In this document: positions 1 through 64,000 of the stretch, piece after piece
Position numbering within the stretch: the stretch's first letter is position 1
Layout of the letters: the number at the start of each line of letters is the position of its first letter
From: a virus
Taxonomy: Duplodnaviria; Caudoviricetes
Virus record (IMG/VR): IMGVR_UViG_3300025428_000004
Coordinates: 502 to 64,501 of that record
Length of the DNA: 64,000 nucleotides
Strand: one strand, 5' to 3'
Position numbers and translations under genes: made by a program
The notes under the pieces: model-generated
What the model was told of the DNA's origin: nothing
Database searches by the model: none
The model's input: only the letters and a program-made list of their open reading frames with translations

Positions 1-126
1 ATCCCTCTAAGCAAAGGGGGGCTAAATGTTGCGCGTAATCTTCAATTGCTGTGCGCTTTTTGCAACCTATCGAAGAAAGATAAAGATCCGATAGATTTCA
101 TGCAACAAACTGGAAGGTTGCTCTGA
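1..126 (+). CDS. HNH endonuclease, 3' end only (5' part outside window)
   Basis: Frame 1 reads IPLSKGGLNVARNLQLLCAFCNLSKKDKDPIDFMQQTGRLL*, the C-terminal half of an HNH motif (IPLSKGG..N...NLQLLCxxCN..K); stop overlaps ATG at 126. Confidence 0.85.
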   Translation: MPLSKGGLNVARNLQLLCAFCNLSKKDKDPIDFMQQTGRLL

Positions 127-608
127 TGGGTTATGCATCACGCCAGGGGAAGCATGTAAGTATAAGCGCATCTAACCCGCAGGCGCTGGCTATCTGCGAT
201 CGTTGCGGATTTCAGCACAACCACGCAAATCTCACGTTTCAGCATGATTATGCAGGCGCAGGTCTGATCAATAAGCGTCTCCTGGTATGTGCGACGTGTG
301 AAGACAAGCCACAGCATCAATTGCGCACCATTGTCGTACCTGCGGATCCAGTGCCGATCAGAAACCCTCGCGTACCGAATTGGGATGCGATGAACAACGA
401 CTATCGCATCACCGAGGGTCAAACAGTCGTTGATCCGATTACAGGCATAAAAACACGCACAGGCGACACACGCGTCACTAATGACGGCGCTGATCGTGTC
501 ACGCAGCAAAACGGCAATGATCTTTATGCGCGCAAGTTTGTGAAGCGCGACCAAAAAACATCGAGCTGCTTGCGTGCATCAAATACTAAGCAAGGTGAGA
601 TAAAATGA
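126..608 (+). CDS. Virion morphogenesis protein with CxxC...CxxC zinc finger
   Basis: CDRC...CATC; D-x-R-[IV]-T motifs; follows adaptor gene in the circular map. Confidence 0.75.
   Translation: MGYASRQGKHVSISASNPQALAICDRCGFQHNHANLTFQHDYAGAGLINKRLLVCATCEDKPQHQLRTIVVPADPVPIRNPRVPNWDAMNNDYRITEGQTVVDPITGIKTRTGDTRVTNDGADRVTQQNGNDLYARKFVKRDQKTSSCLRASNTKQGEIK
240..341 (+). repeat. 102-bp exact direct repeat, copy 1 (copy 2 at 63899-64000)
   Basis: cagcatgattatgcaggc...cattgtcgtacct identical at both window ends; upstream sequences diverge. Confidence 0.95.
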
Positions 609-2623
609 GCGACGTCCAGATTACACAACTACCGCTAGTGACAGCGATCAACGGTGATGAGTCGATTGAAGCAGTTCAAGGCGGCACGTCTGTTCAGGTA
701 AAGCTAAAACAGGTTGCGTCGCTTGGTTACGGACCAACGGGCCCTACAGGTCCAAAAGGGGATTCAATAACCGGGCCGACCGGAAGCTCAGGCCCACAAG
801 GGCCAACTGGCGATCGCGGCGCTGCGATGAATTACAAAGGCGTTATCGATACTGAAAACGAATTGCCTGCGGAAGCATACGACGGTGATGCATACGTTAC
901 GCTGAACACGGGCGATCTTTGGGCGTTCAAAGGTATTGGTCCATTTCCTGCGGGACGTATTAAGCGCATTGGCGCTGTTCCTGTCGGTTGGACAAACCTC
1001 GGCAAGTCATCTGTCGGCATTACAGGCCCACAAGGTCCAACGGGTCCGAATTCTGGCTTTCTTTATCAAGGTGAAGTCGCAACCGTTAATGATCTGCCAT
1101 TAACAGGTGAAAAGGTTGGCTGGGCATATGTTGTTCGCGCAAACTATCATCTGTATCTGTGGGACGGATCTCTGTGGAATGACAGCGGACCAGTAACATT
1201 TGGAACGACAGGGCCGACCGGCGCCCAAGGTCCAGCATCAACAATTCCTGGCCCACAAGGCCCGACAGGCGCAGCCGGCGAAACTGTAAACCTTCGCGGA
1301 ACATTCCAGAATGCGTCGCCATCAAGCTTGCCGCAAAACGGTTTAATTCCTGCAAACTTTGATGGCCCAGGCAAGCCTTTAACGGACATACAATTCCTTA
1401 TCGGCGATGGCTTGCTCTACACAGGTACAAGCGTACCGTCGAATACAGGTCACACGTTTGAATATGTCAGCGTAAGCAGCCTTAATCCTTCTGGGTGGGC
1501 TGATGTTGGCATCATCACCGGACCGCAGGGAATTCCTGGCGCCACCGGGCCTACTGGTCCACAAGGCGCTGCCTCGACCGTACCTGGACCGATGGGTCCA
1601 AAAGGCGACTCTGTCACCGGACCAACCGGCCCTAAAGGAGATCCGTCAAATGTTACCGGCCCAACTGGTCCTGAAGGGCCTGCCGGTAAAGGCATCAATT
1701 TCCAAGGTGTCGTTCCAACATACGCAAACCTTCCTGGCTCGCCAGACAAGGCTGATGGTTACATCACTGCCGACACAAATCATCTTTGGATCTTTGACGG
1801 TACGAAGTGGTACGATGATGGTCTTGTTGCTGTCGGCGTGACCGGACCTCGCGGCGCGACGGGCCCCACCGGTCCTCAGTCAATTGTCCCTGGACCGCCT
1901 GGACCCGATGGAAACGACGGACCGACCGGGCCTACCGGAAGCCAAGGAATTCAAGGGGATATCGGACCTACCGGCCCTACGGGAACAACCGGAATTCCAG
2001 GCCCAGCGATCGTTGGCATGATCGCGATGTTTGCTGGTCCGCAATATCTGCCGAGCGGATGGAAGGTCTGCGACGGCACGAATGGCACTGTCGATCTGCG
2101 TGATCGCTTCATCGTTTGCGCAGGGGGCAAATATTCGCTCGATCAGCGTGGCGGTTCAACAACGATCACTGTCGAAAACATGCCATCGCATAATCACGGT
2201 GGCGGCTCGGCTGGCCAAACAGGCGATCAAAGTAATGGCCATACGCATACGTTCGGCGAAGGCGGCATTCCATTTAGTGGAACGACAAGCGCAGACGGCG
2301 CTCACAGTCACGGTGTATCAGGCGGCGGTCACGATCACGGCGTGTTGGGTACAGGTCCAAACGCGAACGGCGGCGGCGGTGGCTGGCTGATTAACCCTGA
2401 AGCCATCAGAACCAGAACCGAAAACGTCAATGCCGGCATTGGCATTGAGGGCGTCGGTGATCACGCTCATACGTTTAGTGGGTCCGTTAGCGTCTCTGGT
2501 ACGACAGGCGATATCAATCAGGGTCATACGCATTCTTACACTGCAATCATCAACTCAGAAGGCGGTGGACAGGATTACATGCCTCCATACGTCGCACTGA
2601 TCTTTGCTCAATATTTAGGGTGA
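605..2623 (+). CDS. Collagen-like tail fibre with C-terminal tail-collar-like domain
   Basis: Several Gly-Pro-Thr/Gln triplet blocks separated by globular repeats; GMIAMFAG...PSGWKVCDG...DLRDRF collar motif; HxH repeats. Confidence 0.85.
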   Translation: MSDVQITQLPLVTAINGDESIEAVQGGTSVQVKLKQVASLGYGPTGPTGPKGDSITGPTGSSGPQGPTGDRGAAMNYKGVIDTENELPAEAYDGDAYVTLNTGDLWAFKGIGPFPAGRIKRIGAVPVGWTNLGKSSVGITGPQGPTGPNSGFLYQGEVATVNDLPLTGEKVGWAYVVRANYHLYLWDGSLWNDSGPVTFGTTGPTGAQGPASTIPGPQGPTGAAGETVNLRGTFQNASPSSLPQNGLIPANFDGPGKPLTDIQFLIGDGLLYTGTSVPSNTGHTFEYVSVSSLNPSGWADVGIITGPQGIPGATGPTGPQGAASTVPGPMGPKGDSVTGPTGPKGDPSNVTGPTGPEGPAGKGINFQGVVPTYANLPGSPDKADGYITADTNHLWIFDGTKWYDDGLVAVGVTGPRGATGPTGPQSIVPGPPGPDGNDGPTGPTGSQGIQGDIGPTGPTGTTGIPGPAIVGMIAMFAGPQYLPSGWKVCDGTNGTVDLRDRFIVCAGGKYSLDQRGGSTTITVENMPSHNHGGGSAGQTGDQSNGHTHTFGEGGIPFSGTTSADGAHSHGVSGGGHDHGVLGTGPNANGGGGGWLINPEAIRTRTENVNAGIGIEGVGDHAHTFSGSVSVSGTTGDINQGHTHSYTAIINSEGGGQDYMPPYVALIFAQYLG

Positions 2624-2627
2624 TAAA

Positions 2628-3107
2628 ATGACTGCTATTCCTAATCCACCAAATGCTCCTGCCGGTCACGTCGCTGAGTGGAACGGTACTGCATGGGAGA
2701 TTGGTCCTATAAGAAAGAACATCGTTCCAACAAGGCCGATTATCCCAGAAGGATATTCAGCGCATTGGAACGAATTAGAGTGGGTTGTATCTCCACCACC
2801 ACCGCCACCAGAGCCGCCAACGCCGAGCGAGATTACGACACGCACAATGCTCAAAGCATCGTACGCGCTGAATGAGCATGCGTTTTATTTCGCGCAGGGC
2901 GTTTGGGATAATATTGTGCCTGACAGTCAGTTTGCCTTGAAACAGTGGTCCCAAACAGTAACAAGTATCATGGCCAAAGCGCAGAAGATCTTGGTTGATG
3001 GTACGGACGAAGCTTATGCTGAAGAGCTCCCTCCAGCGCCATCAGTTAATCCTGCGTCGAAAGACGGTCATGGATTTACGGTTTACCTAAGTGAGCCGTC
3101 AAAATGA
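2628..3107 (+). CDS. Putative tail-fibre assembly protein
   Basis: WNGTAW motif, Pro-rich linker, directly after the fibre gene. Confidence 0.55.
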   Translation: MTAIPNPPNAPAGHVAEWNGTAWEIGPIRKNIVPTRPIIPEGYSAHWNELEWVVSPPPPPPEPPTPSEITTRTMLKASYALNEHAFYFAQGVWDNIVPDSQFALKQWSQTVTSIMAKAQKILVDGTDEAYAEELPPAPSVNPASKDGHGFTVYLSEPSK

Positions 3108-3699
3108 AAGAATGAGCGTGACCAAGATAGAGGACTATATCGTCAAATTAGATCGTTGCATGCCAGAGTCTTTATGCATCGAGCTCATCAATGAATATGG
3201 TCCCTCTAACTTATGGGAAGCGTCAAAGATCGAGGTTGGTAACGCGGAAAAGGGGGTCGATGTTTACGCCTCTGACGACGTCCGTAAATGCGATCGCATA
3301 CCAATATCTGTGCCGGAGGTTTTGCAGGAAAGCGCAAAACGGAAAGAGCTTGATCAGCGTGTGATGACGATCGTATCAAGCGTATTTCAGACCTATTACG
3401 ACAAGTTCAAATACGCAAAGTGCTCAAGGGATACAGGTTACGACTTGCTACGTTATGATGTGGGCGGAAAGTTCACGCAGCATGTTGATAGCACGGCTAG
3501 GACGCCACGGATTCTGACGATCGCGTTTACGCTGAATGATGAGTTTGAAGGTGGAGAGTTTGCTTTCTTTGATCGGAAGCTGAGTTATCGCCTTGGTGTC
3601 GGCGACTGCCTGGTTTTCCCATCGAGCTTTCAATACCCGCATGAAGTTCTGCCGATAACAAAAGGCCGACGTTATGCGCTGATAACATGGATGCAGTGA
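3091..3699 (+). CDS. 2OG-Fe(II) dioxygenase, prolyl-hydroxylase-like
   Basis: LLRY..G.F..HVD...LND.FEGGEF..FPS..HEVLPITKGRRY: HxD...H triad and 2OG-binding Arg. Confidence 0.9.
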   Translation: MSRQNERMSVTKIEDYIVKLDRCMPESLCIELINEYGPSNLWEASKIEVGNAEKGVDVYASDDVRKCDRIPISVPEVLQESAKRKELDQRVMTIVSSVFQTYYDKFKYAKCSRDTGYDLLRYDVGGKFTQHVDSTARTPRILTIAFTLNDEFEGGEFAFFDRKLSYRLGVGDCLVFPSSFQYPHEVLPITKGRRYALITWMQ

Positions 3700-4790
3700 T
3701 GACTGACAAGAAGCTGAAGATCTGCGTTTACGCCATATCAAAGAACGAGGAGCAGTTTGTTGAGCGATTTGTCACATCAGCAAAGGGAGCAGATGTTATC
3801 CTCATTGCGGACACGGGTTCTACGGATGGGACGGTTGCGCGCGCAAGAGAATGCGGTGCGACAGTGCAGATCATCTGTATTACACCTTGGCGCTTTGATC
3901 ACGCTCGTAATGCTGCTTTGGCTCTTGTGCCCGGCGACATTGATATTTGCGTCTCCCTTGATCTTGACGAGGTGCTAGAGCCTGGATGGCGTGAAGAGAT
4001 CGAGCGCGTCTGGGTCGATGGGACAACGCGCCTGCGCTATATGTATGATTGGGGTAAGGGGATTAAGTTCCTTTACGAGAAGATCCATGCGCGTCATGGC
4101 TATTACTGGCATCACCCCTGTCACGAATATCCCGTACCAGATGCACGGATCACGGAGGTCTGGGCAGAAACGCATCAGCTTCTTGTGGCGCATTTGCCGG
4201 ACAATACGAAGAGTCGCGGTTACTACATGGATTTGCTGGAGCTCTCCGTCAAAGAGGATCCAGATTGCCCTAGAAACGCGTTCTACTACGCGCGTGAGCT
4301 GTCATTTAATTACCGCTGGCAAGAGTCAATCGACGCCTGCAATCGCTATCTTGCTTTGCCAAAAGCTGATTGGGCGAATGAGCGGTGCTTTGCGTACCGC
4401 GTGATGGGAAAATGTTACGAGCATCTGCGTATGACCTGGAAGGCAGAAGAGTCGTATCTGCGCGCTTGCGCAGAGGCTCCATGCACGCGTGAACCGTGGA
4501 TTGCGCTTGCAGGACTGTATTATGCAAGCGGTCGCTGGGCTGAGTGCTACAGCGCTGCAACGAGAGCTCTGTCGATCGTAGAGCGCGATAAAGTCTACAC
4601 AAGCGATCCAGAGTCCTGGGGGTCTAAGCCGCACGACTATGCTGCTCTATCTGCATGGTACATCGGCATGAAAGACGAGGCCTTAAAGCAAGGCCAGATC
4701 GCAATAGATCTATCGCCGGATGACGAGCGCCTAAAAGAGAATATGCGCTGGTATCTTGGCGAGATGGACGTATCTGAGGCTGCGGAATGA
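3699..4790 (+). CDS. GT2 glycosyltransferase with C-terminal TPR repeats
   Basis: VYAISKNEE, DTGSTDGT, FDHARN, LDLDE (DxD), HHPCHE, helical TPR-like C-terminus. Confidence 0.9.
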   Translation: MTDKKLKICVYAISKNEEQFVERFVTSAKGADVILIADTGSTDGTVARARECGATVQIICITPWRFDHARNAALALVPGDIDICVSLDLDEVLEPGWREEIERVWVDGTTRLRYMYDWGKGIKFLYEKIHARHGYYWHHPCHEYPVPDARITEVWAETHQLLVAHLPDNTKSRGYYMDLLELSVKEDPDCPRNAFYYARELSFNYRWQESIDACNRYLALPKADWANERCFAYRVMGKCYEHLRMTWKAEESYLRACAEAPCTREPWIALAGLYYASGRWAECYSAATRALSIVERDKVYTSDPESWGSKPHDYAALSAWYIGMKDEALKQGQIAIDLSPDDERLKENMRWYLGEMDVSEAAE

Positions 4791-5545
4791 TTGATCTCGC
4801 CGTCTTCTTTTCCGCTGTCCGTAAGACGTTATTTCCTAACGGTCTGACTAAGGGTCAGGTCGATGGGATGGAAAAGATAATTGCTTATTGGCAAGAGAAT
4901 TGGCCGCGTATGCCGCTTGATGAAATGGCGTATGTGTTAGCGACCATCTACCATGAGACAGGCAAGGTTATGCGGCCTGTCAAAGAAGGTGGCGGCGAAA
5001 GATATTTACGAAGCAAAAAATATTTTCCACATATCGGTGTCGGCCTCATTCAGATAACGTGGGCGGCAAACTGGAAGCGATGGGGCATTAACTCGATTGA
5101 TGATGGCCTGTCTTGGCCGATTGCTTTGCGCGCCACGTTTGAGGGCATGGTCACTGGCGCGTTTACTGGTAAGCGGCTGTCAGATTATATCGGTAAAGGC
5201 CGCAGGGATTATGTTAATGCGCGCCGTATCATTAACGGCACAGACCGCGCTCAATTAATTGCTGGCTATGCGGAGAAGTTCCGCGCTGCGCTGATTGCGG
5301 CTGAACGGCAGGAGCCTATTGCTCCGCCAATGCCGGACGTAGCAAGCGCCGAGTTCATAGCTATGTTGAAGCTTGCTTTACAGGATGATGCTGTTCGGGA
5401 GGAGATTATCGCAATTGTGTTCCCTGACGATGAACAGCAAGTCGCAGAGCTAGACCCCATGGATGAACTGCATGACGAGTATGGCGCGCAATCTGGGCTA
5501 GCTTTTGCTGACGCTGACTATGACAGGGATGAGAGGCTTGGATAA
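4787..5545 (+). CDS. Endolysin, GH19-like muramidase
   Basis: AYVLAT.YHET, G.GLIQITW..N, ARRIINGTDRA..IA motifs. Confidence 0.85.
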   Translation: MIDLAVFFSAVRKTLFPNGLTKGQVDGMEKIIAYWQENWPRMPLDEMAYVLATIYHETGKVMRPVKEGGGERYLRSKKYFPHIGVGLIQITWAANWKRWGINSIDDGLSWPIALRATFEGMVTGAFTGKRLSDYIGKGRRDYVNARRIINGTDRAQLIAGYAEKFRAALIAAERQEPIAPPMPDVASAEFIAMLKLALQDDAVREEIIAIVFPDDEQQVAELDPMDELHDEYGAQSGLAFADADYDRDERLG

Positions 5546-5912
5546 ACCGCCTCCACCAAGACGTGAGCCTAGATACACCCAAGAAACCATTTATCGGGAC
5601 AGCGGGACGGTAACGACTGTCGCTAACAGGGTGTTCGATGCCTACAAGGTGAACCCAACATTAATCGCTATGGTCCTCTTGCTTCTAATCATTTTGGGCG
5701 GCTTGGGTTATTATATGATGTATAACGACGCGAGAATCTACGCATACATTGCCGCGAGAGACTTGCAGCGCGCGGAGCTCTACGATCGCATGATCGAGAT
5801 GGCGCTGAAGTGCCGTGACAAGCCTTTAGACAAGGAAGCTTTTCCGCAATTGGAATTCCCGCAAGGAATCACCAAGCCGGCCCCTACGCCCAATAAAAGG
5901 GACGGAAAGTAG
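5529..5912 (+). CDS. Single-TM membrane protein (possible holin/antiholin)
   Basis: Hydrophobic LIAMVLLLLIILGGLGYY; overlaps the endolysin end. Confidence 0.45.
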   Translation: MRGLDKPPPPRREPRYTQETIYRDSGTVTTVANRVFDAYKVNPTLIAMVLLLLIILGGLGYYMMYNDARIYAYIAARDLQRAELYDRMIEMALKCRDKPLDKEAFPQLEFPQGITKPAPTPNKRDGK

Positions 5913-5998
5913 CCTAGATGGTTACAAACGCGGTGACTTACGGTACAAGTTTTATCTATCTGTTCAACGTGTAACTGCGTATCTAACCACGTCGCTGA

Positions 5999-6730
5999 AT
6001 GACAGCGGGATTAAACTATCAGGGATTCGTCAATCAGATATCGACATTGGCTGTCGTTTCATCTGGAGACGCCAATTTCCTTGCGATTTTGCCGCAAGCG
6101 ATAACCTATGCCGAGAATCGCATATATCGCGAGCTGGACCTACTTTTCACGTCTGTCGCGAACACGTCTTTTGCCCTGACGGCTAATAATCGGCAGATCA
6201 CGATTCCTGCCGGTACCTTTGTCGTTCCAGAACAGATCAACGTCATCGCGCCATCGTCAGCGACAGGGCCTGATAACGGCATACGCGTACCGTTACTGGC
6301 AGCGACGCGAGAATTTATCGACGCCACATGCGGTGATTCCAGATACGTCGGATTGCCAAAGTATTTTGCACCTGTAGGCGAGGCGAAGGGCAATCTGTCC
6401 TTCATCGTTGGTCCGTATCCAGACGCACCGTACAAGCTTGAGATCGTTGGCACGATCCGGCCGGACAGCCTTTCGACAACGAATCCGACCACGTTTATCA
6501 GTCAATTCCTGCCTGATCTTATGATCAATGCCGCAATGATCTACGTCAGCGGCTATCAGCGTAACTTTTCATCGAATGCCGCCAATGATCCGCAAATGCC
6601 GGTCAATTATGAGACGCTGTACCAGACAGCGATGAAAGCGGCGATGATGGAAGAGGCGCGCAAAAAGTTCGAGGCCGCTGCCTGGTCCGATAAGTCGATA
6701 TATCCAGTATCAACACCGTCGCGGGGATAA
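5999..6730 (+). CDS. Tail adaptor / tail tubular protein A-like
   Basis: I..AE.RI.REL, G.PKYFA, VGP.PD..Y motifs; position before nozzle gene. Confidence 0.7.
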   Translation: MTAGLNYQGFVNQISTLAVVSSGDANFLAILPQAITYAENRIYRELDLLFTSVANTSFALTANNRQITIPAGTFVVPEQINVIAPSSATGPDNGIRVPLLAATREFIDATCGDSRYVGLPKYFAPVGEAKGNLSFIVGPYPDAPYKLEIVGTIRPDSLSTTNPTTFISQFLPDLMINAAMIYVSGYQRNFSSNAANDPQMPVNYETLYQTAMKAAMMEEARKKFEAAAWSDKSIYPVSTPSRG

Positions 6731-6733
6731 TAA

Positions 6734-9457
6734 ATGTCCCACGCTACGCTCAAATTTGTTCCTGGCGTAAACAGAAACAGGACGCCTGCGCTCAACGAGA
6801 CGCAGCTATCCGAGTCAAACCTGATCCGTTTTGTGCCTGACAATCAGGGATTGGGTCTTGTTCAAAAGCTTGGTGGGTGGAAAAAGTTCTTCACGGGCAG
6901 CTTAAGCACGATCACGCGTACGCTTTGGGCCTGGCAAGATACAAACGATGGGCAGCATCTTGCTTGCGGTGGTCAGACAAATTTCGTCAATGCTGACACG
7001 GCATACGCCAATGGCGCAGAAATTATCATCACTTACACGGCTCCTGAGAACTACTTTCAGACCGGTGCATATGTCACGTTGAATGGCTTTCAGCCAGAAG
7101 CGCTAAATGGTGTTCATCGTGTGCTTGTATCGACGCAGGGCTATTTAGCCGTTGATACGACCTATACAGGCGCATGCACGACGCTGGGCTCAGTCTTTAT
7201 CGGCACGTCATTGTCGGTAATAACGAACGGTTCATTGGCCGATATTACGCCAGGCTATCAGTTCACCGAGCCTTATGTGCATATATCGACGACCGGCGGA
7301 TCTCCTATCTGTATCATTGAAGACAAGGAAATTCAGGTAAAGACGGGCGACTCTGTCTACATCAAGACGCATATCAGCGTTGGCGGCATTGTTCTGTTTG
7401 GCGCATACGATGTCACGTATGTCGATGCGACGCATTACAGCATCGTTTCTGTGGACGTGCTAGGAAATCCAAAGCCTGCAACGGCGACCGTTGGCGGTGG
7501 CGGCGTTTTGCCTATCTTCGACTTCGCGATTGGCTCTCCCTATGTGACCGTGACATTGCCTAATCACGGCTATGCGGAAGGGGATACATTTCCAATTATC
7601 GTACCTGTATATGCCGGCACCGTTAGCCTTTACGGCAACTATATTGTCTCGCTGCTTGACGTTAATGATCCCGTCAACACGTTTACGATCACCGCGTCTA
7701 ATGTTGCAACGACGTCAACCCTGGCATGCCGCCCATTAAGCTTATCCAGTGACGGTCAGAACGCATATTTTCATCTATCTGCACCCTATGGCGTCGATGT
7801 TGGCGACAAGATCCGCGTGCAGGATTCAGAGCCAAGCTTGGATGGAGAATATACAGTCACATCAGTTGGCGAGTTTTTCTTCACCGTAGCATCCACCAAC
7901 AATTGGAATTTCGAGACTGATACTGGCTATTTCTACAAGTCCCAGGGCGGTGACGGTAAGAAGCTGGAGATTGCGTATAGCTCTCCCTATAACGCCAATG
8001 TCGGCGATACGATCTACCTGTCTTCGTTCGTACCGAATGCTTATAACGGCGAATGGAAGGTCACAGGCGCTGGATACTACAGCGTAGAGATAGACACGAC
8101 CGTCACAGGCTCGATCACGTCTATTGGCGTGCTATTCGTTAAGGACACCGTTCTTAATCTCGGTCGCCCGATATATCAGTATTTCAACTCTGCTTATGTT
8201 GTCCCTGTTCAGGCCGGCTACGGTCTCGGTGGGTACGGTGTTGGCGGTTATGGTATTGGCGCAATTGTTCCGCCGACGCCAAAGATAGAGATCCCCGTTA
8301 CAGCGACAAGCTGGTCATTGGATAACTGGGGCGAGATTCTCATCGCCTGTCCAGAAGGTGGACCTATCTTTCAGTGGTCTCCTATCGCTAACCAGGCGAC
8401 AGCGGCTGTTATTTCACAAGGTCCGCTCGTTAATGACGGTTGCTTCGTCGCGATGCCTCAACGTCAGATCGTTGCCTGGGGGAGCTCCTTTACCGGTATT
8501 AAAGATCCGCTGCTTGTACGTTGGTGCGACGTTAATGATTATACGACCTGGTCAGCCACAGTAACAAATCAGGCTGGTAGCTATCGCATATCAAAAGGCT
8601 CAAAGATTGTCGGCGGCATCCAAGGTCCGCAACAAGCTCTGATCTGGACCGATATTGCATTGTGGTCGATGCAGTACATTGGTCTGCCGTACGTCTATAG
8701 TTTCACAGAAATTGGTACGGGCTGCGGTTTGATCTCGCGTAGAGCGGCCGGATCTCTTGGCGGCGCTGTTTACTGGATGTCACAATCTCAATTCTTCGTT
8801 CTTGGCAGTGAAGGCCCGACGCCTTTGCCATGCCCGATATGGGACGTGATTTTCCAAGACATGGATCTGGATAACGTCGATAAGATCCGCTTTGCTGCGA
8901 ATTCCAATTTCAACGAGGTGATGTGGTACTACCCGACGACATTGTCGAGCGGTGAAAATAGTCGCTACGTCAAATATAACACTGTTCTGCAATGCTGGGA
9001 TTACGGCGTTCTCGATCGTACCGCGTGGATCAATCAGTCAGTATTCGGTCCGCCAATTGGCGCAGGCGCAGATAAGTTCATTTACCAGCATGAGACCGCG
9101 CTCGATGCAGACGGCCAAAATATGCCGTCATTTTTCAAGACGGGTTATGCCCAGGTAGGCGAAGGCGAGTTCAAGATCTTCCTCGATCAGGTTTGGCCCG
9201 ATTTCAAATGGGGATTTGACGAAGGTTCAACGGCTGCAAACCTGAATATCACGTTCTGGGTCACTGATTACCCTGGCGATACACCAAAGATATTTGGTCC
9301 GATGCCGTTCGATAAAACAACAGAATATCTCACGCCAAGATTTAGAGGCCGTCTTGTTGCAATTGAGATCAACGAGGTCGATGGCCCACAAAACACGCAA
9401 GCGTTCTGGCGTATCGGCGCATTGCGGTACCGCGCAATTCAAGATGGGAAGTTCTGA
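6734..9457 (+). CDS. Tail nozzle / stabilisation protein with inserted beta-rich repeats
   Basis: 907 aa; WSLDNWGE, RWCD..D...W, GCGLI, EVMWYYP motifs; repeated HG...GD modules. Confidence 0.75.
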   Translation: MSHATLKFVPGVNRNRTPALNETQLSESNLIRFVPDNQGLGLVQKLGGWKKFFTGSLSTITRTLWAWQDTNDGQHLACGGQTNFVNADTAYANGAEIIITYTAPENYFQTGAYVTLNGFQPEALNGVHRVLVSTQGYLAVDTTYTGACTTLGSVFIGTSLSVITNGSLADITPGYQFTEPYVHISTTGGSPICIIEDKEIQVKTGDSVYIKTHISVGGIVLFGAYDVTYVDATHYSIVSVDVLGNPKPATATVGGGGVLPIFDFAIGSPYVTVTLPNHGYAEGDTFPIIVPVYAGTVSLYGNYIVSLLDVNDPVNTFTITASNVATTSTLACRPLSLSSDGQNAYFHLSAPYGVDVGDKIRVQDSEPSLDGEYTVTSVGEFFFTVASTNNWNFETDTGYFYKSQGGDGKKLEIAYSSPYNANVGDTIYLSSFVPNAYNGEWKVTGAGYYSVEIDTTVTGSITSIGVLFVKDTVLNLGRPIYQYFNSAYVVPVQAGYGLGGYGVGGYGIGAIVPPTPKIEIPVTATSWSLDNWGEILIACPEGGPIFQWSPIANQATAAVISQGPLVNDGCFVAMPQRQIVAWGSSFTGIKDPLLVRWCDVNDYTTWSATVTNQAGSYRISKGSKIVGGIQGPQQALIWTDIALWSMQYIGLPYVYSFTEIGTGCGLISRRAAGSLGGAVYWMSQSQFFVLGSEGPTPLPCPIWDVIFQDMDLDNVDKIRFAANSNFNEVMWYYPTTLSSGENSRYVKYNTVLQCWDYGVLDRTAWINQSVFGPPIGAGADKFIYQHETALDADGQNMPSFFKTGYAQVGEGEFKIFLDQVWPDFKWGFDEGSTAANLNITFWVTDYPGDTPKIFGPMPFDKTTEYLTPRFRGRLVAIEINEVDGPQNTQAFWRIGALRYRAIQDGKF

Positions 9458-9822
9458 TGGCGTCACAAGCTGATTTTCTCACATCGCAGAAGAATCTTGT
9501 CGTTGCGACAAGTCTCTTGAATCAATCGTGGAATGATTACCAGCGCAAAGGCTATGGCGACGTTTCGTCTTCATGCATTTCAGTGCCAACGGTTGTTTGT
9601 ACTGGTTCTGGAAACCTTGTGTCTGTTTCTGTGGTCGATGCAGGGACAGATGCCGGATTCATTTATGACGCTGCCACAGTCGAAAATCTCAATCCAAGCG
9701 CGCGACTAAAGGCGATCCTTAATACGCAAGGGATCTACCAAGCTTCGTTTCGCTTCACGAACGGTCTTGTCGTTGCTCCTGGCAAAGATCAGGCCGTAAC
9801 AGTGACCTATTCGAAAGACTGA
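9457..9822 (+). CDS. Virion structural protein
   Basis: Translationally coupled ORF in tail operon; beta-rich. Confidence 0.6.
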   Translation: MASQADFLTSQKNLVVATSLLNQSWNDYQRKGYGDVSSSCISVPTVVCTGSGNLVSVSVVDAGTDAGFIYDAATVENLNPSARLKAILNTQGIYQASFRFTNGLVVAPGKDQAVTVTYSKD

Positions 9823-10205
9823 TGATGATTGTTAACTCTAACAAGGTCTGGGTTGGTCCCATACCAAGCAACGTGTGCGGAAGGACAGATCATCTGCCGA
9901 TCAATGTGCCGGCTGGATCTTATGTCCTAACCGCTGATGTTGTTTCAGGTCTTGGAGAGGGGAATACGATTGCTGGGTTTGAGCTGCTTAACAAGTTTTT
10001 CGGAAAGCAGAAGAAAATAGGGGACGACGTAACAGAAGTTGTTGTCGCTGGGGGCGAGTACATCCTCGCACCTCAAACAATCGCTAATAGAATAGGCGGC
10101 GGTGATTTAGAGGCGGGTCACAATACGCTCGATGGCTTTGTCGTGAAGTATCGGGAGAAGACGATCCAGACTCTAAAGAAACTGCCTGGACCTAAACGGG
10201 ATTAG
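9822..10205 (+). CDS. Small protein made of two 'G..D.[IL]P...GEYV'-type units
   Basis: GPIPSNVCGRTDHLPINVPAGSYVLTADVV and DVTEVVVAGGEYILAP. Confidence 0.7.
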   Translation: MMIVNSNKVWVGPIPSNVCGRTDHLPINVPAGSYVLTADVVSGLGEGNTIAGFELLNKFFGKQKKIGDDVTEVVVAGGEYILAPQTIANRIGGGDLEAGHNTLDGFVVKYREKTIQTLKKLPGPKRD

Positions 10206-10215
10206 TGGGGCAACC

Positions 10216-10755
10216 ATGTCTGACGAATTCAAAGTGCGTGTAGCAACACCTGAAGATGTCCATCAACTCATGGAGATGGGCATAGCTGCAAATGATGAGA
10301 TCGGAATTGCGAAAGCAAATCCTGAAAAGCTTTTGCTCGATATCTGGCCTGCGCTGCATCGGCAGTCTGGCATTATTGGCGTCATCGGAAAGCCGGGGCA
10401 GCGCATCGAGGGTGGTATCGTCCTGAAGATCACAAACCTCTGGTACAGCGACGAAGAATTTCTGGAAGAGCGCATTGTCTATGTGCGTCCTGAATATCGT
10501 CGTGGCGGCAGATCGCTTGGTATCAAGTCTCGCGCTGGAAAGCTGATCGAGTTTGCCAAGAAAGTATCTGATGAAATGCAAATGCCTCTTGCTGTCGGCA
10601 TATCAACGGCAATTGGCTTTCGCGGAAAAGCTCGCATGTACGAGCATTTCTTTGGACCGCAAGCAGGCGCGTTTTTCTTGTACGGGCGACAGCATCACAA
10701 AGATGGTTTTGCCCCTGCAACCGAAGAAGCTCCCGCTTTAGCTGCGGCAGAATAA
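10216..10755 (+). CDS. GNAT-fold protein (tail/ejection-core assembly)
   Basis: VRVATPED start, YVRPEYRRG motif; typical position before ejection proteins. Confidence 0.65.
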   Translation: MSDEFKVRVATPEDVHQLMEMGIAANDEIGIAKANPEKLLLDIWPALHRQSGIIGVIGKPGQRIEGGIVLKITNLWYSDEEFLEERIVYVRPEYRRGGRSLGIKSRAGKLIEFAKKVSDEMQMPLAVGISTAIGFRGKARMYEHFFGPQAGAFFLYGRQHHKDGFAPATEEAPALAAAE

Positions 10756-10768
10756 AGGGATTATCGCT

Positions 10769-13700
10769 ATGGGTATGGGTGCAGGTGGCGGCGGTGGGGG
10801 CCAACAAGGCGCATCAATGACAAGCTTCAACGGTACGTCCACAGTGACGCCACCCGCTGAAGTTTTGGATATGTATCGCTCGATTAACCCTCTGGCGCAG
10901 AAGGCGGCTTCTACCCCGTGGGAGAACTATAGCAATACGCCTGATGGCTTTGTTGCGCAGATCAACGATACGCAGAATTCTGCTATCCAGGGGCTCGATA
11001 ACAATATCTATACTGCGCAGCCCTACACGAACCAGGGCATGGGATCTCTTGGTAGCGCCTCGAATCTATATGGCGCATCGAGCGATCAAGCGACGGCGGC
11101 AGGAAATGGCGTTGTCGCAAATTATGGCGCAACAAATATTGCGAGCCCCTATTACAACAATGCAATGAATCTGACGGCTGATGCTGCGTCAGCTCCTGGC
11201 GGCTATGATGTTGCAAACCCCTATCTTCAAAGCGGTGCTGGGCTAATCGGTTATGGTGGCCAAGGCACAAACCAAGTCAGTGCGCAGGACATCAACCAAT
11301 ATCTGTCGCCGTACCAAAACGACGTCATCAACTCCACGATGGGATTGCTTAGTCAGCAAAACAATCAGGCGATGTCTGGCGCGTTGGGCAATGCGATCGA
11401 AAGTGGTGGATTTGGCGGCGATCGCGCCGGCATTGCGGCGGCTAACCTTGCACAGCAACAAGAGCTCGCAAATGCGAATGTGCTTGGCGGATTAGAAAAT
11501 CAAAACTACAGCCAGGCGTTAAGCACGGCCGTTGGTCAGCGTGGACAGAACCAAGCAGATCTTCAGCGTGCTATTCAAGCAGGCCAAGGCCTTGGTCAGA
11601 TCGGCTCTCAAGCCGGATCTCTTCAGCAATCTGATCTACAACGTCAACTGGCTGCCGGTCAGCAAGAAGCCGCAATCGGTACGCAGCAATATCAAAATTA
11701 CACTGCGCAACAAGCCCAGCAACAGCAAGATCTGCAACGTCAATTGGCTGCTTCTCAGCAATTGGCGAACAATGCTTCTGGATTAACAAACCTTGGTAAT
11801 TCACAAGCGCAGATGGGTATAAACCTTAACAATAGCATCAACCAGGGACTCGAGTCGCAACTCGGCGCAGGCACGCTGCAACAACAAACAGAGCAGGCCG
11901 GCAAAGACGCAATGTACAACCAATGGCTGCAAATGAAGGCATACCCCTTCATGACCACGCAATGGTTGGCGGATATCTATGGCGGTCTTGGTCCATTGTA
12001 TGGCTCAACGACGACGCAAAGCGGTACGTCGATGTCAATGCCGCTTGGTTTCTCCGATCCGCGTTTGAAGGGCGGCGTTGGCGGGTTCTCACGCGGTGGT
12101 GATGCTGACAAGCCGGAGGTCATCGGTAAGACGTTCGATGACCAACCGATCTATCGCTATTCGATGATGGGTGGTGCGCCACAGCTCGGTCTGATGGCTG
12201 ACGAGGTCGCTCAGAAACAACCAGAACACGTCTATAACGTCGATGGCTTGCTTGCGATGGATTATGCCGGCGCAACTGATGACGCTGCACGCATCGGTCA
12301 TCACCTGGGCGCTAATCATCGTGAGCATTTTGCCGGCGGCGGTTTAGCAGGCGCTCTTGCTGCGCAGTCGCAGATGTATGCCAATAAGCATCCAGGCCAA
12401 GCAGGCCCTGGCGGCAATAGTTTCGTCCCGCAAGGAAAGGGCGGCGGACATGGCGCATTAACGCCAACGTCAATCAATGTTCCAAAAGCAGAGCTGACTC
12501 AGCCTAAAGTTCAACATCCACCGCCAGATATTGCTGGCTCCCTGGAAAAGATGAAGGGCCTCGCCGGATTAGGTGGCAAAGGCGGCGGATTAGGCAATCT
12601 GTTTGGCGGCAGCGGATCAGGCGGATTAGGCGGTGCATTTGATACGGCTGCAAGCACATCAACTCCTGCCGCAACAACGGCAGCCCAGGTCGCATCGACG
12701 CCTGCACCATCTGGCGAAGAGTTCCCGAAAGTAACGCCGGCAAGCACCGACAGCGCTCCGTTGCCGCCGGCACGTCCATCGGATCTCTCTTCTGTCGCTG
12801 ATGCGACCGATAGCACGGATTACGGCACAGATGGAGCCGGCGGCGTCTCGCAAATGGCTGATGCAGATCTTGGCATGCTCGATTTTGCTGCACGCGGTGG
12901 TCGTATCGGTCGCTCAATCGGCGGCGTCATGCCATTTAACAACGAAAGTGGCAGCGTGCCATTTGCACCAAACGGCGGAAGCATGCCGTTTGAACAGGGA
13001 ATGAAAAACAACATCGTTCCTGCCTCAGTGCTTAACGATCAACATCACCCACAAATGATGGTTTCTCAACCACCGGATATGATGAAGATGTCTGGTCAGG
13101 GTGGTGGCGGCAAAAAAGGCGGCGGCGAAGGCGGCAAGCAAGCCGAACAAATGATGAAGCAGGGCATGGACCAGATGAAAGGTCTCATGGAAAAAGGCAC
13201 GAAAGGTGCTGAAGCTGCTCCAACAAAGATCACTGAACAAGCCACCAAGCCGGTACAAGATGCTGCCGATAAGACTCAGCTCGCCGACAGCGTCGAGCAC
13301 GCAGCCGACGGTGTTCAAAACACGTCATCGCAAGCTGAAAACGGTCTTGGCAACATTGGCGAGCATGCAGCTAATGGCGCAGAGAATGACGCCTCGCAAG
13401 GTCTTGGCGAGGTTGGCAAAGATCTTGGCAACAATGCAAGCGAAGCAGCTAGTGGCCTGGAGAATAGCGCATCTGAAGGCCTGGGAGATCTCGGATCATC
13501 TCTTGGCGACGCAGGAGGCAGTCTCGGAGATGTGGCAGGCGATGCAAGCGCAGGCCTTGCTGATGCAGCCGGCGACGGCCTTATGGGCGCATCTGAAGAT
13601 GCTGCGGCCGGTCTGGGTGATATGGCCGCTGAAGCTGGCGCTGATGCTGCCGCTGCGGGTGCAGAAGCTGCCGCTGGCGCTGCCGGTGGCGGCCTTGAAG

Positions 13701-16285
13701 GTCTTGGCGCACTTGCTGGTCTTCTCCTTCTTAAGAGAGGCGGTCGCGTTTCATCAGGTCGCAAAAAGCTCAGTACTGGCGGCCCTGATTCGGAAGCAAC
13801 GTCCGATGTTTCAGAGGTTGTCGATACGCCTACGCCTGACGTGCCAGTAGAGCTCGTAGAGGTCGAAAAGAAAAAACCAGCGCCTGTTGAGCAAGCAGTG
13901 CAGGTTGCAGATGCAGCGACATCGAGAAGCGATGCGCCGGCAGACGATGGATTTAATCGTCATGTCGGTACGGTGTTGAAAGTTGAAGGCGGTTACACAC
14001 CAGATGACGCCGGACACGGTCCGTCTAATCGCGGCATTAACGCCGCTGCGCATCCCGGCATGGACATCAAGAATATCTCTGAAGGTCAGGCGCGAGATAT
14101 TTATCGCAGAGAATATTGGGACGGCGCTGGCATTGGTAATTTGCCGGAGCATATGCGCGGTCTTGCGTTTGACGCTTCTGTTAATCAGGGACCAGGTCGT
14201 GCGCGCGCATGGGCGCAACAAGCTGGCGATGATCCATACAAGCTCTACAAGCTTCGTCAGGAGCACTATCAGAGTCTGGTTGATCGCAATCCTGGCAAGT
14301 ATGCGCAGTATGCGAATTCATGGAATGGCCGTCTAAACGCGCAAGCTCAACTCGCTGGCATTAAGGACATCAGCAATCTGCAAGTAAACGGTCATCCTGC
14401 GCGTAACACGGGTGGTGGTCCAGAATATCTTGACCGCTCGATGATGGCGTCTACTGACGGACATGAGCAACAAATTGGACCAGGCGCAGAAGAAAGCGGC
14501 GGTCTTGGTGCGCTCGATGTTATCCTGCCTTTAGCTGCCGCTGGTGCGCAGTATGCGGTGAATAGGCATTATCACGGCGCAGGCGCTGCCGCTGCATCTG
14601 CGCTCGCCTCTGGCCTGGGAACGCTTGGTGGCATGCGTACGGCAGGTCTCGAAGAAGAGCGCGCGCGCCAGAAAATGGAATTAGAGCAAAAGCGTTTTGA
14701 TCGCGATATGAGCAACGATGAGCGTAGCTACGGTTACAAAGATCGTGAAAATCAGCGCCAGGACGAAGAGCTGAAAATCAAGCAGCGTGAATTCGAAGCG
14801 AAAGAAGCGCAGCGCAAAGCTCTTGAAGACGCCTACAAACAGAATCCGTCGTCATCTGAGCCAGAAGGCGGTTATGGCCCCAAAGGTGGAGTCGGCGGTG
14901 TTGGCGGTGTTGGCGGTACGGGCGGTGTAAATGCGCCACCTGTCGCGCCTCCATCTCCACCTGTACAGCCTACGCCTAACAACTCTATCCAGGTTGCTCC
15001 TGAAGAGCCTGTTAAGAGCACGCAACCGCCTGTCCAACGACCTCCTGTCCCGGTTGAGCCTACTGGCACGACGCCGCCAGAACAGAATCCGGTAAGCGAT
15101 GCTACAGGCGTAGCTAGCAAGGTCAATGCGCCGACAGAGCCTCCTGTTGCACCTCCAGCTCCTGTCGAGCCTGCGCCAAAGCCTGCCGGTACGCCAGATC
15201 CTGCGAAGTTCTGGCCCGGTTCAGAAAATCACAGCAATCCGTATTTCTTCAGCGCCAAAGCTGATGAGGCTGGCAAAATGGCTGCCAAGCTTCGTCAGAG
15301 CCCATACACGGCCGACCAGGCTGCGAAGTGGGAAGAGGCGCAACGGTTCTATCTTGGAAAAGCAAGAGACGCTGCAACATCGCGCACCGTGATGATGAAA
15401 GACGGCACCGTGCAGATGAATCCCTGGGCGGTACAAACGGAAGGCCAAGCAGGCGCATCTATCAAGGCGGCAGAAATGCAAGCCGGCAAAGATGTCGAAA
15501 ACCGCAACTCTTACGAAGAGATCGAGCCGATACCTGGCGGACCAAAGCAGCTCATTCGCAAAGACAAATTGCTAGAGCAGGTTGGCGTCGATCCTACCGT
15601 CATCAAGTCACAGCCTGCCTGGGTGCAAGAGACGCGTAACGCTCAAGCAAAAGAAGAAGTCCAGATTCCTAACCAGATGAAAGGTTTTCAGCTTTCACTG
15701 ACGCGATTAAAGCGCATGCAGGAAATTCAGCAAAGCCTTCAGACCGGCAAGTTCGAGCCGCAAAAGGCAGAGATCTACGCTGCGCTCGACTCTCTCGGCA
15801 TACCGATCGACAAGAAGCGTTTGCGTACCGCTGAAGAAGTACAGCAATTCCTCAAGAACGGTGTTGCGAACACGTTCGAGCAAGTCAAAGCAATGGGCGG
15901 TCGTCCGCTCGTCGCAGAGATCGAGGGCCTGGCAAGAGCAAATGCTAATGCTGCGCTGACGCCTGAAGCAAACCGTCAGATCATTGCGCGCTCAATCGGT
16001 CAGATCCAATACAACACCGACTATCTGAACGATTACGTCAATTGGCGTCGCGAGAATCCATACACGATCGACACAATGCGGTTCGATCAAGAATGGATGA
16101 AGACTCACGACATCCATGACTACGAAAACCGCGCAGCCGACGAAGCAACGGCTGTCGGTTCACATAATCCACCGGCTAAACCAACTGTTCTGCCTCCTGT
16201 CGATCAGCGTGTTGCAGGTAAAACGGCGCAAACAATTGGCGGCAAGACGTACCTCTGGAATGGGCAAGGTTGGGCAGCGCAATGA
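10769..16285 (+). CDS. Giant ejection/DNA-transfer protein: Gln-rich N-terminus, peptidase S74-like domain, GH108 lysozyme, helical C-terminus
   Basis: FSDPRLK...IYRY...GLMADEV...VDG..MDY (12050-12270); LKVEGGY...NRGI...IYRREYW...FDASVNQGPG (13973-14340). Confidence 0.8.
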   Translation: MGMGAGGGGGGQQGASMTSFNGTSTVTPPAEVLDMYRSINPLAQKAASTPWENYSNTPDGFVAQINDTQNSAIQGLDNNIYTAQPYTNQGMGSLGSASNLYGASSDQATAAGNGVVANYGATNIASPYYNNAMNLTADAASAPGGYDVANPYLQSGAGLIGYGGQGTNQVSAQDINQYLSPYQNDVINSTMGLLSQQNNQAMSGALGNAIESGGFGGDRAGIAAANLAQQQELANANVLGGLENQNYSQALSTAVGQRGQNQADLQRAIQAGQGLGQIGSQAGSLQQSDLQRQLAAGQQEAAIGTQQYQNYTAQQAQQQQDLQRQLAASQQLANNASGLTNLGNSQAQMGINLNNSINQGLESQLGAGTLQQQTEQAGKDAMYNQWLQMKAYPFMTTQWLADIYGGLGPLYGSTTTQSGTSMSMPLGFSDPRLKGGVGGFSRGGDADKPEVIGKTFDDQPIYRYSMMGGAPQLGLMADEVAQKQPEHVYNVDGLLAMDYAGATDDAARIGHHLGANHREHFAGGGLAGALAAQSQMYANKHPGQAGPGGNSFVPQGKGGGHGALTPTSINVPKAELTQPKVQHPPPDIAGSLEKMKGLAGLGGKGGGLGNLFGGSGSGGLGGAFDTAASTSTPAATTAAQVASTPAPSGEEFPKVTPASTDSAPLPPARPSDLSSVADATDSTDYGTDGAGGVSQMADADLGMLDFAARGGRIGRSIGGVMPFNNESGSVPFAPNGGSMPFEQGMKNNIVPASVLNDQHHPQMMVSQPPDMMKMSGQGGGGKKGGGEGGKQAEQMMKQGMDQMKGLMEKGTKGAEAAPTKITEQATKPVQDAADKTQLADSVEHAADGVQNTSSQAENGLGNIGEHAANGAENDASQGLGEVGKDLGNNASEAASGLENSASEGLGDLGSSLGDAGGSLGDVAGDASAGLADAAGDGLMGASEDAAAGLGDMAAEAGADAAAAGAEAAAGAAGGGLEGLGALAGLLLLKRGGRVSSGRKKLSTGGPDSEATSDVSEVVDTPTPDVPVELVEVEKKKPAPVEQAVQVADAATSRSDAPADDGFNRHVGTVLKVEGGYTPDDAGHGPSNRGINAAAHPGMDIKNISEGQARDIYRREYWDGAGIGNLPEHMRGLAFDASVNQGPGRARAWAQQAGDDPYKLYKLRQEHYQSLVDRNPGKYAQYANSWNGRLNAQAQLAGIKDISNLQVNGHPARNTGGGPEYLDRSMMASTDGHEQQIGPGAEESGGLGALDVILPLAAAGAQYAVNRHYHGAGAAAASALASGLGTLGGMRTAGLEEERARQKMELEQKRFDRDMSNDERSYGYKDRENQRQDEELKIKQREFEAKEAQRKALEDAYKQNPSSSEPEGGYGPKGGVGGVGGVGGTGGVNAPPVAPPSPPVQPTPNNSIQVAPEEPVKSTQPPVQRPPVPVEPTGTTPPEQNPVSDATGVASKVNAPTEPPVAPPAPVEPAPKPAGTPDPAKFWPGSENHSNPYFFSAKADEAGKMAAKLRQSPYTADQAAKWEEAQRFYLGKARDAATSRTVMMKDGTVQMNPWAVQTEGQAGASIKAAEMQAGKDVENRNSYEEIEPIPGGPKQLIRKDKLLEQVGVDPTVIKSQPAWVQETRNAQAKEEVQIPNQMKGFQLSLTRLKRMQEIQQSLQTGKFEPQKAEIYAALDSLGIPIDKKRLRTAEEVQQFLKNGVANTFEQVKAMGGRPLVAEIEGLARANANAALTPEANRQIIARSIGQIQYNTDYLNDYVNWRRENPYTIDTMRFDQEWMKTHDIHDYENRAADEATAVGSHNPPAKPTVLPPVDQRVAGKTAQTIGGKTYLWNGQGWAAQ

Positions 16286-19200
16286 CAGAAGTTCTAAGCG
16301 ACGATCAGCTCCTTTCACTTGAGAAGCCGAAAGCAGATGTCTCTTTCGCGCCAGAGGAGTCTGCGCCGGCTCAAAAGTCAGAGATCTTGTCTGATGACCA
16401 GCTCATGGCGTTGCATGCACAGCATCGCCCAGAAGAAGCGCCTCAAGGAATACTGACGCGCACGGAAGACGATGGTTATGGCTCCGGTGCATTAAAAGGC
16501 GCAGCGACGGCAACGATACATGGCCTATCGTCTATCCCTGGTACGGCAGGCAACATTAGAGACTTTGGTCGCTATGGCGCTGATCGTGCAGTTGGCGCAA
16601 TTACAGGCGCGACGCCAGAAGAGATCGAGAAGAAACGCATTAAAGGTTACGATGAAGACCTGGCTGATTGGATTGGCGAGAAAACAGGTTTTCGTCCGCG
16701 TATGCCAAACACGGAGACGTTTGCTGCGCCTATTGAAGAAAAGACTGGTCGATATGATCCAGATACTGTTGGCGGCAAGATTGCGCAGGGCGCATTAGAA
16801 GCCGGCATCGGCGCAATGGGTCCAGGTAGTGGCGTGCTTAAAGCAGGCGCAAAAGCTGGACCTGCTATTGCTGAAACGATCGCACCAAAAGCTGCGGCGC
16901 TGAATATGCTTGGCGGTGGCGCAGGCGCAGGCGTAACGGATATCACTGGCGATCCGCTGTACGGATTTGGCGCAAGCGTTTTATCGGGCGGCGCAGCGCA
17001 TGCTGGCGAGGCTGGCTTTAACAAGTTTGGCAAACCAATAAAGGCGCAGTTCTCAAAAGGCGCACGCGACGCACAAGCCGCTGAACAGCTCTTAGGCTAT
17101 GCGCATGATCCAGAGGCTCTGAAACAATCGCTTGTTTTCGGCGATGCGCAAGGTCCGGTAAAAGATCAGATCGTTCCTGGCTCGCCATTGACGCTCGGTC
17201 AGCGGTACGGCGACACCGGTATTTTACAAGCAGAGCGTTCGTTCAGAAGCGATCCTGAATTCGGATCTGAGATCAACAAGCGCGAGTCGCAACAAAACGA
17301 GGCGCGTCACCAGGCTCTTGCTGATGTGCCAAAAGATACGGCCGTCACGACTGATCTTCCCAATGCGGTACGCGATCGACATACAACGATCACGCAACGA
17401 TATGAACAAGCAGAAGCAGCTCTATACGAGCGTGCGCAACGAGAAATGGCGGCGCTTGGCGAGCGTGCAGATCCGTCAGAGATCGGTCAGCGTCTGCGTG
17501 AGGATATCCAGAAGTCTCGCGACGCAGAGAAGAAAGATATCGACAAACTATACGACGAGGTGGATCCCAACGGCGACATGTCGTTGCTGACAAGCCCGGT
17601 GCAAAAAGCGCGTGATGCAATCCTGGCGGACAAGGGCGCGTTCACAGAGCATTCGCCAGAGCTGACGGGCGTTCTTAATCGCCTGGAGAATCTGCAAGAC
17701 GTCCATACGTTCAAAGATGTCAGGGATTTAGACCGCCTTCTGTCGGAAAAAATGTCGGCAGAACGCAGGGCAAATGGTGAAACAACGAGCTGGCGTCACT
17801 TGGCGGCCTTGAAAGGCGCTACAAAAGAAGCCATAAATAAAGCTATCGAGAACCAGATCGCCTGGGAGAATGCGGCGGTCAAAGAGGGCAAATTACGGCC
17901 AGAGGACACCCTTGAAGGACGACTTGGACAATCTGACCCTAGAGCTGCCGCTGCCGGAGAGGCCGCTGCAAGTGCTGGAGAGGGTGATGAATCGGTACGA
18001 CAGACCGCCGGAGGAGATCGCCCTGTTCCTCCAGCGTCTGGAAATTCGCGGCAAGAAGGAAGCGGACCTGGAAATGTTAATGGCGGTGCGGGATTATCGC
18101 AAAAAGTACCAACCGGTGGGCATAAGGTTTACTACCCAGGTGGAAATGTAGATGTTCAGCATCAGGTCGTCGATCTGAATGACCTGACAATCTCACACAA
18201 TTCCGATTTCACTGAGAATCCAAAATTCCCGCAAGAGCTCCAGCCGCGTGATCGTTCTGGCAAGCCTGCGCAAGACCAGGTTCTGCACTACACCAACAAT
18301 CTCAATCCTGATCAGCTCGGTATCAGCGCAGAAGCTAATACGGGCGCTCCTGTCGTTGGTCCTGATGGCGTTGTTGAAAGCGGCAATGGTCGCTCGATGG
18401 CCATCCGTAACAACTACGCCAAGGGGGATCCTCGCGGCTATCGCAAATGGCTTGAGTCGCAAGGCTACGACACGACGGGCATTAAAAACCCTGTATTGAT
18501 TGCACGACGTACCAGCGAATTGACGCCATCGCAGCGCGAGTATTTCACGCAAAACGCTAACTCGAAAACCGGCCTAGCGATGAATGCGGTGGAGCAAGGC
18601 GCAGCCGACGCCAAGTTCCTGACGCCTGAAGTGCTTTCAAAGCTAGAAATGGGCGATGTTAATTCCGCTGCTAATGCTGCGTTTGTTAATGAGGTGATGA
18701 GCAAACTGCCGGTTAATGAGCGTGGCGATTTCGGCACAAGCGACGGCAAGTTATCGCAATCTGGCGTACAGCGTCTCAAGGCTGCAATTATGTCGCGTGC
18801 GTTTGGCTCTGACGACATTGTGCGTCGTGGCTTTGAAAGCACAGACAACAATATCCGCAATGTTACCGGCGCGCTGTCTGATATTGCTGGTCCCTGGGCG
18901 CAGATGCGTGCAGCGGCAGAAGCTGGACATATCGCGCCTAATCACGACGTGACGAAAGAACTGATCGACGCGGTGCATAAGATCATGCGTGCGCGCGACG
19001 AAGGTCGTCCTGTCAGTGAAGTGATCAAACAGAAGGACATGTTCGGCGGTGATACGCCAGAGCTCGTCGCAAAGCTTCTGTTTAACGGAGACCGTGTCGC
19101 TGGACGGCAGGCTATCGCGGAGCGGCTACAGCGGTATGCTGTTGAGGCGCTCAAGAATGAGTCTGGACCTGGTTTATTCGGCGACACGGTTACTCCCGAC

Positions 19201-20718
19201 GATATCTTGAAAACAGTTGGCGGGAAGGGTGGCGAAGAGCCTGCCCCAGAAGCGCCAAAGGTCGAAGAGAAACAAACCGACACTGGTACGTTTGAGGCAG
19301 GCGCAAATGAGCCGCCTCCTGGCACGCGTCCTAACATGGAGCCTGGTCAAGCTGACAAGCTGAAGACGGCTAACAAGCGGTACGGTGAATATGCGCAGAC
19401 GTACAAGAATGGCCAGGTACGCGATGTCTTGAAGACGACCGGTTTCAAGGATCAGTATTCCGTTCAGGATTCGGCTGTCGCGGGTCGCGCTGTAAAGCCT
19501 GGCGATACAGGACTCGAAACAGCGACGCGTTTCTTGAAAGCGGCAAAGAATGGCGAAGGCGCAGTCAGCGCGATGAAAGAGGCTGTGCTTAACAAGTTCC
19601 GTGATCTCGTAAAGCCTGACGGTACGATGGACGCCAGGAAATTCGCCACAGTGCGTAAAAGTTTTGATGGCGCAATACAGGCGATCGACAAGGTTTCGCC
19701 TGGTTTTGCGCAGTCATTGGAGAATCCGGCAAAAGCGGCTGAGTCTATGGCGGCGTTTTGCAAGAATAGAAAAGAGGCGCTCGATGCTCTGCAAAAAGAG
19801 GCGGCGTCCAAGTTCCTTGGCCTGCATGATCCTGTCGAGATCGAGAATGCTGTCGGCAAGCTCATCGACGGACAAAGCGTCACGCGCGTACGCGATGTCG
19901 TAAAAGACCTGCCTCCAGATGCAGTTGAAGGCATGCGCAAGGCGGCAGTCGATTGGATCCTGCGCGCTAAGACAAATGTTGCGCGTCCTGGCGTTGGCGA
20001 GACGCGCGCGCTGTCGTACGCAAAGCTTGATACGATGCTGAAGAACAAGCGTCCGATGCTTGAGGCGATATTTACGCCAGAGCAAATGTCAGTGCTAGAT
20101 AACGTCAATCGCGATCTGATGCTGTCGGACAGATCTGTCCAGGCGACAAAAGATCGTACCAATACCTCTGGATCTGGTCGCGCTGCGGCTGATCATCTGA
20201 AGGCCGCTGGATCTGATATCGCAAACATGACCGTTGGCGGTATTCTCTATGCAAGCGTCGCAGAAGGATTCCATACGGGTGGATTGTTTGGCGCATTAAA
20301 GATCGGCGTACCGGCAGCCCTTGTAAAGCTGGGCATGAAGATGCGTGCAAGCGGCATGCAATCCGTCAATGACGTCGTCAAGCAGGCAATGCTCGATCCA
20401 GAGTTCGCGCGTGAATTGCTGAACAAGGTGCCGGTTAGAAACCAGGAAATTCCGCAAGGCTGGGCAGATAAAATCCAGAACGCAATACACCGGACAATCT
20501 ATCGGTCGTACTTAAGCGGCGTTCCTGTTATGCAGGACGAACAGCGTAAAGCGCGCGCAACGGGTGGTAGAATCGGTCGTTCTGCAATGACGCCTGACCA
20601 GTTGATCACGGCGCTAGAGCGTACGCGTAAAGATCAGCAAAAAAGCACGGAAGTCATTCTTAGCAAGCCAGACGCAACGGTCGTTCGGGCTCTCGATATA
20701 GCAAGTCAACAACTCTGA
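16282..20718 (+). CDS. Giant polyvalent/ejection protein with DdrB-like ParB domain
   Basis: PQELQPRDR...GAPVVGPDGVVESGNGRSMAI (about 18120-19170); otherwise helical. Confidence 0.75.
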   Translation: MTEVLSDDQLLSLEKPKADVSFAPEESAPAQKSEILSDDQLMALHAQHRPEEAPQGILTRTEDDGYGSGALKGAATATIHGLSSIPGTAGNIRDFGRYGADRAVGAITGATPEEIEKKRIKGYDEDLADWIGEKTGFRPRMPNTETFAAPIEEKTGRYDPDTVGGKIAQGALEAGIGAMGPGSGVLKAGAKAGPAIAETIAPKAAALNMLGGGAGAGVTDITGDPLYGFGASVLSGGAAHAGEAGFNKFGKPIKAQFSKGARDAQAAEQLLGYAHDPEALKQSLVFGDAQGPVKDQIVPGSPLTLGQRYGDTGILQAERSFRSDPEFGSEINKRESQQNEARHQALADVPKDTAVTTDLPNAVRDRHTTITQRYEQAEAALYERAQREMAALGERADPSEIGQRLREDIQKSRDAEKKDIDKLYDEVDPNGDMSLLTSPVQKARDAILADKGAFTEHSPELTGVLNRLENLQDVHTFKDVRDLDRLLSEKMSAERRANGETTSWRHLAALKGATKEAINKAIENQIAWENAAVKEGKLRPEDTLEGRLGQSDPRAAAAGEAAASAGEGDESVRQTAGGDRPVPPASGNSRQEGSGPGNVNGGAGLSQKVPTGGHKVYYPGGNVDVQHQVVDLNDLTISHNSDFTENPKFPQELQPRDRSGKPAQDQVLHYTNNLNPDQLGISAEANTGAPVVGPDGVVESGNGRSMAIRNNYAKGDPRGYRKWLESQGYDTTGIKNPVLIARRTSELTPSQREYFTQNANSKTGLAMNAVEQGAADAKFLTPEVLSKLEMGDVNSAANAAFVNEVMSKLPVNERGDFGTSDGKLSQSGVQRLKAAIMSRAFGSDDIVRRGFESTDNNIRNVTGALSDIAGPWAQMRAAAEAGHIAPNHDVTKELIDAVHKIMRARDEGRPVSEVIKQKDMFGGDTPELVAKLLFNGDRVAGRQAIAERLQRYAVEALKNESGPGLFGDTVTPDDILKTVGGKGGEEPAPEAPKVEEKQTDTGTFEAGANEPPPGTRPNMEPGQADKLKTANKRYGEYAQTYKNGQVRDVLKTTGFKDQYSVQDSAVAGRAVKPGDTGLETATRFLKAAKNGEGAVSAMKEAVLNKFRDLVKPDGTMDARKFATVRKSFDGAIQAIDKVSPGFAQSLENPAKAAESMAAFCKNRKEALDALQKEAASKFLGLHDPVEIENAVGKLIDGQSVTRVRDVVKDLPPDAVEGMRKAAVDWILRAKTNVARPGVGETRALSYAKLDTMLKNKRPMLEAIFTPEQMSVLDNVNRDLMLSDRSVQATKDRTNTSGSGRAAADHLKAAGSDIANMTVGGILYASVAEGFHTGGLFGALKIGVPAALVKLGMKMRASGMQSVNDVVKQAMLDPEFARELLNKVPVRNQEIPQGWADKIQNAIHRTIYRSYLSGVPVMQDEQRKARATGGRIGRSAMTPDQLITALERTRKDQQKSTEVILSKPDATVVRALDIASQQL
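17912..18151 (+). CDS. Putative nested small gene (79 aa) in +1 frame of the polyvalent protein gene
   Basis: AGAGGA SD + TTG; helical charged sequence; host frame here is low-complexity with many GGA codons. Confidence 0.5.
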   Translation: MKDDLDNLTLELPLPERPLQVLERVMNRYDRPPEEIALFLQRLEIRGKKEADLEMLMAVRDYRKKYQPVGIRFTTQVEM

Positions 20719-20725
20719 GGCTGTC

Positions 20726-21811
20726 ATGGCAACTACACAGAATATCGGACTAAACCTTCCTCCGTATAACAGCACGAACTGGAACACGCCTCTTAACAGT
20801 AACAGCTCGATCCTCGATGCCGTATTGGGATCGACTCTCAACGTCAATTTCTACGGCTACGATGCGGTACTATCTCCCTCGCAGCTCCAATACATGCGCT
20901 TTAATCTGACGGGTAACATTGGTGGCGGCAGCTATTACCTCGTTATACCAAACAACATTGGTGGTCGCTGGATCGTCTCAAACAACACAACGGCGTCAGG
21001 CGGCAATATCTACGTCCGAACAGCCAATTACTCGAATAAGCCGATCCTGGTTCCAACGGGCGGCTCTGACCTGCTTTTCTCCGACGGCAAGAATATCTAC
21101 TCGGCCGTCTCTGGATCTGAAAATTTCTACCTGCCTTTAACTGGTGGCGAGATCACGGGCGGCCTGCAAGTAGACAAGGATATCGTCTGCAATGGGTCTG
21201 CTTCTGTCGCGGGTAACTTTAGCGTACCAAATGGCCTGACGATCCTTGATAACGTAAAGATCAACGGCCTCATCGACTTTTCTGGATCAGGCGGTTTGTC
21301 AGTTCAAACCCTTGGCGTTGGTACGGCTCCTGTCGGCACCGCTGTGATGGCCGTCTACGGCAATTCGCAGCATAACGGCGACATGAATATAACCAGCGGC
21401 AATATCAACCTGTCTCTGGGGAATCTGTCGGTTCAAAATAACCAGGCGGTCAACACGATTAACGGTCAGACCTCGTTCCCATCTGGGTCAGTCGTCAACC
21501 ATGCAGTTGGCTCGACTGTAAACCTAAATGGCGGTACGGTCGTCAACGGTACGTCCTCGATCCGTTTTGTGCCGCCGATCAATGGCGCTGGCATGATCCG
21601 CAATGATGCTGCAAACCATATCGGATTTTATGCCGACAATAACCTTGCTGTCGGGGCGTACCTCGATGTCACCAACGGCAAGTTCCATGCGACCGGCGGC
21701 GTCAGCGTACCGGTTGATGGCGAGACCGTCGATCTCGGCGCTTTTATCGCAGAGCTGCGTGCAGAAATTTCGTCGTTAAAGGCAAAGCTGGCTGCCAGGC
21801 CAGATGTATAA
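20726..21811 (+). CDS. Tail fibre/needle protein
   Basis: W..PLN.N..ILD N-terminus, YLPLTGG..TG motif, beta-repeats, C-terminal coiled coil. Confidence 0.65.
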   Translation: MATTQNIGLNLPPYNSTNWNTPLNSNSSILDAVLGSTLNVNFYGYDAVLSPSQLQYMRFNLTGNIGGGSYYLVIPNNIGGRWIVSNNTTASGGNIYVRTANYSNKPILVPTGGSDLLFSDGKNIYSAVSGSENFYLPLTGGEITGGLQVDKDIVCNGSASVAGNFSVPNGLTILDNVKINGLIDFSGSGGLSVQTLGVGTAPVGTAVMAVYGNSQHNGDMNITSGNINLSLGNLSVQNNQAVNTINGQTSFPSGSVVNHAVGSTVNLNGGTVVNGTSSIRFVPPINGAGMIRNDAANHIGFYADNNLAVGAYLDVTNGKFHATGGVSVPVDGETVDLGAFIAELRAEISSLKAKLAARPDV

Positions 21812-21985
21812 GTCTGTGCTTTCTTTGGCGTCGTTAAATTGCAGCTTTCCGGCGACGTAGACCATGCCGCGCTGCTTATCTGGCGAGGCGTGGAAGTGAT
21901 TAACAATCCTGTCGCACAGTGAGGTGTCATCCATATACCAGCCACAGATAAAATTGTCGGCTGCATTTACTTCGTGTTCGCGCAT
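21776..21985 (-). pseudogene. Truncated N-terminus of a 2OG-Fe(II) oxygenase
   Basis: GAGG SD + MREHEV..NFICGWY.DD.SLCD.IVNHF...KESTD; ends after about 69 aa without catalytic HxD/H. Confidence 0.5.
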
Positions 21986-22002
21986 GTAAGCCTCAAAAAA
22001 CA

Positions 22003-22197
22003 TTGTAACAGCGTTTGAAAAATCCCTTAAAAAACAATAGCGCGTTTATCGACCTTGTAACAAGGAATCCGTTGATTTTACTGGTGTATGTGACTTCATT
22101 CGGCCGCACCAAACAGAGATTTGAGCCTCGTAAGTCATTGGATTTGCGAGGCTTTTTCTTGACCTTGTAACAATAGCCTAGCGCCTTGTAACAGCGT
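22003..22197. other. attP site: core TCGGCCGCACCA (22100-22111, tRNA 3' end) flanked by four arm-type repeats
   Basis: TTGTAACA at 22003, 22055, 22165, 22186; core ends in CCA; lies next to the integrase 3' end. Confidence 0.75.
22124..22160 (+). terminator. Rho-independent terminator downstream of tRNA-like core
   Basis: agcctcgtaagtc-attg-gatttgcgaggct hairpin followed by ttttctt. Confidence 0.7.
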
Positions 22198-22201
22198 CTG
22201 T

Positions 22202-23227
22202 TCAGTTTGCGTTCTTTAGCTTGGCTGCGGCGTTATCTGCAAGACGCTCACGATCAGCCTTCTCTGTATAGCGTGACGCCATGCTATGACCTGTCCATCC
22301 AAAGACGGCGTTCAGCTCTGGAATAGTGGCTCCAGCATGTGCAAGGCGTGTTGCTGCGGCCTTCCTCAGACCATGTCCATTGCCGTCGATGCCAGCCTCT
22401 TTCGCTATGTTGTGAAACCATGTCCCGATAGCTTCTTTGCGCATTGGCTGACCGTTTCTGTGGCTGGCGATAAAAGCGAGATCACCCGTCTTGGATTGGG
22501 CAATAACGTCCAGTAGCGCCTGTGGGACGGGTAGGCTCACGACCGTGCCTGTCTTCTCTGTGGTGATCTTTAGCCTGCCATGCCGGATATGCTGCTTGCC
22601 TAGCTTTGCTACGTCGCCACGGCGCAATCCAGTGTTTAGGAATATCTCGAAGCACAGACGTTCGCGTGTGCCTATCGGCCAATGCTTCTGGAAGGCTGTT
22701 ACGTCTTCCTCTGTCCACATACGGAATCCTTCCGTCTTAGGACGCTTTAGGTTCTTAACTCCGGCTGTGGGATCGCTTTCGACATGCTGTGCATCAACAG
22801 CCCATCTGAACAGACCTCTCATGGCGTCTAGGAAATTGTTTGCCTCGCTAGGCGTTGCCTTCTTTGCCTCGCGGGTATCGACGATGAGCTGACGGTCTAC
22901 GTCGCCAAAGGATAGCTTTGGGTTGGCGGTCAGTATGCGATGGAAGATATTATCTCGCTGGCGGCGGGTAGAGTTGGATAATTCCAGCCAAGCGGTTGTC
23001 TCGCGGTATCTGTCCAACAACCATCTCAAAGATCCAGTAGGTTCTCGGATTGTCTTTTGCTCGGATCTGTGACCTTGCGCTGCCGCCTCGTAGTTTGACC
23101 AGAATTCGCGTGAGCCGTAGTCGCCTTTAATTCGGATCTGCTTGGCGGGACGCTTCCAGTAATACCAGAGCGTCTGTCCCTTCCAGCCTTTGCGTTTAAT
23201 CAGATACGGAGGCCTGGGCTTTTCCAT
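22202..23227 (-). CDS. int: Tyrosine integrase
   Basis: TGLRRGD, K(TEKT), HGLRKA, GW...RY catalytic set. Confidence 0.95.
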   Translation of the reverse strand: MEKPRPPYLIKRKGWKGQTLWYYWKRPAKQIRIKGDYGSREFWSNYEAAAQGHRSEQKTIREPTGSLRWLLDRYRETTAWLELSNSTRRQRDNIFHRILTANPKLSFGDVDRQLIVDTREAKKATPSEANNFLDAMRGLFRWAVDAQHVESDPTAGVKNLKRPKTEGFRMWTEEDVTAFQKHWPIGTRERLCFEIFLNTGLRRGDVAKLGKQHIRHGRLKITTEKTGTVVSLPVPQALLDVIAQSKTGDLAFIASHRNGQPMRKEAIGTWFHNIAKEAGIDGNGHGLRKAAATRLAHAGATIPELNAVFGWTGHSMASRYTEKADRERLADNAAAKLKNAN

Positions 23228-23406
23228 CAGAATAATGTCTTCGGTCGGGTTGCCTTTGGAGTGCTTACCGTAACATTCGTAGCTGGAACAAGTCGAATCG
23301 TTCCGTCCTTTGCTATCTCAACGGCCATAGGCGCACCTGTCTGCATGACCGCTCGGATAGCCCTAGCGACATCAGATTGCTTGAATGCGGCTGGCCCTTT
23401 AGACAC
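23227..23406 (-). CDS. Putative excisionase-like protein
   Basis: MSKGPAAFKQSDVARAIRA, small ORF coupled to the integrase start. Confidence 0.6.
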   Translation of the reverse strand: MSKGPAAFKQSDVARAIRAVMQTGAPMAVEIAKDGTIRLVPATNVTVSTPKATRPKTLF

Positions 23407-23872
23407 GATGAGACCCCACAAACTTTTTTATAGGGGACGTATATTTGAACCATTCACCGTGAATTCTGAGCCGTTCAAATTTCTTGTGCAACTGCAACTC
23501 ATCACGTTGCGTTCCTTCTATGGTCGCTACCAAAGTCAGAATTTTAGGGCTGCCTATTTGCAGAGTTGCCAGCCTTTTATTGACGTTTTTGCTAAAACCA
23601 ATTTTAACCAGCTTTCCGTCACTAATAAAGTATATGTGGCCTCTTGTAGCGGTAGGATGGTATCCTGTTTCGCTTTCATGCTCTTGGTTCATACAATGCG
23701 CGGCATGAGCCTCATAAGCCTCTCTTACGTTTATCTTGATGTCATCAATCTCTGCCATAAGCTTCCGGCGTCTGTTTTCCTGAACCGTCCCAGAAAGCTT
23801 TAGCTCCGCTATCATTAGACGAGCCCTTTCTTGCGAAAGCTTTGCCCTAGACTGATATTTTTCCATATCCAT
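23399..23872 (-). CDS. T5orf172/GIY-YIG family nuclease
   Basis: IYFI...VKIGFS..V..RL..LQ.GSP...E..LH..F...R..GEWF. Confidence 0.85.
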   Translation of the reverse strand: MDMEKYQSRAKLSQERARLMIAELKLSGTVQENRRRKLMAEIDDIKINVREAYEAHAAHCMNQEHESETGYHPTATRGHIYFISDGKLVKIGFSKNVNKRLATLQIGSPKILTLVATIEGTQRDELQLHKKFERLRIHGEWFKYTSPIKKFVGSHRV

Positions 23873-23898
23873 AATCAGGTGCCTGTGATTAGCGGGGA

Positions 23899-24300
23899 TT
23901 ATTCAAACATTGCTCGCGGCGGCAGTGACGCCTTTTGTATGCGTGCTGTTTTGCGGCTGCTAGGAAAGCCCCTGGAGTGAATCTTCTGCTTCGGCGCTTC
24001 GATCCCCAGGTGCTTCATCTTTTGGCGCTTGGCTTTTGCGATCTTCGCCACGTCGCCCTGAGAGCCATGCGTTTTTGAGTGCGCACACTGGACATGCACG
24101 GGAGCGCGATTGCTGAGATCGTTTGTACCACCCAGCCCCAGCGGGATAATATGCTCGTCGATAAACGGTTCCCCTGCTTTGATCTTCATCCCGCATAGCG
24201 CACAAATCCCTTTGTGGACCTCAAACAGCTTTAACCTCTGCGTCGGCGTCAGCGGCTTGCGTTTTGTTGTGGTGACATCAGTCGTCAAGGCTGATCTCAT
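23899..24300 (-). CDS. HNH endonuclease
   Basis: CALC...DEHIIPL.LGG.N..SN...H..C...KT. Confidence 0.85.
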   Translation of the reverse strand: MRSALTTDVTTTKRKPLTPTQRLKLFEVHKGICALCGMKIKAGEPFIDEHIIPLGLGGTNDLSNRAPVHVQCAHSKTHGSQGDVAKIAKAKRQKMKHLGIEAPKQKIHSRGFPSSRKTARIQKASLPPRAMFE

Positions 24301-24655
24301 GCTCTGCGCAAAATGCAACGATCATCTCTAGCAGCTCCGACATCTCTGCTTTGGTCAATGCACTAGTGGAGTGTCTGTTCCCGACAAAGACAATACCGCC
24401 ATGTATTCCCGGTACAGACATATTGCCCCAGAGCGAGTTGACGAAAATGTCTTTCCAGGCGTGCTCGTCGAATTTATTGCCGCTCCATGTGACCTCTTTG
24501 GCGATCTTGCGCAGGTACGGCCAAAGCAAGTCGTTCTGATCGCGCGTGCGTCGGTTAGGGCGCTTAAACGCGACAGAGATTCCTGGAGTGGCCTTTTGGA
24601 TCCACCCCAGGACTGTTTGCCTATTATCGTTCGTGATCTGAACCCAATTAGGCAT
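24278..24655 (-). CDS. ninB: NinB-like recombination protein
   Basis: RT.DQN..LW..L..IA, W.D.F, STS.L.K.EMSELLE.I.AF. Confidence 0.8.
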   Translation of the reverse strand: MPNWVQITNDNRQTVLGWIQKATPGISVAFKRPNRRTRDQNDLLWPYLRKIAKEVTWSGNKFDEHAWKDIFVNSLWGNMSVPGIHGGIVFVGNRHSTSALTKAEMSELLEMIVAFCAEHEISLDD

Positions 24656-24663
24656 GGCTCACC

Positions 24664-24909
24664 TCAAAATGGAATCTCATCCGAGAGCTGTTCAGACAAC
24701 GGCGCATTGCTTTTTGCTTGCTGACCGTCTTTGCGTTTTAGCGCCAGTGAGAAAAACTTGGAGCCATCGGCCTTGCGTTCTTTCACCCAGGCATCGAGCC
24801 AGTATTCGACGCCTTCGACATTAATGTTGCCGGAAAACTCGGAAGACTTTTCAGACCGTCTTTTGGTGTTCCGCGACAGTATTCCGGTGTTCGTGTTGTC
24901 GTACGCCAT
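24664..24909 (-). CDS. Small ssDNA-binding-like protein
   Basis: F.G.I.V.G.EY.LDAW; SSB-like acidic tail DEIPF. Confidence 0.6.
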   Translation of the reverse strand: MAYDNTNTGILSRNTKRRSEKSSEFSGNINVEGVEYWLDAWVKERKADGSKFFSLALKRKDGQQAKSNAPLSEQLSDEIPF

Positions 24910-25156
24910 TCTTATTTCTCCTTAGTTGTTCTGCCTTGGCTTTGTATTTTTCTCGCAGCGTGTCCTTGTCTTCCGTGTGCAAACGAAAGACCTCCTTCGA
25001 GTTGTAATCAAACCATTGCTTAAGCTCCTGTGTGTCCTTGGCCATGTCGAGCGCGAATTCCAGGATCAACAAGATTACTTTCGATGTCTCGCTATCAACC
25101 GGCTCGTTGGAGTCTCTGTCGTAGGGTGGTGGTGAGTGTTTCAAGTTCGCTGACAA
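24851..25156 (-). CDS. Helical protein resembling the C-terminal domain of the upstream SSAP
   Basis: ILEFALD.AKD..EL.QWF..N aligns by eye with ILFFEID.INC..EL.NWG.N of 25724-26341. Confidence 0.45.
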   Translation of the reverse strand: MSANLKHSPPPYDRDSNEPVDSETSKVILLILEFALDMAKDTQELKQWFDYNSKEVFRLHTEDKDTLREKYKAKAEQLRRNKNGVRQHEHRNTVAEHQKTV

Positions 25157-25727
25157 ATTTTGTTACCTCGTCTTCTAGGCGTTTCACGAAAGCATCGTCA
25201 CGCGGTACGCGCTTCACCCACATGCGGCCTTCTGGTGGCATCTTCTCGCAGTACGATATGAAGTCGCACCATTTACGTTCTGGCATGCAGGCGAATTGCC
25301 AATGGATTTGTACGAGATATTCAGGCGGTACGGTCTCGGACAGCATGTATTCGACATGCGTCTTCAACTGCGGCGACTTGATCTCGATTAGTCCATCTGG
25401 CGGTACGAGGCCGTCAGGCGATGCGCCGGAGTGTGGGATCGTGGGATGATCCACGAATTCGATTTGCTCAACATCGACATCGTTCTCCAGGGCGTATGTC
25501 GTGCGCGCATATGGCTCTTGCCTGGTGCCATCAGCCATAAACTGATTGACGAAGAATGCAGTGGGCTCCTGCGTTATTTCTTCGATGGCCAGCTCATGCA
25601 TCAGGTTGGCGCGCGACGCCTTGTATTTCCCCCTGGAGTCGAGATCGACGATTGCAAAGATGCGGCTGGCAGTCGCTTTACCGACTCGTCGCATCTTCCA
25701 TTGCCTGTGTCCTTGTACAGCCATCAC
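25095..25727 (-). CDS. YqaJ/lambda-type exonuclease
   Basis: R.GK.TASR, G..QEP.AR, GASPDGL, IEIK.P, Y..Q. Confidence 0.9.
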   Translation of the reverse strand: MMAVQGHRQWKMRRVGKATASRIFAIVDLDSRGKYKASRANLMHELAIEEITQEPTAFFVNQFMADGTRQEPYARTTYALENDVDVEQIEFVDHPTIPHSGASPDGLVPPDGLIEIKSPQLKTHVEYMLSETVPPEYLVQIHWQFACMPERKWCDFISYCEKMPPEGRMWVKRVPRDDAFVKRLEDEVTKFVSELETLTTTLRQRLQRAG

Positions 25728-26341
25728 GCAGCCTGCTTCAGGTCGGCTTTGCGCTTGCTGAAATAGACGCGGACCTCTTTCTGGTGCTCTTCTGTCAGCC
25801 CGGCAATTGTTGCTGCGCTATTCTTGCCCCAATTCATCAGCTCGTTAGGGCAGTTAATGGCGTCGATCTCAAAGAAAAGGATCTCACGCATTGACTGAGA
25901 CTCGTCCTCTGTCGCTGCGTCTACCGCTGGCTCTTTCTGCGTGACAGTAACAACAACATCACGGAAAGCGTCTGCTTCTTCTTCAGAGTAGATCTCGCCA
26001 TGCAGACCAAGAAGCTTTAGCGTCACTCTGTCAACGGCTCGCTTCTCTGCCATTGAAAAGCAATATGCGTTCTTATTGTTCTTTGGGCTTGCCTCACCAA
26101 AAGACCAAACAGACTGATCACCCAAGTAACCCGTCACGCAAACAACCGCGACATCTTTCAGCGCGTCTGCCTGTATGATCACGGGAGGGTCAAATCTAAT
26201 CCCTGCCTTAGCAGCCATTTGTTCAATGGCTCTGTGGTATGCCACTATCGTCCCGTGGCAATTCCAAACTGCCTCGCGTGGATTGTCGTGATACTTTTCC
26301 AATATTTTCAACAAACGCGGGTCGATATTGTTACGCGACAT
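25724..26341 (-). CDS. Putative single-strand annealing protein
   Basis: SFGEA...N.Y..SMAEKRA.DR..LKL.G...YSEEEAD; adjacent to exonuclease. Confidence 0.6.
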   Translation of the reverse strand: MSRNNIDPRLLKILEKYHDNPREAVWNCHGTIVAYHRAIEQMAAKAGIRFDPPVIIQADALKDVAVVCVTGYLGDQSVWSFGEASPKNNKNAYCFSMAEKRAVDRVTLKLLGLHGEIYSEEEADAFRDVVVTVTQKEPAVDAATEDESQSMREILFFEIDAINCPNELMNWGKNSAATIAGLTEEHQKEVRVYFSKRKADLKQAA

Positions 26342-26771
26342 TTTTCTTCCTCCATTCCTTCATGTGCATTCGCATGCACGCTTTGCACGTCCTCCAACCA
26401 TTGGCTCTTATGCGAGTATTTTCTGGTGAAAACTCATGCCCACGGCTGCAATGCGTTTTTTTGGAATTACGGTCCATTAACGGGCTGCGGCGTAAATTTT
26501 CACCGCGAGTCACTGGTTCTAAATGTGCCGGATTTATGCAGCGAGTATTCCTGCATAAATGATCCAGATCGTGATCTGGATTTACAGGACCGCATTCGAG
26601 TTGGTATCGAACACGGTGCGCTTTCTGCATACGACCTTCATAATAAATACTGCCGTATTTTCCCGCTGAAAGAGCACCTGTCCAATTGTGACAGCCAGTA
26701 AACGGGTCAACAACGAAGCGGCTATAAATACGCTCCTCTATTGTCCCGCGTGGATCAAGTTGACGTGCCAT
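26331..26771 (-). CDS. HNH homing endonuclease
   Basis: GCHNWTG..YG..KAHR..DHLCRN..CINP.HLE.VT..EN; KTHC.RGH zinc domain. Confidence 0.9.
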   Translation of the reverse strand: MARQLDPRGTIEERIYSRFVVDPFTGCHNWTGALSAGKYGSIYYEGRMQKAHRVRYQLECGPVNPDHDLDHLCRNTRCINPAHLEPVTRGENLRRSPLMDRNSKKTHCSRGHEFSPENTRIRANGWRTCKACMRMHMKEWRKKNVA

Positions 26772-26773
26772 GA

Positions 26774-27442
26774 CTATGCTTTCCTCTTCATGCGAATGAT
26801 GTCGTCGAATTTATCTGGTACGGGCGGAGACGCCTCTGTCGGCGGCTCTGGGAAAACCAGACTCTTTTCTTTCTGCTTAAAGATGTCGAAGGCCTGGGAG
26901 TATCGAAGCTTAAGCGCCTCGTCCTGAACACGGTCAGGATGCAAGCAGACTAAGATCTTCTTGTACTCGTCGCGCGTCAGGGCATATGTATCGGTACGCC
27001 AATTGCGCTGCATTTCTTCGGCATAGTTTATCTTTTTACGCCATGCTGGGAGCATGTATGTTTCGACAAGCTCTTTTGCCTTTGCGCTGACAGCGTCGTT
27101 GAATTGCGCCTGCATTTCTCGGACCTGCTTACGCAAGGCAATGTCGAATTTATCGCGCCATGATTTCGGCAAGTCTTCTGGCTGGCATACAGCCTCGTCC
27201 TTTGCCTTCTCGATAGCGGCTTCGACAGCTTTCCTGGTGTTCTCTTCAGCAAGAAGCTTGTGACGGATGGAGTAAACGACATCGCTGGCGACGCTGGCTT
27301 TTACGCTCCCGTGCCGGTTGATAACGTCGCGGCCGTTCTTTGGAAGCGGTATGCCTTCTTCCCTGAACTGACGCAGCATTTCATTAGCGATGACATCTGC
27401 GCTACGCAGTTTCTCATCTGGTTTGACTGATTTGTCGGTCAT
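26774..27442 (-). CDS. Hypothetical protein with C-terminal J-domain-like HPD motif
   Basis: EYKKILVCLHPDR...AFDIF; GGAG SD. Confidence 0.55.
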   Translation of the reverse strand: MTDKSVKPDEKLRSADVIANEMLRQFREEGIPLPKNGRDVINRHGSVKASVASDVVYSIRHKLLAEENTRKAVEAAIEKAKDEAVCQPEDLPKSWRDKFDIALRKQVREMQAQFNDAVSAKAKELVETYMLPAWRKKINYAEEMQRNWRTDTYALTRDEYKKILVCLHPDRVQDEALKLRYSQAFDIFKQKEKSLVFPEPPTEASPPVPDKFDDIIRMKRKA

Positions 27443-27493
27443 GGTTGTGCTCCGGCGGGGAATGGGTGACGCGCAATACGTCACCCGTTAATG

Positions 27494-27880
27494 TTACTCA
27501 GCCGCTTGGGTTGGAGCACTCAGGGCATTAGATGCTTGCATAGCCGCAAAGATACGGCGACGTACAACCATATATGCGTGACGTAGCTGACGACGTGTGG
27601 CTTTTGCCGCAAGTGGATAGTCAGCCGGATATTTCTGCGAATATTCACGCAGAATTGTCACGACACCTTCGATATTGTCTTTGATAGAACCTTCTACAGC
27701 GTCCGCATCGTTGTCAGCGCCGATCAAGTTACGCAACTCGTCATAACCATCGTATGCTTTTGTCACGCAAGACTGTACCTCATCGGTCAGCATCTTAGGC
27801 TTTTGGGCAAACAGCGCAGCAAAAGCGGCGGAGTTCGATGGCATGTTCACAAGATTAAGCGTAGCTACATTATTAGACAT
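27494..27880 (-). CDS. Hypothetical protein
   Basis: Strong AAGGAG SD, 128-aa ORF. Confidence 0.7.
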   Translation of the reverse strand: MSNNVATLNLVNMPSNSAAFAALFAQKPKMLTDEVQSCVTKAYDGYDELRNLIGADNDADAVEGSIKDNIEGVVTILREYSQKYPADYPLAAKATRRQLRHAYMVVRRRIFAAMQASNALSAPTQAAE

Positions 27881-27952
27881 ATTACTCTCCTTATGTGCAA
27901 TGGCCGAGCCATTAGTGGGGCGTCATTGCCCAATAAGCGCACGCGAATGCGC

Positions 27953-28159
27953 TTAATGTGCCTGACTGCGTCTGTGCTTTTCAGCCTGGATCCAGCGAAT
28001 GGCTTCACGCATGTAGTAGTGAAACTGCGCAGGATCCTTTCCGTAGATTGTGGGACGGCGCAGGTACGATCGCGCCGTCTCCCGACTAAACCGCGCCATG
28101 TAGACTCTGTGGTTTACTGGCGTGTGTTCGTCGTCTGTGATGTGCGGAAGCGGTGTCAT
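27953..28159 (-). CDS. Hypothetical protein
   Basis: Coupled ORF in leftward operon. Confidence 0.55.
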   Translation of the reverse strand: MTPLPHITDDEHTPVNHRVYMARFSRETARSYLRRPTIYGKDPAQFHYYMREAIRWIQAEKHRRSQAH

Positions 28160-28386
28160 TCCGCCGCCGCAAGCAGGGAAGGGCGCTGCATCACCTCGTT
28201 GAACGCAGCAACTGCTTCTGCGATGCGATCAATGTCTTCAGGTACGACAAAGATCGAGGCGCTCCAGATATGGCGGTTGCCTTCGTGAATGCGGACCATG
28301 CCAAACTGATCGCCGTTAGGCAGTGAGCGTACAGACGACTCCAGTGTGAGGCGTCCTTCTAAGTGCATGTCGGTATTGGTAAGCAT
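28156..28386 (-). CDS. Hypothetical protein
   Basis: Coupled ORF with GGAG SD. Confidence 0.6.
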   Translation of the reverse strand: MLTNTDMHLEGRLTLESSVRSLPNGDQFGMVRIHEGNRHIWSASIFVVPEDIDRIAEAVAAFNEVMQRPSLLAAAE

Positions 28387-28748
28387 CAGAGATCTCCTGT
28401 TATGCGGTCGTCGCGGTCGCGGTCGTATGCGTCAGACATCCAAGCGTCGTAGCCGTCGTCTTCGTCTTTTGAGATGAGCTCGTAGATTCCATCGCTATCG
28501 TTCTCGATGTGATCCTCGATCACGCTGTAGAGCGGGTGATCGGTGTCGATGACGTGGCGGTCTCGCTTGACCTTCCCGTCAACGAATTCGTGAGAGTTCA
28601 GGTAGATCTCTGAGACGCGCCAGTCGGCTGCGTCGGTGTCGCCGCTGTAGCTGACCTCGGCCTCGCCGCTGATGCAGACATCAAGAGTTTTGCCGCCGGC
28701 CGTGAAGGGGAAGATCTCGTCGAAAACATAAGTAACTGACTTGGACAT
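28386..28748 (-). CDS. Acidic hypothetical protein
   Basis: GAGGA SD; Asp/Glu-rich 120 aa. Confidence 0.65.
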   Translation of the reverse strand: MSKSVTYVFDEIFPFTAGGKTLDVCISGEAEVSYSGDTDAADWRVSEIYLNSHEFVDGKVKRDRHVIDTDHPLYSVIEDHIENDSDGIYELISKDEDDGYDAWMSDAYDRDRDDRITGDL

Positions 28749-28793
28749 GATTGTATCCTCGATAGACGTGGTAAAGCGTAGGGAATGGCTGCG

Positions 28794-29138
28794 TTAAGCA
28801 GCCTGTTCCCAGATCTTGGTCGCATCGACCGTGAGACGTGGAGAGCTCTTTGGCATGACGTAAAAGTCGGCCAGGATGTCTTTACCAAGAGCCTCTTCGA
28901 CCTTCTTGGCGTCAAGACGTGGCTTCACATTTGGCTGTGTTTTAAGAGCCGACCATTTTGTGCCAATAGCGCGCTCGCCATCAGCAAGCTTTGCCTTTAA
29001 TGCGTCTGAGAAAAGATCGTGCTTGGCTTCGAGCTCTGCAATGAGCTGCTTTAATTCGCCGATGTTGTCAGCGAGAACGCCGAGATCGTTGACCTCGTTG
29101 ATAGCGGTTTTAAGTTCTGAGTAAGGAAGCGTGTGCAT
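28794..29138 (-). CDS. Hypothetical protein, first gene of leftward operon
   Basis: GGAGG SD; coiled coil plus LDAKKV motif. Confidence 0.65.
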   Translation of the reverse strand: MHTLPYSELKTAINEVNDLGVLADNIGELKQLIAELEAKHDLFSDALKAKLADGERAIGTKWSALKTQPNVKPRLDAKKVEEALGKDILADFYVMPKSSPRLTVDATKIWEQAA

Positions 29139-29166
29139 GAGTGCCCTCCATCTGTTTCGATGATGG

Positions 29167-29210
29167 GATACTATTGTAGCCAATAAAGGGAGTCAACTAC
29201 AAAAGTCGGC
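29167..29210 (-). promoter_or_regulatory. Leftward early promoter with operator GATACTATTGTAGC
   Basis: TTGACT on minus strand (29191-29196); near-palindromic operator 29167-29180. Confidence 0.6.
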
Positions 29211-29239
29211 AACACGCAAAAATATTTTATCGGGGCAGT

Positions 29240-29989
29240 TTATCCAGCAAGAACAATTCTGTGTACGCTCTTTACCCGGTCTCTAGAAAACGAGATCTCG
29301 CGTTTTGGGTTCAATTGCTCGACAACAAGCTTGCGGTCGTCAATGGACACGAGTCGCTTTACATAGCCCATGACATCGCCACCTCCATTGTCGGTGACTT
29401 GCGCCAGGATAAAGTCGCCTTTTTTCACTGGCATGCGCGGGTGGACATAGACGATCTCGGAGGAGAAATAGCGCGGTTCCATGCTTTCCCCGACAACCCG
29501 TACTGCATATGCATCTGGTACGGCGGCTATTGGAGCCGGGGCTTCTATCAGTTCCATCAGTGTTACGCCTATGCTTACGCTGCCGTCAGGCCCCGCAAGC
29601 GCGCTGCTATACAGGGGGATCTGCCTGGCTTGTTGTGCCGGACCTAGTTCCGACGTTGTATCCCTTTGGATCGTTTTTGCATTCGGGAGGTAGCGAGTAA
29701 CACCAATTGTACGATCAGTGTCAATATTGGCACGAGTACTTATACCTATCTTTGTATCTGCCTTGGTGTCGTTGCGACCAGAATGTAGCCAGGTCGGGCT
29801 GACCTTGACAGCCTCGGCCAACAAGACGCAGGCCTCCAAAGACGCTTGGCGGTCACCGCGCATGTATGCGCCGATGGTGACTCTGTTTAGTCCTGTGGCG
29901 ACGGCAAGTTCCGCCGGGCCCCTGAATCCAGCCGCATAAGCAGCCTTAGACAGCCGAAGCCCAAAGGCCTCGAATTCTCTTTTGGTCAT
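29240..29989 (-). CDS. cI: CI-like repressor (XRE HTH + S24 peptidase)
   Basis: N-terminal HTH; V.GESMEP and VKRL Ser-Lys dyad. Confidence 0.92.
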   Translation of the reverse strand: MTKREFEAFGLRLSKAAYAAGFRGPAELAVATGLNRVTIGAYMRGDRQASLEACVLLAEAVKVSPTWLHSGRNDTKADTKIGISTRANIDTDRTIGVTRYLPNAKTIQRDTTSELGPAQQARQIPLYSSALAGPDGSVSIGVTLMELIEAPAPIAAVPDAYAVRVVGESMEPRYFSSEIVYVHPRMPVKKGDFILAQVTDNGGGDVMGYVKRLVSIDDRKLVVEQLNPKREISFSRDRVKSVHRIVLAG

Positions 29990-30075
29990 GGCTGTACTCT
30001 CAAGTGATTCTTATCGTTTTCCGTAGTTTAGCTATTTTTTGTGCACCTGTAATGGAACTGGCTTGATTTTTCTTG

Positions 30076-30109
30076 GCTGCAATAGTAGCGATACAGCTAC
30101 AAATGTGCA
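30076..30109. promoter_or_regulatory. Immunity-region operators
   Basis: GCTGCAATAGTAGC (30076-30089) and GCTACAAATGTGCA (30096-30109) between divergent cI and cro. Confidence 0.6.
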
Positions 30110-30131
30110 GCAAGGTGATTCGTAGACGATC

Positions 30132-30365
30132 ATGGCTACAATAGCAATAACAGAATTAATGGAAAAATGGCCGTCTAACCGCGCATTCGCGGAAGACATT
30201 GGCCTTAAACAGATTTCTCACAGTCGTACGATGAAGACCAGAGGTCGGATTCCACGCGCTTACTGGCATGCGATCGTGTCAAAAGCCAGGAAACGTGGAA
30301 TCGATGGTGTATCCATGCGCTACCTGGAGCAGATCCACGAAGGCATAGGAGTGCGCAGGTCGTGA
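30132..30365 (+). CDS. cro: Cro-like HTH protein
   Basis: WPS...FAEDIG...RGRIP..YW..IV; divergent from cI. Confidence 0.8.
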   Translation: MATIAITELMEKWPSNRAFAEDIGLKQISHSRTMKTRGRIPRAYWHAIVSKARKRGIDGVSMRYLEQIHEGIGVRRS

Positions 30366-30568
30366 CATCCTCCGCCGAAAAGATCCGCCGAGCCATGATT
30401 GCACGCGTACGCGCCAAGGGCATCGAGATCCCTGGGTGGATCCCAGAGCGTCTTACTGTCGAGTTTTGTGATTGCGCATTAGCCCACGGAGAAGAGCATG
30501 CAGCTTCATACATCCGCAAACGAAAGAAAGAATTGGACGATGAATGGCGCGCAAGCAATCGTCGATAG
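30362..30568 (+). CDS. Hypothetical protein
   Basis: Coupled ORF with GGAG SD. Confidence 0.55.
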   Translation: MTSSAEKIRRAMIARVRAKGIEIPGWIPERLTVEFCDCALAHGEEHAASYIRKRKKELDDEWRASNRR

Positions 30569-30737
30569 CCTAGTCGAAGCGCTGTCTGCGACAGGAGACA
30601 TTAATGACGCCCAAGAACGCGCGCGTGCTTATTACGATGCTCGCGTCGATTTCTCGTCACTGACATTAGATGCAATTCGAGAAGCAGATCGTCTTGCTAC
30701 CGATATCGAATTAGGGCGCAGAGTCACGCGCTCATAA
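30540..30737 (+). CDS. Hypothetical protein
   Basis: ORF in operon. Confidence 0.5.
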   Translation: MNGAQAIVDSLVEALSATGDINDAQERARAYYDARVDFSSLTLDAIREADRLATDIELGRRVTRS

Positions 30738-30760
30738 CCAGAGCCTAAAGGAGGGCCATC

Positions 30761-31150
30761 ATGTCCACGAAAAAACTACTGACAGCATTAGCACTGGCAA
30801 CATCTATCACCGCCGCATCGGCACAAGAGTTCAACTCCGAGAGTGAGGATTTCGCGTTCAGACTGAGCCAATACGACAAGGAATTGTTTGCAGCGGTCTA
30901 TTCCGAAAAGGTTTGTCCGCAATATCGCATCAAGTTCAACAAGTCGTTTTTCGGTCCAGAGCCTTTCGCGCACTGGTCAACCGATCGCCGGAAAGAATTT
31001 GTCGAGCGGGTGATGTGGGAGACCAGGCGCAAGATCGACGCAACGGTACAGCAAATAGGGCAGGAGGCGTACTGCCTGGGATACATAGAATTCGTCATGT
31101 CCATGCATGACTCAAGCAAACCAATGCCGATCATTGTTGGCGGCAAATAA
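30761..31150 (+). CDS. Secreted/periplasmic protein
   Basis: Signal peptide MSTKKLLTALALATSITAASA; two Cys; AAGGAGG SD. Confidence 0.7.
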   Translation: MSTKKLLTALALATSITAASAQEFNSESEDFAFRLSQYDKELFAAVYSEKVCPQYRIKFNKSFFGPEPFAHWSTDRRKEFVERVMWETRRKIDATVQQIGQEAYCLGYIEFVMSMHDSSKPMPIIVGGK

Positions 31151-31159
31151 AGGATACGC

Positions 31160-31753
31160 ATGCAGACCAGGACTGAGATCAAGAAACAGCGTCGCGCTGA
31201 GAAAGAGGCGGCGCTCGCAAACCAGATCCTGGCTCTGCCTGATCAAAAGTTTGGCGTTGTGTATGCCGACCCGCCCTGGAGATTCGAGCCATACAGCCGC
31301 GAGACCGGCATGGATCGCGCGCCTGAAAACCATTACGCAACGACAGCAACTGCGAAGATAGGCTCGCTCGACGTCGAGACGATCGCTGCCGACAATTGCG
31401 TTCTGTTTCTTTGGGCGACCGTGCCGATGATCGAAGACGCGCTGTACGTCCTTGATGAATGGGGATTCAAATACAAGTCGCAGATGGTCTGGGTTAAGAA
31501 CCGCATCGGCCTTGGATATTGGTCACGCAACAAGCATGAGATCCTGCTCATCGGCACGCGCGGCAATATTCCTGCGCCGGCTCCCGGTACGCAATGGGCA
31601 TCCGTCATCGAGGCGCCAGTCGGCGCGCACAGCGCCAAGCCTCACGTCTTCTACGAGATGATCGAGACGTATTTTCCCAACATGCCAAAGATCGAGCTCT
31701 TTGCGCGCAATGGTCGCCCTGGCTGGCATAGCTGGGGCGCGGAGGCGCAATGA
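31160..31753 (+). CDS. MT-A70 family N6-adenine methyltransferase
   Basis: YADPPW, LFLWAT, HSAKP, IELFAR. Confidence 0.92.
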   Translation: MQTRTEIKKQRRAEKEAALANQILALPDQKFGVVYADPPWRFEPYSRETGMDRAPENHYATTATAKIGSLDVETIAADNCVLFLWATVPMIEDALYVLDEWGFKYKSQMVWVKNRIGLGYWSRNKHEILLIGTRGNIPAPAPGTQWASVIEAPVGAHSAKPHVFYEMIETYFPNMPKIELFARNGRPGWHSWGAEAQ

Positions 31754-32106
31754 CCAGGCGTGTCGTTCCTTATGTGTCGCTACGTTTGCCGCCACCGATT
31801 AGCACGAATGCTATCTGGCGCGCATTCGGCAATCGCAACATCAAGTCCGCGAAGTATCGCACCTGGCAGAAAGAGGCTGGGTGGATGTTAGCAGCACAAA
31901 ATCCTGGGCGCATCGACGGCGCATACGAGATGACAGTAATTGTCGCAAAGAAATGCAAGGCGGATCTCGACAATTGCGTCAAGGCCTATTCAGACCTGGC
32001 GCAAACACATGGCGTCATATCCAACGACAGGTTGTGCAAGAAGCTTATCGTTACACGCGGTGATGAAGCAGAATCTCTTATCGTGTTCACCGCATCAAAT
32101 CAGTAG
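31750..32106 (+). CDS. rusA: RusA-like Holliday junction resolvase
   Basis: LPPPISTN..W, DLDN..K...D, I.ND. Confidence 0.85.
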   Translation: MTRRVVPYVSLRLPPPISTNAIWRAFGNRNIKSAKYRTWQKEAGWMLAAQNPGRIDGAYEMTVIVAKKCKADLDNCVKAYSDLAQTHGVISNDRLCKKLIVTRGDEAESLIVFTASNQ

Positions 32107-32115
32107 GAGGAAACA

Positions 32116-32712
32116 ATGATCAATGGCGCAACAATGATCCGTCGTGGGCCCATGTTTTACAAGTCCATGCAGCGTGAGATGGAAATTAAGCGCCAGGAGC
32201 TCAACAAAAAGATCGAAGAAAGCCGTCGAATCGAAGAAGAGCGTCGCAAGATAAAAGAGCTCGCCGATGACATGGATAAGAAAAGACGCGCTATGGAAGT
32301 GATCCGCAAAAAGATCTGGGTCACACAAAGCTTTAATGGTGAAAAGGCTTTGAACAATGCGCCAACAATCGCTTTCATTGCCTATTGCGTCAGCGAGTAT
32401 TTCAATGTCTCGCAGGAAAACCTATTTGGCCATTCTCATCGTGCGGACTACGTACGCGCGCGCCAGGTTGGTTACTGGTTAGCCCATAAGCTTTGCAACA
32501 AGTCGCTGCCACAAATTGGCAAAGGCTTTGGCGGTCGGGATCATACAACGATCCTCTCAGGCATCCGTCGCCTGGAGAAATATATTGCTGATAAAGATCA
32601 GGAGATACTGGAAGCGATTAATGCAATACGCGGCGCAATTGAATTTGCCGATGCTGTATCCGGCACTGTTAATAAAGCATTAACCGAGGCTGGGGAAAAA
32701 GCATGCCTGTAG
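32116..32712 (+). CDS. Protein with DnaA C-terminal (domain IV) HTH
   Basis: RARQVGYWL....SLPQIGKGFGGRDHTTIL.GIR. Confidence 0.85.
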   Translation: MINGATMIRRGPMFYKSMQREMEIKRQELNKKIEESRRIEEERRKIKELADDMDKKRRAMEVIRKKIWVTQSFNGEKALNNAPTIAFIAYCVSEYFNVSQENLFGHSHRADYVRARQVGYWLAHKLCNKSLPQIGKGFGGRDHTTILSGIRRLEKYIADKDQEILEAINAIRGAIEFADAVSGTVNKALTEAGEKACL

Positions 32713-32828
32713 TGGATACTATTGTTGACGACAGGCTACAGAATCAGATCTAGTCGTGGGATTGAGATTCGGTGGGGGGGAGCGCAAGGACGCTCAACCC
32801 CCTACCTAAACCAGAGGATTCCGAAGGC

Positions 32829-33155
32829 ATGATCCCTAGTTCTGATTCTGAAAATAGCGCACGTTCCGCCAAGCTACAAGTGGAGTCGAAAGATACTTTT
32901 GACGCTGAGGTACAGTCTTCCACCGGATATGCATCTCTCCCTTGCTCCACCGCGTTTCACCGTCCTGACGACCCGCTTCGCCGAGATTTCCTGGCCGAAT
33001 GCCTCGACCATGTTGCGCGCGTTGCAACGAATGCCTGTCACGCCATCACCGTCGGTGATGATCGGCTGTTTGAGACGCAGATCGAGCTGATGCGCACAAC
33101 AATGCGTGAAGCCATGAAGACGTACAAAGAGCTCAAGGACGCAAGCAATGGCTAA
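32829..33155 (+). CDS. Hypothetical protein
   Basis: ORF overlapping helicase start; preceded by hairpin 32771-32806. Confidence 0.55.
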   Translation: MIPSSDSENSARSAKLQVESKDTFDAEVQSSTGYASLPCSTAFHRPDDPLRRDFLAECLDHVARVATNACHAITVGDDRLFETQIELMRTTMREAMKTYKELKDASNG

Positions 33156-34707
33156 CCTACGGCCTCTACGTCCTCATCAGGCAGAGCTGGTCGAAAAGAT
33201 CCAGCATGCTGCCATGCAGGGATATCAGTCCATCATGGTGCAAGCGCCTTGCGGCTTTGGCAAGACGCTCACGGCCGCGCATCTTATTAACAATGTTATC
33301 GAGAATGGCGGTCGCGCATGCTTTGTTGCGCCGCGCCTGACGCTGATTGATCAGACTGTTGATTCCTTCATCGACGAAGGCTTCAACAACGAGATCGGCG
33401 TTATCCAGGGACAACACCCACGTACCAATTGGCGTAAGCCCTTGCAGGTGGCGTCATTGCAGACGCTAACGCGCAGGCACAATCTTTCGCGGTTTGATCT
33501 TCTGATCGTCGATGAGGCGCATATGACGTCTACGGCCTTCTTGAAGCTCAAGAAGGGGCATTTCAAAGACTCTCTTGTCATTGGTTTGTCTGCGACGCCC
33601 TGGCGCGAAGGCCTGGGACAGCATTACGACACATTGATTGTTGGCGGTACGACGCAGGGCCTGATCGACATGGGATACCTTGTCCAGGGACGTGTGCTTG
33701 CGCCAGCGCCAGAGATCGACCTGTCAGGCGTCAAGACGACAGCCGGCGATTATAACCAGCGCCAGCTCGCCGATAAGGTGAACACGCGTGAGATTGTTGG
33801 CGACATAATCAAGCATTGGCAGCAATACGGAGAGAACCGCCCGACGATTTGCTTCTGCGTCGATCGCGCGCACGCCAAGCATGTTCAGCAAAGATTCGAA
33901 GAGGCAGGCATACCAGCCGGGTACGTTGATTGCTTCACAATGGATATGGATCGCAAGGAGATCGTCAAAGATTTCCGCAATGGCGATATCCGGGTGCTCT
34001 GCAATGTCGGCGTGATGACGACCGGATTCGACGCTCCAGAGGCGTCCTGCATGATTGACGCCGCCCCGACGAAGTCTCTGACATTGCATGTCCAGAAGAC
34101 GGGTAGGGTTCTGCGTACCGCGCCGGGAAAGAAAGACGCGATCATTCTTGATCATGCAGGCAATACGCTAAAGCTCGGCCTGGTCGAGGGCATTACGCGC
34201 GATACCATGTGCAATGGCGATGAGAACAGCAAAGCCAAGCGCAAGGAACAAGAGAAGAAAGATCCAAAGCCTAGACTCTGCGAAGAGTGCAAGGTCGTTA
34301 TGGCTCCGCATCATGAGTCGTGTCCAGAATGCGGTACGCTCGTCAAAAAGTTCACCCAGGTCATACACCGCGACGGCGAGCTCCATTGGATTGGCGGACC
34401 AATAAAAGATTACAGCGACGAAAAGCTCGCCAAAAAGCAGCGCCAGGAATTCATGGCAGGTCTTCGCTTCTATGGTCGTCAAAAGGGTTACAAGGACTCC
34501 TGGGCTGATTGGAAGTTCAAAGAGCGGTACGGCAAGTGGCCGAACGCATTGGGTTGCAGTTTCGTCAATCCAGCGCCGCCAACATTAGAGACTCTCAACT
34601 ACATCAAGGCTGGTCAGATCGCATACGCGAAGGCCAGGCAGAAAGCGGCTAATCGCGGAGAGGATGACCGCTTTGCTCGTTTCATGAGAGAGGGCGGCCA
34701 GTATTGA
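33148..34707 (+). CDS. SF2 DExH helicase (YejH/RadD-like) with zinc finger
   Basis: APCGFGKT, DEAH, SAT, QKTGRVLR, CEEC..CPEC. Confidence 0.92.
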   Translation: MANLRPLRPHQAELVEKIQHAAMQGYQSIMVQAPCGFGKTLTAAHLINNVIENGGRACFVAPRLTLIDQTVDSFIDEGFNNEIGVIQGQHPRTNWRKPLQVASLQTLTRRHNLSRFDLLIVDEAHMTSTAFLKLKKGHFKDSLVIGLSATPWREGLGQHYDTLIVGGTTQGLIDMGYLVQGRVLAPAPEIDLSGVKTTAGDYNQRQLADKVNTREIVGDIIKHWQQYGENRPTICFCVDRAHAKHVQQRFEEAGIPAGYVDCFTMDMDRKEIVKDFRNGDIRVLCNVGVMTTGFDAPEASCMIDAAPTKSLTLHVQKTGRVLRTAPGKKDAIILDHAGNTLKLGLVEGITRDTMCNGDENSKAKRKEQEKKDPKPRLCEECKVVMAPHHESCPECGTLVKKFTQVIHRDGELHWIGGPIKDYSDEKLAKKQRQEFMAGLRFYGRQKGYKDSWADWKFKERYGKWPNALGCSFVNPAPPTLETLNYIKAGQIAYAKARQKAANRGEDDRFARFMREGGQY

Positions 34708-34709
34708 TT

Positions 34710-35105
34710 GCCTGATCTCGTAAGGGCGTATCCCTACCACCTCTCGTTGAAATGAGCTGCTAGACCAGCCTGCAAGCACACCGTGAAGGCCCGAAGGGGA
34801 ATGTGCAACCAGACCGAACGAGAGAAGCGCCGTAGCACAAGGCGTTAAATATGGCTCGCACAAGAGCATGCAAGCGAATGCAGCTCTGTATGTTGTCGTA
34901 AGGCATACAGAGTCACCGTCAGAGAGATTTCCGCGTGTATGGGATGGTAAATGCTGACCACCATCCTGTCTCACTAGAGACTAGGCGCGTCTACGAGTGT
35001 GTCGGATGTCCCATGGTCTACCTGTCCCATCCAGCATGACACCTTATCCCTCTCAACCAGGGATAAGTGTGCCACCCGATCACCGAACCCTCCAGCATGA
35101 CACCG
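34710..35105 (+). ncRNA. Candidate large structured RNA/origin element
   Basis: About 400 nt without a credible ORF; at least 8 stems, long-range pairings, 14-bp direct repeat. Confidence 0.5.
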
Positions 35106-35117
35106 GGAGATGATGCA

Positions 35118-35330
35118 ATGACGAAGTATAGCGCAGATGAAGTAGCGATGTTGGAAGACATGGTACGCAAGGTAAGAGCAAGCGGTCAGATACCGACTCA
35201 GGCTCAGATTGAAAGCAAGATAACGAGCAGCGGCGGATACACACGCGAAGCACTCGCCTCGTTTGGTATCGCATGGCCTCCTCCTGCAAATTGGAAAAGG
35301 TCGCTTCGCAAAGGAGTGTTTCCGAGATGA
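35118..35330 (+). CDS. Small conserved-looking phage protein
   Basis: T..GGYTRE.LA.FGI.WPPP..WK motif; GGAG SD. Confidence 0.65.
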   Translation: MTKYSADEVAMLEDMVRKVRASGQIPTQAQIESKITSSGGYTREALASFGIAWPPPANWKRSLRKGVFPR

Positions 35331-35548
35331 AGAAAACTTGTCTTCAAGAGCTTGACGAACAGTATCCGATCAAGACGAAGCAAAAGCCTAGCCGTAGAGC
35401 GAGGGCCGCTGCCCGTTACCGCGACTCGAAGCTTGGAAAGATGGGAGCTGCATCTGGTGTGCGCGTGATTGATCCGGCAACGGTTGATCTGAGCAAGTAC
35501 GGGATCAGCAAAGCTGTGGAAGACTCAATGATTCCTTGGTCGGAATGA
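35327..35548 (+). CDS. Hypothetical protein
   Basis: AAGGAG SD, coupled. Confidence 0.55.
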   Translation: MKKTCLQELDEQYPIKTKQKPSRRARAAARYRDSKLGKMGAASGVRVIDPATVDLSKYGISKAVEDSMIPWSE

Positions 35549-35605
35549 CGATGTGTGAGACTCTGCAAACATCGACAAGCGTTGCGTACCGAACCGTAAA
35601 ACATC

Positions 35606-35914
35606 ATGGCAAAGTCATTGAAGGATGCGCGTGACCTGGGTCACAAGAAAGCGCAACAAGCGGCAGATCATGCTGGTGAAGAATGGAAAGCGAGCGCCTT
35701 CGAAGCGTTCGTCAAATATGCCAAGAAGCACAAGCAGTTCACGACTCAGGATGTGCGGTTCTCGAATGAAGAGCTGGCACCGAAAGAACCCCGCGCTTGG
35801 GGAGCAATAGCGCGCGCTGCATTGCGCGAAGGCTATATCGAGTTTGGCGGTTTCATTCCTGTATCGAGTTCTCGCGGAGGAGCTAAGACGCTCTGGCGTT
35901 CGCTTGTTGCATAG
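35606..35914 (+). CDS. Hypothetical protein (winged-helix-like)
   Basis: FTT.DVR...PRAWGAI...A...G.I...WRSL. Confidence 0.65.
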   Translation: MAKSLKDARDLGHKKAQQAADHAGEEWKASAFEAFVKYAKKHKQFTTQDVRFSNEELAPKEPRAWGAIARAALREGYIEFGGFIPVSSSRGGAKTLWRSLVA

Positions 35915-36030
35915 CCTTATGCCCAAAGACGAAGAATCAATACTGGCCGTTTTGGTGCTTGTCGCTCTTGGCGCGTACCTGGGAACAATAACATTCATGG
36001 TCTGGCAGGTATTTCATTAGCGAGGTTCCG

Positions 36031-36273
36031 ATGAATGACGAAACATATGTGATCACAATCGAACGCAAGAACACGACAGAGTTTAGCGCAACGATTAGCA
36101 GCGAGCCTTCGGATGCTTTTGGTCGTCGCATGATTGCAATGCTGCTTTCCAACATGGTTTGCCATTTTGATCCGTCCATGTGTGGCGAAGGCGGTTCCGA
36201 CGAAGGAGGAGGGCCTAATGTTCAATTGGATAATAGCGTGGATCCGGTCGAAAATCGGCCATTGGCTTCTTGA
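36031..36273 (+). CDS. Hypothetical protein
   Basis: GAGGT SD. Confidence 0.45.
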   Translation: MNDETYVITIERKNTTEFSATISSEPSDAFGRRMIAMLLSNMVCHFDPSMCGEGGSDEGGGPNVQLDNSVDPVENRPLAS

Positions 36274-36394
36274 GTACGAGGAAGCGGAAAACAAAGCTCG
36301 CGATGAAGAGCGATACAGAAAAATGCAGGAGATCGTCGATGCACATTATGAAACGACTGATACTGCCGATGACTTTGACCGTGGCGAGTTTTAA
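36218..36394 (+). CDS. Putative i-spanin (Rz-like)
   Basis: GGAGG SD; amphipathic N-terminus, coiled coil, overlaps lipoprotein gene. Confidence 0.5.
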   Translation: MFNWIIAWIRSKIGHWLLEYEEAENKARDEERYRKMQEIVDAHYETTDTADDFDRGEF

Positions 36395-36572
36395 TTTTGC
36401 CGGCTGCAATGATCGTATTGGCGATTACCGCGCTTCTGGTTGCCCATCCCTTAAAAACTATTCAATCGCCGAGCAAAAAGCGGCGGCTGCGGAGATTCGA
36501 AAGAATCCGAACGGGCAACTTTCTAAACTGGTGAGAGATTATGGGCTTTTAAGAAAGGCTTGTCGGGTATGA
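36339..36572 (+). CDS. Putative o-spanin lipoprotein (Rz1-like)
   Basis: Lipobox FAGC; CP.L..Y...Q..AA.E...DY..LR.ACR. Confidence 0.65.
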   Translation: MHIMKRLILPMTLTVASFNFAGCNDRIGDYRASGCPSLKNYSIAEQKAAAAEIRKNPNGQLSKLVRDYGLLRKACRV

Positions 36573-37423
36573 AACGGATTATTTTAGCGTCGGCATTGTT
36601 GTGCTCGACATCTTCATTTGCAGCGGATCTTCCATCCGTTAAGTCAGCGCCACTTGCACCTGCGCCATTATGGATGGGTTTCTATGGTGGTTTGAATGTC
36701 GGCTATGGTTTTGCAACAGATCAGAGCGTGAATAATACCGGCAGCTCGACGGCAGCTATTTACACTGGCACTGATTATTTGACGGGCCTGGCAACAACGT
36801 CACCATTGAATAGCGGGTCTAATATCTCGCAGAGCGGTGTCGTTGCTGGCGGTCAGGTTGGTTATAATTATCAAGTATCGCCTAAGTTTGTGTTTGGCGT
36901 TGAGGCCGACATGCAGGGATCTGGCATTAACGGATCTGGAAACATTGCTGGCGTTGGCGCGCTGAATCTACAGAATGGCACTGGCGGTTGGGTTGTTAAT
37001 ACCCGCGTCAATCAAGCTATTTCATGGATAGGGACGGGCAGGATTAGAGGCGGTTATCTCTTTACGCCGAGCGTGTTGGTTTATGCGACTGGCGGTCTTG
37101 CTTATGGCAATGCGTCATTACAGGCATCACCTGACACTGGTTTCTTTTTAGTCCCATTAGCTCAGGGTTATCCGACGCTATGGTCGCAATCGACAGCTAA
37201 CAAGTTTGTGTCTGGCTGGACTGCGGGTGGCGGCGCTGAATGGATGGTATCGCAGAATTGGTCTGTGAAGGGTGAGGCTCTTTATTACAATGTCGGAACG
37301 CAGTCAGTTAGCAACCAGGAGTATTTCATCGACCAAGTTGTGAGCAGCATGTCCACAAAGGCGAGTTATCAAGGTGTGATTGCGCGCGCTGGCGTCAACT
37401 ATCATTTCGACTGGATGAAATAA
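36569..37423 (+). CDS. Outer-membrane beta-barrel protein (Omp25/Omp31/RopB family)
   Basis: Signal peptide + ADLP, W.GFY.GLN.GY, GGQ.GYNYQ, GWTAGGG.EW, RAGVNYHF. Confidence 0.9.
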   Translation: MKRIILASALLCSTSSFAADLPSVKSAPLAPAPLWMGFYGGLNVGYGFATDQSVNNTGSSTAAIYTGTDYLTGLATTSPLNSGSNISQSGVVAGGQVGYNYQVSPKFVFGVEADMQGSGINGSGNIAGVGALNLQNGTGGWVVNTRVNQAISWIGTGRIRGGYLFTPSVLVYATGGLAYGNASLQASPDTGFFLVPLAQGYPTLWSQSTANKFVSGWTAGGGAEWMVSQNWSVKGEALYYNVGTQSVSNQEYFIDQVVSSMSTKASYQGVIARAGVNYHFDWMK

Positions 37424-37618
37424 ATGACCGAGATTGTTGTCGAGGTTTTGCGCTGCGGTCGCATTGTATGGACCCAGGAGCTGGATGGGATCGTCCGCGA
37501 TTGTTTGCGAAAAAGGATGACCAGATCTCAAATTGGCAAGCTTCTCGGATTAACCCGTAACACGATTGCCGGGCGTATTGATCGGCTGCGGAAAGCTGGC
37601 CAGCTCGATGTTTATTGA
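37424..37618 (+). CDS. GcrA-like N-terminal HTH protein
   Basis: WT.E...........SQIG..LG.TRN.I.GR..RL. Confidence 0.7.
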   Translation: MTEIVVEVLRCGRIVWTQELDGIVRDCLRKRMTRSQIGKLLGLTRNTIAGRIDRLRKAGQLDVY

Positions 37619-37991
37619 AAAAATATCATGGATCGTAGAGGTCCATAATGTTTCCAGGTCGAGCTCAACATCGTCTTGTGCGCGCCAGGTTTTAATGTCG
37701 TTGCCCAGGGTGAAATGGTTAGAGCGAGATCCTGAATATGTCGTACCTCCACCGTTAGATGAAACGCCTACTGCCAGGCAGAAGCGTATAGAACGCAGAG
37801 CGGCAAGTCCTATCGCCAGGCGCGAGATAGAAGCGTACGAGCATTACAAGCGCGGCCTTTGCTATTCACAGATCAGCATGATCATGGGCGCTAGCGAGAA
37901 CGCTATCAGAAGCTATGTTTCGTCAGCTCGTAAAAAGATGCGTCGAGATAAAGAGGTCGCCAAGAAAAGCCAGGAGATAGACAATGACTGA
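37608..37991 (+). CDS. Protein with sigma-70 region-4-like HTH
   Basis: GL.YSQI...MG.SEN.IRSY.SSAR.KM. Confidence 0.6.
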   Translation: MFIEKISWIVEVHNVSRSSSTSSCARQVLMSLPRVKWLERDPEYVVPPPLDETPTARQKRIERRAASPIARREIEAYEHYKRGLCYSQISMIMGASENAIRSYVSSARKKMRRDKEVAKKSQEIDND

Positions 37992-38217
37992 AAGCGAGAT
38001 AGAGCGACGTTGCCTGATGGACATCGAGCGGCTCCGCATGATGTTGAATGAAAAAGATCATCAGTTAGAGGTTATGCGCGATGCGTGTGACCGATACGCT
38101 GTAGAGCGGCGTGAGCTGATTGAATGTCTGAATTGTTTTGTGTCTGACAAATATCAGATTCCGTTAGAAAGGGCGATCCTGCGCGCCAAGGCTGTTCTGG
38201 AAGGCAAGAGCCTATGA
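37984..38217 (+). CDS. Hypothetical coiled-coil protein
   Basis: AGGAG SD, coupled. Confidence 0.6.
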   Translation: MTESEIERRCLMDIERLRMMLNEKDHQLEVMRDACDRYAVERRELIECLNCFVSDKYQIPLERAILRAKAVLEGKSL

Positions 38218-38435
38218 CTGAATTATCCCTGCTTGAAAAACTACGCCTCGCCCATGTTACAACCGGGCAAAGGATGCTCGGTGAGGCGGCTGAACGGATT
38301 GAGGAATTGAAAGAACTATTAAGGATAGCGAATAATGATTTTTTCGATATTGAAGCGACTACATTTGACATGAAATCTCGTATCGCTGAACTAGAGGCAG
38401 CGTTGGCCAAAGCCAAGGGCATCAAAAATGACTAG
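38214..38435 (+). CDS. Hypothetical coiled-coil protein
   Basis: EAAERIEEL motif; coupled. Confidence 0.6.
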   Translation: MTELSLLEKLRLAHVTTGQRMLGEAAERIEELKELLRIANNDFFDIEATTFDMKSRIAELEAALAKAKGIKND

Positions 38436-38907
38436 GCATAATTTAACAATCAAAGAAAGATTATTGGATAATTGCATACCAGAACCAAACAGTGGTTGCT
38501 GGCTGTGGTTAGGTTCGCTGAGAGGGAAGGGAAAACATAGAAGACCGCAATTGAAAGTTGGGCAAACTAATAAAAATGGGTGCAGATTATCTTATAAAAC
38601 ATTTATTTGCGAACCAATTGATGGCTTTGTTTTGCATAAATGCGATAATGGTTTTTGTATTAATCCTGAGCATTTATTTGCAGGGACGCACCAAGACAAC
38701 ATGACTGATATGATGGTCAAAGGTAGACATGTCGCACCCAAAGGAGAGAAAAACGGTGTAAGCAAATTGAAAGATTGCGACGTTATTGAAATAAGAAAAA
38801 GACTTAAACAGGGAGTTTTAGGTGTTGATTTAGCAAAACAATATAATGTTTCTAATTATGCCATATCTTTAATTAAATTAGGCAAAAGTTGGAAGCATTT
38901 ATTATGA
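38428..38907 (+). CDS. HNH homing endonuclease (AT-rich insertion)
   Basis: PEPNSGCWLW, VLHKCDN..CINP.HL..GT..DN..D, GE.N..SKL. Confidence 0.9.
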   Translation: MTRHNLTIKERLLDNCIPEPNSGCWLWLGSLRGKGKHRRPQLKVGQTNKNGCRLSYKTFICEPIDGFVLHKCDNGFCINPEHLFAGTHQDNMTDMMVKGRHVAPKGEKNGVSKLKDCDVIEIRKRLKQGVLGVDLAKQYNVSNYAISLIKLGKSWKHLL

Positions 38908-38947
38908 TCAACCTACGCCAAGCCCGTAAGGCATTAGGAGAGAAGCA

Positions 38948-39112
38948 GTGACATATGTGCTGATGTTATGCGTCTTCATGTCGTCCGGCGGCGAGTCCTG
39001 CGATGACGTAGCGACCTATCAAACGCTCGATGCCTGCATAACGGAAGCAAACCGTCGCAAGAAAGACGAAGGCTACAACGAGATCTACAAGTGTGAAGGT
39101 CGTAAGAGATGA
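38948..39112 (+). CDS. Small Cys-containing protein (DUF1482-like)
   Basis: MTYVLMLCVF....C....TYQTLDAC...C; not in ORF track (54 aa); GGAG SD. Confidence 0.55.
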   Translation: MTYVLMLCVFMSSGGESCDDVATYQTLDACITEANRRKKDEGYNEIYKCEGRKR

Positions 39113-39387
39113 CCGACGTCGATACCGTTCTTGAAGAGCGTGGAAAAACGCACGGCAATTTCTTGCAGCATGCCGCCATAACCCAGGGCATCAAGGATGT
39201 CATGCGCATGGGCCGCAACTACACGTTCGATACGCTCGATGTCGATCAGTTAGAGGCTCTGGATATGATTGCGCATAAGCTTGGACGCATTGTTTCCGGG
39301 GATCCAAACCACACAGATTCGTGGCTAGACACGGCGGGATACGCCATGCTCATTGTGCGGAGACTTGAAAAAGATGCCGCGAAGTAA
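39109..39387 (+). CDS. DUF6378-like protein
   Basis: L.ERG..HG.F, EALDMI.HK..RI..GDP.H.DSW.D.AGYA. Confidence 0.8.
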   Translation: MTDVDTVLEERGKTHGNFLQHAAITQGIKDVMRMGRNYTFDTLDVDQLEALDMIAHKLGRIVSGDPNHTDSWLDTAGYAMLIVRRLEKDAAK

Positions 39388-39611
39388 GTGGGTTAATTCA
39401 GTTTATTCGCCTGAGTATAATTCTTGGCGAGCTATGCGCAATAGGTGCCTGTCTTCGCGCCATCCAGCTTATAAGGCTAAATGTGTGGAAGCACGGTACA
39501 AGGCAGGGATACGAAAAGCACAAATGTAGGTGCGACGCCTGTAGAGAAGCCAATAACGCTCGCCATAGAAAAGAACGCGCCCGTAGAAAATTAGCTGCTA
39601 TTCCCGCTTGA
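39374..39611 (+). pseudogene. Internally deleted, frameshifted homing endonuclease
   Basis: SPEYNSWRAMRNRC...HPAYK in one frame joined to HGTRQGY..HKCRCDACREAN in another. Confidence 0.6.
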
Positions 39612-39640
39612 CAACAGATACAATTGTAGCCTACAGATAA
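39608..39640 (+). promoter_or_regulatory. Sigma70-type promoter overlapped by operator GATACAATTGTAGC
   Basis: TTGACA 39608-39613; operator 39617-39630. Confidence 0.65.
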
Positions 39641-39674
39641 CACATGGTCACTTATGGCCGCTACGGAGAGTAAC

Positions 39675-39905
39675 ATGGACTACGCTGCAAACCTCGCCTT
39701 CTTCCTTCAAGAAAAGACCGGCACAATTTTTGGATCCTGGTCGGGCCGCATGTCAGCAAAAGAACAGCGCGAATTATTCGGCCGCTTCCTTGGCAAGGGC
39801 CGCATTTACATCAGCGGTTCAGATGAACGCGTAGAGCATTGGGTCAAGGTTTGCTTCGGTCTCGATAGCGACATGACCAAGCGTATCTACTGGCGCGATC
39901 TGTGA
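39675..39905 (+). CDS. Hypothetical protein
   Basis: GGAG SD after promoter. Confidence 0.65.
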   Translation: MDYAANLAFFLQEKTGTIFGSWSGRMSAKEQRELFGRFLGKGRIYISGSDERVEHWVKVCFGLDSDMTKRIYWRDL

Positions 39906-39915
39906 GGAGGGCGCT

Positions 39916-40086
39916 ATGCGTATCAAGACATTCTTCTACGAGCCTCCTATTCCGATGCGCTGCATGGATTGGTCAGCCATTGATGATGAGACATACGACG
40001 GGGAAGGTTCCCCCGTCGGTTACGGTTACACAGAGCAAGAGGCGATTGAGGATTTGCTTTGGCGCCTTGATGAGGAGGGAGAGTGA
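39916..40086 (+). CDS. Small acidic phage protein
   Basis: GAGGAGG SD; PPIP.R..DW.A....YDG...G.G.TE.EAI.DL (56 aa, not in track). Confidence 0.65.
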   Translation: MRIKTFFYEPPIPMRCMDWSAIDDETYDGEGSPVGYGYTEQEAIEDLLWRLDEEGE

Positions 40087-40229
40087 TGCAGTTCACTACA
40101 TGGCTCCTGCAAGTTGAGGCGCTTCTTGGCTATGACCTAGACGCATCATTCACCATCCATGCTCTTCGTTGTTTCCGCGAAGGCTGGACTGTCGATGAAT
40201 ATGCAACTGAGGTTATTTACAGTGAGTAA
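40086..40229 (+). CDS. Small hypothetical protein
   Basis: MQFTTWLLQVEALLG...EGWTVDEYA (47 aa), coupled, SD present. Confidence 0.5.
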   Translation: MQFTTWLLQVEALLGYDLDASFTIHALRCFREGWTVDEYATEVIYSE

Positions 40230-40518
40230 TCTTAAATTACTGATCAAAAATGCGGGGTTAAAAAATCCTTCATTAGCCAAGTTGATAGGCTGTAAGCCTG
40301 TCGAAATATGGAGATTAGCGGCGTGGCCAGAAAAGGGCGGTCGGAAAATGACACCACAATGGGCGTCTAAGATTGCTCCGCATATCGGTGTAAAGCCGCA
40401 TGAATTGCTTTTTGAAAGTGAGCCAACAAACCACGTTGATGAGTTTGCTTCTTTAAGATCCGAAAACAAGGTTCTTATGGAGATAATTCATATGCTGTTA
40501 AAGGCTCTTCAAAAATAG
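40222..40518 (+). CDS. XRE-family HTH protein
   Basis: LAKLIG....IWRL....RKMT..WA.KIA..IGV.P.ELL. Confidence 0.7.
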   Translation: MSNLKLLIKNAGLKNPSLAKLIGCKPVEIWRLAAWPEKGGRKMTPQWASKIAPHIGVKPHELLFESEPTNHVDEFASLRSENKVLMEIIHMLLKALQK

Positions 40519-40520
40519 GA

Positions 40521-40670
40521 ATTCCCGCTGTGTCGGCGTTCGTCCGGTGGGATTGATGGAGAGGACAAGTTGAGGTCGATGGCGGCAGACCAATAACGAA
40601 AAGCGGGATGGAGCCTCTCCGGGTTTAAGCGTTGCTGACCTAGTAAACTCTTCAATCTCGCAAGCCGCCA
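40521..40670 (+). ncRNA. Candidate compact pseudoknotted RNA
   Basis: Nested stems of 10, 7 and 7 bp plus two 7-bp crossing pairings. Confidence 0.4.
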
Positions 40671-40700
40671 ATTATTTTGAATTCTTTTGTATTTTCCCAA

Positions 40701-40735
40701 TTGACATGGATACAAATGTAGCGCATAAGATTGTG
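40701..40735 (+). promoter_or_regulatory. Sigma70-type promoter overlapped by operator GATACAAATGTAGC
   Basis: TTGACA 40701-40706; operator 40709-40722. Confidence 0.65.
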
Positions 40736-40768
40736 CATGGTCGCTTCTGACCTACATGGAGATAACAG

Positions 40769-41152
40769 ATGACTACATTGTTTCGCGTCGAAACCAGCCG
40801 CTTCAACCTCAACGACAGCCATACAGAAACCTGGGCGCTGACGGATCCTTGGTGCCGCGAGATCGGTACACGCATTAGCACGTTCCAGGTAGAGCATTCG
40901 ATTGTAGAAGCTGACGAGTTTTACGGCCACCAAATGGAATGGGCAAACAACTACCTCGCACAACTAAACGCTAAAGGCCCATACGGCCTGACCTTGCAGC
41001 CGCTGCGCAACGGTAAAGATTACCAGGCGAGCACAGACTCATTCTTCCATACCGAAGAGGCACGCGCCGCTCATATCGCCAAGTACATCAAGGACGCGTA
41101 TAAACGCGCACAGAAGGTCGCAGCAAAGCCAAAGGCAAAGCGCGCTGCATAA
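40769..41152 (+). CDS. Hypothetical early protein
   Basis: GGAG SD; Q..RNGK.YQAS motif. Confidence 0.7.
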   Translation: MTTLFRVETSRFNLNDSHTETWALTDPWCREIGTRISTFQVEHSIVEADEFYGHQMEWANNYLAQLNAKGPYGLTLQPLRNGKDYQASTDSFFHTEEARAAHIAKYIKDAYKRAQKVAAKPKAKRAA

Positions 41153-41216
41153 GGGTAGGGGCTTCGGCCCCACCTCATTTACCGGGGCAATCATGTCCGC
41201 CTAATAGGAGAAGCAA

Positions 41217-41447
41217 ATGAAGAAGGCAGAGTTTTCAGATATCGGTAAACGCCTGGAAAAGATCCGCAAGGTAATGGGCTACAACACCAGGGTTGCGTTT
41301 GCGAGGGACATCTATGATTACGAGGACAAGGGCAATCGTTACTGGAATTGGGAAAGCGGTGGTGCTCGCATTCCGGTCGAGTATGCGCTGCGCATTAAGC
41401 GGCTGTCTGGTTATGGCCTCGATTACATCTATGACGGTGACAAATAG
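41217..41447 (+). CDS. XRE-family HTH protein
   Basis: IGKRL..IR..., NWE.G..IP, G..LDYIY.G. Confidence 0.75.
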   Translation: MKKAEFSDIGKRLEKIRKVMGYNTRVAFARDIYDYEDKGNRYWNWESGGARIPVEYALRIKRLSGYGLDYIYDGDK

Positions 41448-41692
41448 TGGCGAATGAATCTGACTATGACTTTCCTACAATAGAGGCAGCGCAGGCGCGG
41501 TTTGACGCGTTCCAGAAACCGCGTCCCTGGCTCAAGTGTCGGATTGTACCATCGCAGAACCAAGACGGTTGCTACAACATCGAGATCTATAGCGAGCGTA
41601 CCGTCGTCCAAGAGCATAATGCCTGGTTCTTCCCAGGCGCTAAGATAGGCGAACACGGCATCCATGAATTCGGACGCCTACCAAAAGAGTGA
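41447..41692 (+). CDS. Hypothetical protein
   Basis: Coupled ORF. Confidence 0.5.
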   Translation: MANESDYDFPTIEAAQARFDAFQKPRPWLKCRIVPSQNQDGCYNIEIYSERTVVQEHNAWFFPGAKIGEHGIHEFGRLPKE

Positions 41693-41733
41693 GTCGTTTA
41701 ACCGGGCAATCATGTCCACAAATGGAGAGAATC

Positions 41734-42198
41734 ATGTACTCGAATCAGCAAAAGCAAGAGATGAACACCAAAGCCCTGGCAATCGTTAAAGGCATGCTTA
41801 TCGGCGGCAGTATTATTGGCAGCCTGATGGCGTTTGTGCCATCGCATGCGCATGCATCAGAGGCGCAGGATAAGGGTTGGCTGGACTATGCCAAGTACGC
41901 CATTGCGCAATCCATCAAGCAGACTGGCAGTTCATCCTACACGCATTTCTGTCAGCCAGAGGTGCGCTCATGCTTTAGCGGCGTGTCGTACAAGAACGAC
42001 CGGGGCGTGACGGTTTTCCTGCGTGAGACGTTTAATATCGAAGGCGAAAGAATCGCGCGTGAAGCGTGCTCGATGAATGAGCATGAGGATGTGCGTCATT
42101 GCATTAACTGGGACACCCAGGAAAAGCATGCAGATATGAAAGATAGGAACGGCGACTGGCATTTGGTGTCGTCATCCTTTGCGCAATCACGTCGATGA
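41734..42198 (+). CDS. Secreted protein
   Basis: Hydrophobic segment ending AHA-S; four Cys. Confidence 0.6.
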   Translation: MYSNQQKQEMNTKALAIVKGMLIGGSIIGSLMAFVPSHAHASEAQDKGWLDYAKYAIAQSIKQTGSSSYTHFCQPEVRSCFSGVSYKNDRGVTVFLRETFNIEGERIAREACSMNEHEDVRHCINWDTQEKHADMKDRNGDWHLVSSSFAQSRR

Positions 42199-42304
42199 TA
42201 TCTGTTGAAGGCAAGCAAAATCCTTGCTTTACAGCGGGGCTAACACGATAATCGTAGCGCAGTATGTCTTGGTCGGCATGTTGTGCCTCTCAAAAGGTGA
42301 TCTT

Positions 42305-42332
42305 GGAGGGCGTTTCGGCGCTCTCCATTTTT
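42305..42332 (+). terminator. Rho-independent terminator
   Basis: ggagggcgt-ttcg-gcgctctcc followed by attttt. Confidence 0.6.
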
Positions 42333-42348
42333 CGCCAAGGGGAATTGA

Positions 42349-42618
42349 ATGAAAGCGCCTGGTATCCGGTACGACATGTCGCCAGAAGAGTTTGAAGACG
42401 CGCGTCATCGCCTTGGCTTAAATCAGCGTGATTTTGCAGAGCTTTTTGGTATCGCGTCTGATCGTACAGTACGCAGATGGGAAGAGGGCGATAAGGACAT
42501 ACCAGGTCCAGTGATCGTGCTTGTGCGTTTGTGTCTTGAGTATCCAGAGGTCCGCGATTTCTTAGGGCTACAACCGTGGCCAATTACGCTAGACTCAAAT
42601 GGCGCTGGTGATGAATGA
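42349..42618 (+). CDS. XRE-family HTH protein
   Basis: R..LGLNQ..FA..FG.....VRRWE.G...IPGP. Confidence 0.8.
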   Translation: MKAPGIRYDMSPEEFEDARHRLGLNQRDFAELFGIASDRTVRRWEEGDKDIPGPVIVLVRLCLEYPEVRDFLGLQPWPITLDSNGAGDE

Positions 42619-43156
42619 GGAAGCAGTAGACCTAAAGCTGGATGTCGCCGATAGGACGTACAAGGCCGGCAAGACAGCGATAAGCTCTGATGAGCAAGAC
42701 GCTGAAGGCTTGTCCTTCAAGGTGCCAATAGGCAGACCAAGCAAGTATCACCCAGATCATTGCAAGGCAGTATTAGACCTCGGCTCCAGGGGAAAGAGCC
42801 TGGCTCAAATGGCGTCCTACTTCAATGTTGACAGACACACGTTGAAGAACTGGGCAATGGAGCATGATGATTTTTTCACCGCTTTATCGCGAGCAAGAGA
42901 ATTAGCGCAGAGCTGGTGGGAAGAAGCTGGTCAGCGCGGACTGACAATGCCAGGCTTTAACGGCAATCTGTATAACAAGGTTGTGGCTGGTCGTTTCCGT
43001 GAGGACTACGGTGAAAAGCGTGATCAGTTAGCAGTTACAGTAAATGGCCAGGAGACTGTATCCAAGGTCGATGTAAAGCTCTTGACGGCAGAACAGCGCG
43101 ATCAGCTCAAGCAGCTTCTCCTGATTGCTAAAGGCGGTGGCCATGAACCAGAGTGA
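42599..43156 (+). CDS. terS: Terminase small subunit
   Basis: GRPSKY, HTH, WWE..G; precedes large terminase. Confidence 0.8.
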   Translation: MALVMNEEAVDLKLDVADRTYKAGKTAISSDEQDAEGLSFKVPIGRPSKYHPDHCKAVLDLGSRGKSLAQMASYFNVDRHTLKNWAMEHDDFFTALSRARELAQSWWEEAGQRGLTMPGFNGNLYNKVVAGRFREDYGEKRDQLAVTVNGQETVSKVDVKLLTAEQRDQLKQLLLIAKGGGHEPE

Positions 43157-43391
43157 AGTCATCGCTATCCTCAGTCATGAGATCTACGCCTTACTCGATA
43201 TGCATGGTCTCGATGGAGAGGAAAGCCTGAAGGTCTTGGCTGCCGTTGCAACCAGGCTGCTTTGCTATGATGCTCCAGACCGTAGAACAGCCGAGCAATG
43301 GCGTGATGCATTGTCAGGCGTCATTTACCTGTCCATGTCAGAAGCCGGCTCTATCGGCTCCGCACGGTGGTCTGAAGCCAGGATGCACTGA
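43143..43391 (+). CDS. Hypothetical protein
   Basis: Coupled ORF between terS and terL. Confidence 0.55.
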   Translation: MNQSEVIAILSHEIYALLDMHGLDGEESLKVLAAVATRLLCYDAPDRRTAEQWRDALSGVIYLSMSEAGSIGSARWSEARMH

Positions 43392-45031
43392 TGAGCCTGG
43401 CGGATCTCGATCCAAGCTTTCGCAATATCGACGTTGACGAGATAGACGATGATCTGGTGCGCGCAAATTGCCGGGACGATCTCTATACGTTTATCCAGGA
43501 GTGCTGGCCGATCATCGAGCCTGCCATGCCGTTTTCGCCTAACTGGCATATACAGTTCATCTGCTATCACCTGGAGTCGATCACAAATGGCGTCACGCTG
43601 GATGATGGCACGCCATACAACAGATTGCTGATCAACATTCCCCCTGGCTGCATGAAGAGCCTGCTTGTGAACTGCTTCTGGCCGCTCTGGGAATGGGGGC
43701 CAAAGAACATGCCGCATATGCGCTATATCTGCGTCTCGCATAGCCAGGATCTGGCCATACGCGATGGCTTGCGCATGCGACGCGTTATCGAGAGCGAGTG
43801 GTATCAGAGGCTCTGGCCTCACGTTAAGCTAACCTCAGACCAGAACCAGAAGACCAGGTTCGAGAACACCTCGACTGGTTGGCGTATGGCCGCGGCTGCC
43901 GGTTCAATTACCGGCGCGCGCGCTGACAGAGTCGTATGCGATGACCCATTATCGGTGACGGATGCCATGTCTGCGCAGATCAAGCAGACAACAACAGACT
44001 GGTTCCTTGAGGCTGTACCAAGCCGTCTCTCTAGCCCCAGGGAAAGCGCCATCCTGGTGATATGTCAGCGCCTGGCAGAGGACGACATATCGGGCGTAAT
44101 CTTGGATAAGCAGCTCGGCTACGATCATATCATGCTGCCCATGCGCGCAGAGCTCTCGCGTATCATGCCAACCAAGCTTGGCTATGAAGACCCCAGGACG
44201 TACGAGGGACAGCTCCTGTTTCCTGATCGCTTCCCCGAAGAGGTTGTCGATCGCGATGAGCGCGTCATGGGCAAGTGGGCGACCGCTGGTCAAAACCAGC
44301 AAGCGCCTGTACCGCGTGGAGGAGGCATTATACCGCGTGACGCCTGGGTGCTACATGACAAGCCAGAGTATCCCAACTTCGATCTCGTCATCGGGAGTCT
44401 AGATACAGCCTATACGCTTAAAGAAGAGAACGATCCGAGTGCGATGACGGTGTGGGGTTTCTACACGGGCGGCGAGCAAACAGCGCAAGCACCGACCAGG
44501 TATATCAACAAGGATGAAGAGGTAGAAGCCGCTCTAAAGCGCCAATACACGCAAGAGCACACCAAGATGATGATGATCTACGCCTGGACAGAACGCCTGG
44601 AGCTATATGAGCTTGTCGAGCGTGTCGCAGACGTCTGCAAGAAATATCAGATCGACGTGCTCCTGATCGAGAACAAGGCTGCCGGCCATAGCGTGGCGCA
44701 AGAGCTGCGGCGTGTGTATGGCCATGAAGACTTTGGCGTCACGCTGATTGATCCAAAGAATCAAGACAAGCTCTCCAGGTTGTACAGTGTCCAGCATCTA
44801 TTCAACGATGGTCTGATCTCTGCACCAGATCGTCCCTGGGCCGACGTCACAATCAATCAGGTGGCAAGCTTTCCGAAAGCCAAACATGATGACCTGGTCG
44901 ATACGGTGAGTCAGGCGCTGACCTGGGCGCGCAAGAGCGGAGTCCTTATGCGCGGCAAAGAGCACACAAACATGCTCGATATCATGCGATCGCATTCTGG
45001 TAAGCCGCCACCGCCGTTGTACCCAGTATAG
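43391..45031 (+). CDS. terL: Terminase large subunit
   Basis: INIPPGCMKS, ITG.RAD..VCDDP, SLDTA, LIENKA.G, HDDLVD. Confidence 0.95.
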   Translation: MSLADLDPSFRNIDVDEIDDDLVRANCRDDLYTFIQECWPIIEPAMPFSPNWHIQFICYHLESITNGVTLDDGTPYNRLLINIPPGCMKSLLVNCFWPLWEWGPKNMPHMRYICVSHSQDLAIRDGLRMRRVIESEWYQRLWPHVKLTSDQNQKTRFENTSTGWRMAAAAGSITGARADRVVCDDPLSVTDAMSAQIKQTTTDWFLEAVPSRLSSPRESAILVICQRLAEDDISGVILDKQLGYDHIMLPMRAELSRIMPTKLGYEDPRTYEGQLLFPDRFPEEVVDRDERVMGKWATAGQNQQAPVPRGGGIIPRDAWVLHDKPEYPNFDLVIGSLDTAYTLKEENDPSAMTVWGFYTGGEQTAQAPTRYINKDEEVEAALKRQYTQEHTKMMMIYAWTERLELYELVERVADVCKKYQIDVLLIENKAAGHSVAQELRRVYGHEDFGVTLIDPKNQDKLSRLYSVQHLFNDGLISAPDRPWADVTINQVASFPKAKHDDLVDTVSQALTWARKSGVLMRGKEHTNMLDIMRSHSGKPPPPLYPV

Positions 45032-45117
45032 TCTAATCGCTTCGTTGCTCTGCCAGGTGACTGACAGTACAGTGCGGCATTGTCACAGCGTGCCTGCGTA
45101 TCGAGCCACAATGATGA

Positions 45118-47601
45118 ATGTCTTTAACGCCTGGTCTGAAGCATAGCTTACCAGCATCAAACGGTCTTGGTGATCTCGCCCTTGGCGGTACAAAGATCGA
45201 CGATGCTCCGCAAGATAGTGCGGCGAACGATGATCTTCCCGATTTCGAAGGCAAGCCTCTTCTGCGCGTTGAGCATCCCGATGGCTCAATCACGATTAGC
45301 CTCGACGGCAAGCCTGTCTATGAAGACGATACGGCAGAGAAAGCCGCTGAGTGGTTCGCAAACCTTGTTGAGGACATTGACGGCAACGAGCTGTCACGCA
45401 TCGCCAACGATCTCCTACGCGGCATTGAAGACGACCTGGATAGCCGACGCGATTGGGTCGACGACCGCGCGCAAGGCATCCGACTCCTTGGCTTAAAGCT
45501 CGATAGCCAAACAGGCCAGGGATCTGGCGACGGCGCACCGATCGAAGGCATGTCCAAGGTCCGTCATCCGCTCTTGCTAGAAGCGGTGTTGCGCTTTCAA
45601 TCGAATGCTCGATCTGAATTGCTGCCGACTGACGGTCCGGTAAAGATCCGCGTAGACTATGCAGGCGGCTCAACAATCGAGAACGATGAGCTCGCCACAG
45701 ATCTTGAGGACGATCTCAACCATTACCTGACCGACACGGCGACAGAGTATTATCCAGATACGGATCGCATGCTGTTCATGCTTGGCTTTGGCGGCACAAG
45801 CTTCAAGAAGGTTTACTTTTGTCCGCTGCGCAATCGTCCTGTTTCTGAGTCAGTCGATGCCAATGACCTGATCGTCAATAACGCGGCAACGACGCTGGAA
45901 GACGCCAGGCGCGTCACGCATCGTGTGTTTATGCGTCCAAGCACTGTGAAGAGATTGCAGATCCTCGGCGTTTATCGCGACGTCGATCTGACTACGCCGA
46001 TGCAGTCAGACCAGGATAGTGTTCAGCAAGAAAAAGCTAACGTCCAAGGCATTGCGCCAGATGCAATGAACCCAGAGGACAGAGATCGTGAGATCTACGA
46101 ATGCTATTGCGAGCTCGATATCCTTGGCTTCGAGCACAAGCACAAGGGCAAAGAAACCGGGCTAGAGATCCCGTACCGCGTCACGATCGACGTCTCCAGC
46201 CGTGAGATCCTTTCCATTGTCAGGAATTATGATGAGCCGACGGGCGAAGCAGGCGATGTCCTTCCAAGAGCACGCAAGAATTTTGTCAAATACAGCTTTG
46301 TTCCCGGTCTGGGTTTTTACGATATTGGTCTCCTCCATATACTGGGCAACACGACGCAAGCAGTAACAGCAATGTGGCGCGAGATGCTCGACGCCGGCAT
46401 GTTTGCGAATTTCCCAGGCTTTCTGATTGCAGATAGCGGCGCGCGCCAGCAAACAAATCAGTTTCGTGTACCGCCTGGCGGCGCTGCGATGGTTCGCACT
46501 GGCGGCGCACCGATCAGCCAGGCTGTGATGCCGCTCCCGTATAAAGAGCCAGGGCCGGCCATGTTTAACCTCGTACAAGCGATGGTTGAAACAGGACAGC
46601 GCGTAGGCGGTACGGCAGAGATGGCTGTGGGCGAAGGCAGGCAGGATGCGCCTGTTGGCACGACGCTGGCGATGATTGATCAATCAACCAAGGTGATGAA
46701 CAGCGTTCATAAGCGTCTGCATCGCGCCCAGGCTGATGAATTCCGTTTGCTGGTTCGCACGTTCCGCGAGCATCCTGAGTCGTTCATGCACGATCAGTCG
46801 AGTCCGGCGCGCAAATGGACAGAACAAGAGTTTATCCGTGCGATCAACACATATGAGCTCGTACCGCAAGCTGATCCAAACACGGCGAGCCAACTACAGC
46901 GTCAGATGAAAGTCCTCGCGCTGAAAGAATTGCAGGCCGGCAATCCTTCTCTCTACGACCCGGTGGCAATCGACATTGCTGCGTTAAAGGCAATGGGCTG
47001 GAGCAATCCAGAACAATTCATGCAGCCGGAAGAAAAGCGCGATCAGCCGCCGCCAGAGATGCAGGCGCAGGTTGCGATGCTCAAGATCCAGAAGCAGGAA
47101 GCCGACGCCAAGAGCATGACGGCGCAGGCTCATATGCTGAAGGCGCAGAAGGATGGCGCACCGCAACCAGGTGGGCAGCCTGATCCTGTCGCAATGGCTG
47201 AATTGCAACTGAAGCAGCAAGAGCTCCAGGCCAAGATGGCTGAATTGCAGATGGAAGGCGAGACGCATCAGCGTGAGGCCCAGCTCAAGATGGCCGAGCT
47301 GCATGCAAACCGCCTTAACAGTGACAACGACATGCAGTCTCAGCATGCGACGTTGCATGCGCAGAATCTGGAAACGATCGCCAAGCATCAAGCTGCGATC
47401 ATTGACGCCACAAACCGTCAGCGTGACCGTGAAAGCAAAGAGCGCATTGCCGCTGTTCAGCTCGCAGAGAAGATTGCAGCAACGCCAGGTGGCGAGCAGG
47501 TTGCAAACCAATATCTCGACAAGGGCATGTTGCAGCGTCTTGAAGGTCAAGAAGCACCTGTCCCTGGTACAACACCGGCATATCCCAACGAGGGTGAGTG
47601 A
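45118..47601 (+). CDS. Portal protein (long podovirus type with coiled-coil barrel)
   Basis: 827 aa after terL; HPLLLEAV..FQ, LPYKEP, Gln-rich C-terminus. Confidence 0.88.
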   Translation: MSLTPGLKHSLPASNGLGDLALGGTKIDDAPQDSAANDDLPDFEGKPLLRVEHPDGSITISLDGKPVYEDDTAEKAAEWFANLVEDIDGNELSRIANDLLRGIEDDLDSRRDWVDDRAQGIRLLGLKLDSQTGQGSGDGAPIEGMSKVRHPLLLEAVLRFQSNARSELLPTDGPVKIRVDYAGGSTIENDELATDLEDDLNHYLTDTATEYYPDTDRMLFMLGFGGTSFKKVYFCPLRNRPVSESVDANDLIVNNAATTLEDARRVTHRVFMRPSTVKRLQILGVYRDVDLTTPMQSDQDSVQQEKANVQGIAPDAMNPEDRDREIYECYCELDILGFEHKHKGKETGLEIPYRVTIDVSSREILSIVRNYDEPTGEAGDVLPRARKNFVKYSFVPGLGFYDIGLLHILGNTTQAVTAMWREMLDAGMFANFPGFLIADSGARQQTNQFRVPPGGAAMVRTGGAPISQAVMPLPYKEPGPAMFNLVQAMVETGQRVGGTAEMAVGEGRQDAPVGTTLAMIDQSTKVMNSVHKRLHRAQADEFRLLVRTFREHPESFMHDQSSPARKWTEQEFIRAINTYELVPQADPNTASQLQRQMKVLALKELQAGNPSLYDPVAIDIAALKAMGWSNPEQFMQPEEKRDQPPPEMQAQVAMLKIQKQEADAKSMTAQAHMLKAQKDGAPQPGGQPDPVAMAELQLKQQELQAKMAELQMEGETHQREAQLKMAELHANRLNSDNDMQSQHATLHAQNLETIAKHQAAIIDATNRQRDRESKERIAAVQLAEKIAATPGGEQVANQYLDKGMLQRLEGQEAPVPGTTPAYPNEGE

Positions 47602-48203
47602 TGATCGTCATGGACGATTTCCTCCCAGCGTCTCAGGCCGATGAGCTTGAGTCGCTTCTCACCGGCTATGATTTCCAATGGTATTTTCTGAATTTCGGGA
47701 CATGCTCAAAACAGGATATTGAGACGCATCCAGAGTATGGCTGCAACGATCGCCCACAGTTTTCGCATATGCTGTGGCATTATCAGAACAAAGGCATCTC
47801 GAACTATTTCGCCAAGTTCAAGCCGCTGATTGACGCGCTTGAAGAGAAGACGGGCAAGAGATTCGCGTCACAACTCGTTCGCATGAAAGCGAATATGGTG
47901 ATGCAAGATGCAACTGTCGGCGTCGATGATCATCATTTTCCGCATCCAGATCTGAAAACACCGGCAGAGACATTGCTGTATTACGCCAACGACGCGGATG
48001 GCGACACGTTTCTGTTTGAAGAGCGTGATTTCACTGATGAGCCATTGAAGCTGGCGCATCGCATAAGCCCGAAAAAGAACAGGGCGATCCTTTTCAGATC
48101 AGACCGATTGCATGCAGGCGCATCACCGCGTGCAGCAAAATATCGAACAGTCGTCAATGTGCTGTTCGACAAACAAGCAGAGATGGAAGGGGTTGCGGCA
48201 TGA
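47598..48203 (+). CDS. 2OG-Fe(II) dioxygenase
   Basis: R.KAN, PHPD, LYY.ND.DGDT, PKKNR..LF....HA..SP...R.VVN. Confidence 0.85.
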   Translation: MMIVMDDFLPASQADELESLLTGYDFQWYFLNFGTCSKQDIETHPEYGCNDRPQFSHMLWHYQNKGISNYFAKFKPLIDALEEKTGKRFASQLVRMKANMVMQDATVGVDDHHFPHPDLKTPAETLLYYANDADGDTFLFEERDFTDEPLKLAHRISPKKNRAILFRSDRLHAGASPRAAKYRTVVNVLFDKQAEMEGVAA

Positions 48204-48907
48204 GCGATAAGGCAGATCCGATGCAGATTTACATTGGCAATTTTTGGCCGTTCTTTTTTACCGGTCTGAGGCAGTTCCAGTATTCAACCAAGGATGGCGC
48301 TGTCGCTCCCTACACCACGAATTTTTATTTCGACAGCAACCACAGCTCGATGGCGCAGGAGAATTACTCCGCTGATGCGCAGTTCCTCAACAAATGGTTC
48401 ATGCAGATCCGCACAGCCTTCGGCGTTGCTGAGTGGCGTGATGACTATCCAGATGGTCGTATCATTGTGATGGATCCGCCAATTGGCTGGGGCAATGTCG
48501 AATATGTGCCTGGCAATTACTACAACAAGGTCGAAACAGATCCTTGGCAGTGTCAGCCTTTCACGATCGCATCTGCCGAGCAGACGGTTGTGTATGAAGA
48601 GTTCCTGCCGACGTTCACGACGTGGCACGGTATTGAGTACAAGAATGTCTTGGTCTTCTCGTATGCCCAGAAGTGGGGAACGAAAATCAGCGGCGCACGA
48701 TATTGGATGGCCGAGAACCTTGGTCCGGTCGGCGTAGCATTCATTATCCAGAATCCTGATGGCACGTTCACGACATGGGAACGCTCCGACGCAAAGGTCA
48801 TCGAGTTCAACGAGCAGGAAAAGAACGAGATGTTTTTGTCGCGCGCCTCAACTGAGTCGCTCAAGATCAGCGTCGCTGACTACCTCGCGCAGAAGGAAAC
48901 AGCGTGA
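48200..48907 (+). CDS. Hypothetical protein, paralogue A
   Basis: GVAEWRDDYP...VMDPPIGWG shared with next gene. Confidence 0.75.
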   Translation: MSDKADPMQIYIGNFWPFFFTGLRQFQYSTKDGAVAPYTTNFYFDSNHSSMAQENYSADAQFLNKWFMQIRTAFGVAEWRDDYPDGRIIVMDPPIGWGNVEYVPGNYYNKVETDPWQCQPFTIASAEQTVVYEEFLPTFTTWHGIEYKNVLVFSYAQKWGTKISGARYWMAENLGPVGVAFIIQNPDGTFTTWERSDAKVIEFNEQEKNEMFLSRASTESLKISVADYLAQKETA

Positions 48908-49566
48908 TGACTGCAACTGTCAGCATGAAGGATTACTGGCCGCTATTCACGCACGGCGGCAAGATCACTTACTACTACACGGGCATCAAGCCTGAGACGC
49001 CGCATCTCTATGCCGAGATCTTCTACGACGCCGAGAAAAAGGCGATGTGCTACAAAGAGTACGACGTCGCCAAAGACGGATCGTATTCCTGGCGCGATAG
49101 CTGGTTCTATGAATATCGCGAAGGCTTTGGCATTGCCGAGTATCGTGATGATTATCCATCGCCTGGCAAATGGTGGGGCGACACCAAGGTTGTCGTCATG
49201 GATCCGCCGATAGGTTGGGGCGATGTTCAACAAATTGGCAGCGTTTACGAGAATGAGCCTGCGTTTGTGTTCGATCAGTGCATACCGCCGAGCGTTGCCT
49301 ATGGCGATCAGCGCGTAGAGTTCGAGCGCAAGTACGATGAGTATCAGAATGCGCGCGCTTTCTGGATCGACGTTGTTCGCTTCCGTTATTACCAGGCCTG
49401 GAATGGCGGCAATGCAAGCGGCGCAATCTATTGGTTTGCGCCTGCACGCGGTCCAGTGACGCAGCAATTCCTTGCACGCCTGCCAAGCGGTGAAGTCGTT
49501 TACTCCGACATCTACAGCGCAGCGGTCAGCCTGGTTAATTGGCCTAAAGGCGAAGAGGTGGCGTGA
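48904..49566 (+). CDS. Hypothetical protein, paralogue B
   Basis: GIAEYRDDYP...VMDPPIGWG. Confidence 0.75.
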   Translation: MMTATVSMKDYWPLFTHGGKITYYYTGIKPETPHLYAEIFYDAEKKAMCYKEYDVAKDGSYSWRDSWFYEYREGFGIAEYRDDYPSPGKWWGDTKVVVMDPPIGWGDVQQIGSVYENEPAFVFDQCIPPSVAYGDQRVEFERKYDEYQNARAFWIDVVRFRYYQAWNGGNASGAIYWFAPARGPVTQQFLARLPSGEVVYSDIYSAAVSLVNWPKGEEVA

Positions 49567-52500
49567 TGTCAGGCTCTGGCGGCTTATTTGGATTTGGTGG
49601 CTTGAATGGTGGGAGCATGTCTTCCAGCCATAACTCGCAAGCCATGCGCAACAATGTTGCAGGTCCAGTAGGCGGTACGCGTATGGAGTCGCCAAGCTTT
49701 GGTGATTACAGCACGGACCTAGCCAGCCAGGGCAATCTCTTGGACGAGTCTAACTTGACAGGGCAGGCGAATATGTCTGGCTTCCTGTCAGGTTTGGCGA
49801 ACGGTTACGCTAATGGCGGACCGATACCTGCGCATCATCACCAGGCAATCCTCGATGCGCTGCATGTTGTTCAGCATCATATGAAACGCGGTGGCGTTGC
49901 GCCGCATAACATCGACCAGCTCGCTAACATGACGCCGATTTCGACGGGCCCAAATGGGATACCGAAGAATTACGATTTCACGAATAGCATGCAGGTCTAT
50001 TACGACAAGCTTAACTCCGGCAACATGACGCCCAATGCCGCCAATGGTTATGCGGCCAACTTCTCGAAAGAAGCACAATCACCAACGGGCCTTAACTTTG
50101 GCCAGGCGCAGAATAACGGACCGGCAATCGGCCAGGGACAATGGGATGGTCCGCGCAAGCAAGACCTGATCAACTATTCGAATGCCAATTTCAACAACTC
50201 TGACGGTCCAGCATGGAAGCTGCCCCAGGCGCAAAATCAATTCTTCAACGAAGAGCGTACCAATAACCCCGTCATTGCGCGCGCTGATAACCAGATCCAG
50301 CAAGCGACAGATCCGCATCAGGCCACAGCACTTGTCGGCGCTGAATGGGAGAAGCCAAAAAACCTTGCTGCTTCTATGCCGCAGCGCCTTGCCTACAGCG
50401 ACGCTATTACTCAGCGCGTAAACAACGGCAATCCTTTCCCGCCTGGTCAGTGGGAAAAGTCGATGTCCAACTACGACTACAATAGCGGTACGCCAAACGG
50501 CGTGTCTGATAACCGCATTGATCAGATCGCAGCCAAGGGCCCGATGCAGCGCCCTGACGACCTAGAAGCATTGGCCGCTAAAGCTGATGCCGCCGCTGGT
50601 CGCGTGCCGATGCCGCCGCCGCGTCCTGCCGATATCGACAGGATGAAGGGCAATGTGCCGTCTGGCGGAGATCTGCCATCGCGCGGCATGACGCCTGAGT
50701 CAGATCTGCCTGTACGCAAGCCTGATGGCTTGGACTCATCAGACGCGAGTGATGTGATTGATGATGGCGGCGATAGCGTTGACGTCGCTGATAGCGGTTC
50801 AGACATTGCTGATGCGATAGATTTTGCAAGCAGAGGCGGACGCATCGGTTTTGCTGATGGCGGCAGTGACGATCTTGATCCGCGTGACAAGAACAACGGT
50901 GCGCTTGGCGAGTCAGTAGAGTTTGCGCCAGCCCCAGAGCGCAGATCCATCGAAGAGCATTATCCAAAGCCAGACAACGGCACAGATCTCTACGCCATCG
51001 CGCATGATCCGCGCGAAGAGCCGATGAAACGCTACGGCGCAATGGGCGCAGGCATGGCTGGCGATATTGCCAATGGCATGTGGGATCAGGTCAAGAAGCC
51101 TGGAGAGGCGTTGCGTGGCGAGTATGATCCAAGCGGCGGTAGAGGCGTTGGTGCATCTGACCAGGCAGTGAAGGATGCCGTCGGCATCTCGATGATGGGC
51201 CTTGGTTCAGGTACGGCGTTTAACAAGGTGCCCGATGGCGCAATCGGCATGTTCGCCGGCCAACGTGCAAAGACGGCAGACCTCGATGCATTAAAGCGCG
51301 CGCAAGAGATGGCGACGGGCACAACAAAGCCAAAGCCATACGGTGATTTGTTTGAAGGGCAGATACAAGAGAAGCCTGCCTATATGGACAAGATCACGCG
51401 CGATACCGGCTGGCATGCCTGGGGTCCAGACGGCAAACCTGATTGGGCGTTTGAGATTGCTGACAACACGGCGAAGTACAACCCGAAAGCAGGCCTGGCG
51501 CATTCGATTGAGGCTGATCTCCCGTCGTTGCAAACCCAGAACCCGAATGTCTCAGAACCTGCGCTGCGTCGTTATCTGGAAGACAGAGCAAACAAGTCTG
51601 GCTTCATGGCTCCGCTTCATACGATGCTCGATCATCCAGAGCTGTATGACGCCTATCCGCATCTTAAAGACACGCTCGTCTATATTGATCCGCCAAACAA
51701 AAGCAGCGGACGTCAGAAGCTGCTCGATCCAAGCGCGCGCGGCGCGTATCACCATGAGTCTTACCCAAAGCCCGATGGCACAAGAGAGAATGTCATTGCG
51801 CTGAAAAAGGCTGTCGGTATGTCGCCGAATGAAGGCCTGACGACGCTTCTGCATGAGATCCAGCATCACATCCAAAAGCACGAAGATTGGCAAGGCAAGG
51901 GCGACAACTGGAAGAATGCCGGCGAGAATCCTGCAACGAGTCCTCACTGGGAACGCTGGAATAAGTCAGACAAGACTGGTTCAGAGCCCAATAAAACATA
52001 CAGCCAGGTAATGACCTACCTGCTTAATGGCGGCGAGGCACAGTCGCGCAATACGCAACTGCGTCAAAAGATGACGATGGAAGAGCGTCGTCTGGATGAG
52101 AACCATCCATACCTGACGATCCCATTAACGCCGTATGAGCGCAACAAAAAGACCGAGCACTTTGCTGATCCGGCAGACATCCATTATCGCGCTGATGGCG
52201 GCGCTGTTCCAAGACGCGGCTATGCAACGAATGGCGCAGTAGACGGTGAAGTGTCGTTCGCGCCAGACGATATGCCTGCGCCAGAAGAGTCGCATAAGAA
52301 GTACGCCAACGACCTTCCGATCATGGCGCGCGACAATCCGCAAGAGCACATCAACGAAGCACTCGATATCGCAAACCGTCCGCAACCCGACGCGCATTCA
52401 TTCGTGCAGCAAGAGCTCAATACGGGTGAGAAACAGGTGCCGCAATACGATCCTGACGCTGGCGCTAAGACCGCAACCAAGGCGGCTCTTACGGGTTACG

Positions 52501-54065
52501 GAATGACGAATGCTGGCGGCGTACAAGACGCGCTCGGCGCAATGCCAGATGGCGAAGGCGGTTATAATCCGTCGCTATACGACAATATCCGCAAGGGCAA
52601 TTACGCTGACGCTGGCTTCCAGGCGATGGGCGCGCTTGTGCCTGGCGCAGGCGGTGTGGCTGCCAAAGTCGCCAAGGGCGCTAAGGCTCTCAAGGGCGCT
52701 GATGCTGTTGCTGATGCAGCCAAAGCTGCCAATGCGGTTGCTGATACAACAAAGGTCGGCGAAGCGTTCAAGCCTGTTGCGCCAAAGATCATACGCCCCA
52801 ACGAGATTGATACGCCAACGATCCGCCATATCCTGGGCGGCAATGGCTATACGGATATTCCAGAAAGCGCGTTGTTCTTTGATCGTATGAATGAGCCTGC
52901 CAGGATTCAGACGCCATCGACGCTCGCCGGCAATTTCCGTGACGCTGTCAAAGAGCATCTGAATATGAGTCGCATGGATCGTGCGATTAACAGCAAGGCT
53001 GCGCTCGATAAGCTTCTCCCATACATCGGCAAGAAGGATGGCGAGCCAATTGATTTGCTGACGCAAAACGCCAAGCTTGCAAAGTCAGCCAAAGAGCTCG
53101 GACCGATTATGCCAGGCGGCCTTGGTATCGACACCTGGGGTCTGTCACTGTCTCCTGCGATGCAGTGGGGCAAAATGAATCTGTGCTCGCATCACGCACC
53201 ATGCTGGCTTGACTGCCTGGGCAAAAAGTCAGGCGGCTACGCGCTCGAAGGCGGCATGAACGATAGTTACAAGTGGAATCTGCCGCGCGGTAACAGCATG
53301 GCGCGCACGATCGCCATGATGCAAGAACCTCGCGCATTTGCGGTACGGTTGTTGGATGAGCTGAACAGTACGAGTCACAAGGCCAACATGAAAGGCGCAT
53401 TGCTTGGCGCGCGCCTGAACACGCTTTCTGACTTGCACCCATCCGTATGGAAACCGTTCCGCGATGCCCTGCCAGAGGCGACGTTCTACGACTACACCAA
53501 GGTGCCAGGTCTGGTTGCGCGTGATTCAAACCATCATCTGACGCATTCGAGCTCCGGCATATCAACGAAAGCGGTACACAATCCGAATGCTAATTGGCTC
53601 GGACCAAACGGCATGCGCGCGCGATTAGATGCCGGCGACAATGTTGCCGTACCGTTCAGTCAGAAGAATGTTAAGCCAGAGTGGATCCACGACGAAGAAA
53701 CCGGTCGTCGGTACAAGGTTGTCGATGGCGATACGCATGACTTTAGACCGCATGACAAGACGCCAGATGGCGAGCAAGGCGTGATCATCGGCCTGGGCAA
53801 AAAGAACCAGGGTGTGTCTGCCGAATTAGCGCCGCGCAACTCGAAAGGCTTCTACTGGGATTACAACCCAAAGAAGCATGGCGACACCGTCTCTGTTCCT
53901 GATCAGAACCAGTTTGCGAAGGGTGGACGCGTTAAGCCGCGCGTCGATGAAGCTACATTCATGGAACAATTCCACAACCACGATCACTTTGTCGATACCG
54001 GCAAGAAAGAGATCGAGGATTGGTGGACGTTACCAGTAACAAAAGGATCTGCGCGCAAGCGTTGA
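49563..54065 (+). CDS. Polyvalent head-region protein: tail-lysozyme-like + LPD23/HExxH zincin-like + Gp88-like Cys-rich domain
   Basis: N..KE...G.GQW.G.R..WEKP (about 49990-50420); TGW..G.DGK..FEI.D..LDHPELY.AYP.L..LLHEIQH (51240-52130); CSHHAPCWLDC..RLN.LSD..FYDYTK..DGD..DFR (53050-53900). Confidence 0.75.
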   Translation: MMSGSGGLFGFGGLNGGSMSSSHNSQAMRNNVAGPVGGTRMESPSFGDYSTDLASQGNLLDESNLTGQANMSGFLSGLANGYANGGPIPAHHHQAILDALHVVQHHMKRGGVAPHNIDQLANMTPISTGPNGIPKNYDFTNSMQVYYDKLNSGNMTPNAANGYAANFSKEAQSPTGLNFGQAQNNGPAIGQGQWDGPRKQDLINYSNANFNNSDGPAWKLPQAQNQFFNEERTNNPVIARADNQIQQATDPHQATALVGAEWEKPKNLAASMPQRLAYSDAITQRVNNGNPFPPGQWEKSMSNYDYNSGTPNGVSDNRIDQIAAKGPMQRPDDLEALAAKADAAAGRVPMPPPRPADIDRMKGNVPSGGDLPSRGMTPESDLPVRKPDGLDSSDASDVIDDGGDSVDVADSGSDIADAIDFASRGGRIGFADGGSDDLDPRDKNNGALGESVEFAPAPERRSIEEHYPKPDNGTDLYAIAHDPREEPMKRYGAMGAGMAGDIANGMWDQVKKPGEALRGEYDPSGGRGVGASDQAVKDAVGISMMGLGSGTAFNKVPDGAIGMFAGQRAKTADLDALKRAQEMATGTTKPKPYGDLFEGQIQEKPAYMDKITRDTGWHAWGPDGKPDWAFEIADNTAKYNPKAGLAHSIEADLPSLQTQNPNVSEPALRRYLEDRANKSGFMAPLHTMLDHPELYDAYPHLKDTLVYIDPPNKSSGRQKLLDPSARGAYHHESYPKPDGTRENVIALKKAVGMSPNEGLTTLLHEIQHHIQKHEDWQGKGDNWKNAGENPATSPHWERWNKSDKTGSEPNKTYSQVMTYLLNGGEAQSRNTQLRQKMTMEERRLDENHPYLTIPLTPYERNKKTEHFADPADIHYRADGGAVPRRGYATNGAVDGEVSFAPDDMPAPEESHKKYANDLPIMARDNPQEHINEALDIANRPQPDAHSFVQQELNTGEKQVPQYDPDAGAKTATKAALTGYGMTNAGGVQDALGAMPDGEGGYNPSLYDNIRKGNYADAGFQAMGALVPGAGGVAAKVAKGAKALKGADAVADAAKAANAVADTTKVGEAFKPVAPKIIRPNEIDTPTIRHILGGNGYTDIPESALFFDRMNEPARIQTPSTLAGNFRDAVKEHLNMSRMDRAINSKAALDKLLPYIGKKDGEPIDLLTQNAKLAKSAKELGPIMPGGLGIDTWGLSLSPAMQWGKMNLCSHHAPCWLDCLGKKSGGYALEGGMNDSYKWNLPRGNSMARTIAMMQEPRAFAVRLLDELNSTSHKANMKGALLGARLNTLSDLHPSVWKPFRDALPEATFYDYTKVPGLVARDSNHHLTHSSSGISTKAVHNPNANWLGPNGMRARLDAGDNVAVPFSQKNVKPEWIHDEETGRRYKVVDGDTHDFRPHDKTPDGEQGVIIGLGKKNQGVSAELAPRNSKGFYWDYNPKKHGDTVSVPDQNQFAKGGRVKPRVDEATFMEQFHNHDHFVDTGKKEIEDWWTLPVTKGSARKR

Positions 54066-54100
54066 TAGCGGGACGCCGCTTTAATCTCTGGAGAAGTACG

Positions 54101-55045
54101 ATGTCGTTAATTACAGGAAAACAATCCCAGGAGAATGCGAGAGCAAAAGCTGCGCGTCTTACTGGCGGATCGAATTCGCAAAAGCCTTTCTATGGAGCTG
54201 GCGTATTTGATGCAGATAAGAAAACCGGCAAACAGCCAACAACGAAGCCTAAATTCAATGTTGGCGGCAAGGTCGAAGGCAAGGCTGCCGAAGCGCGCGC
54301 CGATCGCGTTGCACGCAAAGCTGGCGGCCGTATTAAAGCGAAGACAACAATCAATGGGCTGACATCTGAGAAGACTTCAAAGATCGCCACAAAGGTTGGC
54401 TCGCCAAAAAGCATGTCTTTACAGAAAGGCGCTGATGACGCGTTGAAGGTCTCTGCCGTCAAGAAAGCATTGACGCCGAAGAAAGACGTTAAGCCGATGA
54501 AGGCTGCGCCAGAGACAAAGCCTGTGGACGTCAAGGATCCAGAGTTCGACGATAAAGCAATTGCCGATACGATGGCGTCTGATGAAGACACAAACGACAG
54601 CGGTGAAGCGTTGAAGCGCGGCGGTCGCGCCAAGCGTGCTTGCGGCGGTACGATGAATGACGGCCCAGACAAAGAGAACGACAATGACGCTGACGATAAG
54701 ATGAATCGTGGCGGTCGTGCAAAACGCGCATTCGGCGGTACGCTCAATGGCGATCATAAAGGCAAAGGAAAAAAGAGTGGCAAGACGAATATCAATATCG
54801 TCATTGCTGCGCCTCAAGGCGGACAAGACGCGGCTGCGCAAGCACCGCAATCTGCTCCCCCTCGCGCTGTTCCACCGCCAATGATGCCACCGCCAGGCGC
54901 AGGTGCTCCTCCAATGCCGCCTCCAGGTGGAATGCCAATGCCTCCAGGCGCAGGCGCTCCTCCTCCAATGCGCAAGGCTGGCGGACGGGTAATGGCTGGC
55001 GCTGGTTCTGGACTTGGTCGCTTGCAGAAAGCGCGTGCAATCTAA
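54101..55045 (+). CDS. Basic, low-complexity head-region protein with repeated xxGG motifs
   Basis: GGAG SD; FNVGG, RKAGG x2, LKRGG, RACGG, MNRGG, RAFGG; Pro-rich tail. Confidence 0.75.
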   Translation: MSLITGKQSQENARAKAARLTGGSNSQKPFYGAGVFDADKKTGKQPTTKPKFNVGGKVEGKAAEARADRVARKAGGRIKAKTTINGLTSEKTSKIATKVGSPKSMSLQKGADDALKVSAVKKALTPKKDVKPMKAAPETKPVDVKDPEFDDKAIADTMASDEDTNDSGEALKRGGRAKRACGGTMNDGPDKENDNDADDKMNRGGRAKRAFGGTLNGDHKGKGKKSGKTNINIVIAAPQGGQDAAAQAPQSAPPRAVPPPMMPPPGAGAPPMPPPGGMPMPPGAGAPPPMRKAGGRVMAGAGSGLGRLQKARAI

Positions 55046-55087
55046 GAGTAGTCTCTCGCGTTAAGGGCGGACATCTGGCGAGAGCTG

Positions 55088-55125
55088 GAGCGGATCGGAG
55101 CAGGGGGTTCTGATCCGCTCTTTCC
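55088..55125 (+). terminator. Terminator-like hairpin
   Basis: gagcggatcggagc/gttctgatccgctc stem followed by tttcc. Confidence 0.5.
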
Positions 55126-55141
55126 ACAAGCAGGGATTCAT

Positions 55142-55354
55142 ATGGGAAGCTTTACGAGATTTGACGTCTACGAGAACGAGCTGCGCGTTCTTCTTGCAGA
55201 TGAGCTAGACCGCCTGAAAGACGAGATGGCCACAGGTCTGTTGAAATCTTTTGAAGATTATCGGCACGTTACTGGAAAAATCGTTGGATTGCGCACAGCC
55301 TTGGAGCTGATGGATGAGGCAGCTCACATCACGAACAAGAAGATTGGCGCGTAA
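55142..55354 (+). CDS. Small helical head-assembly protein
   Basis: G....FE.YR...G.I.GL motif; typical position before GroES-like gene. Confidence 0.65.
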   Translation: MGSFTRFDVYENELRVLLADELDRLKDEMATGLLKSFEDYRHVTGKIVGLRTALELMDEAAHITNKKIGA

Positions 55355-55380
55355 ACGAGTATCCTAACCAGTAGTGGACA

Positions 55381-55782
55381 ATGGCGTATGTAAAGATCGA
55401 GCACGAGGTCGATCCAAAAGAAAAACTATTAGCAGACATTGGAGATCTATCAGGCATACAGGTCTTCAACAATAACGTCCTGGTTGCTGTGTATCAGCGC
55501 CCGACGACGATGACGCTTGGCGGCAAGAAATTTCACCTCTCTGACAAGACGGTCGATGAAGATCGTTATCAGAGCAAGGTCGGGCTTATCGTAAAGCTCG
55601 GTTCAAGCGCATTCCACGATGAAGATGGAACATGGTTCCAGGGCATCGAAGTCAAACTGCACGATTGGGTCGTACTGCCACCGGCTGCCGCAACGAGCAT
55701 GCTGGTGAACGGCGTTCTCTGTCGTCTTGTCGCAGATACGTCGATCAAAATGCTGATCAACGACTGTGACACGGTTTACTGA
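55381..55782 (+). CDS. GroES-like co-chaperonin
   Basis: VLVA, GLIVKLG..AF, DWV, RLV.D..I. Confidence 0.7.
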   Translation: MAYVKIEHEVDPKEKLLADIGDLSGIQVFNNNVLVAVYQRPTTMTLGGKKFHLSDKTVDEDRYQSKVGLIVKLGSSAFHDEDGTWFQGIEVKLHDWVVLPPAAATSMLVNGVLCRLVADTSIKMLINDCDTVY

Positions 55783-55793
55783 TGGAGGGCGCT

Positions 55794-56711
55794 ATGGCTG
55801 ACGAAAAGAATGCTGACGCTGATCCAAAGGCAGAAGCTGAAGACAACATCGACGATCAAGTAACCGACTCTGTCTCGCAAGAAGATGACGGGATTGATCC
55901 TGAAGACGGCATCGAAGAGCTAAAACGCAGTCTCGCAGAGCAAAAGCGCCAGGTAGAAGAGGCGCAGCGTTTGCGTGCAGAGGCAGAACAGCGTGCGTAT
56001 CAAGCGCAGATAGAGGCGCAGCGCAGCTCGCAAGAGGCCAAGAACGCCAACTACAACCAGATTGTTGGCACGATCAATCAGCTTAGTGAACGTGAGAAGT
56101 CTCTCATGGCTGCCTGGGCTGAAGCCAAGAGCATGGGCGATTACCAGAAAGAAGCAGAGATCCAGAAAGAAATGCTGGTCACTGCGAATTACCTGGAGCG
56201 TCTCAACAAAGGCAAGGATGCGCTAGAGAACGAGATGAAGCGTCCGGTCCAACCGGTTGCTCCTCCAATTGCTGACCCAATCGAAGATGCTGCATCGAGG
56301 ATGTCGCCATCGTCGGCTGCGTGGATTCGTGCGCATCGCGACTTCCTATCAACGGGTCGCAATGACTTGCTTGTGAAAGCGGCGCATACCAAGTCGCAAG
56401 CACTCGGCATCACTGTCGATACGCCTGATTACTTTGCCTTCATCGAAGAAGAGGTCGGGTTGCGTGGCGCACCGCGTCGCAGCGCAAAACGTGACGACGA
56501 TTACGAGGACGATGATGGACCAATGTCGAGCGCATCGGCTCCCCAGGCGCGTCGATCTGTATCCCCGCCATCTGCGCCTGTTTCCAGGGGCGGTCAGCGT
56601 AGAGGTACGATCACGCTGTCGGCAGAGGAGCGTGAGATCGCAAAGATATCCGGCCTCACTGATGAGCAATATTACGCGAACAAAATGCGCGACAAGAAAA
56701 GGGCGAGCTAA
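55794..56711 (+). CDS. Capsid scaffolding protein
   Basis: Acidic N-terminus, coiled coil, C-terminal LS.EE.EIAK..GLT.EQY. Confidence 0.75.
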   Translation: MADEKNADADPKAEAEDNIDDQVTDSVSQEDDGIDPEDGIEELKRSLAEQKRQVEEAQRLRAEAEQRAYQAQIEAQRSSQEAKNANYNQIVGTINQLSEREKSLMAAWAEAKSMGDYQKEAEIQKEMLVTANYLERLNKGKDALENEMKRPVQPVAPPIADPIEDAASRMSPSSAAWIRAHRDFLSTGRNDLLVKAAHTKSQALGITVDTPDYFAFIEEEVGLRGAPRRSAKRDDDYEDDDGPMSSASAPQARRSVSPPSAPVSRGGQRRGTITLSAEEREIAKISGLTDEQYYANKMRDKKRAS

Positions 56712-57274
56712 TGAGCGAAGAAGACAAGATCAAGGTGGTGCTCAAGCGCCGTCACGAAAGCGATGAAAACGTCGCGCCAAAACAAGCGGGGCCAGCGCGT
56801 CCGCCATTGCGCGAAGAAGATTCGCTTGCATCGGCTAAACGACGCGCGCAAGAGCTCCGCGATCATGGGCTAAAGTTCCATGCAAGCGAAGACGAATTCG
56901 ACGTCTCTCATATTGAGAAGCCAGGCTGGAAATATCAGTGGTGTACCTGGTCCGTCTATGAACAGCGCCAGGTAACAAACATGATGTCCGTTGAGGCGCG
57001 TGGGTGGCAGCCTGTACCGCTCGAAGAGCATCCAGAAATGATGCCACGCGATTACGATGGCGAGGCCATTATGCTGAAAGGCTCGATCCTCATGCGCATT
57101 CCGCGCGAGATCTACGACGAGTACACCCAGGCAGAGCTGAAAGCCGCTCGTGATCAGGTACGCTGGAAAGAGCAAGCAATTGCCGGTACGCCTGATGGCA
57201 CATTGCCGCGCGACCATGCGCAAGCGAAGCCACGAATTAAGAAGGGTTATGCGCCGATACCGATTCCAGATTGA
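56711..57274 (+). CDS. Head-region hypothetical protein
   Basis: PGW.YQW, GW.PV...HPE, LMRIP. Confidence 0.7.
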   Translation: MSEEDKIKVVLKRRHESDENVAPKQAGPARPPLREEDSLASAKRRAQELRDHGLKFHASEDEFDVSHIEKPGWKYQWCTWSVYEQRQVTNMMSVEARGWQPVPLEEHPEMMPRDYDGEAIMLKGSILMRIPREIYDEYTQAELKAARDQVRWKEQAIAGTPDGTLPRDHAQAKPRIKKGYAPIPIPD

Positions 57275-57361
57275 TATCGGATTCGACATGAAGGGCGGCA
57301 TCGTTGCCGCTCTTTACAGCTCGGTGGACTAATAATAATTTTCAACGAGCTAAATGCTGTC

Positions 57362-57474
57362 GCGCCTCCCCGCTGTGAGGCGTTAAACCCAGAGCTGCAC
57401 TGTCGGCTCTATCATTAGGCTACAGGATTCGCCCCGCTGTGTGATGACTGAGTCTTCCGTAATAGGGAGAATCC
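57362..57474 (+). promoter_or_regulatory. Structured leader of capsid operon
   Basis: Two hairpins with identical CCCGCTGT loops; GGATTC/GAATCC stem adjoining the SD. Confidence 0.45.
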
Positions 57475-57477
57475 GTC

Positions 57478-58071
57478 ATGGCGAACTTGAATACGCCGTT
57501 TGGGTTCCTACAATATCGCGGCACCGGTTCGTCACCGACTTATGAGCAAGTCGTTGCGCGCATTGCTGCAAACAATACAACTCCAATCTTCTACGGCGAC
57601 GTCGTTGACTTCGTGACGCCTGCTAATGGCTACATTAAGCAAGGCACGCCAGGCACAGACACGATCGCTGGCATCTTCATTGGCTGCAAATATCTTTCTG
57701 TCAGCCAGAAGCACACTGTTTGGTCCCGCTATTGGCCGGGCTCTGACGCTAACGGCGATGTTGAGGCTTACCTCATCAACGATCCGAATGCGCAGTTCCT
57801 CGTACAGGCTGGCGCGACAGCAATTGACGCTTCGAAGATCGGTCAGAACATCCAGTTCAATGCTGGCGTTGGCAACGTGAACACCGGTACGTCCGGCGCT
57901 TATGTTGAGAACGTAGGTTCGGCTGCGACTCTTCCTTTCCGCATCGTTGCTCTCGACACGTTCCCACCCGGAGCGCCTGGCACCGATCCGACGACACCGT
58001 ACAACCGCGTGATCGTCGCCTTCAACAACGTCATCACGCGCAATAACGGCGCTGTGACCGGCATCGCGTAA
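57478..58071 (+). CDS. Capsid decoration/auxiliary protein
   Basis: MAN..TPFG, IF.GD.V, G.F.GC.Y, DP...F.VQ; directly before MCP. Confidence 0.7.
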   Translation: MANLNTPFGFLQYRGTGSSPTYEQVVARIAANNTTPIFYGDVVDFVTPANGYIKQGTPGTDTIAGIFIGCKYLSVSQKHTVWSRYWPGSDANGDVEAYLINDPNAQFLVQAGATAIDASKIGQNIQFNAGVGNVNTGTSGAYVENVGSAATLPFRIVALDTFPPGAPGTDPTTPYNRVIVAFNNVITRNNGAVTGIA

Positions 58072-58085
58072 GGGGAGAATGAAAC

Positions 58086-58997
58086 ATGTCAATTAATCTC
58101 TCGCAGATTAAAGACCTGCTCCTTCCTGGCCTTCGCGGCATTGAAGGAAAGTACGAGCAGATCCCAAGTCAGTACGACAAGATCTTCACCAAGCATGACT
58201 CGAAAATGGCTGTCGAGCGTACCGCTGAAATGCGTTACCTCGGTCTCGCTCAGTTGAAAAACGAAGGCGGTCAGACAGCGTTCGACAATGCGTCAGGTGA
58301 GCGTTTCGTATATAATCAAGAGCATACGGAACTGGCTTTGGGCTACAGTATAACGCGCAAGGCTGTGGACGATAACCTCTACAAGAGTCAGTTCGCTCCA
58401 TCCAACCTGGGCCTGATGGAATCTTTCGCGCAAACGAAAGAGATCTATGGCGCAAACTTGCTCAACACTGCAACGGTTTATAACCCAGCGGTTGGCGGTG
58501 ACGGCCAGGCTCTTTGCTCGTTCAACCATCCGATCGACGGTGGCGTTGTTGCTAACCGTCCTGCAACGGACGTTCAGCTCAACGAAGCAACATTGCTTAA
58601 CGCAATGATCGGCATCCGTACGGGCTTCCGTGATCAGGCTGGCCTGAAGGTGTTTGCGCGCGGTCGTCGCTTGATCGTTCCACCTGCACTTGAGCCAACT
58701 GCTATTCGTCTTTTGAAGACGCAATTGCGCCCAGGCACAGCGGACAACGACGTCAACGCGATCGTCGAGACCGCAGGTGGTTTGCCAGAAGGATTCATGA
58801 CGGCAGACTTCCTAACGTCACCATCAGCTTGGTTCTTGCTCACCAACATCGACGGCCTGTCGTACATGGAGCGCGTAAAGTTCGAAACTGACATGAGTGT
58901 CGATTTCGTCTCAGATAATCTCTTAGTGAAGGGATATGAGCGGTATTCGTTCGGGTATTACAATTTTCGTAGTATCTGGGGATCTTTCCCTGTCTAA
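58086..58997 (+). CDS. Major capsid protein
   Basis: L.PGL, K.EG, ALG.SIT, GDG.AL....HP, LIVPP.L, ERYSFG....R. Confidence 0.88.
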   Translation: MSINLSQIKDLLLPGLRGIEGKYEQIPSQYDKIFTKHDSKMAVERTAEMRYLGLAQLKNEGGQTAFDNASGERFVYNQEHTELALGYSITRKAVDDNLYKSQFAPSNLGLMESFAQTKEIYGANLLNTATVYNPAVGGDGQALCSFNHPIDGGVVANRPATDVQLNEATLLNAMIGIRTGFRDQAGLKVFARGRRLIVPPALEPTAIRLLKTQLRPGTADNDVNAIVETAGGLPEGFMTADFLTSPSAWFLLTNIDGLSYMERVKFETDMSVDFVSDNLLVKGYERYSFGYYNFRSIWGSFPV

Positions 58998-59004
58998 GAA
59001 ACAC

Positions 59005-59034
59005 GGCGGGAGCCTCTGATTTCATGCTCCCGTC
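59005..59034 (+). terminator. Hairpin after capsid gene
   Basis: ggcgggagc/gctcccgtc stem; weak U-tract. Confidence 0.4.
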
Positions 59035-59121
59035 TTCAATATTCCCGGGATTTAGCCGCACAGACAGTCCGGGCTGACGCTGTGCAGACTGCGCGGCCAA
59101 CCCTCGCACAGGAGGTTTATA

Positions 59122-59562
59122 ATGCCTAGAACCCACTTCTCTGGCCCGATCACGGCAGGAAGCATCCGTGATACGTCAGGCGTAACAGTCGGTGTAGATG
59201 TATCAAATCGCGGTTATGCTACGCTTACGCAAGTCGCCAAGATCACTGAAACTGGCGTTGCTCAAGCAATCAACATTGTCATTCCAGCAAACAGCACAAT
59301 CGTCGCCATCAGTTCTTATGCTGAGACTGACTTTGCATCTCAGTTATCACTTGGCGTGACAGCGGCTGCGAATGAACTTGTGACTGATGGCATCTGTGCT
59401 GCGGGTGTTACGCAGATCAATGCTAGCACGGACATATGCGCGATGGTTTGGCTGAATACAGGGCCAAACGACTTGCAGGTTTACGCCAAGAGCGCTGCTT
59501 CCGGCATAGGCGTTGGGTACATCTCCGTCACGTATGCGCAGGCGCTTAACTTCGTTGAATAA
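59122..59562 (+). CDS. Minor structural protein
   Basis: AGGAGG SD; THFSGP start. Confidence 0.7.
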   Translation: MPRTHFSGPITAGSIRDTSGVTVGVDVSNRGYATLTQVAKITETGVAQAINIVIPANSTIVAISSYAETDFASQLSLGVTAAANELVTDGICAAGVTQINASTDICAMVWLNTGPNDLQVYAKSAASGIGVGYISVTYAQALNFVE

Positions 59563-59573
59563 GGATTACGATC

Positions 59574-59807
59574 ATGGGTGAATACAAAGGCAAAGATCAC
59601 TTTCCTGAAGCTGAGTCCAAGGAAGAGTCATTCAAAAAGGGTGGCAAAGTGAAAAAGAAAGCTGGCGGTAAAGTTTCCAAAAAGGAAATGAAATGCGAAG
59701 GCGGCAAAGCCGCTGCGCGCGCGGATCGTCCTGCACGCAAGTCAGGCGGTGCTGTGTTCTCTGCGGCTGCTTCTGGTACGCCTCGCGGAAAACAGTCTCA
59801 CTACTAA
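59574..59807 (+). CDS. Small Lys-rich protein with repeated xxGG motifs
   Basis: FKKGGKV, KKAGGKV, RKSGGAV. Confidence 0.7.
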   Translation: MGEYKGKDHFPEAESKEESFKKGGKVKKKAGGKVSKKEMKCEGGKAAARADRPARKSGGAVFSAAASGTPRGKQSHY

Positions 59808-59889
59808 TCGCTGCTCGATGACAGCGATGCTCGCATAGCGAGTGCGGGTGGGCTCCAATCCACCCGCGATCTTATCCACGGAGATATTT

Positions 59890-60237
59890 ATGCAGCCGAT
59901 ACACATTTCCATCCCTGCGAATTCACCGGCTGGCACATCTTCGCAATGGGTACGCCTTGATCAATGGACAGTTGGAGACGTCAACGTCCAAATCATCGTC
60001 AACGGCACAGTAAATTACACCTTGCAGCAAACATTTGACGACCCGAACGACCCTGTTGCGCCAATAGACTCAGCAAATGTCGTTTGGTTCGATTCATCTG
60101 ACGCAAATGTGGTGAATGCTTCGACAAACCAGCAAGCGCAGGTTTATCCGCCACCCGTTTTTGCACGAATTCTTCTCAATTCCGGTAACGGATCGCTCCG
60201 CGCGACGTTCGTACAGACCGGCAATGTCACTTACTGA
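59890..60237 (+). CDS. Structural protein
   Basis: GGAG SD; V.GTVNYTLQQT.DDP. Confidence 0.65.
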   Translation: MQPIHISIPANSPAGTSSQWVRLDQWTVGDVNVQIIVNGTVNYTLQQTFDDPNDPVAPIDSANVVWFDSSDANVVNASTNQQAQVYPPPVFARILLNSGNGSLRATFVQTGNVTY

Positions 60238-60286
60238 TCGAAAATAACCGCGTTTTTTGCAGATTTCTTGCAATTTGGAGCTCTAA

Positions 60287-63016
60287 ATGTCCGACGAAGT
60301 CAAAAATGTAGCCGGTCCTCAACCGAATGCGACCGTTACGACCGTAAATGGCAAGCCTGGACCAACTGTCGTGTTAAACGGCGACGATATTGGCGCTCCA
60401 GGCAAGAATAATAGCACGCTCGGCACTGTTAAAGCCGGTACAAACATCACAATTGATGTTGACGGTACAATCAGCGCTACAGGAACGCTTGGTTCTGCCT
60501 GGGCAAATGTTACTGGCAAGCCTTTTGACACGATCGGCACCGGTTTGACCGTCACGGGCGGCGCATTGAATGTTACGGGCGGCGGCGGATCGGTTGATTG
60601 GTCTGCAATTACGAATAAACCAACGACATTCACGCCTACGCCTGCTAATGGCGCGACATTGGGTGGTGTAAAGCAAGGCACCAACATTACGATTGCTTCT
60701 GACGGCACAATTTCAGCGACAGGCTCGCTCGGTACCGATTGGAGCAACATCACCAACAAGCCATTTACGTCTATCGGTAGCGGCCTGACGGTTACTGGCG
60801 GCGTATTAAGCGCCAATGGCGGTGGTGGTTCAGTTGATTGGACAGCGATCACTAACAAGCCTTCAACATTCCCTGTTGCTATCGGTGGCGTAGATCAGCT
60901 TGGCGGGTTTAAGGTCGGCGCTGGTTTGAATGTTCAGCCCGATGGCACATTGTCAGCGCAAGCAACGGCACCAACATGGGCAGAGGTCACTGGCAAGCCT
61001 GCAACATTCCCTGTGGCTCCTGCAACGAAGTCTGCATTGGGTGGTGTTATTGCTGGAACGGGCGTTAATATCGACGGCTCTGGCGTTATCAGCGTAAGCA
61101 GCGCGGCTCCGACATGGAACGACATTACTGGCAAGCCTGCCACGTTCACGCCTCCGATTGCATCTGACAAACAGCTTGGCGGCGTTAAGGAAGGCGCTGG
61201 TATCAATATCGAGGCAGACGGCACGATTAACACTGTGCAGGCTGCGCCTTACTGGAATGAGGTTCTTGATAAGCCTGCGGTGTTCCCGGTTGCGATTGCA
61301 ACGAATGACACGCTTGGCGGTGTGATTGCTGGTCCCGGTGTTTCGATCACTGAGGCTGGCGAAATTTCTGTTCGCACGACGCCTCCTGCTTGGGATGAGG
61401 TCACGGACAAGCCGGAATATTTCCCGCCTGTTATTGCGTCTTCATCTGTTGTTGGTGGCGTCAAGTCCGGCACGAATATCTCGATTGATCCAGATGGCAC
61501 GATCAATGCGGCTGCGATTGATATTCCGATTGCCTCTCCATTTACGCTCGGCGCGATCAAGGTGGGCAATGGTCTGACAATCCAAGAAGATGGCACATTA
61601 GGCACAGAGTCTGCGGCGCCATATTGGACAGAAATTGTTGGCAAGCCTGATGTCTACCCGCCATCTATTGCGGCTGACGGTGTTGTCGGCGGCATTATGC
61701 CGGATGACAATTTCACGGTGTCGCCAAGCGGACTGATCTCCGGCAAGCCATTTACTGGCCGTCCATTTGCGGTCGTTCAGTATGATGACACTGGCAAGAT
61801 CATTCCAAGCTATACGGCTGAAAACCGTAACGGCAATCTCGTTCTTGGCGGCGTTCAGCCAACGATGGATGAGAATGGCAAGCCAACTGGCGAAGAGGTA
61901 ACATTCGGCGGTCAGGTTACGATCCTCGATAAGACCGGCAAGTATCGTCTCGGCATTTCTAACGATAGCCTTGACTATGACTTGGCCTTCACCAATGGCC
62001 CGAATATCAAAGCAGGCTTCCTGCCATTTGTTACTAATGTCGTTGGCGAAGTTGTTAGCGTTGCATTTGGTTCGCTTGTTGATGCAATTGGCTATGCAAC
62101 GGGCAAGAAGCTTGGCGTTGTTCAAGTTGGCGGCAACATCGACGTAGATAGCAAGGGCGTCATCAGCGTTAAGACGGCTGACAAGTCAAACCTTGGTCTG
62201 ATGATTGCGGGTGACAATCTTAACGTGAACAAGGGTGTTGTTACGCCTGCGATTGCGACAACGGAAAGCCTCGGCATTGTTCAAATCGGCAAGGGCTTAG
62301 AGGTTGACGCAAATGGCGTGATTAACACGACTGACGCAGTTGGCTTCTTAAACCGCAGGGTTTTTGAAAATAACACTTACGTTCAAAAGGAATATGATTG
62401 GACGCTGCCAGAGGGCGTCGAATATTTCCGAGTGACTGTTGTTGGCGGCGGCGGTGTTGGTGGCGGCTGGTCAAAAAATGCTAACGAAGGTTCCGGCGGC
62501 GCTGGCGGCGGCGGCGGTGCTTATGCCCGTTCAATGTTCTACGGCTACAAGTTTAAGGCTGGTGATGCGTTTAAGGTTGGCGTGGGTTGTTCCAATTACA
62601 ACAATGCTGGCGATGGCACACAGAGTTATTTCCGTCTTACGAGTAAGGCGTCATCGTATCTTTACTGCGAGGGCGGCAAAGGCGGCGAAACTGGCTATGT
62701 CCAAGATGGCGCTAAGAAAGGCTTCACAAAACCGGGAGATGGCGGTCAACCAAAAACCGAGGGCTTTGACAGCACAGTAATGTTCAATCTTGACGCTATT
62801 TCCGGCGGCAATGGTTTGCCGGGACTGAGTGTTAATACGCCACAAGGCGCAAAAACTGTTGGTGGCGCTGGCGGTAGTTCTTTCTTAGGTTCGGCTGGCG
62901 GCACTTTTCCTTCCTCTGGTTATGGCACTGGCGCGGGTGGTGCTGGCGAAGCAAACAACTCAGGCGGCGGCGGCGGCTACGTTGGTCGTGGCGGCGTTGT
63001 GATTATCGAGTATTGA
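60287..63016 (+). CDS. Fibre protein with about 12-14 LGGVKxG..I..DG repeats and Gly-rich C-terminal domain
   Basis: Repeated W..IT.KP..F / LGGVK.G...I..DGTI units; VGGGG.GG C-terminal domain. Confidence 0.8.
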   Translation: MSDEVKNVAGPQPNATVTTVNGKPGPTVVLNGDDIGAPGKNNSTLGTVKAGTNITIDVDGTISATGTLGSAWANVTGKPFDTIGTGLTVTGGALNVTGGGGSVDWSAITNKPTTFTPTPANGATLGGVKQGTNITIASDGTISATGSLGTDWSNITNKPFTSIGSGLTVTGGVLSANGGGGSVDWTAITNKPSTFPVAIGGVDQLGGFKVGAGLNVQPDGTLSAQATAPTWAEVTGKPATFPVAPATKSALGGVIAGTGVNIDGSGVISVSSAAPTWNDITGKPATFTPPIASDKQLGGVKEGAGINIEADGTINTVQAAPYWNEVLDKPAVFPVAIATNDTLGGVIAGPGVSITEAGEISVRTTPPAWDEVTDKPEYFPPVIASSSVVGGVKSGTNISIDPDGTINAAAIDIPIASPFTLGAIKVGNGLTIQEDGTLGTESAAPYWTEIVGKPDVYPPSIAADGVVGGIMPDDNFTVSPSGLISGKPFTGRPFAVVQYDDTGKIIPSYTAENRNGNLVLGGVQPTMDENGKPTGEEVTFGGQVTILDKTGKYRLGISNDSLDYDLAFTNGPNIKAGFLPFVTNVVGEVVSVAFGSLVDAIGYATGKKLGVVQVGGNIDVDSKGVISVKTADKSNLGLMIAGDNLNVNKGVVTPAIATTESLGIVQIGKGLEVDANGVINTTDAVGFLNRRVFENNTYVQKEYDWTLPEGVEYFRVTVVGGGGVGGGWSKNANEGSGGAGGGGGAYARSMFYGYKFKAGDAFKVGVGCSNYNNAGDGTQSYFRLTSKASSYLYCEGGKGGETGYVQDGAKKGFTKPGDGGQPKTEGFDSTVMFNLDAISGGNGLPGLSVNTPQGAKTVGGAGGSSFLGSAGGTFPSSGYGTGAGGAGEANNSGGGGGYVGRGGVVIIEY

Positions 63017-63023
63017 TCACAAC

Positions 63024-63788
63024 ATGGCGACGAATGCGATAAACCCATCTGTTGCTGATTTAACGCTGTATGCTTTTCAGCTTGCTGGGTTGCGTCCATC
63101 GTCGCTCGTTCAAGAGCATGTTGAATCTGCGCGCATGGCAACGAATATGTTGCTGTCGCGCTGGTCAGCGCAAGGCATCAATCTCTGGCAGATACAGAAG
63201 AAGTCTATTGCGCTCGTTAAGGGCGATGGCATGTATCAATTGCCTGACGACATTGTTGGCTTACTCGATACATATGTCTCGCAGCCTGATGGCGGCGGTG
63301 CAACGATTGATCGCATTATCATGCCGATTAGCCGGACAGAGTATGCGAGCTATCCGAATAAGAAGCAGCAAGGCTTTCCGACGGTTTACTGGTTCAATCA
63401 ATTGCTTGAGCCAAACCGCGACACGCGCGTGACCCAGGTTAAGGATACGCGTATCACGCAAACGCTCGATACACGCGTTACAGAGCCTCTGGATGGTCAG
63501 CTCTACATTTGGCCGACGCCGCAATACGACAATCTGACGCTGAATTATTACTACATGAAACAATTGCCGGCAGCTCAATTACAGGGCGCAGGCGGTCCGT
63601 TTATCCCGATGTATTTCTTGGAAGCATTTGCGCTTGGTGTTGCTGCACGCCTGGCGATGATCTGGGCTCCAGATAAGGCGGTTGCATTAAAGCAGGCGGC
63701 TGATGAAGCCTACAACATTGCCTCTGAGCAAAACATTGAAGACGGCAACACGTACATTACACCGCAATTAGCGGGGTACTACAGATGA
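63024..63788 (+). CDS. Head-tail adaptor protein
   Basis: W...G.NLW, ISR.EY..P.K..G.P..YW, IWP.P. Confidence 0.75.
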   Translation: MATNAINPSVADLTLYAFQLAGLRPSSLVQEHVESARMATNMLLSRWSAQGINLWQIQKKSIALVKGDGMYQLPDDIVGLLDTYVSQPDGGGATIDRIIMPISRTEYASYPNKKQQGFPTVYWFNQLLEPNRDTRVTQVKDTRITQTLDTRVTEPLDGQLYIWPTPQYDNLTLNYYYMKQLPAAQLQGAGGPFIPMYFLEAFALGVAARLAMIWAPDKAVALKQAADEAYNIASEQNIEDGNTYITPQLAGYYR

Positions 63789-64000
63789 GCTATGCGTCCA
63801 GGCAGGGTAAGCATGCGCGCATTAGTTCGAGAAGCCCCCAGGCGCTTGCTATCTGCGATCGCTGTGGGTTCCAGCATAACCATGTCGATCTTCGCTGGCA
63901 GCATGATTATGCAGGCGCAGGTCTGATCAATAAGCGTCTCCTGGTATGTGCGACGTGTGAAGACAAGCCACAGCATCAATTGCGCACCATTGTCGTACCT
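63785..64000 (+). CDS. 5' part of second allele of the 126-608 gene (runs off window)
   Basis: MSYASRQGKHARISSRSPQALAICDRCGFQHNHVDLRWQHDY...; identical to 240-341 from 63899. Confidence 0.85.
   Translation, partial: MSYASRQGKHARISSRSPQALAICDRCGFQHNHVDLRWQHDYAGAGLINKRLLVCATCEDKPQHQLRTIVVP

What the first reader, a model, noticed from the sequence alone, without database searches (positions are those of the whole stretch)
9822..10205. Stand-alone partner domain of the xxGG tag, itself lacking the tag
Seen: the 127-aa protein has two units (GP...GRTDHLPINVPAGSYVLTADVV and DVTEVVVAGGEYILAP). From recalled phage sequences: this pattern resembles the 'GPG..SD.IPA.LS.GEFV' domain that in tape-measure proteins directly follows an F/Y-A-x-G-G strand (lambda gpH has FATGG...GEFV...YATGG near its processed C-terminus). 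Here the domain is a separate gene without that strand, while about 20 copies of the strand lie in five other virion proteins. Inference: it is the trans-acting reader or protease of the tag.
Basis: inference. Interest (0 to 1): 0.7.

Follow-up and report, generated by a model that had tools for sequence, protein, structure and literature searches.

The report
Tag-less phage cargo-carrier joint domain
A small, very widespread phage protein built from two copies of the module found at the cutting joints of tail tape-measure proteins stands alone here beside the injected proteins of a short-tailed phage, and it more likely anchors or escorts injected proteins than cuts them.

Summary
The 127-aa ORF (9822-10205, +) is real. 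It is an internal duplication of a beta-hairpin plus two-helix unit (AF2 pLDDT 90.6; unit 1 vs unit 2 profile comparison 96% probability).

It has no Pfam, PHROG, NCBIfam or solved-structure match, yet 2,104 clusters at 50% identity contain it. In 139 of 141 representatives it is the extreme C-terminal module. It often follows cargo domains (ART-PolyVal, NUDIX, pyrophosphatase, lysozyme).

In 129 of 141 representatives a [RKFY]-A-x-G-G motif lies shortly upstream of each unit. The window's copy is a minority form that has lost the tags and the N-terminal module; this loss happened at least 3 times.

Unit 2 plus its tag matches the C-terminal joint of lambda-type tape-measure proteins (hhalign 89%, E 2e-6). 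The published T5 pb2 cut (after R1127) falls inside such a tag (PR|AEGG).

In 80 related viral contigs the gene keeps one place: nozzle, small ORF, this gene, acetyltransferase-like gene, giant ejection protein.

Best reading (about 0.5): a virion-incorporation and ejection handle, or tail-lumen module, of the injected-protein set. The tags would be flexible or cleavable joints. Nothing supports a protease or reader role, and nothing excludes it.

The parts
9822..10205 (+). Target gene: 127-aa stand-alone two-unit domain. It has no tag and no N-terminal module, and ends in LPGPKRD.
   Evidence: single copy in the 64,501-base virus record
9843..10007 (+). Unit 1 (residues 8-62): G-R-T-D-H-L-P..V-P-A-G-S-Y-V hairpin (strands 24-30, 34-36) plus helices 38-44 and 49-60.
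10023..10202 (+). Unit 2 (residues 68-127): V-V-V-A-G-G-E-Y-I-L hairpin (strands 70-76, 80-82), helices 84-91 and 96-120, and the conserved C-terminal tail.
5999..6730 (+). SU10-type adaptor protein (243 aa).
   Evidence: PF24175, E 4.7e-16
6734..9457 (+). Nozzle-like virion protein (907 aa). It lies upstream of the target homologue in 79 of 80 related loci.
   Evidence: (phrog_3287, E 4.5e-55)
9457..9822 (+). 121-aa ORF of no known family. It is found upstream of the target homologue in 58 of 80 related loci.
10216..10755 (+). Acetyltransferase-like 179-aa protein. It lies directly downstream in 77 of 80 related loci.
   Evidence: (phrog_1249, E 1.2e-5)
10769..16285 (+). 1838-aa ejection protein with a GH108 lysozyme domain. 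It carries FAGGG (nt 12329), FAARGGRIG (nt 12884-12910) and LKRGGR (nt 13730).
16270..20718 (+). 1482-aa internal protein with a ddrB-ParB domain. Near its C-terminus it has RATGGRIGRS (nt 20554).
49563..54065 (+). 1500-aa polyvalent protein (Phage_lysozyme2, LPD23, GP88, and an HEIQH motif at nt 51852-51866). Tags: YANGG 49806, MKRGG 49881, FASRGGRIG 50820, FADGG 50850, RADGG 52188, FAKGG 53913.
54020..55045 (+). 341-aa low-complexity protein with 5 tags (nt 54314, 54611, 54635, 54725, 54971). This is the strongest tag enrichment in the window.

Best explanation
The gene encodes the minimal, cargo-less and tag-less form of a conserved carrier module of the phage's injected-protein set.

The fold is two tandem copies of a beta-hairpin plus two-helix unit, ending in a free, conserved C-terminal tail (..TLKKLPGPKRD). 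This two-unit domain is the indispensable part. It most likely docks in the virion, inside or next to the nozzle or portal channel, together with the giant ejection proteins encoded just downstream, and leaves with them at infection. That would parallel the tape-measure C-terminal joint region, which sits at the tail tip of long-tailed phages.

In most relatives, enzymes to be delivered are strung onto this handle. They sit N-terminal to it or between its two units, always through [RKFY]-A-x-G-G joints. The joints are flexible linkers and, by analogy with T5 pb2, probable cutting sites.

Shown: the fold repeat, the family size, the fusion architectures, the synteny, the link to tape-measure joints, and the coincidence with the T5 cut site. 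Inferred: presence in the virion, the docking site, ejection, and cutting at the joints.
For: (1) Fusions. The domain is at the extreme C-terminus in 139 of 141 representatives. Of 30 long relatives scanned, 8 carry Pfam effector-type domains: ART-PolyVal in 5, plus NUDIX, InPase, lysozyme and LPD23. 17 of the 30 start with the phrog_2423 N-module. Cargo lies either before unit 1 or between units 1 and 2, always fenced by tags.

(2) Synteny in the 80 best of 536 related viral loci. The nozzle is upstream in 79 of 80. The acetyltransferase-like gene is directly downstream in 77 of 80. The giant ejection protein is downstream in 66 of 80, and 13 of the 14 misses end within 1.1 kb of the target. 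A GenBank relative is annotated 'phage stabilization protein', hypothetical, this gene, 'acetyltransferase', 'internal virion protein D'.

(3) The two-unit core persists when the N-module and tags are lost. 9 of 81 rows lack them, and the tree needs 4 changes, at least 3 of them forced by well-supported branches. Neither an N-module nor a second copy of the domain exists elsewhere in the window.

(4) 3 of 98 long relatives fuse the domain to a segment homologous to the window's own 1500-aa polyvalent protein.

(5) Unit 2 plus its tag matches tape-measure C-terminal joints. The T5 pb2 cut after R1127 lies in PR|AEGG (passage of PMC10038345 read). Lambda gpHC, which holds this region, stays at the tail tip (passages of PMC12617516).

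(6) In the model of a tag-bearing relative the tags are low-confidence linkers.
Against: There is no direct evidence that the protein is in virions. No cultured phage carries it: 2 of 50,697 GenBank phage records matched, both uncultured. So no proteomics exists.

No structural match shows where it would dock.

Many invariant polar residues in a 127-aa protein would also fit an enzyme or a specific ligand site.

The tape-measure link rests on about 35 aligned columns. Both sets were cut out around a GE anchor. 3 of 200 permutations reached the observed score. Sequence-to-profile scores are weak: 7 of 30 tape measures scored above all 180 decoys, with a best score of 10.1 bits.
Confidence: 0.5

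Rival explanations
1. Processing element. The hairpin module is itself the catalyst, or an obligatory cofactor, that cuts [RKFY]|A-x-G-G joints. It would act in cis in fused relatives and tape measures, and in trans here on the tag-bearing 1500-, 341-, 1838- and 1482-aa proteins.
For: Tags sit 7-25 residues before unit 2 and 13-45 residues before unit 1 in 129 of 141 relatives. The T5 cut lies in a tag 14 residues before a GE hairpin. The catalyst of lambda gpH cleavage is stated to be unknown (PMC12617516 passage). The residues R21, T22, D23, N48, E79, D104 and R111 are invariant and D39 and H100 nearly so. The N-terminus of the short form coincides with the position just after tag 1 of the long forms.
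Against: No peptidase family, motif or fold was found. Several invariant N/D residues sit at the starts of helices and may be structural caps. Only GG, a Pro and GE are shared with the tape-measure modules. The 1500-aa protein has its own HExxH motif as an alternative protease candidate. The title of a 1973 T5 paper cited speaks of host involvement in tail-protein cleavage; only the title was seen.
Confidence: 0.15
2. Non-catalytic reader. The tag-less domain binds the xAxGG tags of other virion proteins in trans and so gathers them for packaging.
For: The tag and the domain co-occur throughout the family. This phage has tag-rich virion proteins but a tag-less domain. A nine-residue FA[AS]RGGRIG is shared by two different giant proteins.
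Against: In the model of a relative, the protein's own tags do not dock on the units; they have pLDDT below 50. Tags occur in the downstream ejection protein of relatives whether or not the domain carries its own tags, so there is no complementary pattern.
Confidence: 0.1
3. Assembly factor or other non-virion role. This would be a T7 gp13-like helper needed to mount the internal proteins or the tail, and not itself delivered.
For: The gene sits between the nozzle and the large internal proteins. That T7 gp13 lies at the corresponding place is recalled, not tested.
Against: Fusion of host-directed enzymes (ART, NUDIX, pyrophosphatase, lysozyme) to this domain makes sense only if the domain travels into the virion and the host.
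Confidence: 0.15

Closest known systems
C-terminal joint region of lambda-type tape-measure proteins (lambda gpH residues about 728-790, part of gpHC; covered by no Pfam family, since PF09718 ends at residue 701)
   Same: A [FYRK]-A-x-G-G tag followed by a V-P-x-h-h-x-x-G-E-x-V hairpin. hhalign of family unit 2 plus tag against 24 tape-measure modules gives 89.2% probability and E 2.2e-6. A2 against gpH aligns residues 744-772.
   Different: Tape measures carry one short hairpin unit inside a roughly 700-1100-aa ruler of long-tailed phages. Here two units with extra helices form a separate 127-aa protein of a short-tailed phage, without tags. Unit 1 matches only weakly (8.9%).
Phage T5 tape measure pb2, matured to pb2* plus pb2C (Linares et al. 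2023, PMC10038345; passages read)
   Same: The mapped cut after R1127 lies inside a tag (FVPR|AEGG) and is followed by a GE hairpin-like stretch. The family's tag consensus is [RKFY]-A-x-G-G.
   Different: Cutting is shown for T5 only. No cutting is shown for this family. T5's stretch carries an H-x-x-E motif that the family lacks.
Polyvalent proteins of phages and conjugative elements (Iyer et al. 2017, PMC5512222; passages read)
   Same: Relatives carry ART-PolyVal, LPD23, InPase, NUDIX and lysozyme domains in one chain. The window's 1500-aa protein has LPD23.
   Different: This domain hits none of the Pfam models, which include the LPD families. The window's copy has no cargo at all.
T7 internal virion proteins gp13 and gp14 (recalled, by gene position only)
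   Same: The position between the nozzle and the large internal or ejection proteins.
   Different: No sequence or fold similarity was found in any search.
Capsid-targeting handles: MuF-anchored phage toxins, the T4 capsid-targeting sequence, encapsulin C-terminal cargo-loading peptides, crAss-like phage cargo proteins (all recalled; the ESM Atlas gave crAss_CARG1 as a weak lead at 0.85)
   Same: A conserved terminal module with variable cargo attached.
   Different: No homology is shown. The Atlas score is in the range the tool calls often chance.

Membership tests
Unnamed two-unit C-terminal domain family (2,104 clusters) | Unit 1 with invariant G-R-T-D and G-x-Y-V hairpin | tested here: met
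   G20 R21 T22 D23 are invariant in 57 sequences, the window's among them
Unnamed two-unit C-terminal domain family (2,104 clusters) | Unit 2 with A-G-G-E-[YFH], G-G-G-D, G-H..L-D and the extreme C-terminal L-P-G-P-x-x-D | tested here: met
   The domain is C-terminal in 139 of 141 representatives. The window protein ends LPGPKRD.
Unnamed two-unit C-terminal domain family (2,104 clusters) | [RKFY]-A-x-G-G tag shortly upstream of each unit | tested here: not met
   None in the window protein. Present in 129 of 141 representatives for each unit.
Unnamed two-unit C-terminal domain family (2,104 clusters) | N-terminal two-helix module (phrog_2423) | tested here: not met
   Absent from the protein and from all six frames of the window, best E 0.32. 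Present in 72 of 81 syntenic genes.
Tape-measure C-terminal joint module | V-P-x-h-h-x-x-G-E-x-V hairpin | tested here: met
   Unit 2: hhalign 89.2%, E 2.2e-6; 3 of 200 permutations as high. Unit 1 is only weak.
Tape-measure C-terminal joint module | Embedded in a tape-measure protein of a long-tailed phage | tested here: not met
   A separate 127-aa gene in a podophage-type module with an SU10 adaptor and a nozzle
Tape-measure C-terminal joint module | Proteolytic cut at the joint | not testable with these tools
   Known for T5 (with PMC10038345) and approximately for lambda (PMC12617516)
Any known peptidase clan | Recognisable catalytic fold or motif | tested here: inconclusive
   No hit in Pfam, PHROGs or NCBIfam. 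Foldseek against PDB gave no match at E 0.001 or better. VIA-align best Z 3.2 of 48,161 chains.
Polyvalent proteins (Iyer et al. 2017) | Two or more unrelated effector domains in one polypeptide | tested here: not met
   The window protein is the bare domain. 8 of 30 long relatives carry Pfam effector domains.
T7-type internal virion protein (gp13/gp14 position) | Gene between the nozzle and the large internal proteins | tested here: met
T7-type internal virion protein (gp13/gp14 position) | Sequence or fold similarity to T7 gp13 or gp14 | tested here: inconclusive
   No PHROG family at E up to 1. Nothing in the fold searches.

The most novel reading that the evidence does not exclude
The hairpin unit is a self-contained joint-cutting element. 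Placed next to a [RKFY]-A-x-G-G tag, it would cut the chain there once the protein is assembled in the tail or capsid. That would make this family, and the tape-measure joints of lambda and T5, one new kind of assembly-triggered processing module. The tag-less stand-alone protein would be its trans-acting form. It would also answer the open question of how lambda gpH becomes gpH*.
Probability: 0.12. Interest if true: 0.85.

Novelty: new variant of a known kind. Interest (0 to 1): 0.55.

Why it matters
The domain is abundant (2,104 clusters at 50% identity) but lies outside Pfam, PHROG annotation, NCBIfam and the PDB.

It ties two things together through one short joint module. One is the enzyme cargo that short-tailed phages inject. 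The other is the place where long-tailed phages cut their tape measures; for lambda, a 2025 paper says the catalyst of that step is still unknown.

If the handle reading is right, it offers a natural, modular way to load foreign proteins into phage particles. If the processing reading is right, it is a new kind of protease.

Tried and rejected
Complex prediction. The target (alignment A2) was run with residues 405-455 of the 1500-aa protein, which hold FASRGGRIG and FADGG. The result was no verdict (score 0.02, mark 0.32). This is evidence neither for nor against binding.

Search with lambda gpH residues 715-800. All 120 rows listed were E. coli or Shigella tape measures 99-100% identical in that stretch, so no profile could be built. 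I replaced it with a PF09718 search of 401 genomes (42 with a match, 30 loci fetched). From those, 24 of 30 tape measures yielded a module by regex.

Searches that found nothing:
- A PDB sequence search with the A2 profile gave only HGPRT at E 0.2.
- NCBIfam on 60 members gave nothing below E 0.027.
- HMMs of the units against the window's six frames found no further hairpin unit, so in this phage the tags of the other proteins are not followed by units.
- The ESM Atlas gave only unnamed viral clusters, plus crAss_CARG1 at 0.85, treated as a lead only.
- Earlier findings by place and by sequence gave nothing.
- The paper search 'tape measure protein / cleavage site / glycine / conserved motif / C-terminal' gave nothing relevant among the 15 listed.

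I found no paper describing this domain, but this rests only and on passages of PMC5512222.

Rejected readings:
- 'The tag is a beta-strand that completes the domain'.
- 'The tag-less state is typical of the family'.

The supplements of the T5 paper (fig. S5G, table S3) were not opened. The cut site is taken from the main-text passage.

Full report
**The object**

Its ATG overlaps the stop codon of the upstream 121-aa ORF by one base.

The window is bases 502-64501 of a 64,501-base IMG/VR virus record rated 100% complete. The gene occurs once in that record.

The phage is a temperate short-tailed type. It has:
- an integrase at 22202-23227;
- an SU10-type portal and adaptor;
- a 907-aa nozzle-like protein;
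- giant internal proteins of 1838 aa (GH108 lysozyme) and 1482 aa (ddrB-ParB);
- in the head module, a 1500-aa polyvalent protein (Phage_lysozyme2, LPD23, GP88).

**Fold and repeats**

AF2 on a 57-sequence alignment gives pLDDT 90.6 and pTM 0.82. The model shows the same topology twice:
- strands 24-30 and 34-36 with helices 38-44 and 49-60;
- strands 70-76 and 80-82 with helices 84-91 and 96-120.

The repeat is also seen in sequence. A unit 2 HMM finds unit 1 at E 9.7e-5. Profiles of the two units align at 96.2% probability, E 2.5e-9.

No known family or structure matches:
- Pfam and PHROGs give nothing at E up to 1.
- NCBIfam gives nothing for 60 members.
- The PDB by sequence gives nothing.
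- Foldseek against the PDB has 0 matches at E 0.001 or better.
- VIA-align against 48,161 chains has a best Z of 3.2.
- BFVD returns only four uncharacterised proteins of uncultured phages.

**The family**

The word-indexed search found 1,983 relatives of similar length. The exhaustive search found 2,104 cluster representatives at E 0.001 or better.

Most close relatives are about 169 aa. They add an N-terminal two-helix module (phrog_2423) and an R-A-x-G-G motif directly before unit 1.

I examined the 149 representatives listed other than the window's own protein. Of these, 141 show both units by regex, and in 139 of the 141 the domain is the extreme C-terminus.
- 129 of 141 have a GG within 45 residues before unit 1. 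Ala is at -2 in 97 of them, and R/K/F/Y at -3 in 92.
- 129 of 141 have a GG between the units. Ala is at -2 in 101 of them, and K/R/F/Y at -3 in 85.

So the tag and the domain are real partners. The window's tag-less protein is the exception.

**Cargo**

I scanned 30 long relatives. 8 carry Pfam domains: ART-PolyVal in 5, NUDIX with DUF6098 in 1, InPase with lysozyme and LPD23 in 1, and a weak LPD23 in 1. 17 of the 30 begin with phrog_2423.

Reading 14 of them shows that cargo lies either before unit 1 or between units 1 and 2. Each junction bears a tag.

3 of 98 relatives of 280 aa or more fuse the domain to a segment homologous to residues about 490-840 of the window's own 1500-aa protein.

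**Context**

Of 597 pattern matches in IMG/VR, 536 encode a relative, and the best 80 were kept. In these 80:
- the nozzle is upstream in 79;
- the 121-aa ORF is upstream in 58;
- the acetyltransferase-like gene is directly downstream in 77;
- the giant ejection protein is downstream in 66.

The misses are almost all contigs that end there.

One of the only two GenBank phage records with a hit (2 of 50,697, both uncultured) shows the same order. The annotators named its neighbours 'phage stabilization protein', 'putative acetyltransferase' and 'internal virion protein D'.

At this one locus the gene varies from 124 to 605 aa. 9 of 81 rows, the window's among them, lack the N-module and tag 1. 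A tree of the domain needs 4 changes of that state, at least 3 of them forced by well-supported branches. The window holds no N-module and no second copy of the domain in any frame.

**The tags in this phage**

The strict [FY]AxGG pattern occurs once in the 1838-aa protein and three times in the 1500-aa protein.

Enrichment over shuffles holds only for the 1500-aa protein (6 seen, 1.4 expected; 1 of 300 shuffles as high) and the 341-aa protein (5 seen, 0.67 expected; 0 of 300).

Two giant proteins share FA[AS]RGGRIG, and a third has ATGGRIGRS.

In the 1500-aa protein, five of the six tags fall between the Pfam domains.

In relatives, the first giant protein downstream usually has 2-7 tags, whether or not the domain gene has its own.

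**Link to tape measures**

Lambda gpH has FATGG at 732-736, GEFV at 751-754 and YATGG at 782-786. This lies outside PF09718, which ends at residue 701. The family profile aligns unit 2 to gpH 744-772 (E 0.0037, probability 8.8).

I fetched 30 lambda-type tape measures from 401 genomes; 42 genomes had a match.
- The family HMM scores 7 of the 30 above all 180 reversed or shuffled decoys, always in the C-terminal region. The scores are low, with a best of 10.1 bits.
- 24 of the 30 show a tag followed by a hairpin, in four spellings..PRFHSGG..DEVPIIAQRGERV....ATGGYTG.GGKYEPAGIVHKGEYV....AxGGPV....Y.VGE.GPE.F.P.., and ..SDSIPALLSNGEFVV...
- A profile of these 24 against the family's tag plus unit 2 gives 89.2% probability and E 2.2e-6 over 35 columns. 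Unit 1 gives only 8.9%.
- With the GE columns fixed and all other columns permuted, 3 of 200 permutations reach the observed score (mean 10.8, sd 15.1, maximum 134.4).

Both sets were cut out around GE, so I take this as moderate support.

**Are the joints cut?**

For T5, the main text of PMC10038345 places the pb2 cut after R1127. In the T5 record this is FVPR|AEGG, that is, inside a tag and 14 residues before a GE.

For lambda, PMC12617516 says about 14 kDa is removed from the glycine-rich C-terminal region. It also says gpHC stays bound to gpI at the tail tip, that residues about 690-817 are unresolved, and that the catalyst is unknown.

Nothing shows cutting in the present family. AF2 of a 212-aa relative with both tags (pLDDT 81.6) puts tag 1 (residues 42-45) at the edge of a segment below pLDDT 50, and tag 2 (144-148) inside one. 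The N-module and both units are confident. So the tags look like free linkers, not strands docked on the units.

**Reading**

Five observations fit a virion-incorporation and ejection handle onto which cargo can be strung through flexible, probably cleavable joints:
- the bare domain is kept as a core gene at one place beside the ejection proteins;
- host-directed enzymes are attached to it in many relatives;
- its C-terminus is always free and conserved;
- the N-module and tags are repeatedly lost;
- it resembles the tape-measure joint that stays at the tail tip.

I give this reading about 0.5.

It is not excluded either, because the invariant polar residues and the unknown catalyst of gpH cutting keep it alive. 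I give about 0.15 to a processing role and about 0.1 to a reader role.

An alternative protease candidate in this phage is the HEIQH motif of the 1500-aa protein. No Pfam peptidase model matched it at E 0.01 or better.

**Earlier notes of this scan**

One search listed a like gene in another genome with a similar verdict, and several tape measures with GG joints. I used these notes as leads to the two papers and tested the T5 and lambda points myself.

Noticed in passing
window 51852-51866 (residues 764-768 of the 1500-aa protein): There is an HEIQH (HExxH) motif between LPD23 and GP88. The surrounding segment is shared with relatives P0229, P0246 and P0174, which end in the target domain. It is a possible metallopeptidase of the polyvalent protein, but no Pfam peptidase model matched at E 0.01 or better.
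   Followed up: partly
window 12884-12910, 50820-50846 and 20554-20580: The 1838-aa and 1500-aa proteins share a near-identical nine-residue FA[AS]RGGRIG. The 1482-aa protein has ATGGRIGRS near its C-terminus. This is a more specific motif than the general tag.
   Followed up: partly
window 54020-55045: This 341-aa protein lies between the polyvalent protein and the capsid gene. It is lysine-, alanine- and proline-rich with 5 tags (0 of 300 shuffles as many). It may be a scaffold-like or internal protein. It has no family hit.
   Followed up: partly
window 125-341 and 63784-64000; also 5999-6730 and 63024-63788: A 217-nt direct repeat (83% identity) lies at the two ends of the window, next to two different tail-fibre genes. 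There are two SU10-adaptor-like proteins (243 and 254 aa). This suggests a duplicated fibre or adaptor cassette.
   Followed up: no
window 3091-4790: A 2OG-Fe(II) oxygenase and a family-2 glycosyltransferase with a TPR repeat lie inside the tail-fibre region.
   Followed up: no
window 60828-61657: Five copies of a 44-nt unit (64-100% identity to the reference copy), spaced 138, 138, 276 and 234 nt apart, lie inside the 909-aa tail-fibre gene. This indicates a repeated protein domain. The repeat tool groups two more distant, weaker copies (61%) with them.
   Followed up: no
relatives P0121, P0129, P0141, P0166, P0201: A 50-residue module (phrog_16028, ..LYANIHAK..RI..GS..MRKPG..GAPT..AF..) recurs between tags in long relatives. 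It is another small unit of unknown role.
   Followed up: no
loci L084-L113: Relatives in genome collections are mostly contigs of metagenome bins from many phyla. Only three lie in isolate-type genomes (Boseaceae, Ancylobacter, Acidisoma). This hints at alphaproteobacterial hosts.
   Followed up: partly

Follow-up and report, generated by a model that had tools for sequence, protein, structure and literature searches.

In phage lambda, Rz1 lies in the +1 frame relative to Rz, and in phiX174 gene B lies within gene A and gene E within gene D. The lambda Rz/Rz1 embedded spanins, as set out in the parts of the literature drawn on here, are a small gene wholly inside a larger same-strand phage gene, in a shifted frame and with its own start, and both products are functional (PMC5295617, PMC6139136). 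The overprinted genes of phiX174 are likewise nested on the same strand under dual constraint, and ~26% of the phiX174 nucleotides are stated to encode more than one gene in the portion of the account used here (bioRxiv 10.1101/2020.06.10.143693). In hepatitis B virus, the flexible interdomain spacer of the polymerase shares its DNA with a shifted-frame protein, preS, and the relevant sections of one account describe the spacer frame as tolerating whatever the other frame dictates (PMC8227390). Two further systems involve the DdrB-like ParB domain: ddrB of phage P1, the prototype gene of this domain, has an annotated ORF, iddB, inside it, and phage polyvalent proteins, as described in the main text of PMC5512222, are large proteins of several domains, encoded with the late or virion genes, in which a DdrB-like ParB domain can occur. 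The large ParB-domain protein analysed here fits that description.

The DNA analysed here, referred to as the window, is a stretch of 64,000 nucleotides from the tailed-phage record IMGVR_UViG_3300025428_000004. An earlier note had proposed that a small gene is hidden in the +1 frame of a large ParB-domain gene in this stretch, and that it restrains the neighbouring domain. The features concerned, in window positions, are as follows.

17912..18151, + strand: putative nested +1-frame gene, with TTG start, 79 codons and TAG stop at 18149-18151
17901..17906, + strand: Shine-Dalgarno-like AGAGGA, 5 nt before TTG 17912, where the main frame reads part of a conserved PEDT motif
17870..17911, + strand: upstream +1-frame extension from ATG 17870; homologues start at the residue equivalent to 17912
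16282..20718, + strand: host gene, a giant virion-associated protein of polyvalent or ejection type, 1478 aa from ATG 16282
17935..18105, + strand: main-frame linker rich in G/A/S/P (P0001 aa 556-612), between a helical region and the ParB domain, predicted to be disordered
18142..18510, + strand: ddrB-like ParB domain of the host protein (Pfam PF18763, aa 625-747)
10769-16285: adjoining 1838-aa GH108/ejection protein, a structural neighbour
5999-6730: SU10-type adaptor, a structural neighbour

The host gene, a late one, is placed within the structural module. Its ORF is open from TTG 16270 (16270-20718, 1482 aa; protein P0001), with ATG 16282 the more likely start; the called protein P0003, which is 100% identical to the host protein, also has 1478 aa. 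Full-length homologues share 33-52% identity with it. The PF18763 match is strong (105.4 bits against a cut-off of 27.6, E 2.8e-30), and the conserved ParB module runs past this domain to approximately aa 984, a phrog_5143 match covering aa 624-981; the similarity of P1 DdrB and of other cultured phages to the host protein is restricted to aa 609-981. The linker, which joins an N-terminal region to this module, has approximately 70 residues, and is far shorter in homologues without the nested ORF.

The nested ORF lies wholly within this gene, counted as 1478 or 1482 aa, one base to the right of the main frame. Its translation from TTG 17912 is the 79-aa peptide quoted in the earlier note, with a mass of ~9.5 kDa, a pI of 5.5, no Cys and a conserved core of residues 1-66 (17912-18109). 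The Shine-Dalgarno-like sequences reported there precede both TTG codons (AGAGGA ahead of 17912, GAAGGA ahead of 17924), and in the window the ORF does end as the ParB domain begins, with the stop at 18151 and the PF18763 start at nt 18142. The length of the ORF by itself is at the level of chance, since at least eight more ORFs of 78-117 aa lie in alternative frames of the same strand between 14000 and 22000. The compositional remarks of the same note were borne out: the main frame is of low complexity over the overlap (18 G, 11 A, 7 S and 7 P in the 80 overlapped codons), and GGA accounts for 12 of the 18 Gly codons there versus 14 of 130 elsewhere in the gene (Fisher p 6.7e-7), because a main-frame GGA gives GAN (Asp or Glu) in the +1 frame. 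In the per-frame check of codon usage that it had suggested, the +1 ORF scored 0.153 and ranked above all 606 of the other +1-frame windows across the genome's genes (n=606), whose maximum was 0.039.

Frame-specific conservation was measured mainly between the window and the homologous locus L083, the two being the sole distinct DNA sequences available for the close clade; their big proteins are 50% identical. Across 70 codons without gaps, 40/70 residues were identical in the +1 frame, 23/69 in the main frame and 19/69 in the +2 frame, and the BLOSUM sums over the overlap were 199 for the +1 frame and 85 for the main frame. At main-frame codon positions 1, 2 and 3, nucleotide identity was 27/64, 45/64 and 47/64 in the overlap, versus 844/1344, 937/1344 and 512/1344 in the remainder of the gene, a shift that is significant at position 1 (Fisher p 0.0014) and position 3 (Fisher p 2.7e-8). 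The third position was better conserved than the first in only 2 of 46 sliding windows along the gene, and these two cover aa 527-623. In a second clade, the comparison of L007 with L004 gave a third-position identity of 0.62-0.65 in the overlap versus 0.17-0.47 elsewhere; between L009 and L002 the third-position signal was weak (0.52-0.58), and the main frame was as conserved as the +1 frame. The conservation of the +1 frame has a three-base periodicity in the +1 phase, and its residue replacements are conservative.

We also compared these counts with recoding nulls of 5000 draws each, in which codons were drawn uniformly and shared ancestry was ignored; shared ancestry should add little to the result, because third positions elsewhere are only 38% identical. 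When the main-frame proteins were held fixed and recoded synonymously, 11.8±2.9 identities were expected in the +1 frame (maximum 24) and 39/69 were observed, and 92% of the draws brought a +1 stop. With the +1 proteins held fixed instead, 15.2±3.1 main-frame identities were expected and 23/69 were observed, and a main-frame stop arose in ~100% of the draws. Stops being frequent in the draws of either frame, both frames are evidently being kept open. Three further pairs of loci gave the same recoding outcome as the window and L083. The comparative signal for the nested frame is far beyond chance, with more purifying selection on the +1 frame than the host frame would account for. It is the small frame that is mainly under selection: the first codon positions of the big protein drift while its third positions are held, and the sequence of the linker is little constrained except in staying open. 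The idea that a hydrophilic linker is automatically free of +1 stops was considered separately and was ruled out by the frequency of stops among the recodings.

These data bear directly on the possibility that there is no second protein, the ORF being open by chance in a linker with few hydrophobic residues, and its conservation reflecting shared composition or a nucleotide-level element such as an RNA structure or regulatory site. In favour of this, ORFs of comparable length are frequent in the alternative frames of this region, and by the logic of the genetic code the rarity of T at the second codon position of the linker lowers the number of +1 stops. Against this, the periodicity is in the +1 phase and the replacements are conservative, 92% of synonymous recodings bring a +1 stop, and codon usage is an outlier among the 606 +1-frame windows. 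In addition, the RNA fold was not better than that of shuffled sequences (z 0.33; 125 of 200 shuffles as good), no Rfam match at E<=1 was present in 17000-19000, and a helical fold is predicted from an alignment of 38 sequences. This reading is largely refuted by the frame conservation, the sliding windows, the recoding and the codon-position counts, and we regard it as highly improbable.

Where translation of the small frame would begin was examined across the homologues. The full +1 ORF from ATG 17870 (17870-18151) would encode 93 aa, and 17870-17911 is probably not translated within the small protein: the start equivalent in homologues is 17912, neither ATG 17870 nor TTG 17924, and in L083 the +1 frame stops five codons upstream of the TTG. 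The GAGGA-N5-TTG arrangement is common to the window and L083, and in L009, L002, L003 and L022 a GGAG or GAGG lies 7-11 nt ahead of an ATG. A Shine-Dalgarno-like sequence together with a start codon was therefore found at homologous places in 6 of the 10 loci listed and was less clear in the others, the nested starts of L004, L007, L008 and L084 being weaker or unclear. The same evidence bears on a different product, made by +1 ribosomal frameshifting, in which the N-terminal 547 aa of the big protein would be joined to the 79 aa. Such a product is suggested by the weak TTG at this start, by the +1 frame being open for 24 codons upstream in the window, and by one database entry, P0056, that reads as a chimera of both frames. 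However, L083, L004, L022 and L009 have +1 stops 2-7 codons ahead of the start, family members have ATG or GTG at the homologous residue, and the Shine-Dalgarno-like sequences are conserved there with no shared slippery sequence; P0056 passes from the small frame to the main frame, which is the opposite direction, and looks like a frameshifted contig. We therefore consider a frameshift product very unlikely, and independent initiation on the nested frame the better account of this start.

Homologous small proteins were found in sequence databases. A phmmer search of 1.84e9 proteins gave 10 matches at E<=1e-3, nine of which are 64-103 aa long (best E 1.6e-25); the first residue of eight of these nine aligns with query residue 15-17, equivalent to 17912, and the remaining one, P0053, is a partial sequence beginning at query residue 35. 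Family members start with ATG or GTG at the homologous residue. A profile search raised the number to 34 small proteins (best E 1.9e-29), and a profile built from the close clade only matched the syntenic +1 frame of distant relatives, namely L009 (1.7e-6), L007 (4.4e-4) and L004/L005 (1.2e-3). The nested position of the 34 database proteins is taken from a codon-compatibility scan, in which 58 of 61 database small proteins had runs of at least 8 residues (up to 22) that are co-encodable with the linkers of large homologues, versus 18 of 61 in shuffled controls; exact co-encoding with the large proteins retrieved was found for none except the positive control. The database proteins appear as scattered 'hypothetical protein' calls. 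The copy in the window is not among the 34 profile matches and seems to be uncalled in its record.

At the DNA level, an open +1 frame with homologous ends is shared by the window, L082/L083, L002, L003, L009, L004/L005, L007, L022, L008/L033 and L084, and the nested ORF is absent from L006, L021, L092 and a 7-row outgroup. For the stops in close homologues that the earlier note had named among its refuting observations, the outcome was a frame that stays open with conserved ends. No carrier was found among phage records with megablast and tblastn, nor any cultured phage with the small-protein family. Searches of viral contigs with P0001 gave none, searches of viral and genome contigs with the small-protein profile gave none that was confirmed, and searches of longer proteins with the same profile gave none, which is weak evidence. 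Among sequencing runs, the gene is present in 24 freshwater metagenome DNA runs, with no RNA run listed for the region, and the contigs from 4 of these 24 runs carry the overlap without variants.

The small frame and the main frame of the same DNA differ in predicted structure. AlphaFold gave three helices for the small protein (residues 18-28, 33-50 and 53-66; core pLDDT 85-94), in a model from a 38-sequence alignment whose overall confidence is middling (mean pLDDT 75.9, pTM 0.57), whereas model residues 67-123 of the main frame had pLDDT 29-38 and no secondary structure between flanks at 80-95. In the small protein no signal peptide or membrane helix was found, and an N-terminal hydrophobic helix was not predicted. 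Foldseek returned 0 matches for the small-protein model at E<=1e-3 in the PDB and 0 in BFVD; the best match of VIA-align against 48,161 chains had a Z of 5.0 and was a generic helical arrangement; and sequence searches of Pfam, NCBIfam, PHROGs and a PDB profile with the small protein gave nothing above noise. No known family, fold or publication matches the small protein. In the ESM Atlas, 'CopG-like' clusters appeared at only 0.89 and without a common Pfam family, a lead only; among 10 members there was no ribbon-helix-helix (RHH) Pfam match at E<=10, and the model has three helices and no strand. The JGI label 'ribonuclease D' attached to some members goes back to TIGR01388, which matched 3 of 38 members weakly (best E 0.0083), and was rejected as chance.

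Taken together, the frame-specific conservation, the homologous small proteins, the codon usage and the fold prediction uphold the proposal of a hidden +1-frame gene with its own Shine-Dalgarno-like sequence and TTG, and on this sequence evidence we think it very probable that the nested gene is real. Conservation of the small ORF extends to its amino-acid sequence, start position and stop, in relatives whose big proteins are only 30-50% identical. As an explanation of the overlap, we hold dual coding to be highly likely, the DNA of the big-protein linker also carrying a complete small ORF. On the late mRNA its translation would have an initiation site of its own, TTG 17912 preceded by AGAGGA, and the product would be a soluble, mildly acidic three-helix protein of ~9.5 kDa, separate from the big protein.

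How the overlap arose was considered with a tree made by a quick search and rooted at its midpoint. All eight ORF-bearing rows fall in one 10-row clade (SH-aLRT 95), and a 7-row sister clade and L006 are without the ORF. With this rooting, the small gene may have arisen, or been captured, once inside an existing big gene and then been lost twice, and the long linker may exist because of the small gene. The reverse order would make the small gene the older, once free-standing one, the big protein or its linker having arisen by out-of-frame read-through; such an origin has been suggested for the polymerase spacer of hepatitis B virus where it overlies preS. Several observations fit it: the small frame is ordered and the host frame disordered, the opposite of the usual pattern as presented in the sections of PMC8227390 drawn on here, the main-frame linker is little constrained (23/69 identities versus 15.2±3.1 expected from the +1 protein alone), and linkers are short in homologues without the small ORF. 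However, no free-standing copy was found by phmmer or by searches among proteins of near and longer length, the database small proteins are compatible with nested positions, and the flanks of 159 ParB loci had no match to the small protein. The family of the big protein is also wider on the tree, favouring a gain within an existing gene, from which capture by insertion would look alike. We consider the reversed order unlikely, and prefer a gain inside the big gene.

The earlier note had gone further and cast the small protein as a cognate inhibitor or chaperone of the ParB domain, the two travelling as one cassette; the small protein would restrain the domain in the producing cell and stay behind when the large protein is packaged. 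In favour of this, the end of the ORF coincides with the start of the domain in the window, L092 lacks P0001 aa 555-1006 (linker, small ORF and ParB module) as one block, and a nested position would guarantee co-inheritance and co-transcription. Strict co-occurrence nevertheless fails. ParB modules without the small ORF are present in L006 and in L021, the latter inside the ORF-bearing clade; the ParB proteins of other architectures, P0023-P0046, contained no compatible run clearly above shuffled controls; and the ParB-only loci, among those listed, have arginine- and proline-rich +1 frames that were judged by eye to be junk. Conversely, P0018 lacks the ParB module (P0001 aa 617-984) and retains the linker, in which 25 residues are compatible, in colinear order, with a family member, and a joint loss of ParB module and small ORF was found in L092 only. 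The position of the stop at the edge of the domain holds in the window but not in L002, L003 and L009, which have ~45 extra main-frame codons between the small ORF and the domain. Complex predictions for the small protein with P0001 aa 615-990 gave 0.00 in two runs without controls, which is evidence neither way. The cassette as proposed is accordingly improbable, and a ParB-specific inhibitor of any kind is to us a similarly faint prospect.

Among other roles for the nested gene, an accessory late protein with a function independent of the ParB domain, the usual case among overprinted viral genes, comes somewhat short of an even chance in our estimation. A partner of the conserved N- or C-terminal parts of the host protein, for example an assembly or packaging chaperone or a regulator, is possible and is held with more reserve. 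More tentatively still, we suggest that the linker exists owing to the nested gene and that the small protein is the primary selected product, a late factor of a new kind acting with the conserved N- and C-terminal parts of the giant protein. If so, the nested gene would merely be read through in the giant protein as disordered sequence that is tolerated. The small protein would come from the mRNA of the giant protein and might, for instance, load that protein into the capsid or control its release, and the disordered linkers of giant or polyvalent phage proteins could be an overlooked refuge of conserved genes that escape standard gene callers.

The locus is an unusually clean comparative case of dual coding in a large tailed phage. 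Overprinting is usually pictured the other way round: here selection acts chiefly on the nested frame, which is predicted to be ordered, and it is the host frame that reads as a disordered linker. Because standard pipelines forbid genes inside other genes, a conserved nested family such as this one is overlooked, and more may be found by looking for linkers in which third positions are better conserved than first ones. The case also calls for caution, as linker motifs that look conserved may reflect a gene read in another frame: here PEDT..EGR corresponds to the Shine-Dalgarno-like sequence and start codon, and GSGNADRG.GL to the DLEMLIGVRDW helix.

Compared with the known systems, the nested ORF differs from the G/GT-type programmed frameshift of tail chaperones, which has a conserved slippery site and no independent start. 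The iddB ORF of P1 differs in its orientation, antisense to ddrB, and lies within the segment of ddrB that matches ParB; BLASTP of iddB against the small protein gave nothing at E<=100. The words 'overlapping', 'frameshift' and 'linker' each have 0 occurrences in the main text of PMC5512222, so that, as far as that text goes, a nested gene is not part of the described polyvalent theme. Rz1 is an outer-membrane lipoprotein of a lysis cassette that binds the product of its host gene, whereas the small protein here, having no Cys, has no lipobox, and has neither a signal peptide nor a membrane helix; the gene that hosts it belongs to the structural module and encodes a virion or ejection-type protein, and the two genes overlap over a disordered linker. 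The hepatitis B overlap is that of an animal virus whose genome is compressed almost throughout, in contrast to a 64.5-kb tailed phage with a single such spot in a codon-usage scan of +1 and +2 windows. The overprints of phiX174 belong to 5-kb ssDNA genomes with pervasive compression, whereas the present one is carried by a large temperate dsDNA podophage, and the nested family is conserved across big proteins that are 30-50% identical to each other. A nested phage gene is of a known kind, and the small-protein family itself is a new member of it.

The earlier note had described a small open reading frame (ORF) in the +1 frame of the giant gene, and every element of that description held: the ORF itself, its TTG at 17912, AGAGGA 5 nt upstream of this codon, a low-complexity main frame (G-, A-, S- and P-rich across the overlap) and a cluster of GGA codons, which specify 12 of the 18 glycines within the overlap versus 14 of 130 elsewhere in the giant gene (p 6.7e-7). 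The features concerned, with others of the same genome, are as follows.

16270-20718: ORF of the giant host gene
17870-18151, same strand: +1-frame ORF
17912-18151, same strand: nested reading from TTG 17912, 79 aa (the peptide quoted in the earlier note), stop TAG at 18149-18151
5999-6730 and 63024-63788: two SU10-type adaptor paralogues
22202-23227: integrase
29240-29989: CI-like HTH/S24 repressor
36560-37423: outer-membrane beta-barrel protein gene
49563-54065: third giant protein, with lysozyme, LPD23 and GP88 domains

The length of the ORF alone carries little weight: between 14000 and 22000, alternative frames of the same strand contain at least eight further ORFs of 78-117 aa. Per-frame codon usage, which the same note had proposed as a check, singled it out: its score of 0.153 was above that of every one of the 606 further +1-frame windows in the genome (the highest being 0.039) and on par with the score of the main frame over this stretch (0.17).

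Selection on the second frame was assessed with DNA of 17 distinct relatives of the giant gene. In the closest pair, the window and locus L083, whose big proteins are 50% identical overall, the alignment is gap-free across 70 codons of the small frame, and 40 of 70 residues are kept in the +1 frame, with conservative replacements, versus 23 of 69 in the main frame and 19 of 69 in the +2 frame. At main-frame codon positions, 27 of 64 first and 47 of 64 third positions are identical in the overlap; the remainder of the gene has 844 and 512 of 1344, respectively (Fisher p 0.0014 for first positions, 2.7e-8 for third). This third-over-first reversal appeared in just 2 of 46 sliding windows along the whole gene, both covering aa 527-623. 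The pattern was repeated between the relatives L007 and L004 (44% identical; third-position identity 0.62-0.65 in the overlap versus 0.17-0.47 elsewhere) and was weakly present between L009 and L002. The latter pair showed a second such stretch at aa 1219-1339 of the L009 main ORF (about 6510-6870 of that locus; third-position identity 0.50-0.57, first-position 0.38-0.48), which may reflect an alignment error, a frameshift difference confined to this region or constraint from a further alternative frame.

When synonymous codons were redrawn 5000 times with both main-frame proteins fixed, 11.8±2.9 +1-frame identities were expected (maximum 24), versus 39 of 69 observed, and 92% of draws acquired a +1 stop. 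Reciprocal recoding with the +1 proteins fixed virtually always introduced a main-frame stop and left a modest excess of main-frame identity (23 versus 15.2±3.1 expected, P 0.011). Both frames are thus kept open, and in the closest pair amino-acid constraint falls mainly on the small frame.

A phmmer search with the 93-aa +1 translation against 1.84 billion representatives returned ten matches, nine of them proteins of 64-103 aa that share the helix DLEMLIAVRDW(R/K)K; the tenth, a TPR repeat protein, was spurious. In eight of the nine the N terminus, M/V-(A)-K-D, falls on query residue 15-17, the position of TTG 17912, and the remaining one (P0053) is a partial sequence with a later start. A profile search gathered 34 small proteins, on contigs of up to 24 kb. 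A profile built from the close clade only matched the syntenic +1 frame of distant relatives (L009, 1.7e-6; L007, 4.4e-4; L004 and L005, 1.2e-3; more weakly L002, L003, L008, L033 and L022), and that of L084 also matched (6.4e-4) once these distant sequences were added. We then asked whether database small proteins can share codons with linkers of large homologues: compatible runs of at least 8 and up to 22 residues were found for 58 of 61, versus 18 of 61 shuffled controls; for example, DLEMLIGVRDWRRRQ is compatible with GSGNADRGAGLAQEAA. The "conserved" main-frame linker motifs are therefore a shadow of the small protein, its SD and its start codon. The N-terminal part of one 100-aa database protein, P0056, resembles the small protein (MKDGLD...FVQKVARQG), and the remainder resembles the linker as read in the main frame, followed by the beginning of the ParB domain (GRSGNADRGPGL...VFYP); P0056 thus reads as a chimera that switches frame, probably owing to an indel in its contig.

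AlphaFold, run with 38 sequences, predicted three helices for the small protein (residues 18-28, 33-50 and 53-66; core pLDDT 85-94), whereas these bases read in the main frame (aa 556-612) scored 29-38 between well-folded flanks. RNA structure over the overlap showed no excess versus shuffled sequences (z 0.33), and a search of 17000-19000 gave no Rfam match at E<=1.

The 64.5-kb IMG/VR virus record, rated complete, carries genes for three giant proteins, a terminase, an SU10-type portal with adaptors, an integrase and a CI-like S24 repressor. The last two indicate that the phage is temperate, and the beta-barrel gene is possibly a moron. The giant gene most likely starts at ATG 16282, since the called protein P0003 has 1478 aa; with this start the gene overlaps the stop of the preceding one by 4 nt (ATGA), a typical sign of translational coupling. 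The product of the preceding gene is 1838 aa long, has a GH108 lysozyme domain and matches an ejection protein. In the giant protein, the DdrB-like ParB domain spans aa 625-747 (E 2.8e-30); full-length homologues exist at 33-52% identity. Sequence identical to all of 16270-20718 occurs on contigs of 24 freshwater metagenome runs (24 studies, one year), 20 of which were flagged as possible sources of the window DNA; the phage is evidently abundant or persistent in the freshwater setting sampled. Over 19419-19542, compared in four runs, three are identical to the window, and one contig of run X21 has 27 differences, mostly at main-frame third positions, with a 1-nt deletion at 19459 offset by a 1-nt insertion at 19466; this patch looks like a recombined segment from a related strain.

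In a midpoint-rooted tree of 18 big proteins (quick search), all eight ORF-bearing rows fell inside one 10-row clade (SH-aLRT 95) that includes L021 and L092, both without the nested ORF; it is also absent from L006 and from a 7-row clade. Homologues without it have a short linker, and phmmer, profile and contig searches yielded neither free-standing nor fused copies. The simplest reading of this quick tree is that the small gene was gained once, by birth or capture, in a pre-existing big gene and then lost twice; the long linker probably came with the small gene.

The note had taken the hidden product for a cognate inhibitor or chaperone of the ParB domain, travelling with it as one cassette. 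The hidden gene is borne out by the comparative evidence; the ParB-specific role is weakened, because the two parts are separable. L006, L021 and ParB proteins of other architectures have ParB without the nested ORF. Conversely, P0018 (1138 aa) has lost the whole ParB module (aa 617-984 of P0001, the giant protein) and kept the linker, whose colinear frame is compatible with the small protein in the co-encoding test. L092 lacks aa 555-1006 and is the only variant without both. The complementary variants P0018 and L092 show that the ParB module is an exchangeable insert. The small protein had no match in Pfam, NCBIfam, PHROGs, PDB sequences or fold libraries. Given this and the weakened inhibitor idea, we commit to a mechanism of expression and not to a role: ribosomes would initiate independently at the nested start on late mRNA and make a distinct soluble protein, mildly acidic (pI 5.5) and predicted to have three helices.

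We found no literature report of this nested gene, and "overlapping", "frameshift" and "linker" are absent from the available main text of PMC5512222, which defines DdrB-like ParB domains and polyvalent proteins. Phage P1 ddrB has an annotated internal ORF of unknown function, iddB (L162 3501-3899; NC_005856 26577-26975), within its ParB-matching part; unlike the same-strand ORF here, it lies opposite to ddrB, and its sequence is unrelated to the small protein. Likenesses elsewhere are hepatitis B virus, in which a spacer frame over another gene has been discussed (PMC8227390), as the linker here overlies a second gene, and the nested same-strand phage pair Rz/Rz1 (PMC5295617, PMC6139136). That the present gene is a further case of such nested same-strand phage genes is, on sequence grounds, well supported.

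Follow-up and report, generated by a model that had tools for sequence, protein, structure and literature searches.

To our knowledge, the entry of polyvalent effector proteins and ejection proteins into a phage head is explained only for T4 and P1. Peptide tags that load proteins into HK97-type shells or phage heads have precedents in several settings (PMC9026906, PMC12810830, PMC8346489). The capsid targeting sequence (CTS) of T4 is an N-terminal propeptide of about 10 residues that is cut by a serine protease, which also cuts the capsid protein, and the cleavage motif of T4 gp21 is L/I-X-E (PMC9026906). For polyvalent proteins, processing by embedded zincin-like peptidases has been proposed (PMC5512222). 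Here we describe a short Gly-Gly motif, the GG tag, that recurs in a comparable set of proteins in the window, the whole stretch of 64,000 nucleotides that was analyzed, which represents a complete 64.5-kb temperate podovirus genome (Table 1).

Table 1. Tagged proteins, individual tags and head genes of the window
Feature	Coordinates	Strand	Remarks
P0004, 1838-aa ejection-type protein A	10769..16285	+	PHROG "DNA ejection protein" region; GH108/endolysin domain
P0005, 1482-aa protein B	16270..20718	+	ddrB-like ParB domain; one tag in C-terminal cassette
Large terminase	43391-45031
Portal	45118-47601
P0001, 1500-aa polyvalent protein	49563..54065	+	four genes downstream of the portal gene
Tag pair YANGGPI (49806-49826) ... 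MKRGGV (49881-49898)	49806..49898	+	N-terminal to the lysozyme-like domain
Tag FASRGGRIGFADGG	50823..50864	+	"enzyme-type" double-GG form
Tag YRADGGAV..YATNGAV (52185-52241), ~45 aa later NPQEHINEALDIANR	52185..52379	+	from the translation
Tag FAKGGRV	53913..53933	+	47 aa before the C-terminus of P0001
P0002, 314-aa basic (pI 10.1), Gly/Pro-rich, predicted-disordered protein	54101..55045	+	from the translation
309-aa coiled-coil scaffold-like protein	55782..56711	+	no tag
Major capsid protein, Mu gpT-like, HK97-type	58086..58997	+	no tag
P0003, 77-aa basic protein (pI 10.0)	59574..59807	+	tags FKKGGKV, KKAGGKV, RKSGGAV

The pattern GG[RK][IV], which like the relaxed consensus given below was picked after inspection of the data, has 12 matches in the 83 ORFs of the window against 1.94 expected, and none of 2000 within-protein shuffles, which do not keep local low-complexity composition, reached 12. 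All 12 matches fall in six ORFs, five of which are the polyvalent protein, the two small basic proteins and proteins A and B. The Gly-rich fibre-like proteins of the same window, with 14, 13, 42 and 10 GG dipeptides, have none. A check for enrichment had been proposed in the earlier note on this DNA; on re-translation, the peptides quoted in that note were all found where it had placed them. The match in the sixth ORF (48904-49566), THGGKITYY, looks like chance, as does TVGGKIAQ, one of the two matches in protein B.

Across the family the tag follows the consensus [Y/F/M]-[A/K]-x-G-G-x-[V/I], and its strongest forms are phi-K-K-G-G-K-V in the basic proteins and G-G-R-I-G-Y-A-D-G-G in the enzymes. 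Position -2 is lysine in 137 of 168 non-redundant tag contexts, whose flanks were not selected for, position -3 is R, Y, F, M or L, and a second GG is enriched at +8/+9, giving a double-GG form that encloses a six-residue strand-like segment. The enzyme-type form of the relatives, GGRIGYADGG, has 24 exact pattern matches in IMG/VR, and the corresponding degenerate 30-nt pattern occurs in 22 distinct DNA versions, two of them with AGC (Ser) at the third codon; so many synonymous codon versions point to selection on the peptide and not on the DNA. An independent complete genome, MW202675.1, holds 11 matches against 2.1 expected (0 of 1000 shuffles as high), 10 of the 11 in homologous protein classes. 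The motif is real, enriched, conserved at the protein level and restricted to these protein classes.

Several known motifs were rejected as matches because the register or the flanks do not fit, namely RTX-type GGxGxD repeats, the AT-hook and double-glycine leader peptides. The core of an AT-hook is R-G-R-P, and an RGG-box consists of clustered R-G-G repeats; the tagged sequences contain no R-G-R-P, and any RGG in them belongs to a tag. A crude hydrophobicity profile, meant to place the tags in linkers, told us nothing, the percentiles ranging from 8 to 83. We also discarded a second, "helix" motif beside the tags (..V.xAL..), for which the window has 1 match against 0.72 expected and 264 of 500 shuffles are as high; it is visible in three related loci (L043, L046 and L048) and in the C-terminus of the protein B family. 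A text search for the tag peptide strings returned only unrelated work, and a literature search for virion polyprotein cleavage at Gly-Gly gave no phage case.

The polyvalent protein carries the Pfam domains Phage_lysozyme2 (residues 146-282), LPD23 (603-638) and GP88 (1166-1432), in agreement with the lysozyme-like, LPD23/HExxH and Gp88-like domains that had been read from its sequence before, and the string HEIQH is present in the translation. The domains follow one another in the order lysozyme-like, HExxH/LPD23 region and GP88, with tags in four inter-domain or terminal linkers. Between YANGGPI and MKRGGV lies a helix-like HQAILDALHVVQHH, an arrangement that recurs in a relative (L006), and the segment that begins with YRADGGAV..YATNGAV weakly resembles the C-terminal cassette of the protein B family (hhalign of that family, alignment A4, against P0001: residues 881-939, E 7e-4, probability 26%). 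Modules 1-462 and 947-1488 are found in other contexts in relatives. The tag moves with such modules: the one containing GP88 forms a gene of its own (654 aa) in L004 and bears a tag close to both ends. None of the related loci has a homologue of the HExxH region (463-946), which therefore cannot be a family-wide reader of the tag. With several effector or LPD domains per polypeptide (P0001, and the ddrB-ParB domain of P0005), these are polyvalent proteins. The suggestion that the motif brackets each domain held for P0001 and for the ART domain in L046 but failed as a general rule: protein B has a single tag close to its C-terminus, protein A is tagless over its last ~850 aa, the stand-alone GP88 proteins of L080 and L034 lack the tag, and many multi-domain proteins carry a single one.

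In protein A a long linker joins the ejection region to the GH108/endolysin domain and holds the tags FAARGGRIGRSIGG (12884-12925) and LKRGGRV (13730-13750). The count of about six motifs given for this gene in the earlier note proved generous, two being strict and another three or four loose only. All 18 distinct homologues of protein A are tagged. Shuffled sequences give 3.3 of 18 on average, and among the upstream tail proteins 2 of 16 carry a tag. Protein B matches PF18763 ddrB-ParB at residues 625-747 (E 2.8e-30, Pfam) and ends in a conserved cassette (20554-20715) that reads RATGGRI...PDATVVRALDIASQQL, bearing out the single motif reported at the end of this protein. In alignment A4 all 19 C-termini share the GG, L78, T93, E94, L97, P100, D101, A107, L108 and A111 being likewise invariant, and in 17 of 17 distinct homologues the GG lies 40-70 aa before the C-terminus, followed by the conserved ~50-aa cassette. 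When the cassette was compared by hhalign with L043, P0004 and L046, nothing aligned past the tag core, and a region search of the C-terminus against a set of 5.8 billion proteins returned the self match only.

The larger basic protein, P0002, which likely starts at the ATG at 54101 and not at the TTG at 54020, judging from the N-termini of its homologues, has five clear tags (54254-54274, 54314-54334, 54611-54649, 54701-54739 and 54971-54991), and its Atlas model has a pTM of 0.10 and a pLDDT of 0.40. Neither basic protein has a family match in Pfam, PHROG or NCBIfam. At least one strict tag is present in 30 of 32 homologues of P0002 and at least two in 27 of 32, and the 17 homologues recognized by BLAST among 80 related loci hold 52 tag matches. 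In the family alignment of the smaller protein, P0003 (A2, 33 sequences), eight positions are invariant, namely the start codon (M1), the cores of two tags (K21, G23, G24, R55, G58 and G59) and A65. Tags in the basic proteins also occur in tandem at 8-residue spacing, and both proteins contain the string AA.ARADR.ARK.GG.[IV], as had been claimed.

The phages of the tagged clade live in fresh and marine waters and are very abundant, their capsid protein forming more than 7,400 clusters at 90% identity in public data. Across the 80 related loci the tag is absent from the capsid proteins (80 sequences, 24,284 aa), the scaffold-like proteins (66, 19,701 aa) and the portal proteins (21, 11,376 aa), as well as from the GroES-like and fibre proteins; capsid and portal proteins are thus tagless in the window and in the relatives alike, as first noticed in the window. 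The post-portal slot is kept throughout these loci and is filled in relatives by ART-PolyVal, PBECR5, InPase, GP88 and DUF7178 enzymes, ART-PolyVal+PBECR5 occurring as a combination. Its content differs between relatives with 83-88% identical capsid proteins, which supports the earlier view of interchangeable enzymes. About half of the large post-portal proteins (18 of 32) lack the strict tag, and either the tag is not required or such proteins are not packaged. None or one tag is present in Caulobacter phage RW and Roseobacter phage CRP-902, which are distantly related and share the head genes, so that the conserved head proteins themselves do not need it. Some tags lie very close to a C-terminus, as in L006, where YRDGGKVRIHF precedes the stop codon. 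Homology breakpoints fall within 40 aa of a tag in 24.2% of cases, against 17.6% at random (0 of 500 randomizations as high). Among GenBank phages, tblastn with a tag context of 34 aa matched MW202675.1 only, megablast of the region gave no match, and a host search in genome contigs yielded no host, its 19 matches being phage contigs from freshwater MAGs that span many phyla. PMC10149686 and PMC9599517 were consulted for a virion proteome of a relative and showed neither one nor any proteomics terms.

The capsid protein of the window matches Phage_capsid_4, Mu-like_gpT and phrog_371 (major head protein) and is better conserved than any other protein of the family, which makes it a candidate receptor for the tag; the scaffold-like protein, whose N-terminus is very acidic (18 D/E in the first 45 aa), may be an alternative one. 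A complex prediction for the capsid protein (A1, 107 rows) with P0003 (A2, 33 rows), run without controls, gave an ipSAE of 0.00 in both runs and weighs in neither direction on binding. The head module is of the separate-scaffold type, with a capsid protein that has neither tag nor propeptide. As the earlier note had said, no conventional prohead protease is recognized among the head-module ORFs by Pfam, PHROGs or NCBIfam, in scans that covered 38 of 83, 30 and 9 ORFs, respectively. The sole peptidase match is the S24 domain of the repressor (29240-29989), and the 38 ORFs scanned by Pfam include no Ulp1/adenain-like cysteine protease. A 187-aa conserved head protein has no match among PDB sequences and finds only viral hypothetical clusters in the Atlas. 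Two further proposals of that note fared less well: the choice of 9822-10205 as candidate reader of the tag has no foundation, this ORF having no Pfam, PHROG or NCBIfam match, and cleavage at the tags gained no supporting evidence and no candidate enzyme among the scanned ORFs.

We put forward tentatively, as quite possibly right, that the GG tag acts as a signal by which internal head proteins dock or are incorporated. The tagged proteins are predicted, from homology and gene position, to be inside the virion or to be ejected, and the tag would mark the predicted in-head set of the clade, comprising two ejection-type proteins, swappable polyvalent effectors and two basic proteins, the last apparently fast-evolving, disordered and made up largely of tag copies. 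We infer that the tag, with its Gly-Gly turn, an aromatic residue three positions before and an aliphatic one two positions after, takes the shape of a hairpin that would bind one putative conserved receptor of the procapsid and thereby serve in loading. This receptor may be the inward-facing surface of the capsid protein, a hub that the multivalent basic proteins would form on the DNA, or the scaffold-like protein with its acidic N-terminus. Any enzyme module that carries a tag would then be loaded into the head and later ejected with the DNA. A loading tag of this kind would explain the free swapping of anti-host enzymes and make it simple to pack foreign proteins into capsids. A motif of 7-10 residues that is common to all predicted internal proteins of the clade is a concrete, mutable handle.

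The main rival reading is that the tags are sites of a maturation protease. Cuts after G-G would then divide large polyproteins into separate effectors and chop the basic proteins to peptides, and the cassette of the protein B family would be removed as a targeting propeptide, as in the T4 CTS/gp21 system. We consider this unlikely; if true, it would reveal a new phage maturation protease. The distribution of the tags does mirror that of T4 gp21 substrates (PMC9026906), and Gly-Gly-X is a viral polyprotein cleavage consensus, that of ASFV pS273R (PMC10308890). Tags also stand between the domains of P0001, around ART in L046 and in many copies in small core-like proteins, one precedes the conserved ~50-aa cassette in the protein B family, and homology breakpoints are somewhat commoner near them than at random. 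Against cleavage, no protease was recognized in the scanned ORFs (38 of 83 by Pfam), the HExxH region of P0001 is found only in this genome, the capsid protein lacks tag and propeptide while a separate scaffold-like gene exists, and many multi-domain proteins have one tag only. GG-specific proteases favor a hydrophobic residue at P4 and have little prime-side specificity; this does not fit the tag, with its strongly conserved residue two after the GG and its aromatic three before. Moreover, cuts at tags 4-7 residues from a C-terminus, or at tandem tags 8 residues apart, would give pointless fragments, and such positions fit a role in binding and avidity better than one in cutting. It is quite doubtful that the two ideas combine, with the tag and its neighboring helix docking a module that a so far unrecognized GG-specific protease then cuts. 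One gene would in that case yield separate effectors, the basic multi-tag proteins would yield DNA-coating peptides, and any enzyme could be captured by gaining about 10 residues; the nearest parallels would be the cores of ASFV and adenovirus.

A role in DNA contact and charge neutralization, with histone- or protamine-like basic proteins and tagged enzymes co-ejected by riding on the DNA, would suit the basic, Gly-rich and disordered nature of P0002 and P0003, the K/R-rich tag within them and the positive face that DarA/Hdf of P1 show to DNA (PMC12810830). The most sharply conserved form, GGRIGYADGG, is nonetheless not basic, having one R and one D, what is invariant is G-G plus hydrophobic flanks and not charge, and the entry of proteins into the procapsid before the DNA would be left unexplained; we regard such a role as improbable. 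If the tags were flexible hinges or threading starts for passage through portal and tail, or paired as strands between proteins during ejection, one would understand why the homologues of proteins A and B are all tagged at a conserved position and why the double-GG form encloses a strand-like segment. Neither the conserved aromatic and aliphatic flanks nor the abundance of tags in proteins as small as 77 to about 130 aa, which need no unfolding, would follow from it, and we think it very unlikely. That the motif has no specific function, as a by-product of Gly-rich basic linkers or a DNA recombination junction for module swapping, is highly improbable and largely refuted: the tags do sit in low-complexity regions, and their association with homology breakpoints is modest, but other Gly-rich proteins of the same genome are tagless, the tag columns are invariant in families otherwise 22-55% identical, the flanks are conserved, and synonymous codons vary freely, giving the 22 versions of the 30-nt stretch.

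Adenovirus core proteins are basic and contain repeated G-G sites. Repeated G-G sites are likewise a feature of the core or internal virion polyproteins of ASFV (PMC10308890). Both are eukaryotic viruses, their cleavage consensus has its hydrophobic residue elsewhere, and both encode a clan CE cysteine protease, which was not detected among the 38 Pfam-scanned ORFs here. Encapsulins resemble the present system in that short conserved peptides dock unrelated enzymes inside an HK97-fold shell, and some of their cargo has disordered termini with Gly-rich consensus motifs (PMC8346489). Their peptides differ in being of the TVGSL type, mostly C-terminal and single, and in serving a cellular compartment without DNA or ejection (PMC8346489). 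Encapsulin peptides bind the inner surface of the shell; the GG tag may bind the capsid protein.

The likeness to the T4 CTS lies in a very short peptide on unrelated internal head proteins, an ADP-ribosyltransferase among them, and in variable effectors that are loaded and ejected, T4-like relatives swapping cargo behind similar tags (PMC9026906). Unlike the CTS, the GG tags are internal or C-terminal and often repeated, and none occurs in 80 capsid homologues. With the polyvalent proteins of Iyer et al. 2017 (PMC5512222) our proteins share the families LPD23, ddrB-ParB, ART-PolyVal, PBECR5 and InPase, as well as the portal or late-gene context of P0001, P0005 and the post-portal proteins of the relatives. 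The tag and the basic multi-tag proteins lie outside the main text of that paper, in which "glycine" and "linker" have zero occurrences; its supplement might hold linker alignments. Phage P1 differs in being a myovirus whose DarA is proteolytically processed, and the Dar proteins, as far as the account in PMC12810830 goes, have no described short motif in common. They are, however, in-head proteins co-ejected with the DNA, and DdrB gives its name to the ParB-type domain of P0005 (PMC12810830). Their hierarchical loading onto capsid-bound, DNA-facing DarA/Hdf (PMC12810830) would provide a model for a hub formed by P0002 and P0003.

Every peptide by which an earlier note had described the GG tag, a short motif of the form [Y/F/M]-[A/K]-x-G-G-x-[V/I], was recovered at its position in the window, and Pfam confirmed the three domains assigned to the 1500-aa polyvalent protein (P0001). 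The strict form of the tag, GG[RK][IV], occurs 12 times in the 83 called ORFs against 1.94 expected, a count reached in 0 of 2000 within-protein shuffles. All of these matches fall in six ORFs: three in the 314-aa basic protein P0002, two each in P0001, the 77-aa basic protein P0003, the ejection-type protein A (P0004) and protein B (P0005), and one in ORF 48904-49566. Two of them, THGGKITYY and TVGGKIAQ, lack the customary flanks and probably match by chance. Four Gly-rich fibre-like proteins that have 10-42 GG dipeptides contain no strict match. Because the regular expression GG[RK][IV] was picked after inspection of the data, we sought replication in relatives.

The tag is real, sharply conserved and clade-wide. 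The closest deposited genome, MW202675.1 (complete; portal identity 64%), has 11 strict matches against 2.1 expected, with 0 of 1000 shuffles as high, and 10 of the 11 lie in three large post-portal proteins, the P0002 homologue (5), a 197-aa ejection-cluster protein and a P0005-like C-terminus. In 80 loci surrounding capsid homologues of 83-88% identity, no strict match was found in the capsid (80 ORFs), scaffold-like (66), 187-aa (71), 197-aa (75), GroES-like (55) or portal (21) proteins, and the 17 BLAST-recognised P0002 homologues hold 52 strict matches; with a broader definition of that family, 30 of 32 members have at least one tag and 27 of 32 at least two. The flanks are conserved though they lie outside the selection pattern, as 168 non-redundant contexts have Lys at -2 (137 of 168), Arg, Tyr, Phe, Met or Leu at -3, and a second GG 8-9 residues further. 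A pattern search of IMG/VR for exact GGRIGYADGG gave 24 matches, 21 of them in loci with recognisable homologues of the window phage's genes, and the carriers are post-portal proteins or P0004 homologues, also in relatives with no more than 34-39% portal identity. The corresponding 30-nt stretch exists in 22 codon versions, two of them encoding Ser at the third residue, so that it is the peptide that is conserved and not the DNA. Looser forms occur in DSL-LC04 and in two cultured relatives, namely HTVC027P, with gp41, gp42 and gp47 as the carriers, and Pag-Yong1, which has near-identical Synechococcus/Planktothricoides isolates; Caulobacter phage RW has no tag and CRP-902 has one.

The window comprises 64,000 of the 64,501 bases of a virus record that is rated complete, and the genome reads as that of a temperate podovirus, with SU10-type adaptor proteins and collagen-like fibres. 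Its integrase and S24 repressor give a temperate look to this member of a podovirus clade that is abundant in the environment. The head genes run portal, inserted genes, GroES-like (133 aa), coiled-coil acidic scaffold-like (309 aa), 187 aa, 197 aa and capsid, an order that recurs in Pelagibacter phages HTVC027P/023P, Roseobacter phages CRP-901/902, Caulobacter phage RW and Planktothrix phage Pag-Yong1, all with portals of 30-35% identity. The size of the clade is very great: the capsid protein is matched by more than 7,413 90%-identity clusters and by 2,583 representatives at the 50% level, and IMG/VR yields at least 597 matching stretches. The capsid homologues that "bacterial" genome collections contain (L149-L167) are all on contigs of freshwater MAGs assigned to many unrelated phyla; several of these contigs, at 54-62 kb, are as long as a complete phage genome, which suggests that phage contigs were misbinned. 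One distant portal homologue (L105, minus strand, 6036-8750; 904 aa, 38% identity) has a tag, ASGGRVNDAD, close to where its long, helical C-terminal tail ends; the remaining ~30 portal homologues have none. The early-region OMP_b-brl ORF may be a moron, and the two adjacent paralogues, which sit between an EndoV-like gene and P0001, are without a family match or a genuine tag.

Positions in the window of the proteins and genes discussed
Feature	Position	Strand	Detail
GNAT-like acetyltransferase	10216-10755		phrog_1249
P0004, ejection-type protein A	10769-16285		1838 aa
P0005, protein B	16270-20718		1482 aa
Tyrosine integrase	22202-23227	minus
HTH+Peptidase_S24 repressor	29240-29989	minus
OMP_b-brl (outer-membrane beta-barrel) match, early region	36560-37423		287 aa; E 1.6e-08
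Large terminase	43391-45031
Portal	45118-47601
Two adjacent paralogous ORFs	48200-48907, 48904-49566		235 + 220 aa; common motif MDPPIGWG
P0001, polyvalent protein	49563-54065		1500 aa
P0002, basic protein	54101-55045		314 aa
Major capsid protein, Mu-gpT-like	58086-58997
P0003, basic protein	59574-59807		77 aa

P0001 and the proteins in the same slot of relatives carry polyvalent-protein domains (lysozyme, LPD23, GP88, ART-PolyVal, PBECR5, InPase and DUF7178), and the content of this post-portal slot varies among close relatives, in agreement with the proposal of interchangeable enzymes. In L006, another protein, of 1224 aa, opens with the counterpart of P0001 residues 1-462. Residues 947-1488 form a gene of their own in L004, 654 aa long and tagged close to both ends, and the GP88 core is a stand-alone gene of ~425 aa in L025, L080 and L034, of which the L080 and L034 proteins have no tag, strict or variant. 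The HExxH/LPD23 region (residues 463-946; window 50950-52400) gave no BLAST homologue in related loci L002-L110 and is a private insertion in the window genome. Both P0001 (49563-49620) and P0004 (10769-10810) have Gly-rich N-termini, MSGSGGLFGFGGLNGG and MGMGAGGGGGGQQG, respectively, and the L006 homologue of P0001 retains its own version. The claim that tags bracket each domain held for P0001 and for the ART domain of L046, where tags at 769 and 975/984 flank the Pfam match at 796-963, and failed as a general rule: P0005 has a single tag, none lies in the final ~850 residues of P0004, and many large relatives have just one. The strict form is missing from 18 of 32 non-redundant post-portal proteins, most of which have [YF]-x-x-G-G-x-V variants. 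The expected placing of tags at domain-swap junctions was borne out only modestly, homology breakpoints lying within 40 residues of a tag in 24.2% of cases versus 17.6% at random (0 of 500 randomisations as high).

The two small proteins P0002 and P0003 are Gly-rich and basic, with a pI of ~10, and match no family; P0002 is predicted to be disordered. Although P0002 homologues are only 25-50% identical, compared with 83-88% for the capsid protein, their tags are kept. In the P0003 family (n = 33; 40-73% identity to the window protein) only the start, K-x-G-G, R-x-x-G-G and a single Ala never vary. The longest P0002 ORF begins at a TTG (54020) overlapping the end of P0001; judging from the N-termini of homologues (MSL/MSE...), the ATG at 54101 is the probable start. 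Many relatives have two further conserved small basic proteins downstream of the P0003 homologue (e.g. L007 10155-10424, L011 3311-3487), one of ~80-90 aa ending in ...SRINKSLRKWDC and one of ~55 aa that includes ...AAGRPYPNLVDNAAAAR....

P0004 combines a segment assigned by PHROGs to "DNA ejection protein" with a GH108/endolysin domain, and P0005 has a ddrB-like ParB domain, which takes its name from an internal head protein of P1. Loci of both families were fetched through an unrelated neighbour, the GNAT-like gene, which lies directly upstream of ejection protein A in 38/38 such loci and is also annotated in Alcaligenes and Roseobacter relatives. All 18 distinct P0004-family proteins are tagged, typically mid-protein as [YF]-A-x-G-G-[LV]-V-[GP]-R, compared with a shuffle mean of 3.3/18 and with 2/16 upstream tail proteins. 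Each of the 17 distinct proteins of the P0005 family has a GG at a distance of 40-70 residues from its C-terminus, in 13 of them in the strict form, and in 19 aligned C-termini this GG is invariant within a conserved cassette of ~50 residues on variable protein bodies. The cassette reads R-K-S-G-G-x-V ... T-E-x-M-L-x-x-P-D-D-A-V-V-Q-A-L-x-x-A (window 20554-20715; homologues in L111-L148), and a cargo protein of L043 has a similar D-D-P-T-V-Q-[QR]-A-L helix after three tags; a possible second signal adjoining the GG tag had no statistical support in the window.

From homology and gene position, we infer that the tag carriers are virion proteins; no virion proteome was found for any relative. 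The earlier note had proposed a capsid-targeting and/or cleavage signal, and we tentatively read the tag as a docking or incorporation signal, with confidence somewhat short of even. The hydrophobic residues at -3 and +2 would meet across a Gly-Gly turn, and their conservation on both sides of G-G, the six residues enclosed by the double-GG form, the tags a few residues from C-termini and the tandem copies at 8-residue spacing are all more readily explained by a binding epitope than by a scissile site. That the tags are cleavage sites is thus unlikely, even though their overall distribution matches that of the T4 gp21 motif (PMC9026906, in part) and viral polyproteins are known to be processed at Gly-Gly-X (PMC10308890, in part). 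As the note had also remarked, no conventional prohead protease was recognised: scans with Pfam (38 of 83 ORFs), PHROGs (30) and NCBIfam (9) found no protease but the S24 domain of the repressor. The HExxH region of P0001, having no homologue in relatives, cannot serve the whole family, and the conserved 187-aa head protein had no match among PDB sequences, its Atlas matches being to hypothetical clusters from viruses only. The candidate reader named in the note (9822-10205) had no match in any library, and nothing marks it out. The head module pairs a scaffold-like gene of its own with a capsid protein of 303 aa that carries no tag, which is the pattern of protease-free assembly in P22 and T7.

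It is distinctly unlikely that the tags contact DNA, a purely electrostatic role being at odds with the non-basic form of the enzyme-type tag, and we give little credence to hinge or threading points. A tag with no function is scarcely credible, since the codon versions and invariant columns speak against a compositional or recombination artefact.

By sequence, the tag-carrying proteins are members of the polyvalent-protein class; the main text of its founding paper (PMC5512222, in part and apart from its supplements) has no occurrence of "glycine" or "linker", and neither the motif strings nor Gly-Gly processing in phages led to any relevant literature. The systems that the putative docking signal most resembles in its working are the T4 capsid targeting sequences (PMC9026906, in part), the hierarchically loaded Dar proteins of P1 (PMC12810830, in part) and the encapsulin targeting peptides (PMC8346489, in part). 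The GG tag is a member of none of them, differing in its sequence, in the lack of a recognised protease, in its internal, repeated and C-terminal positions and in the presence of two multi-tag basic proteins.
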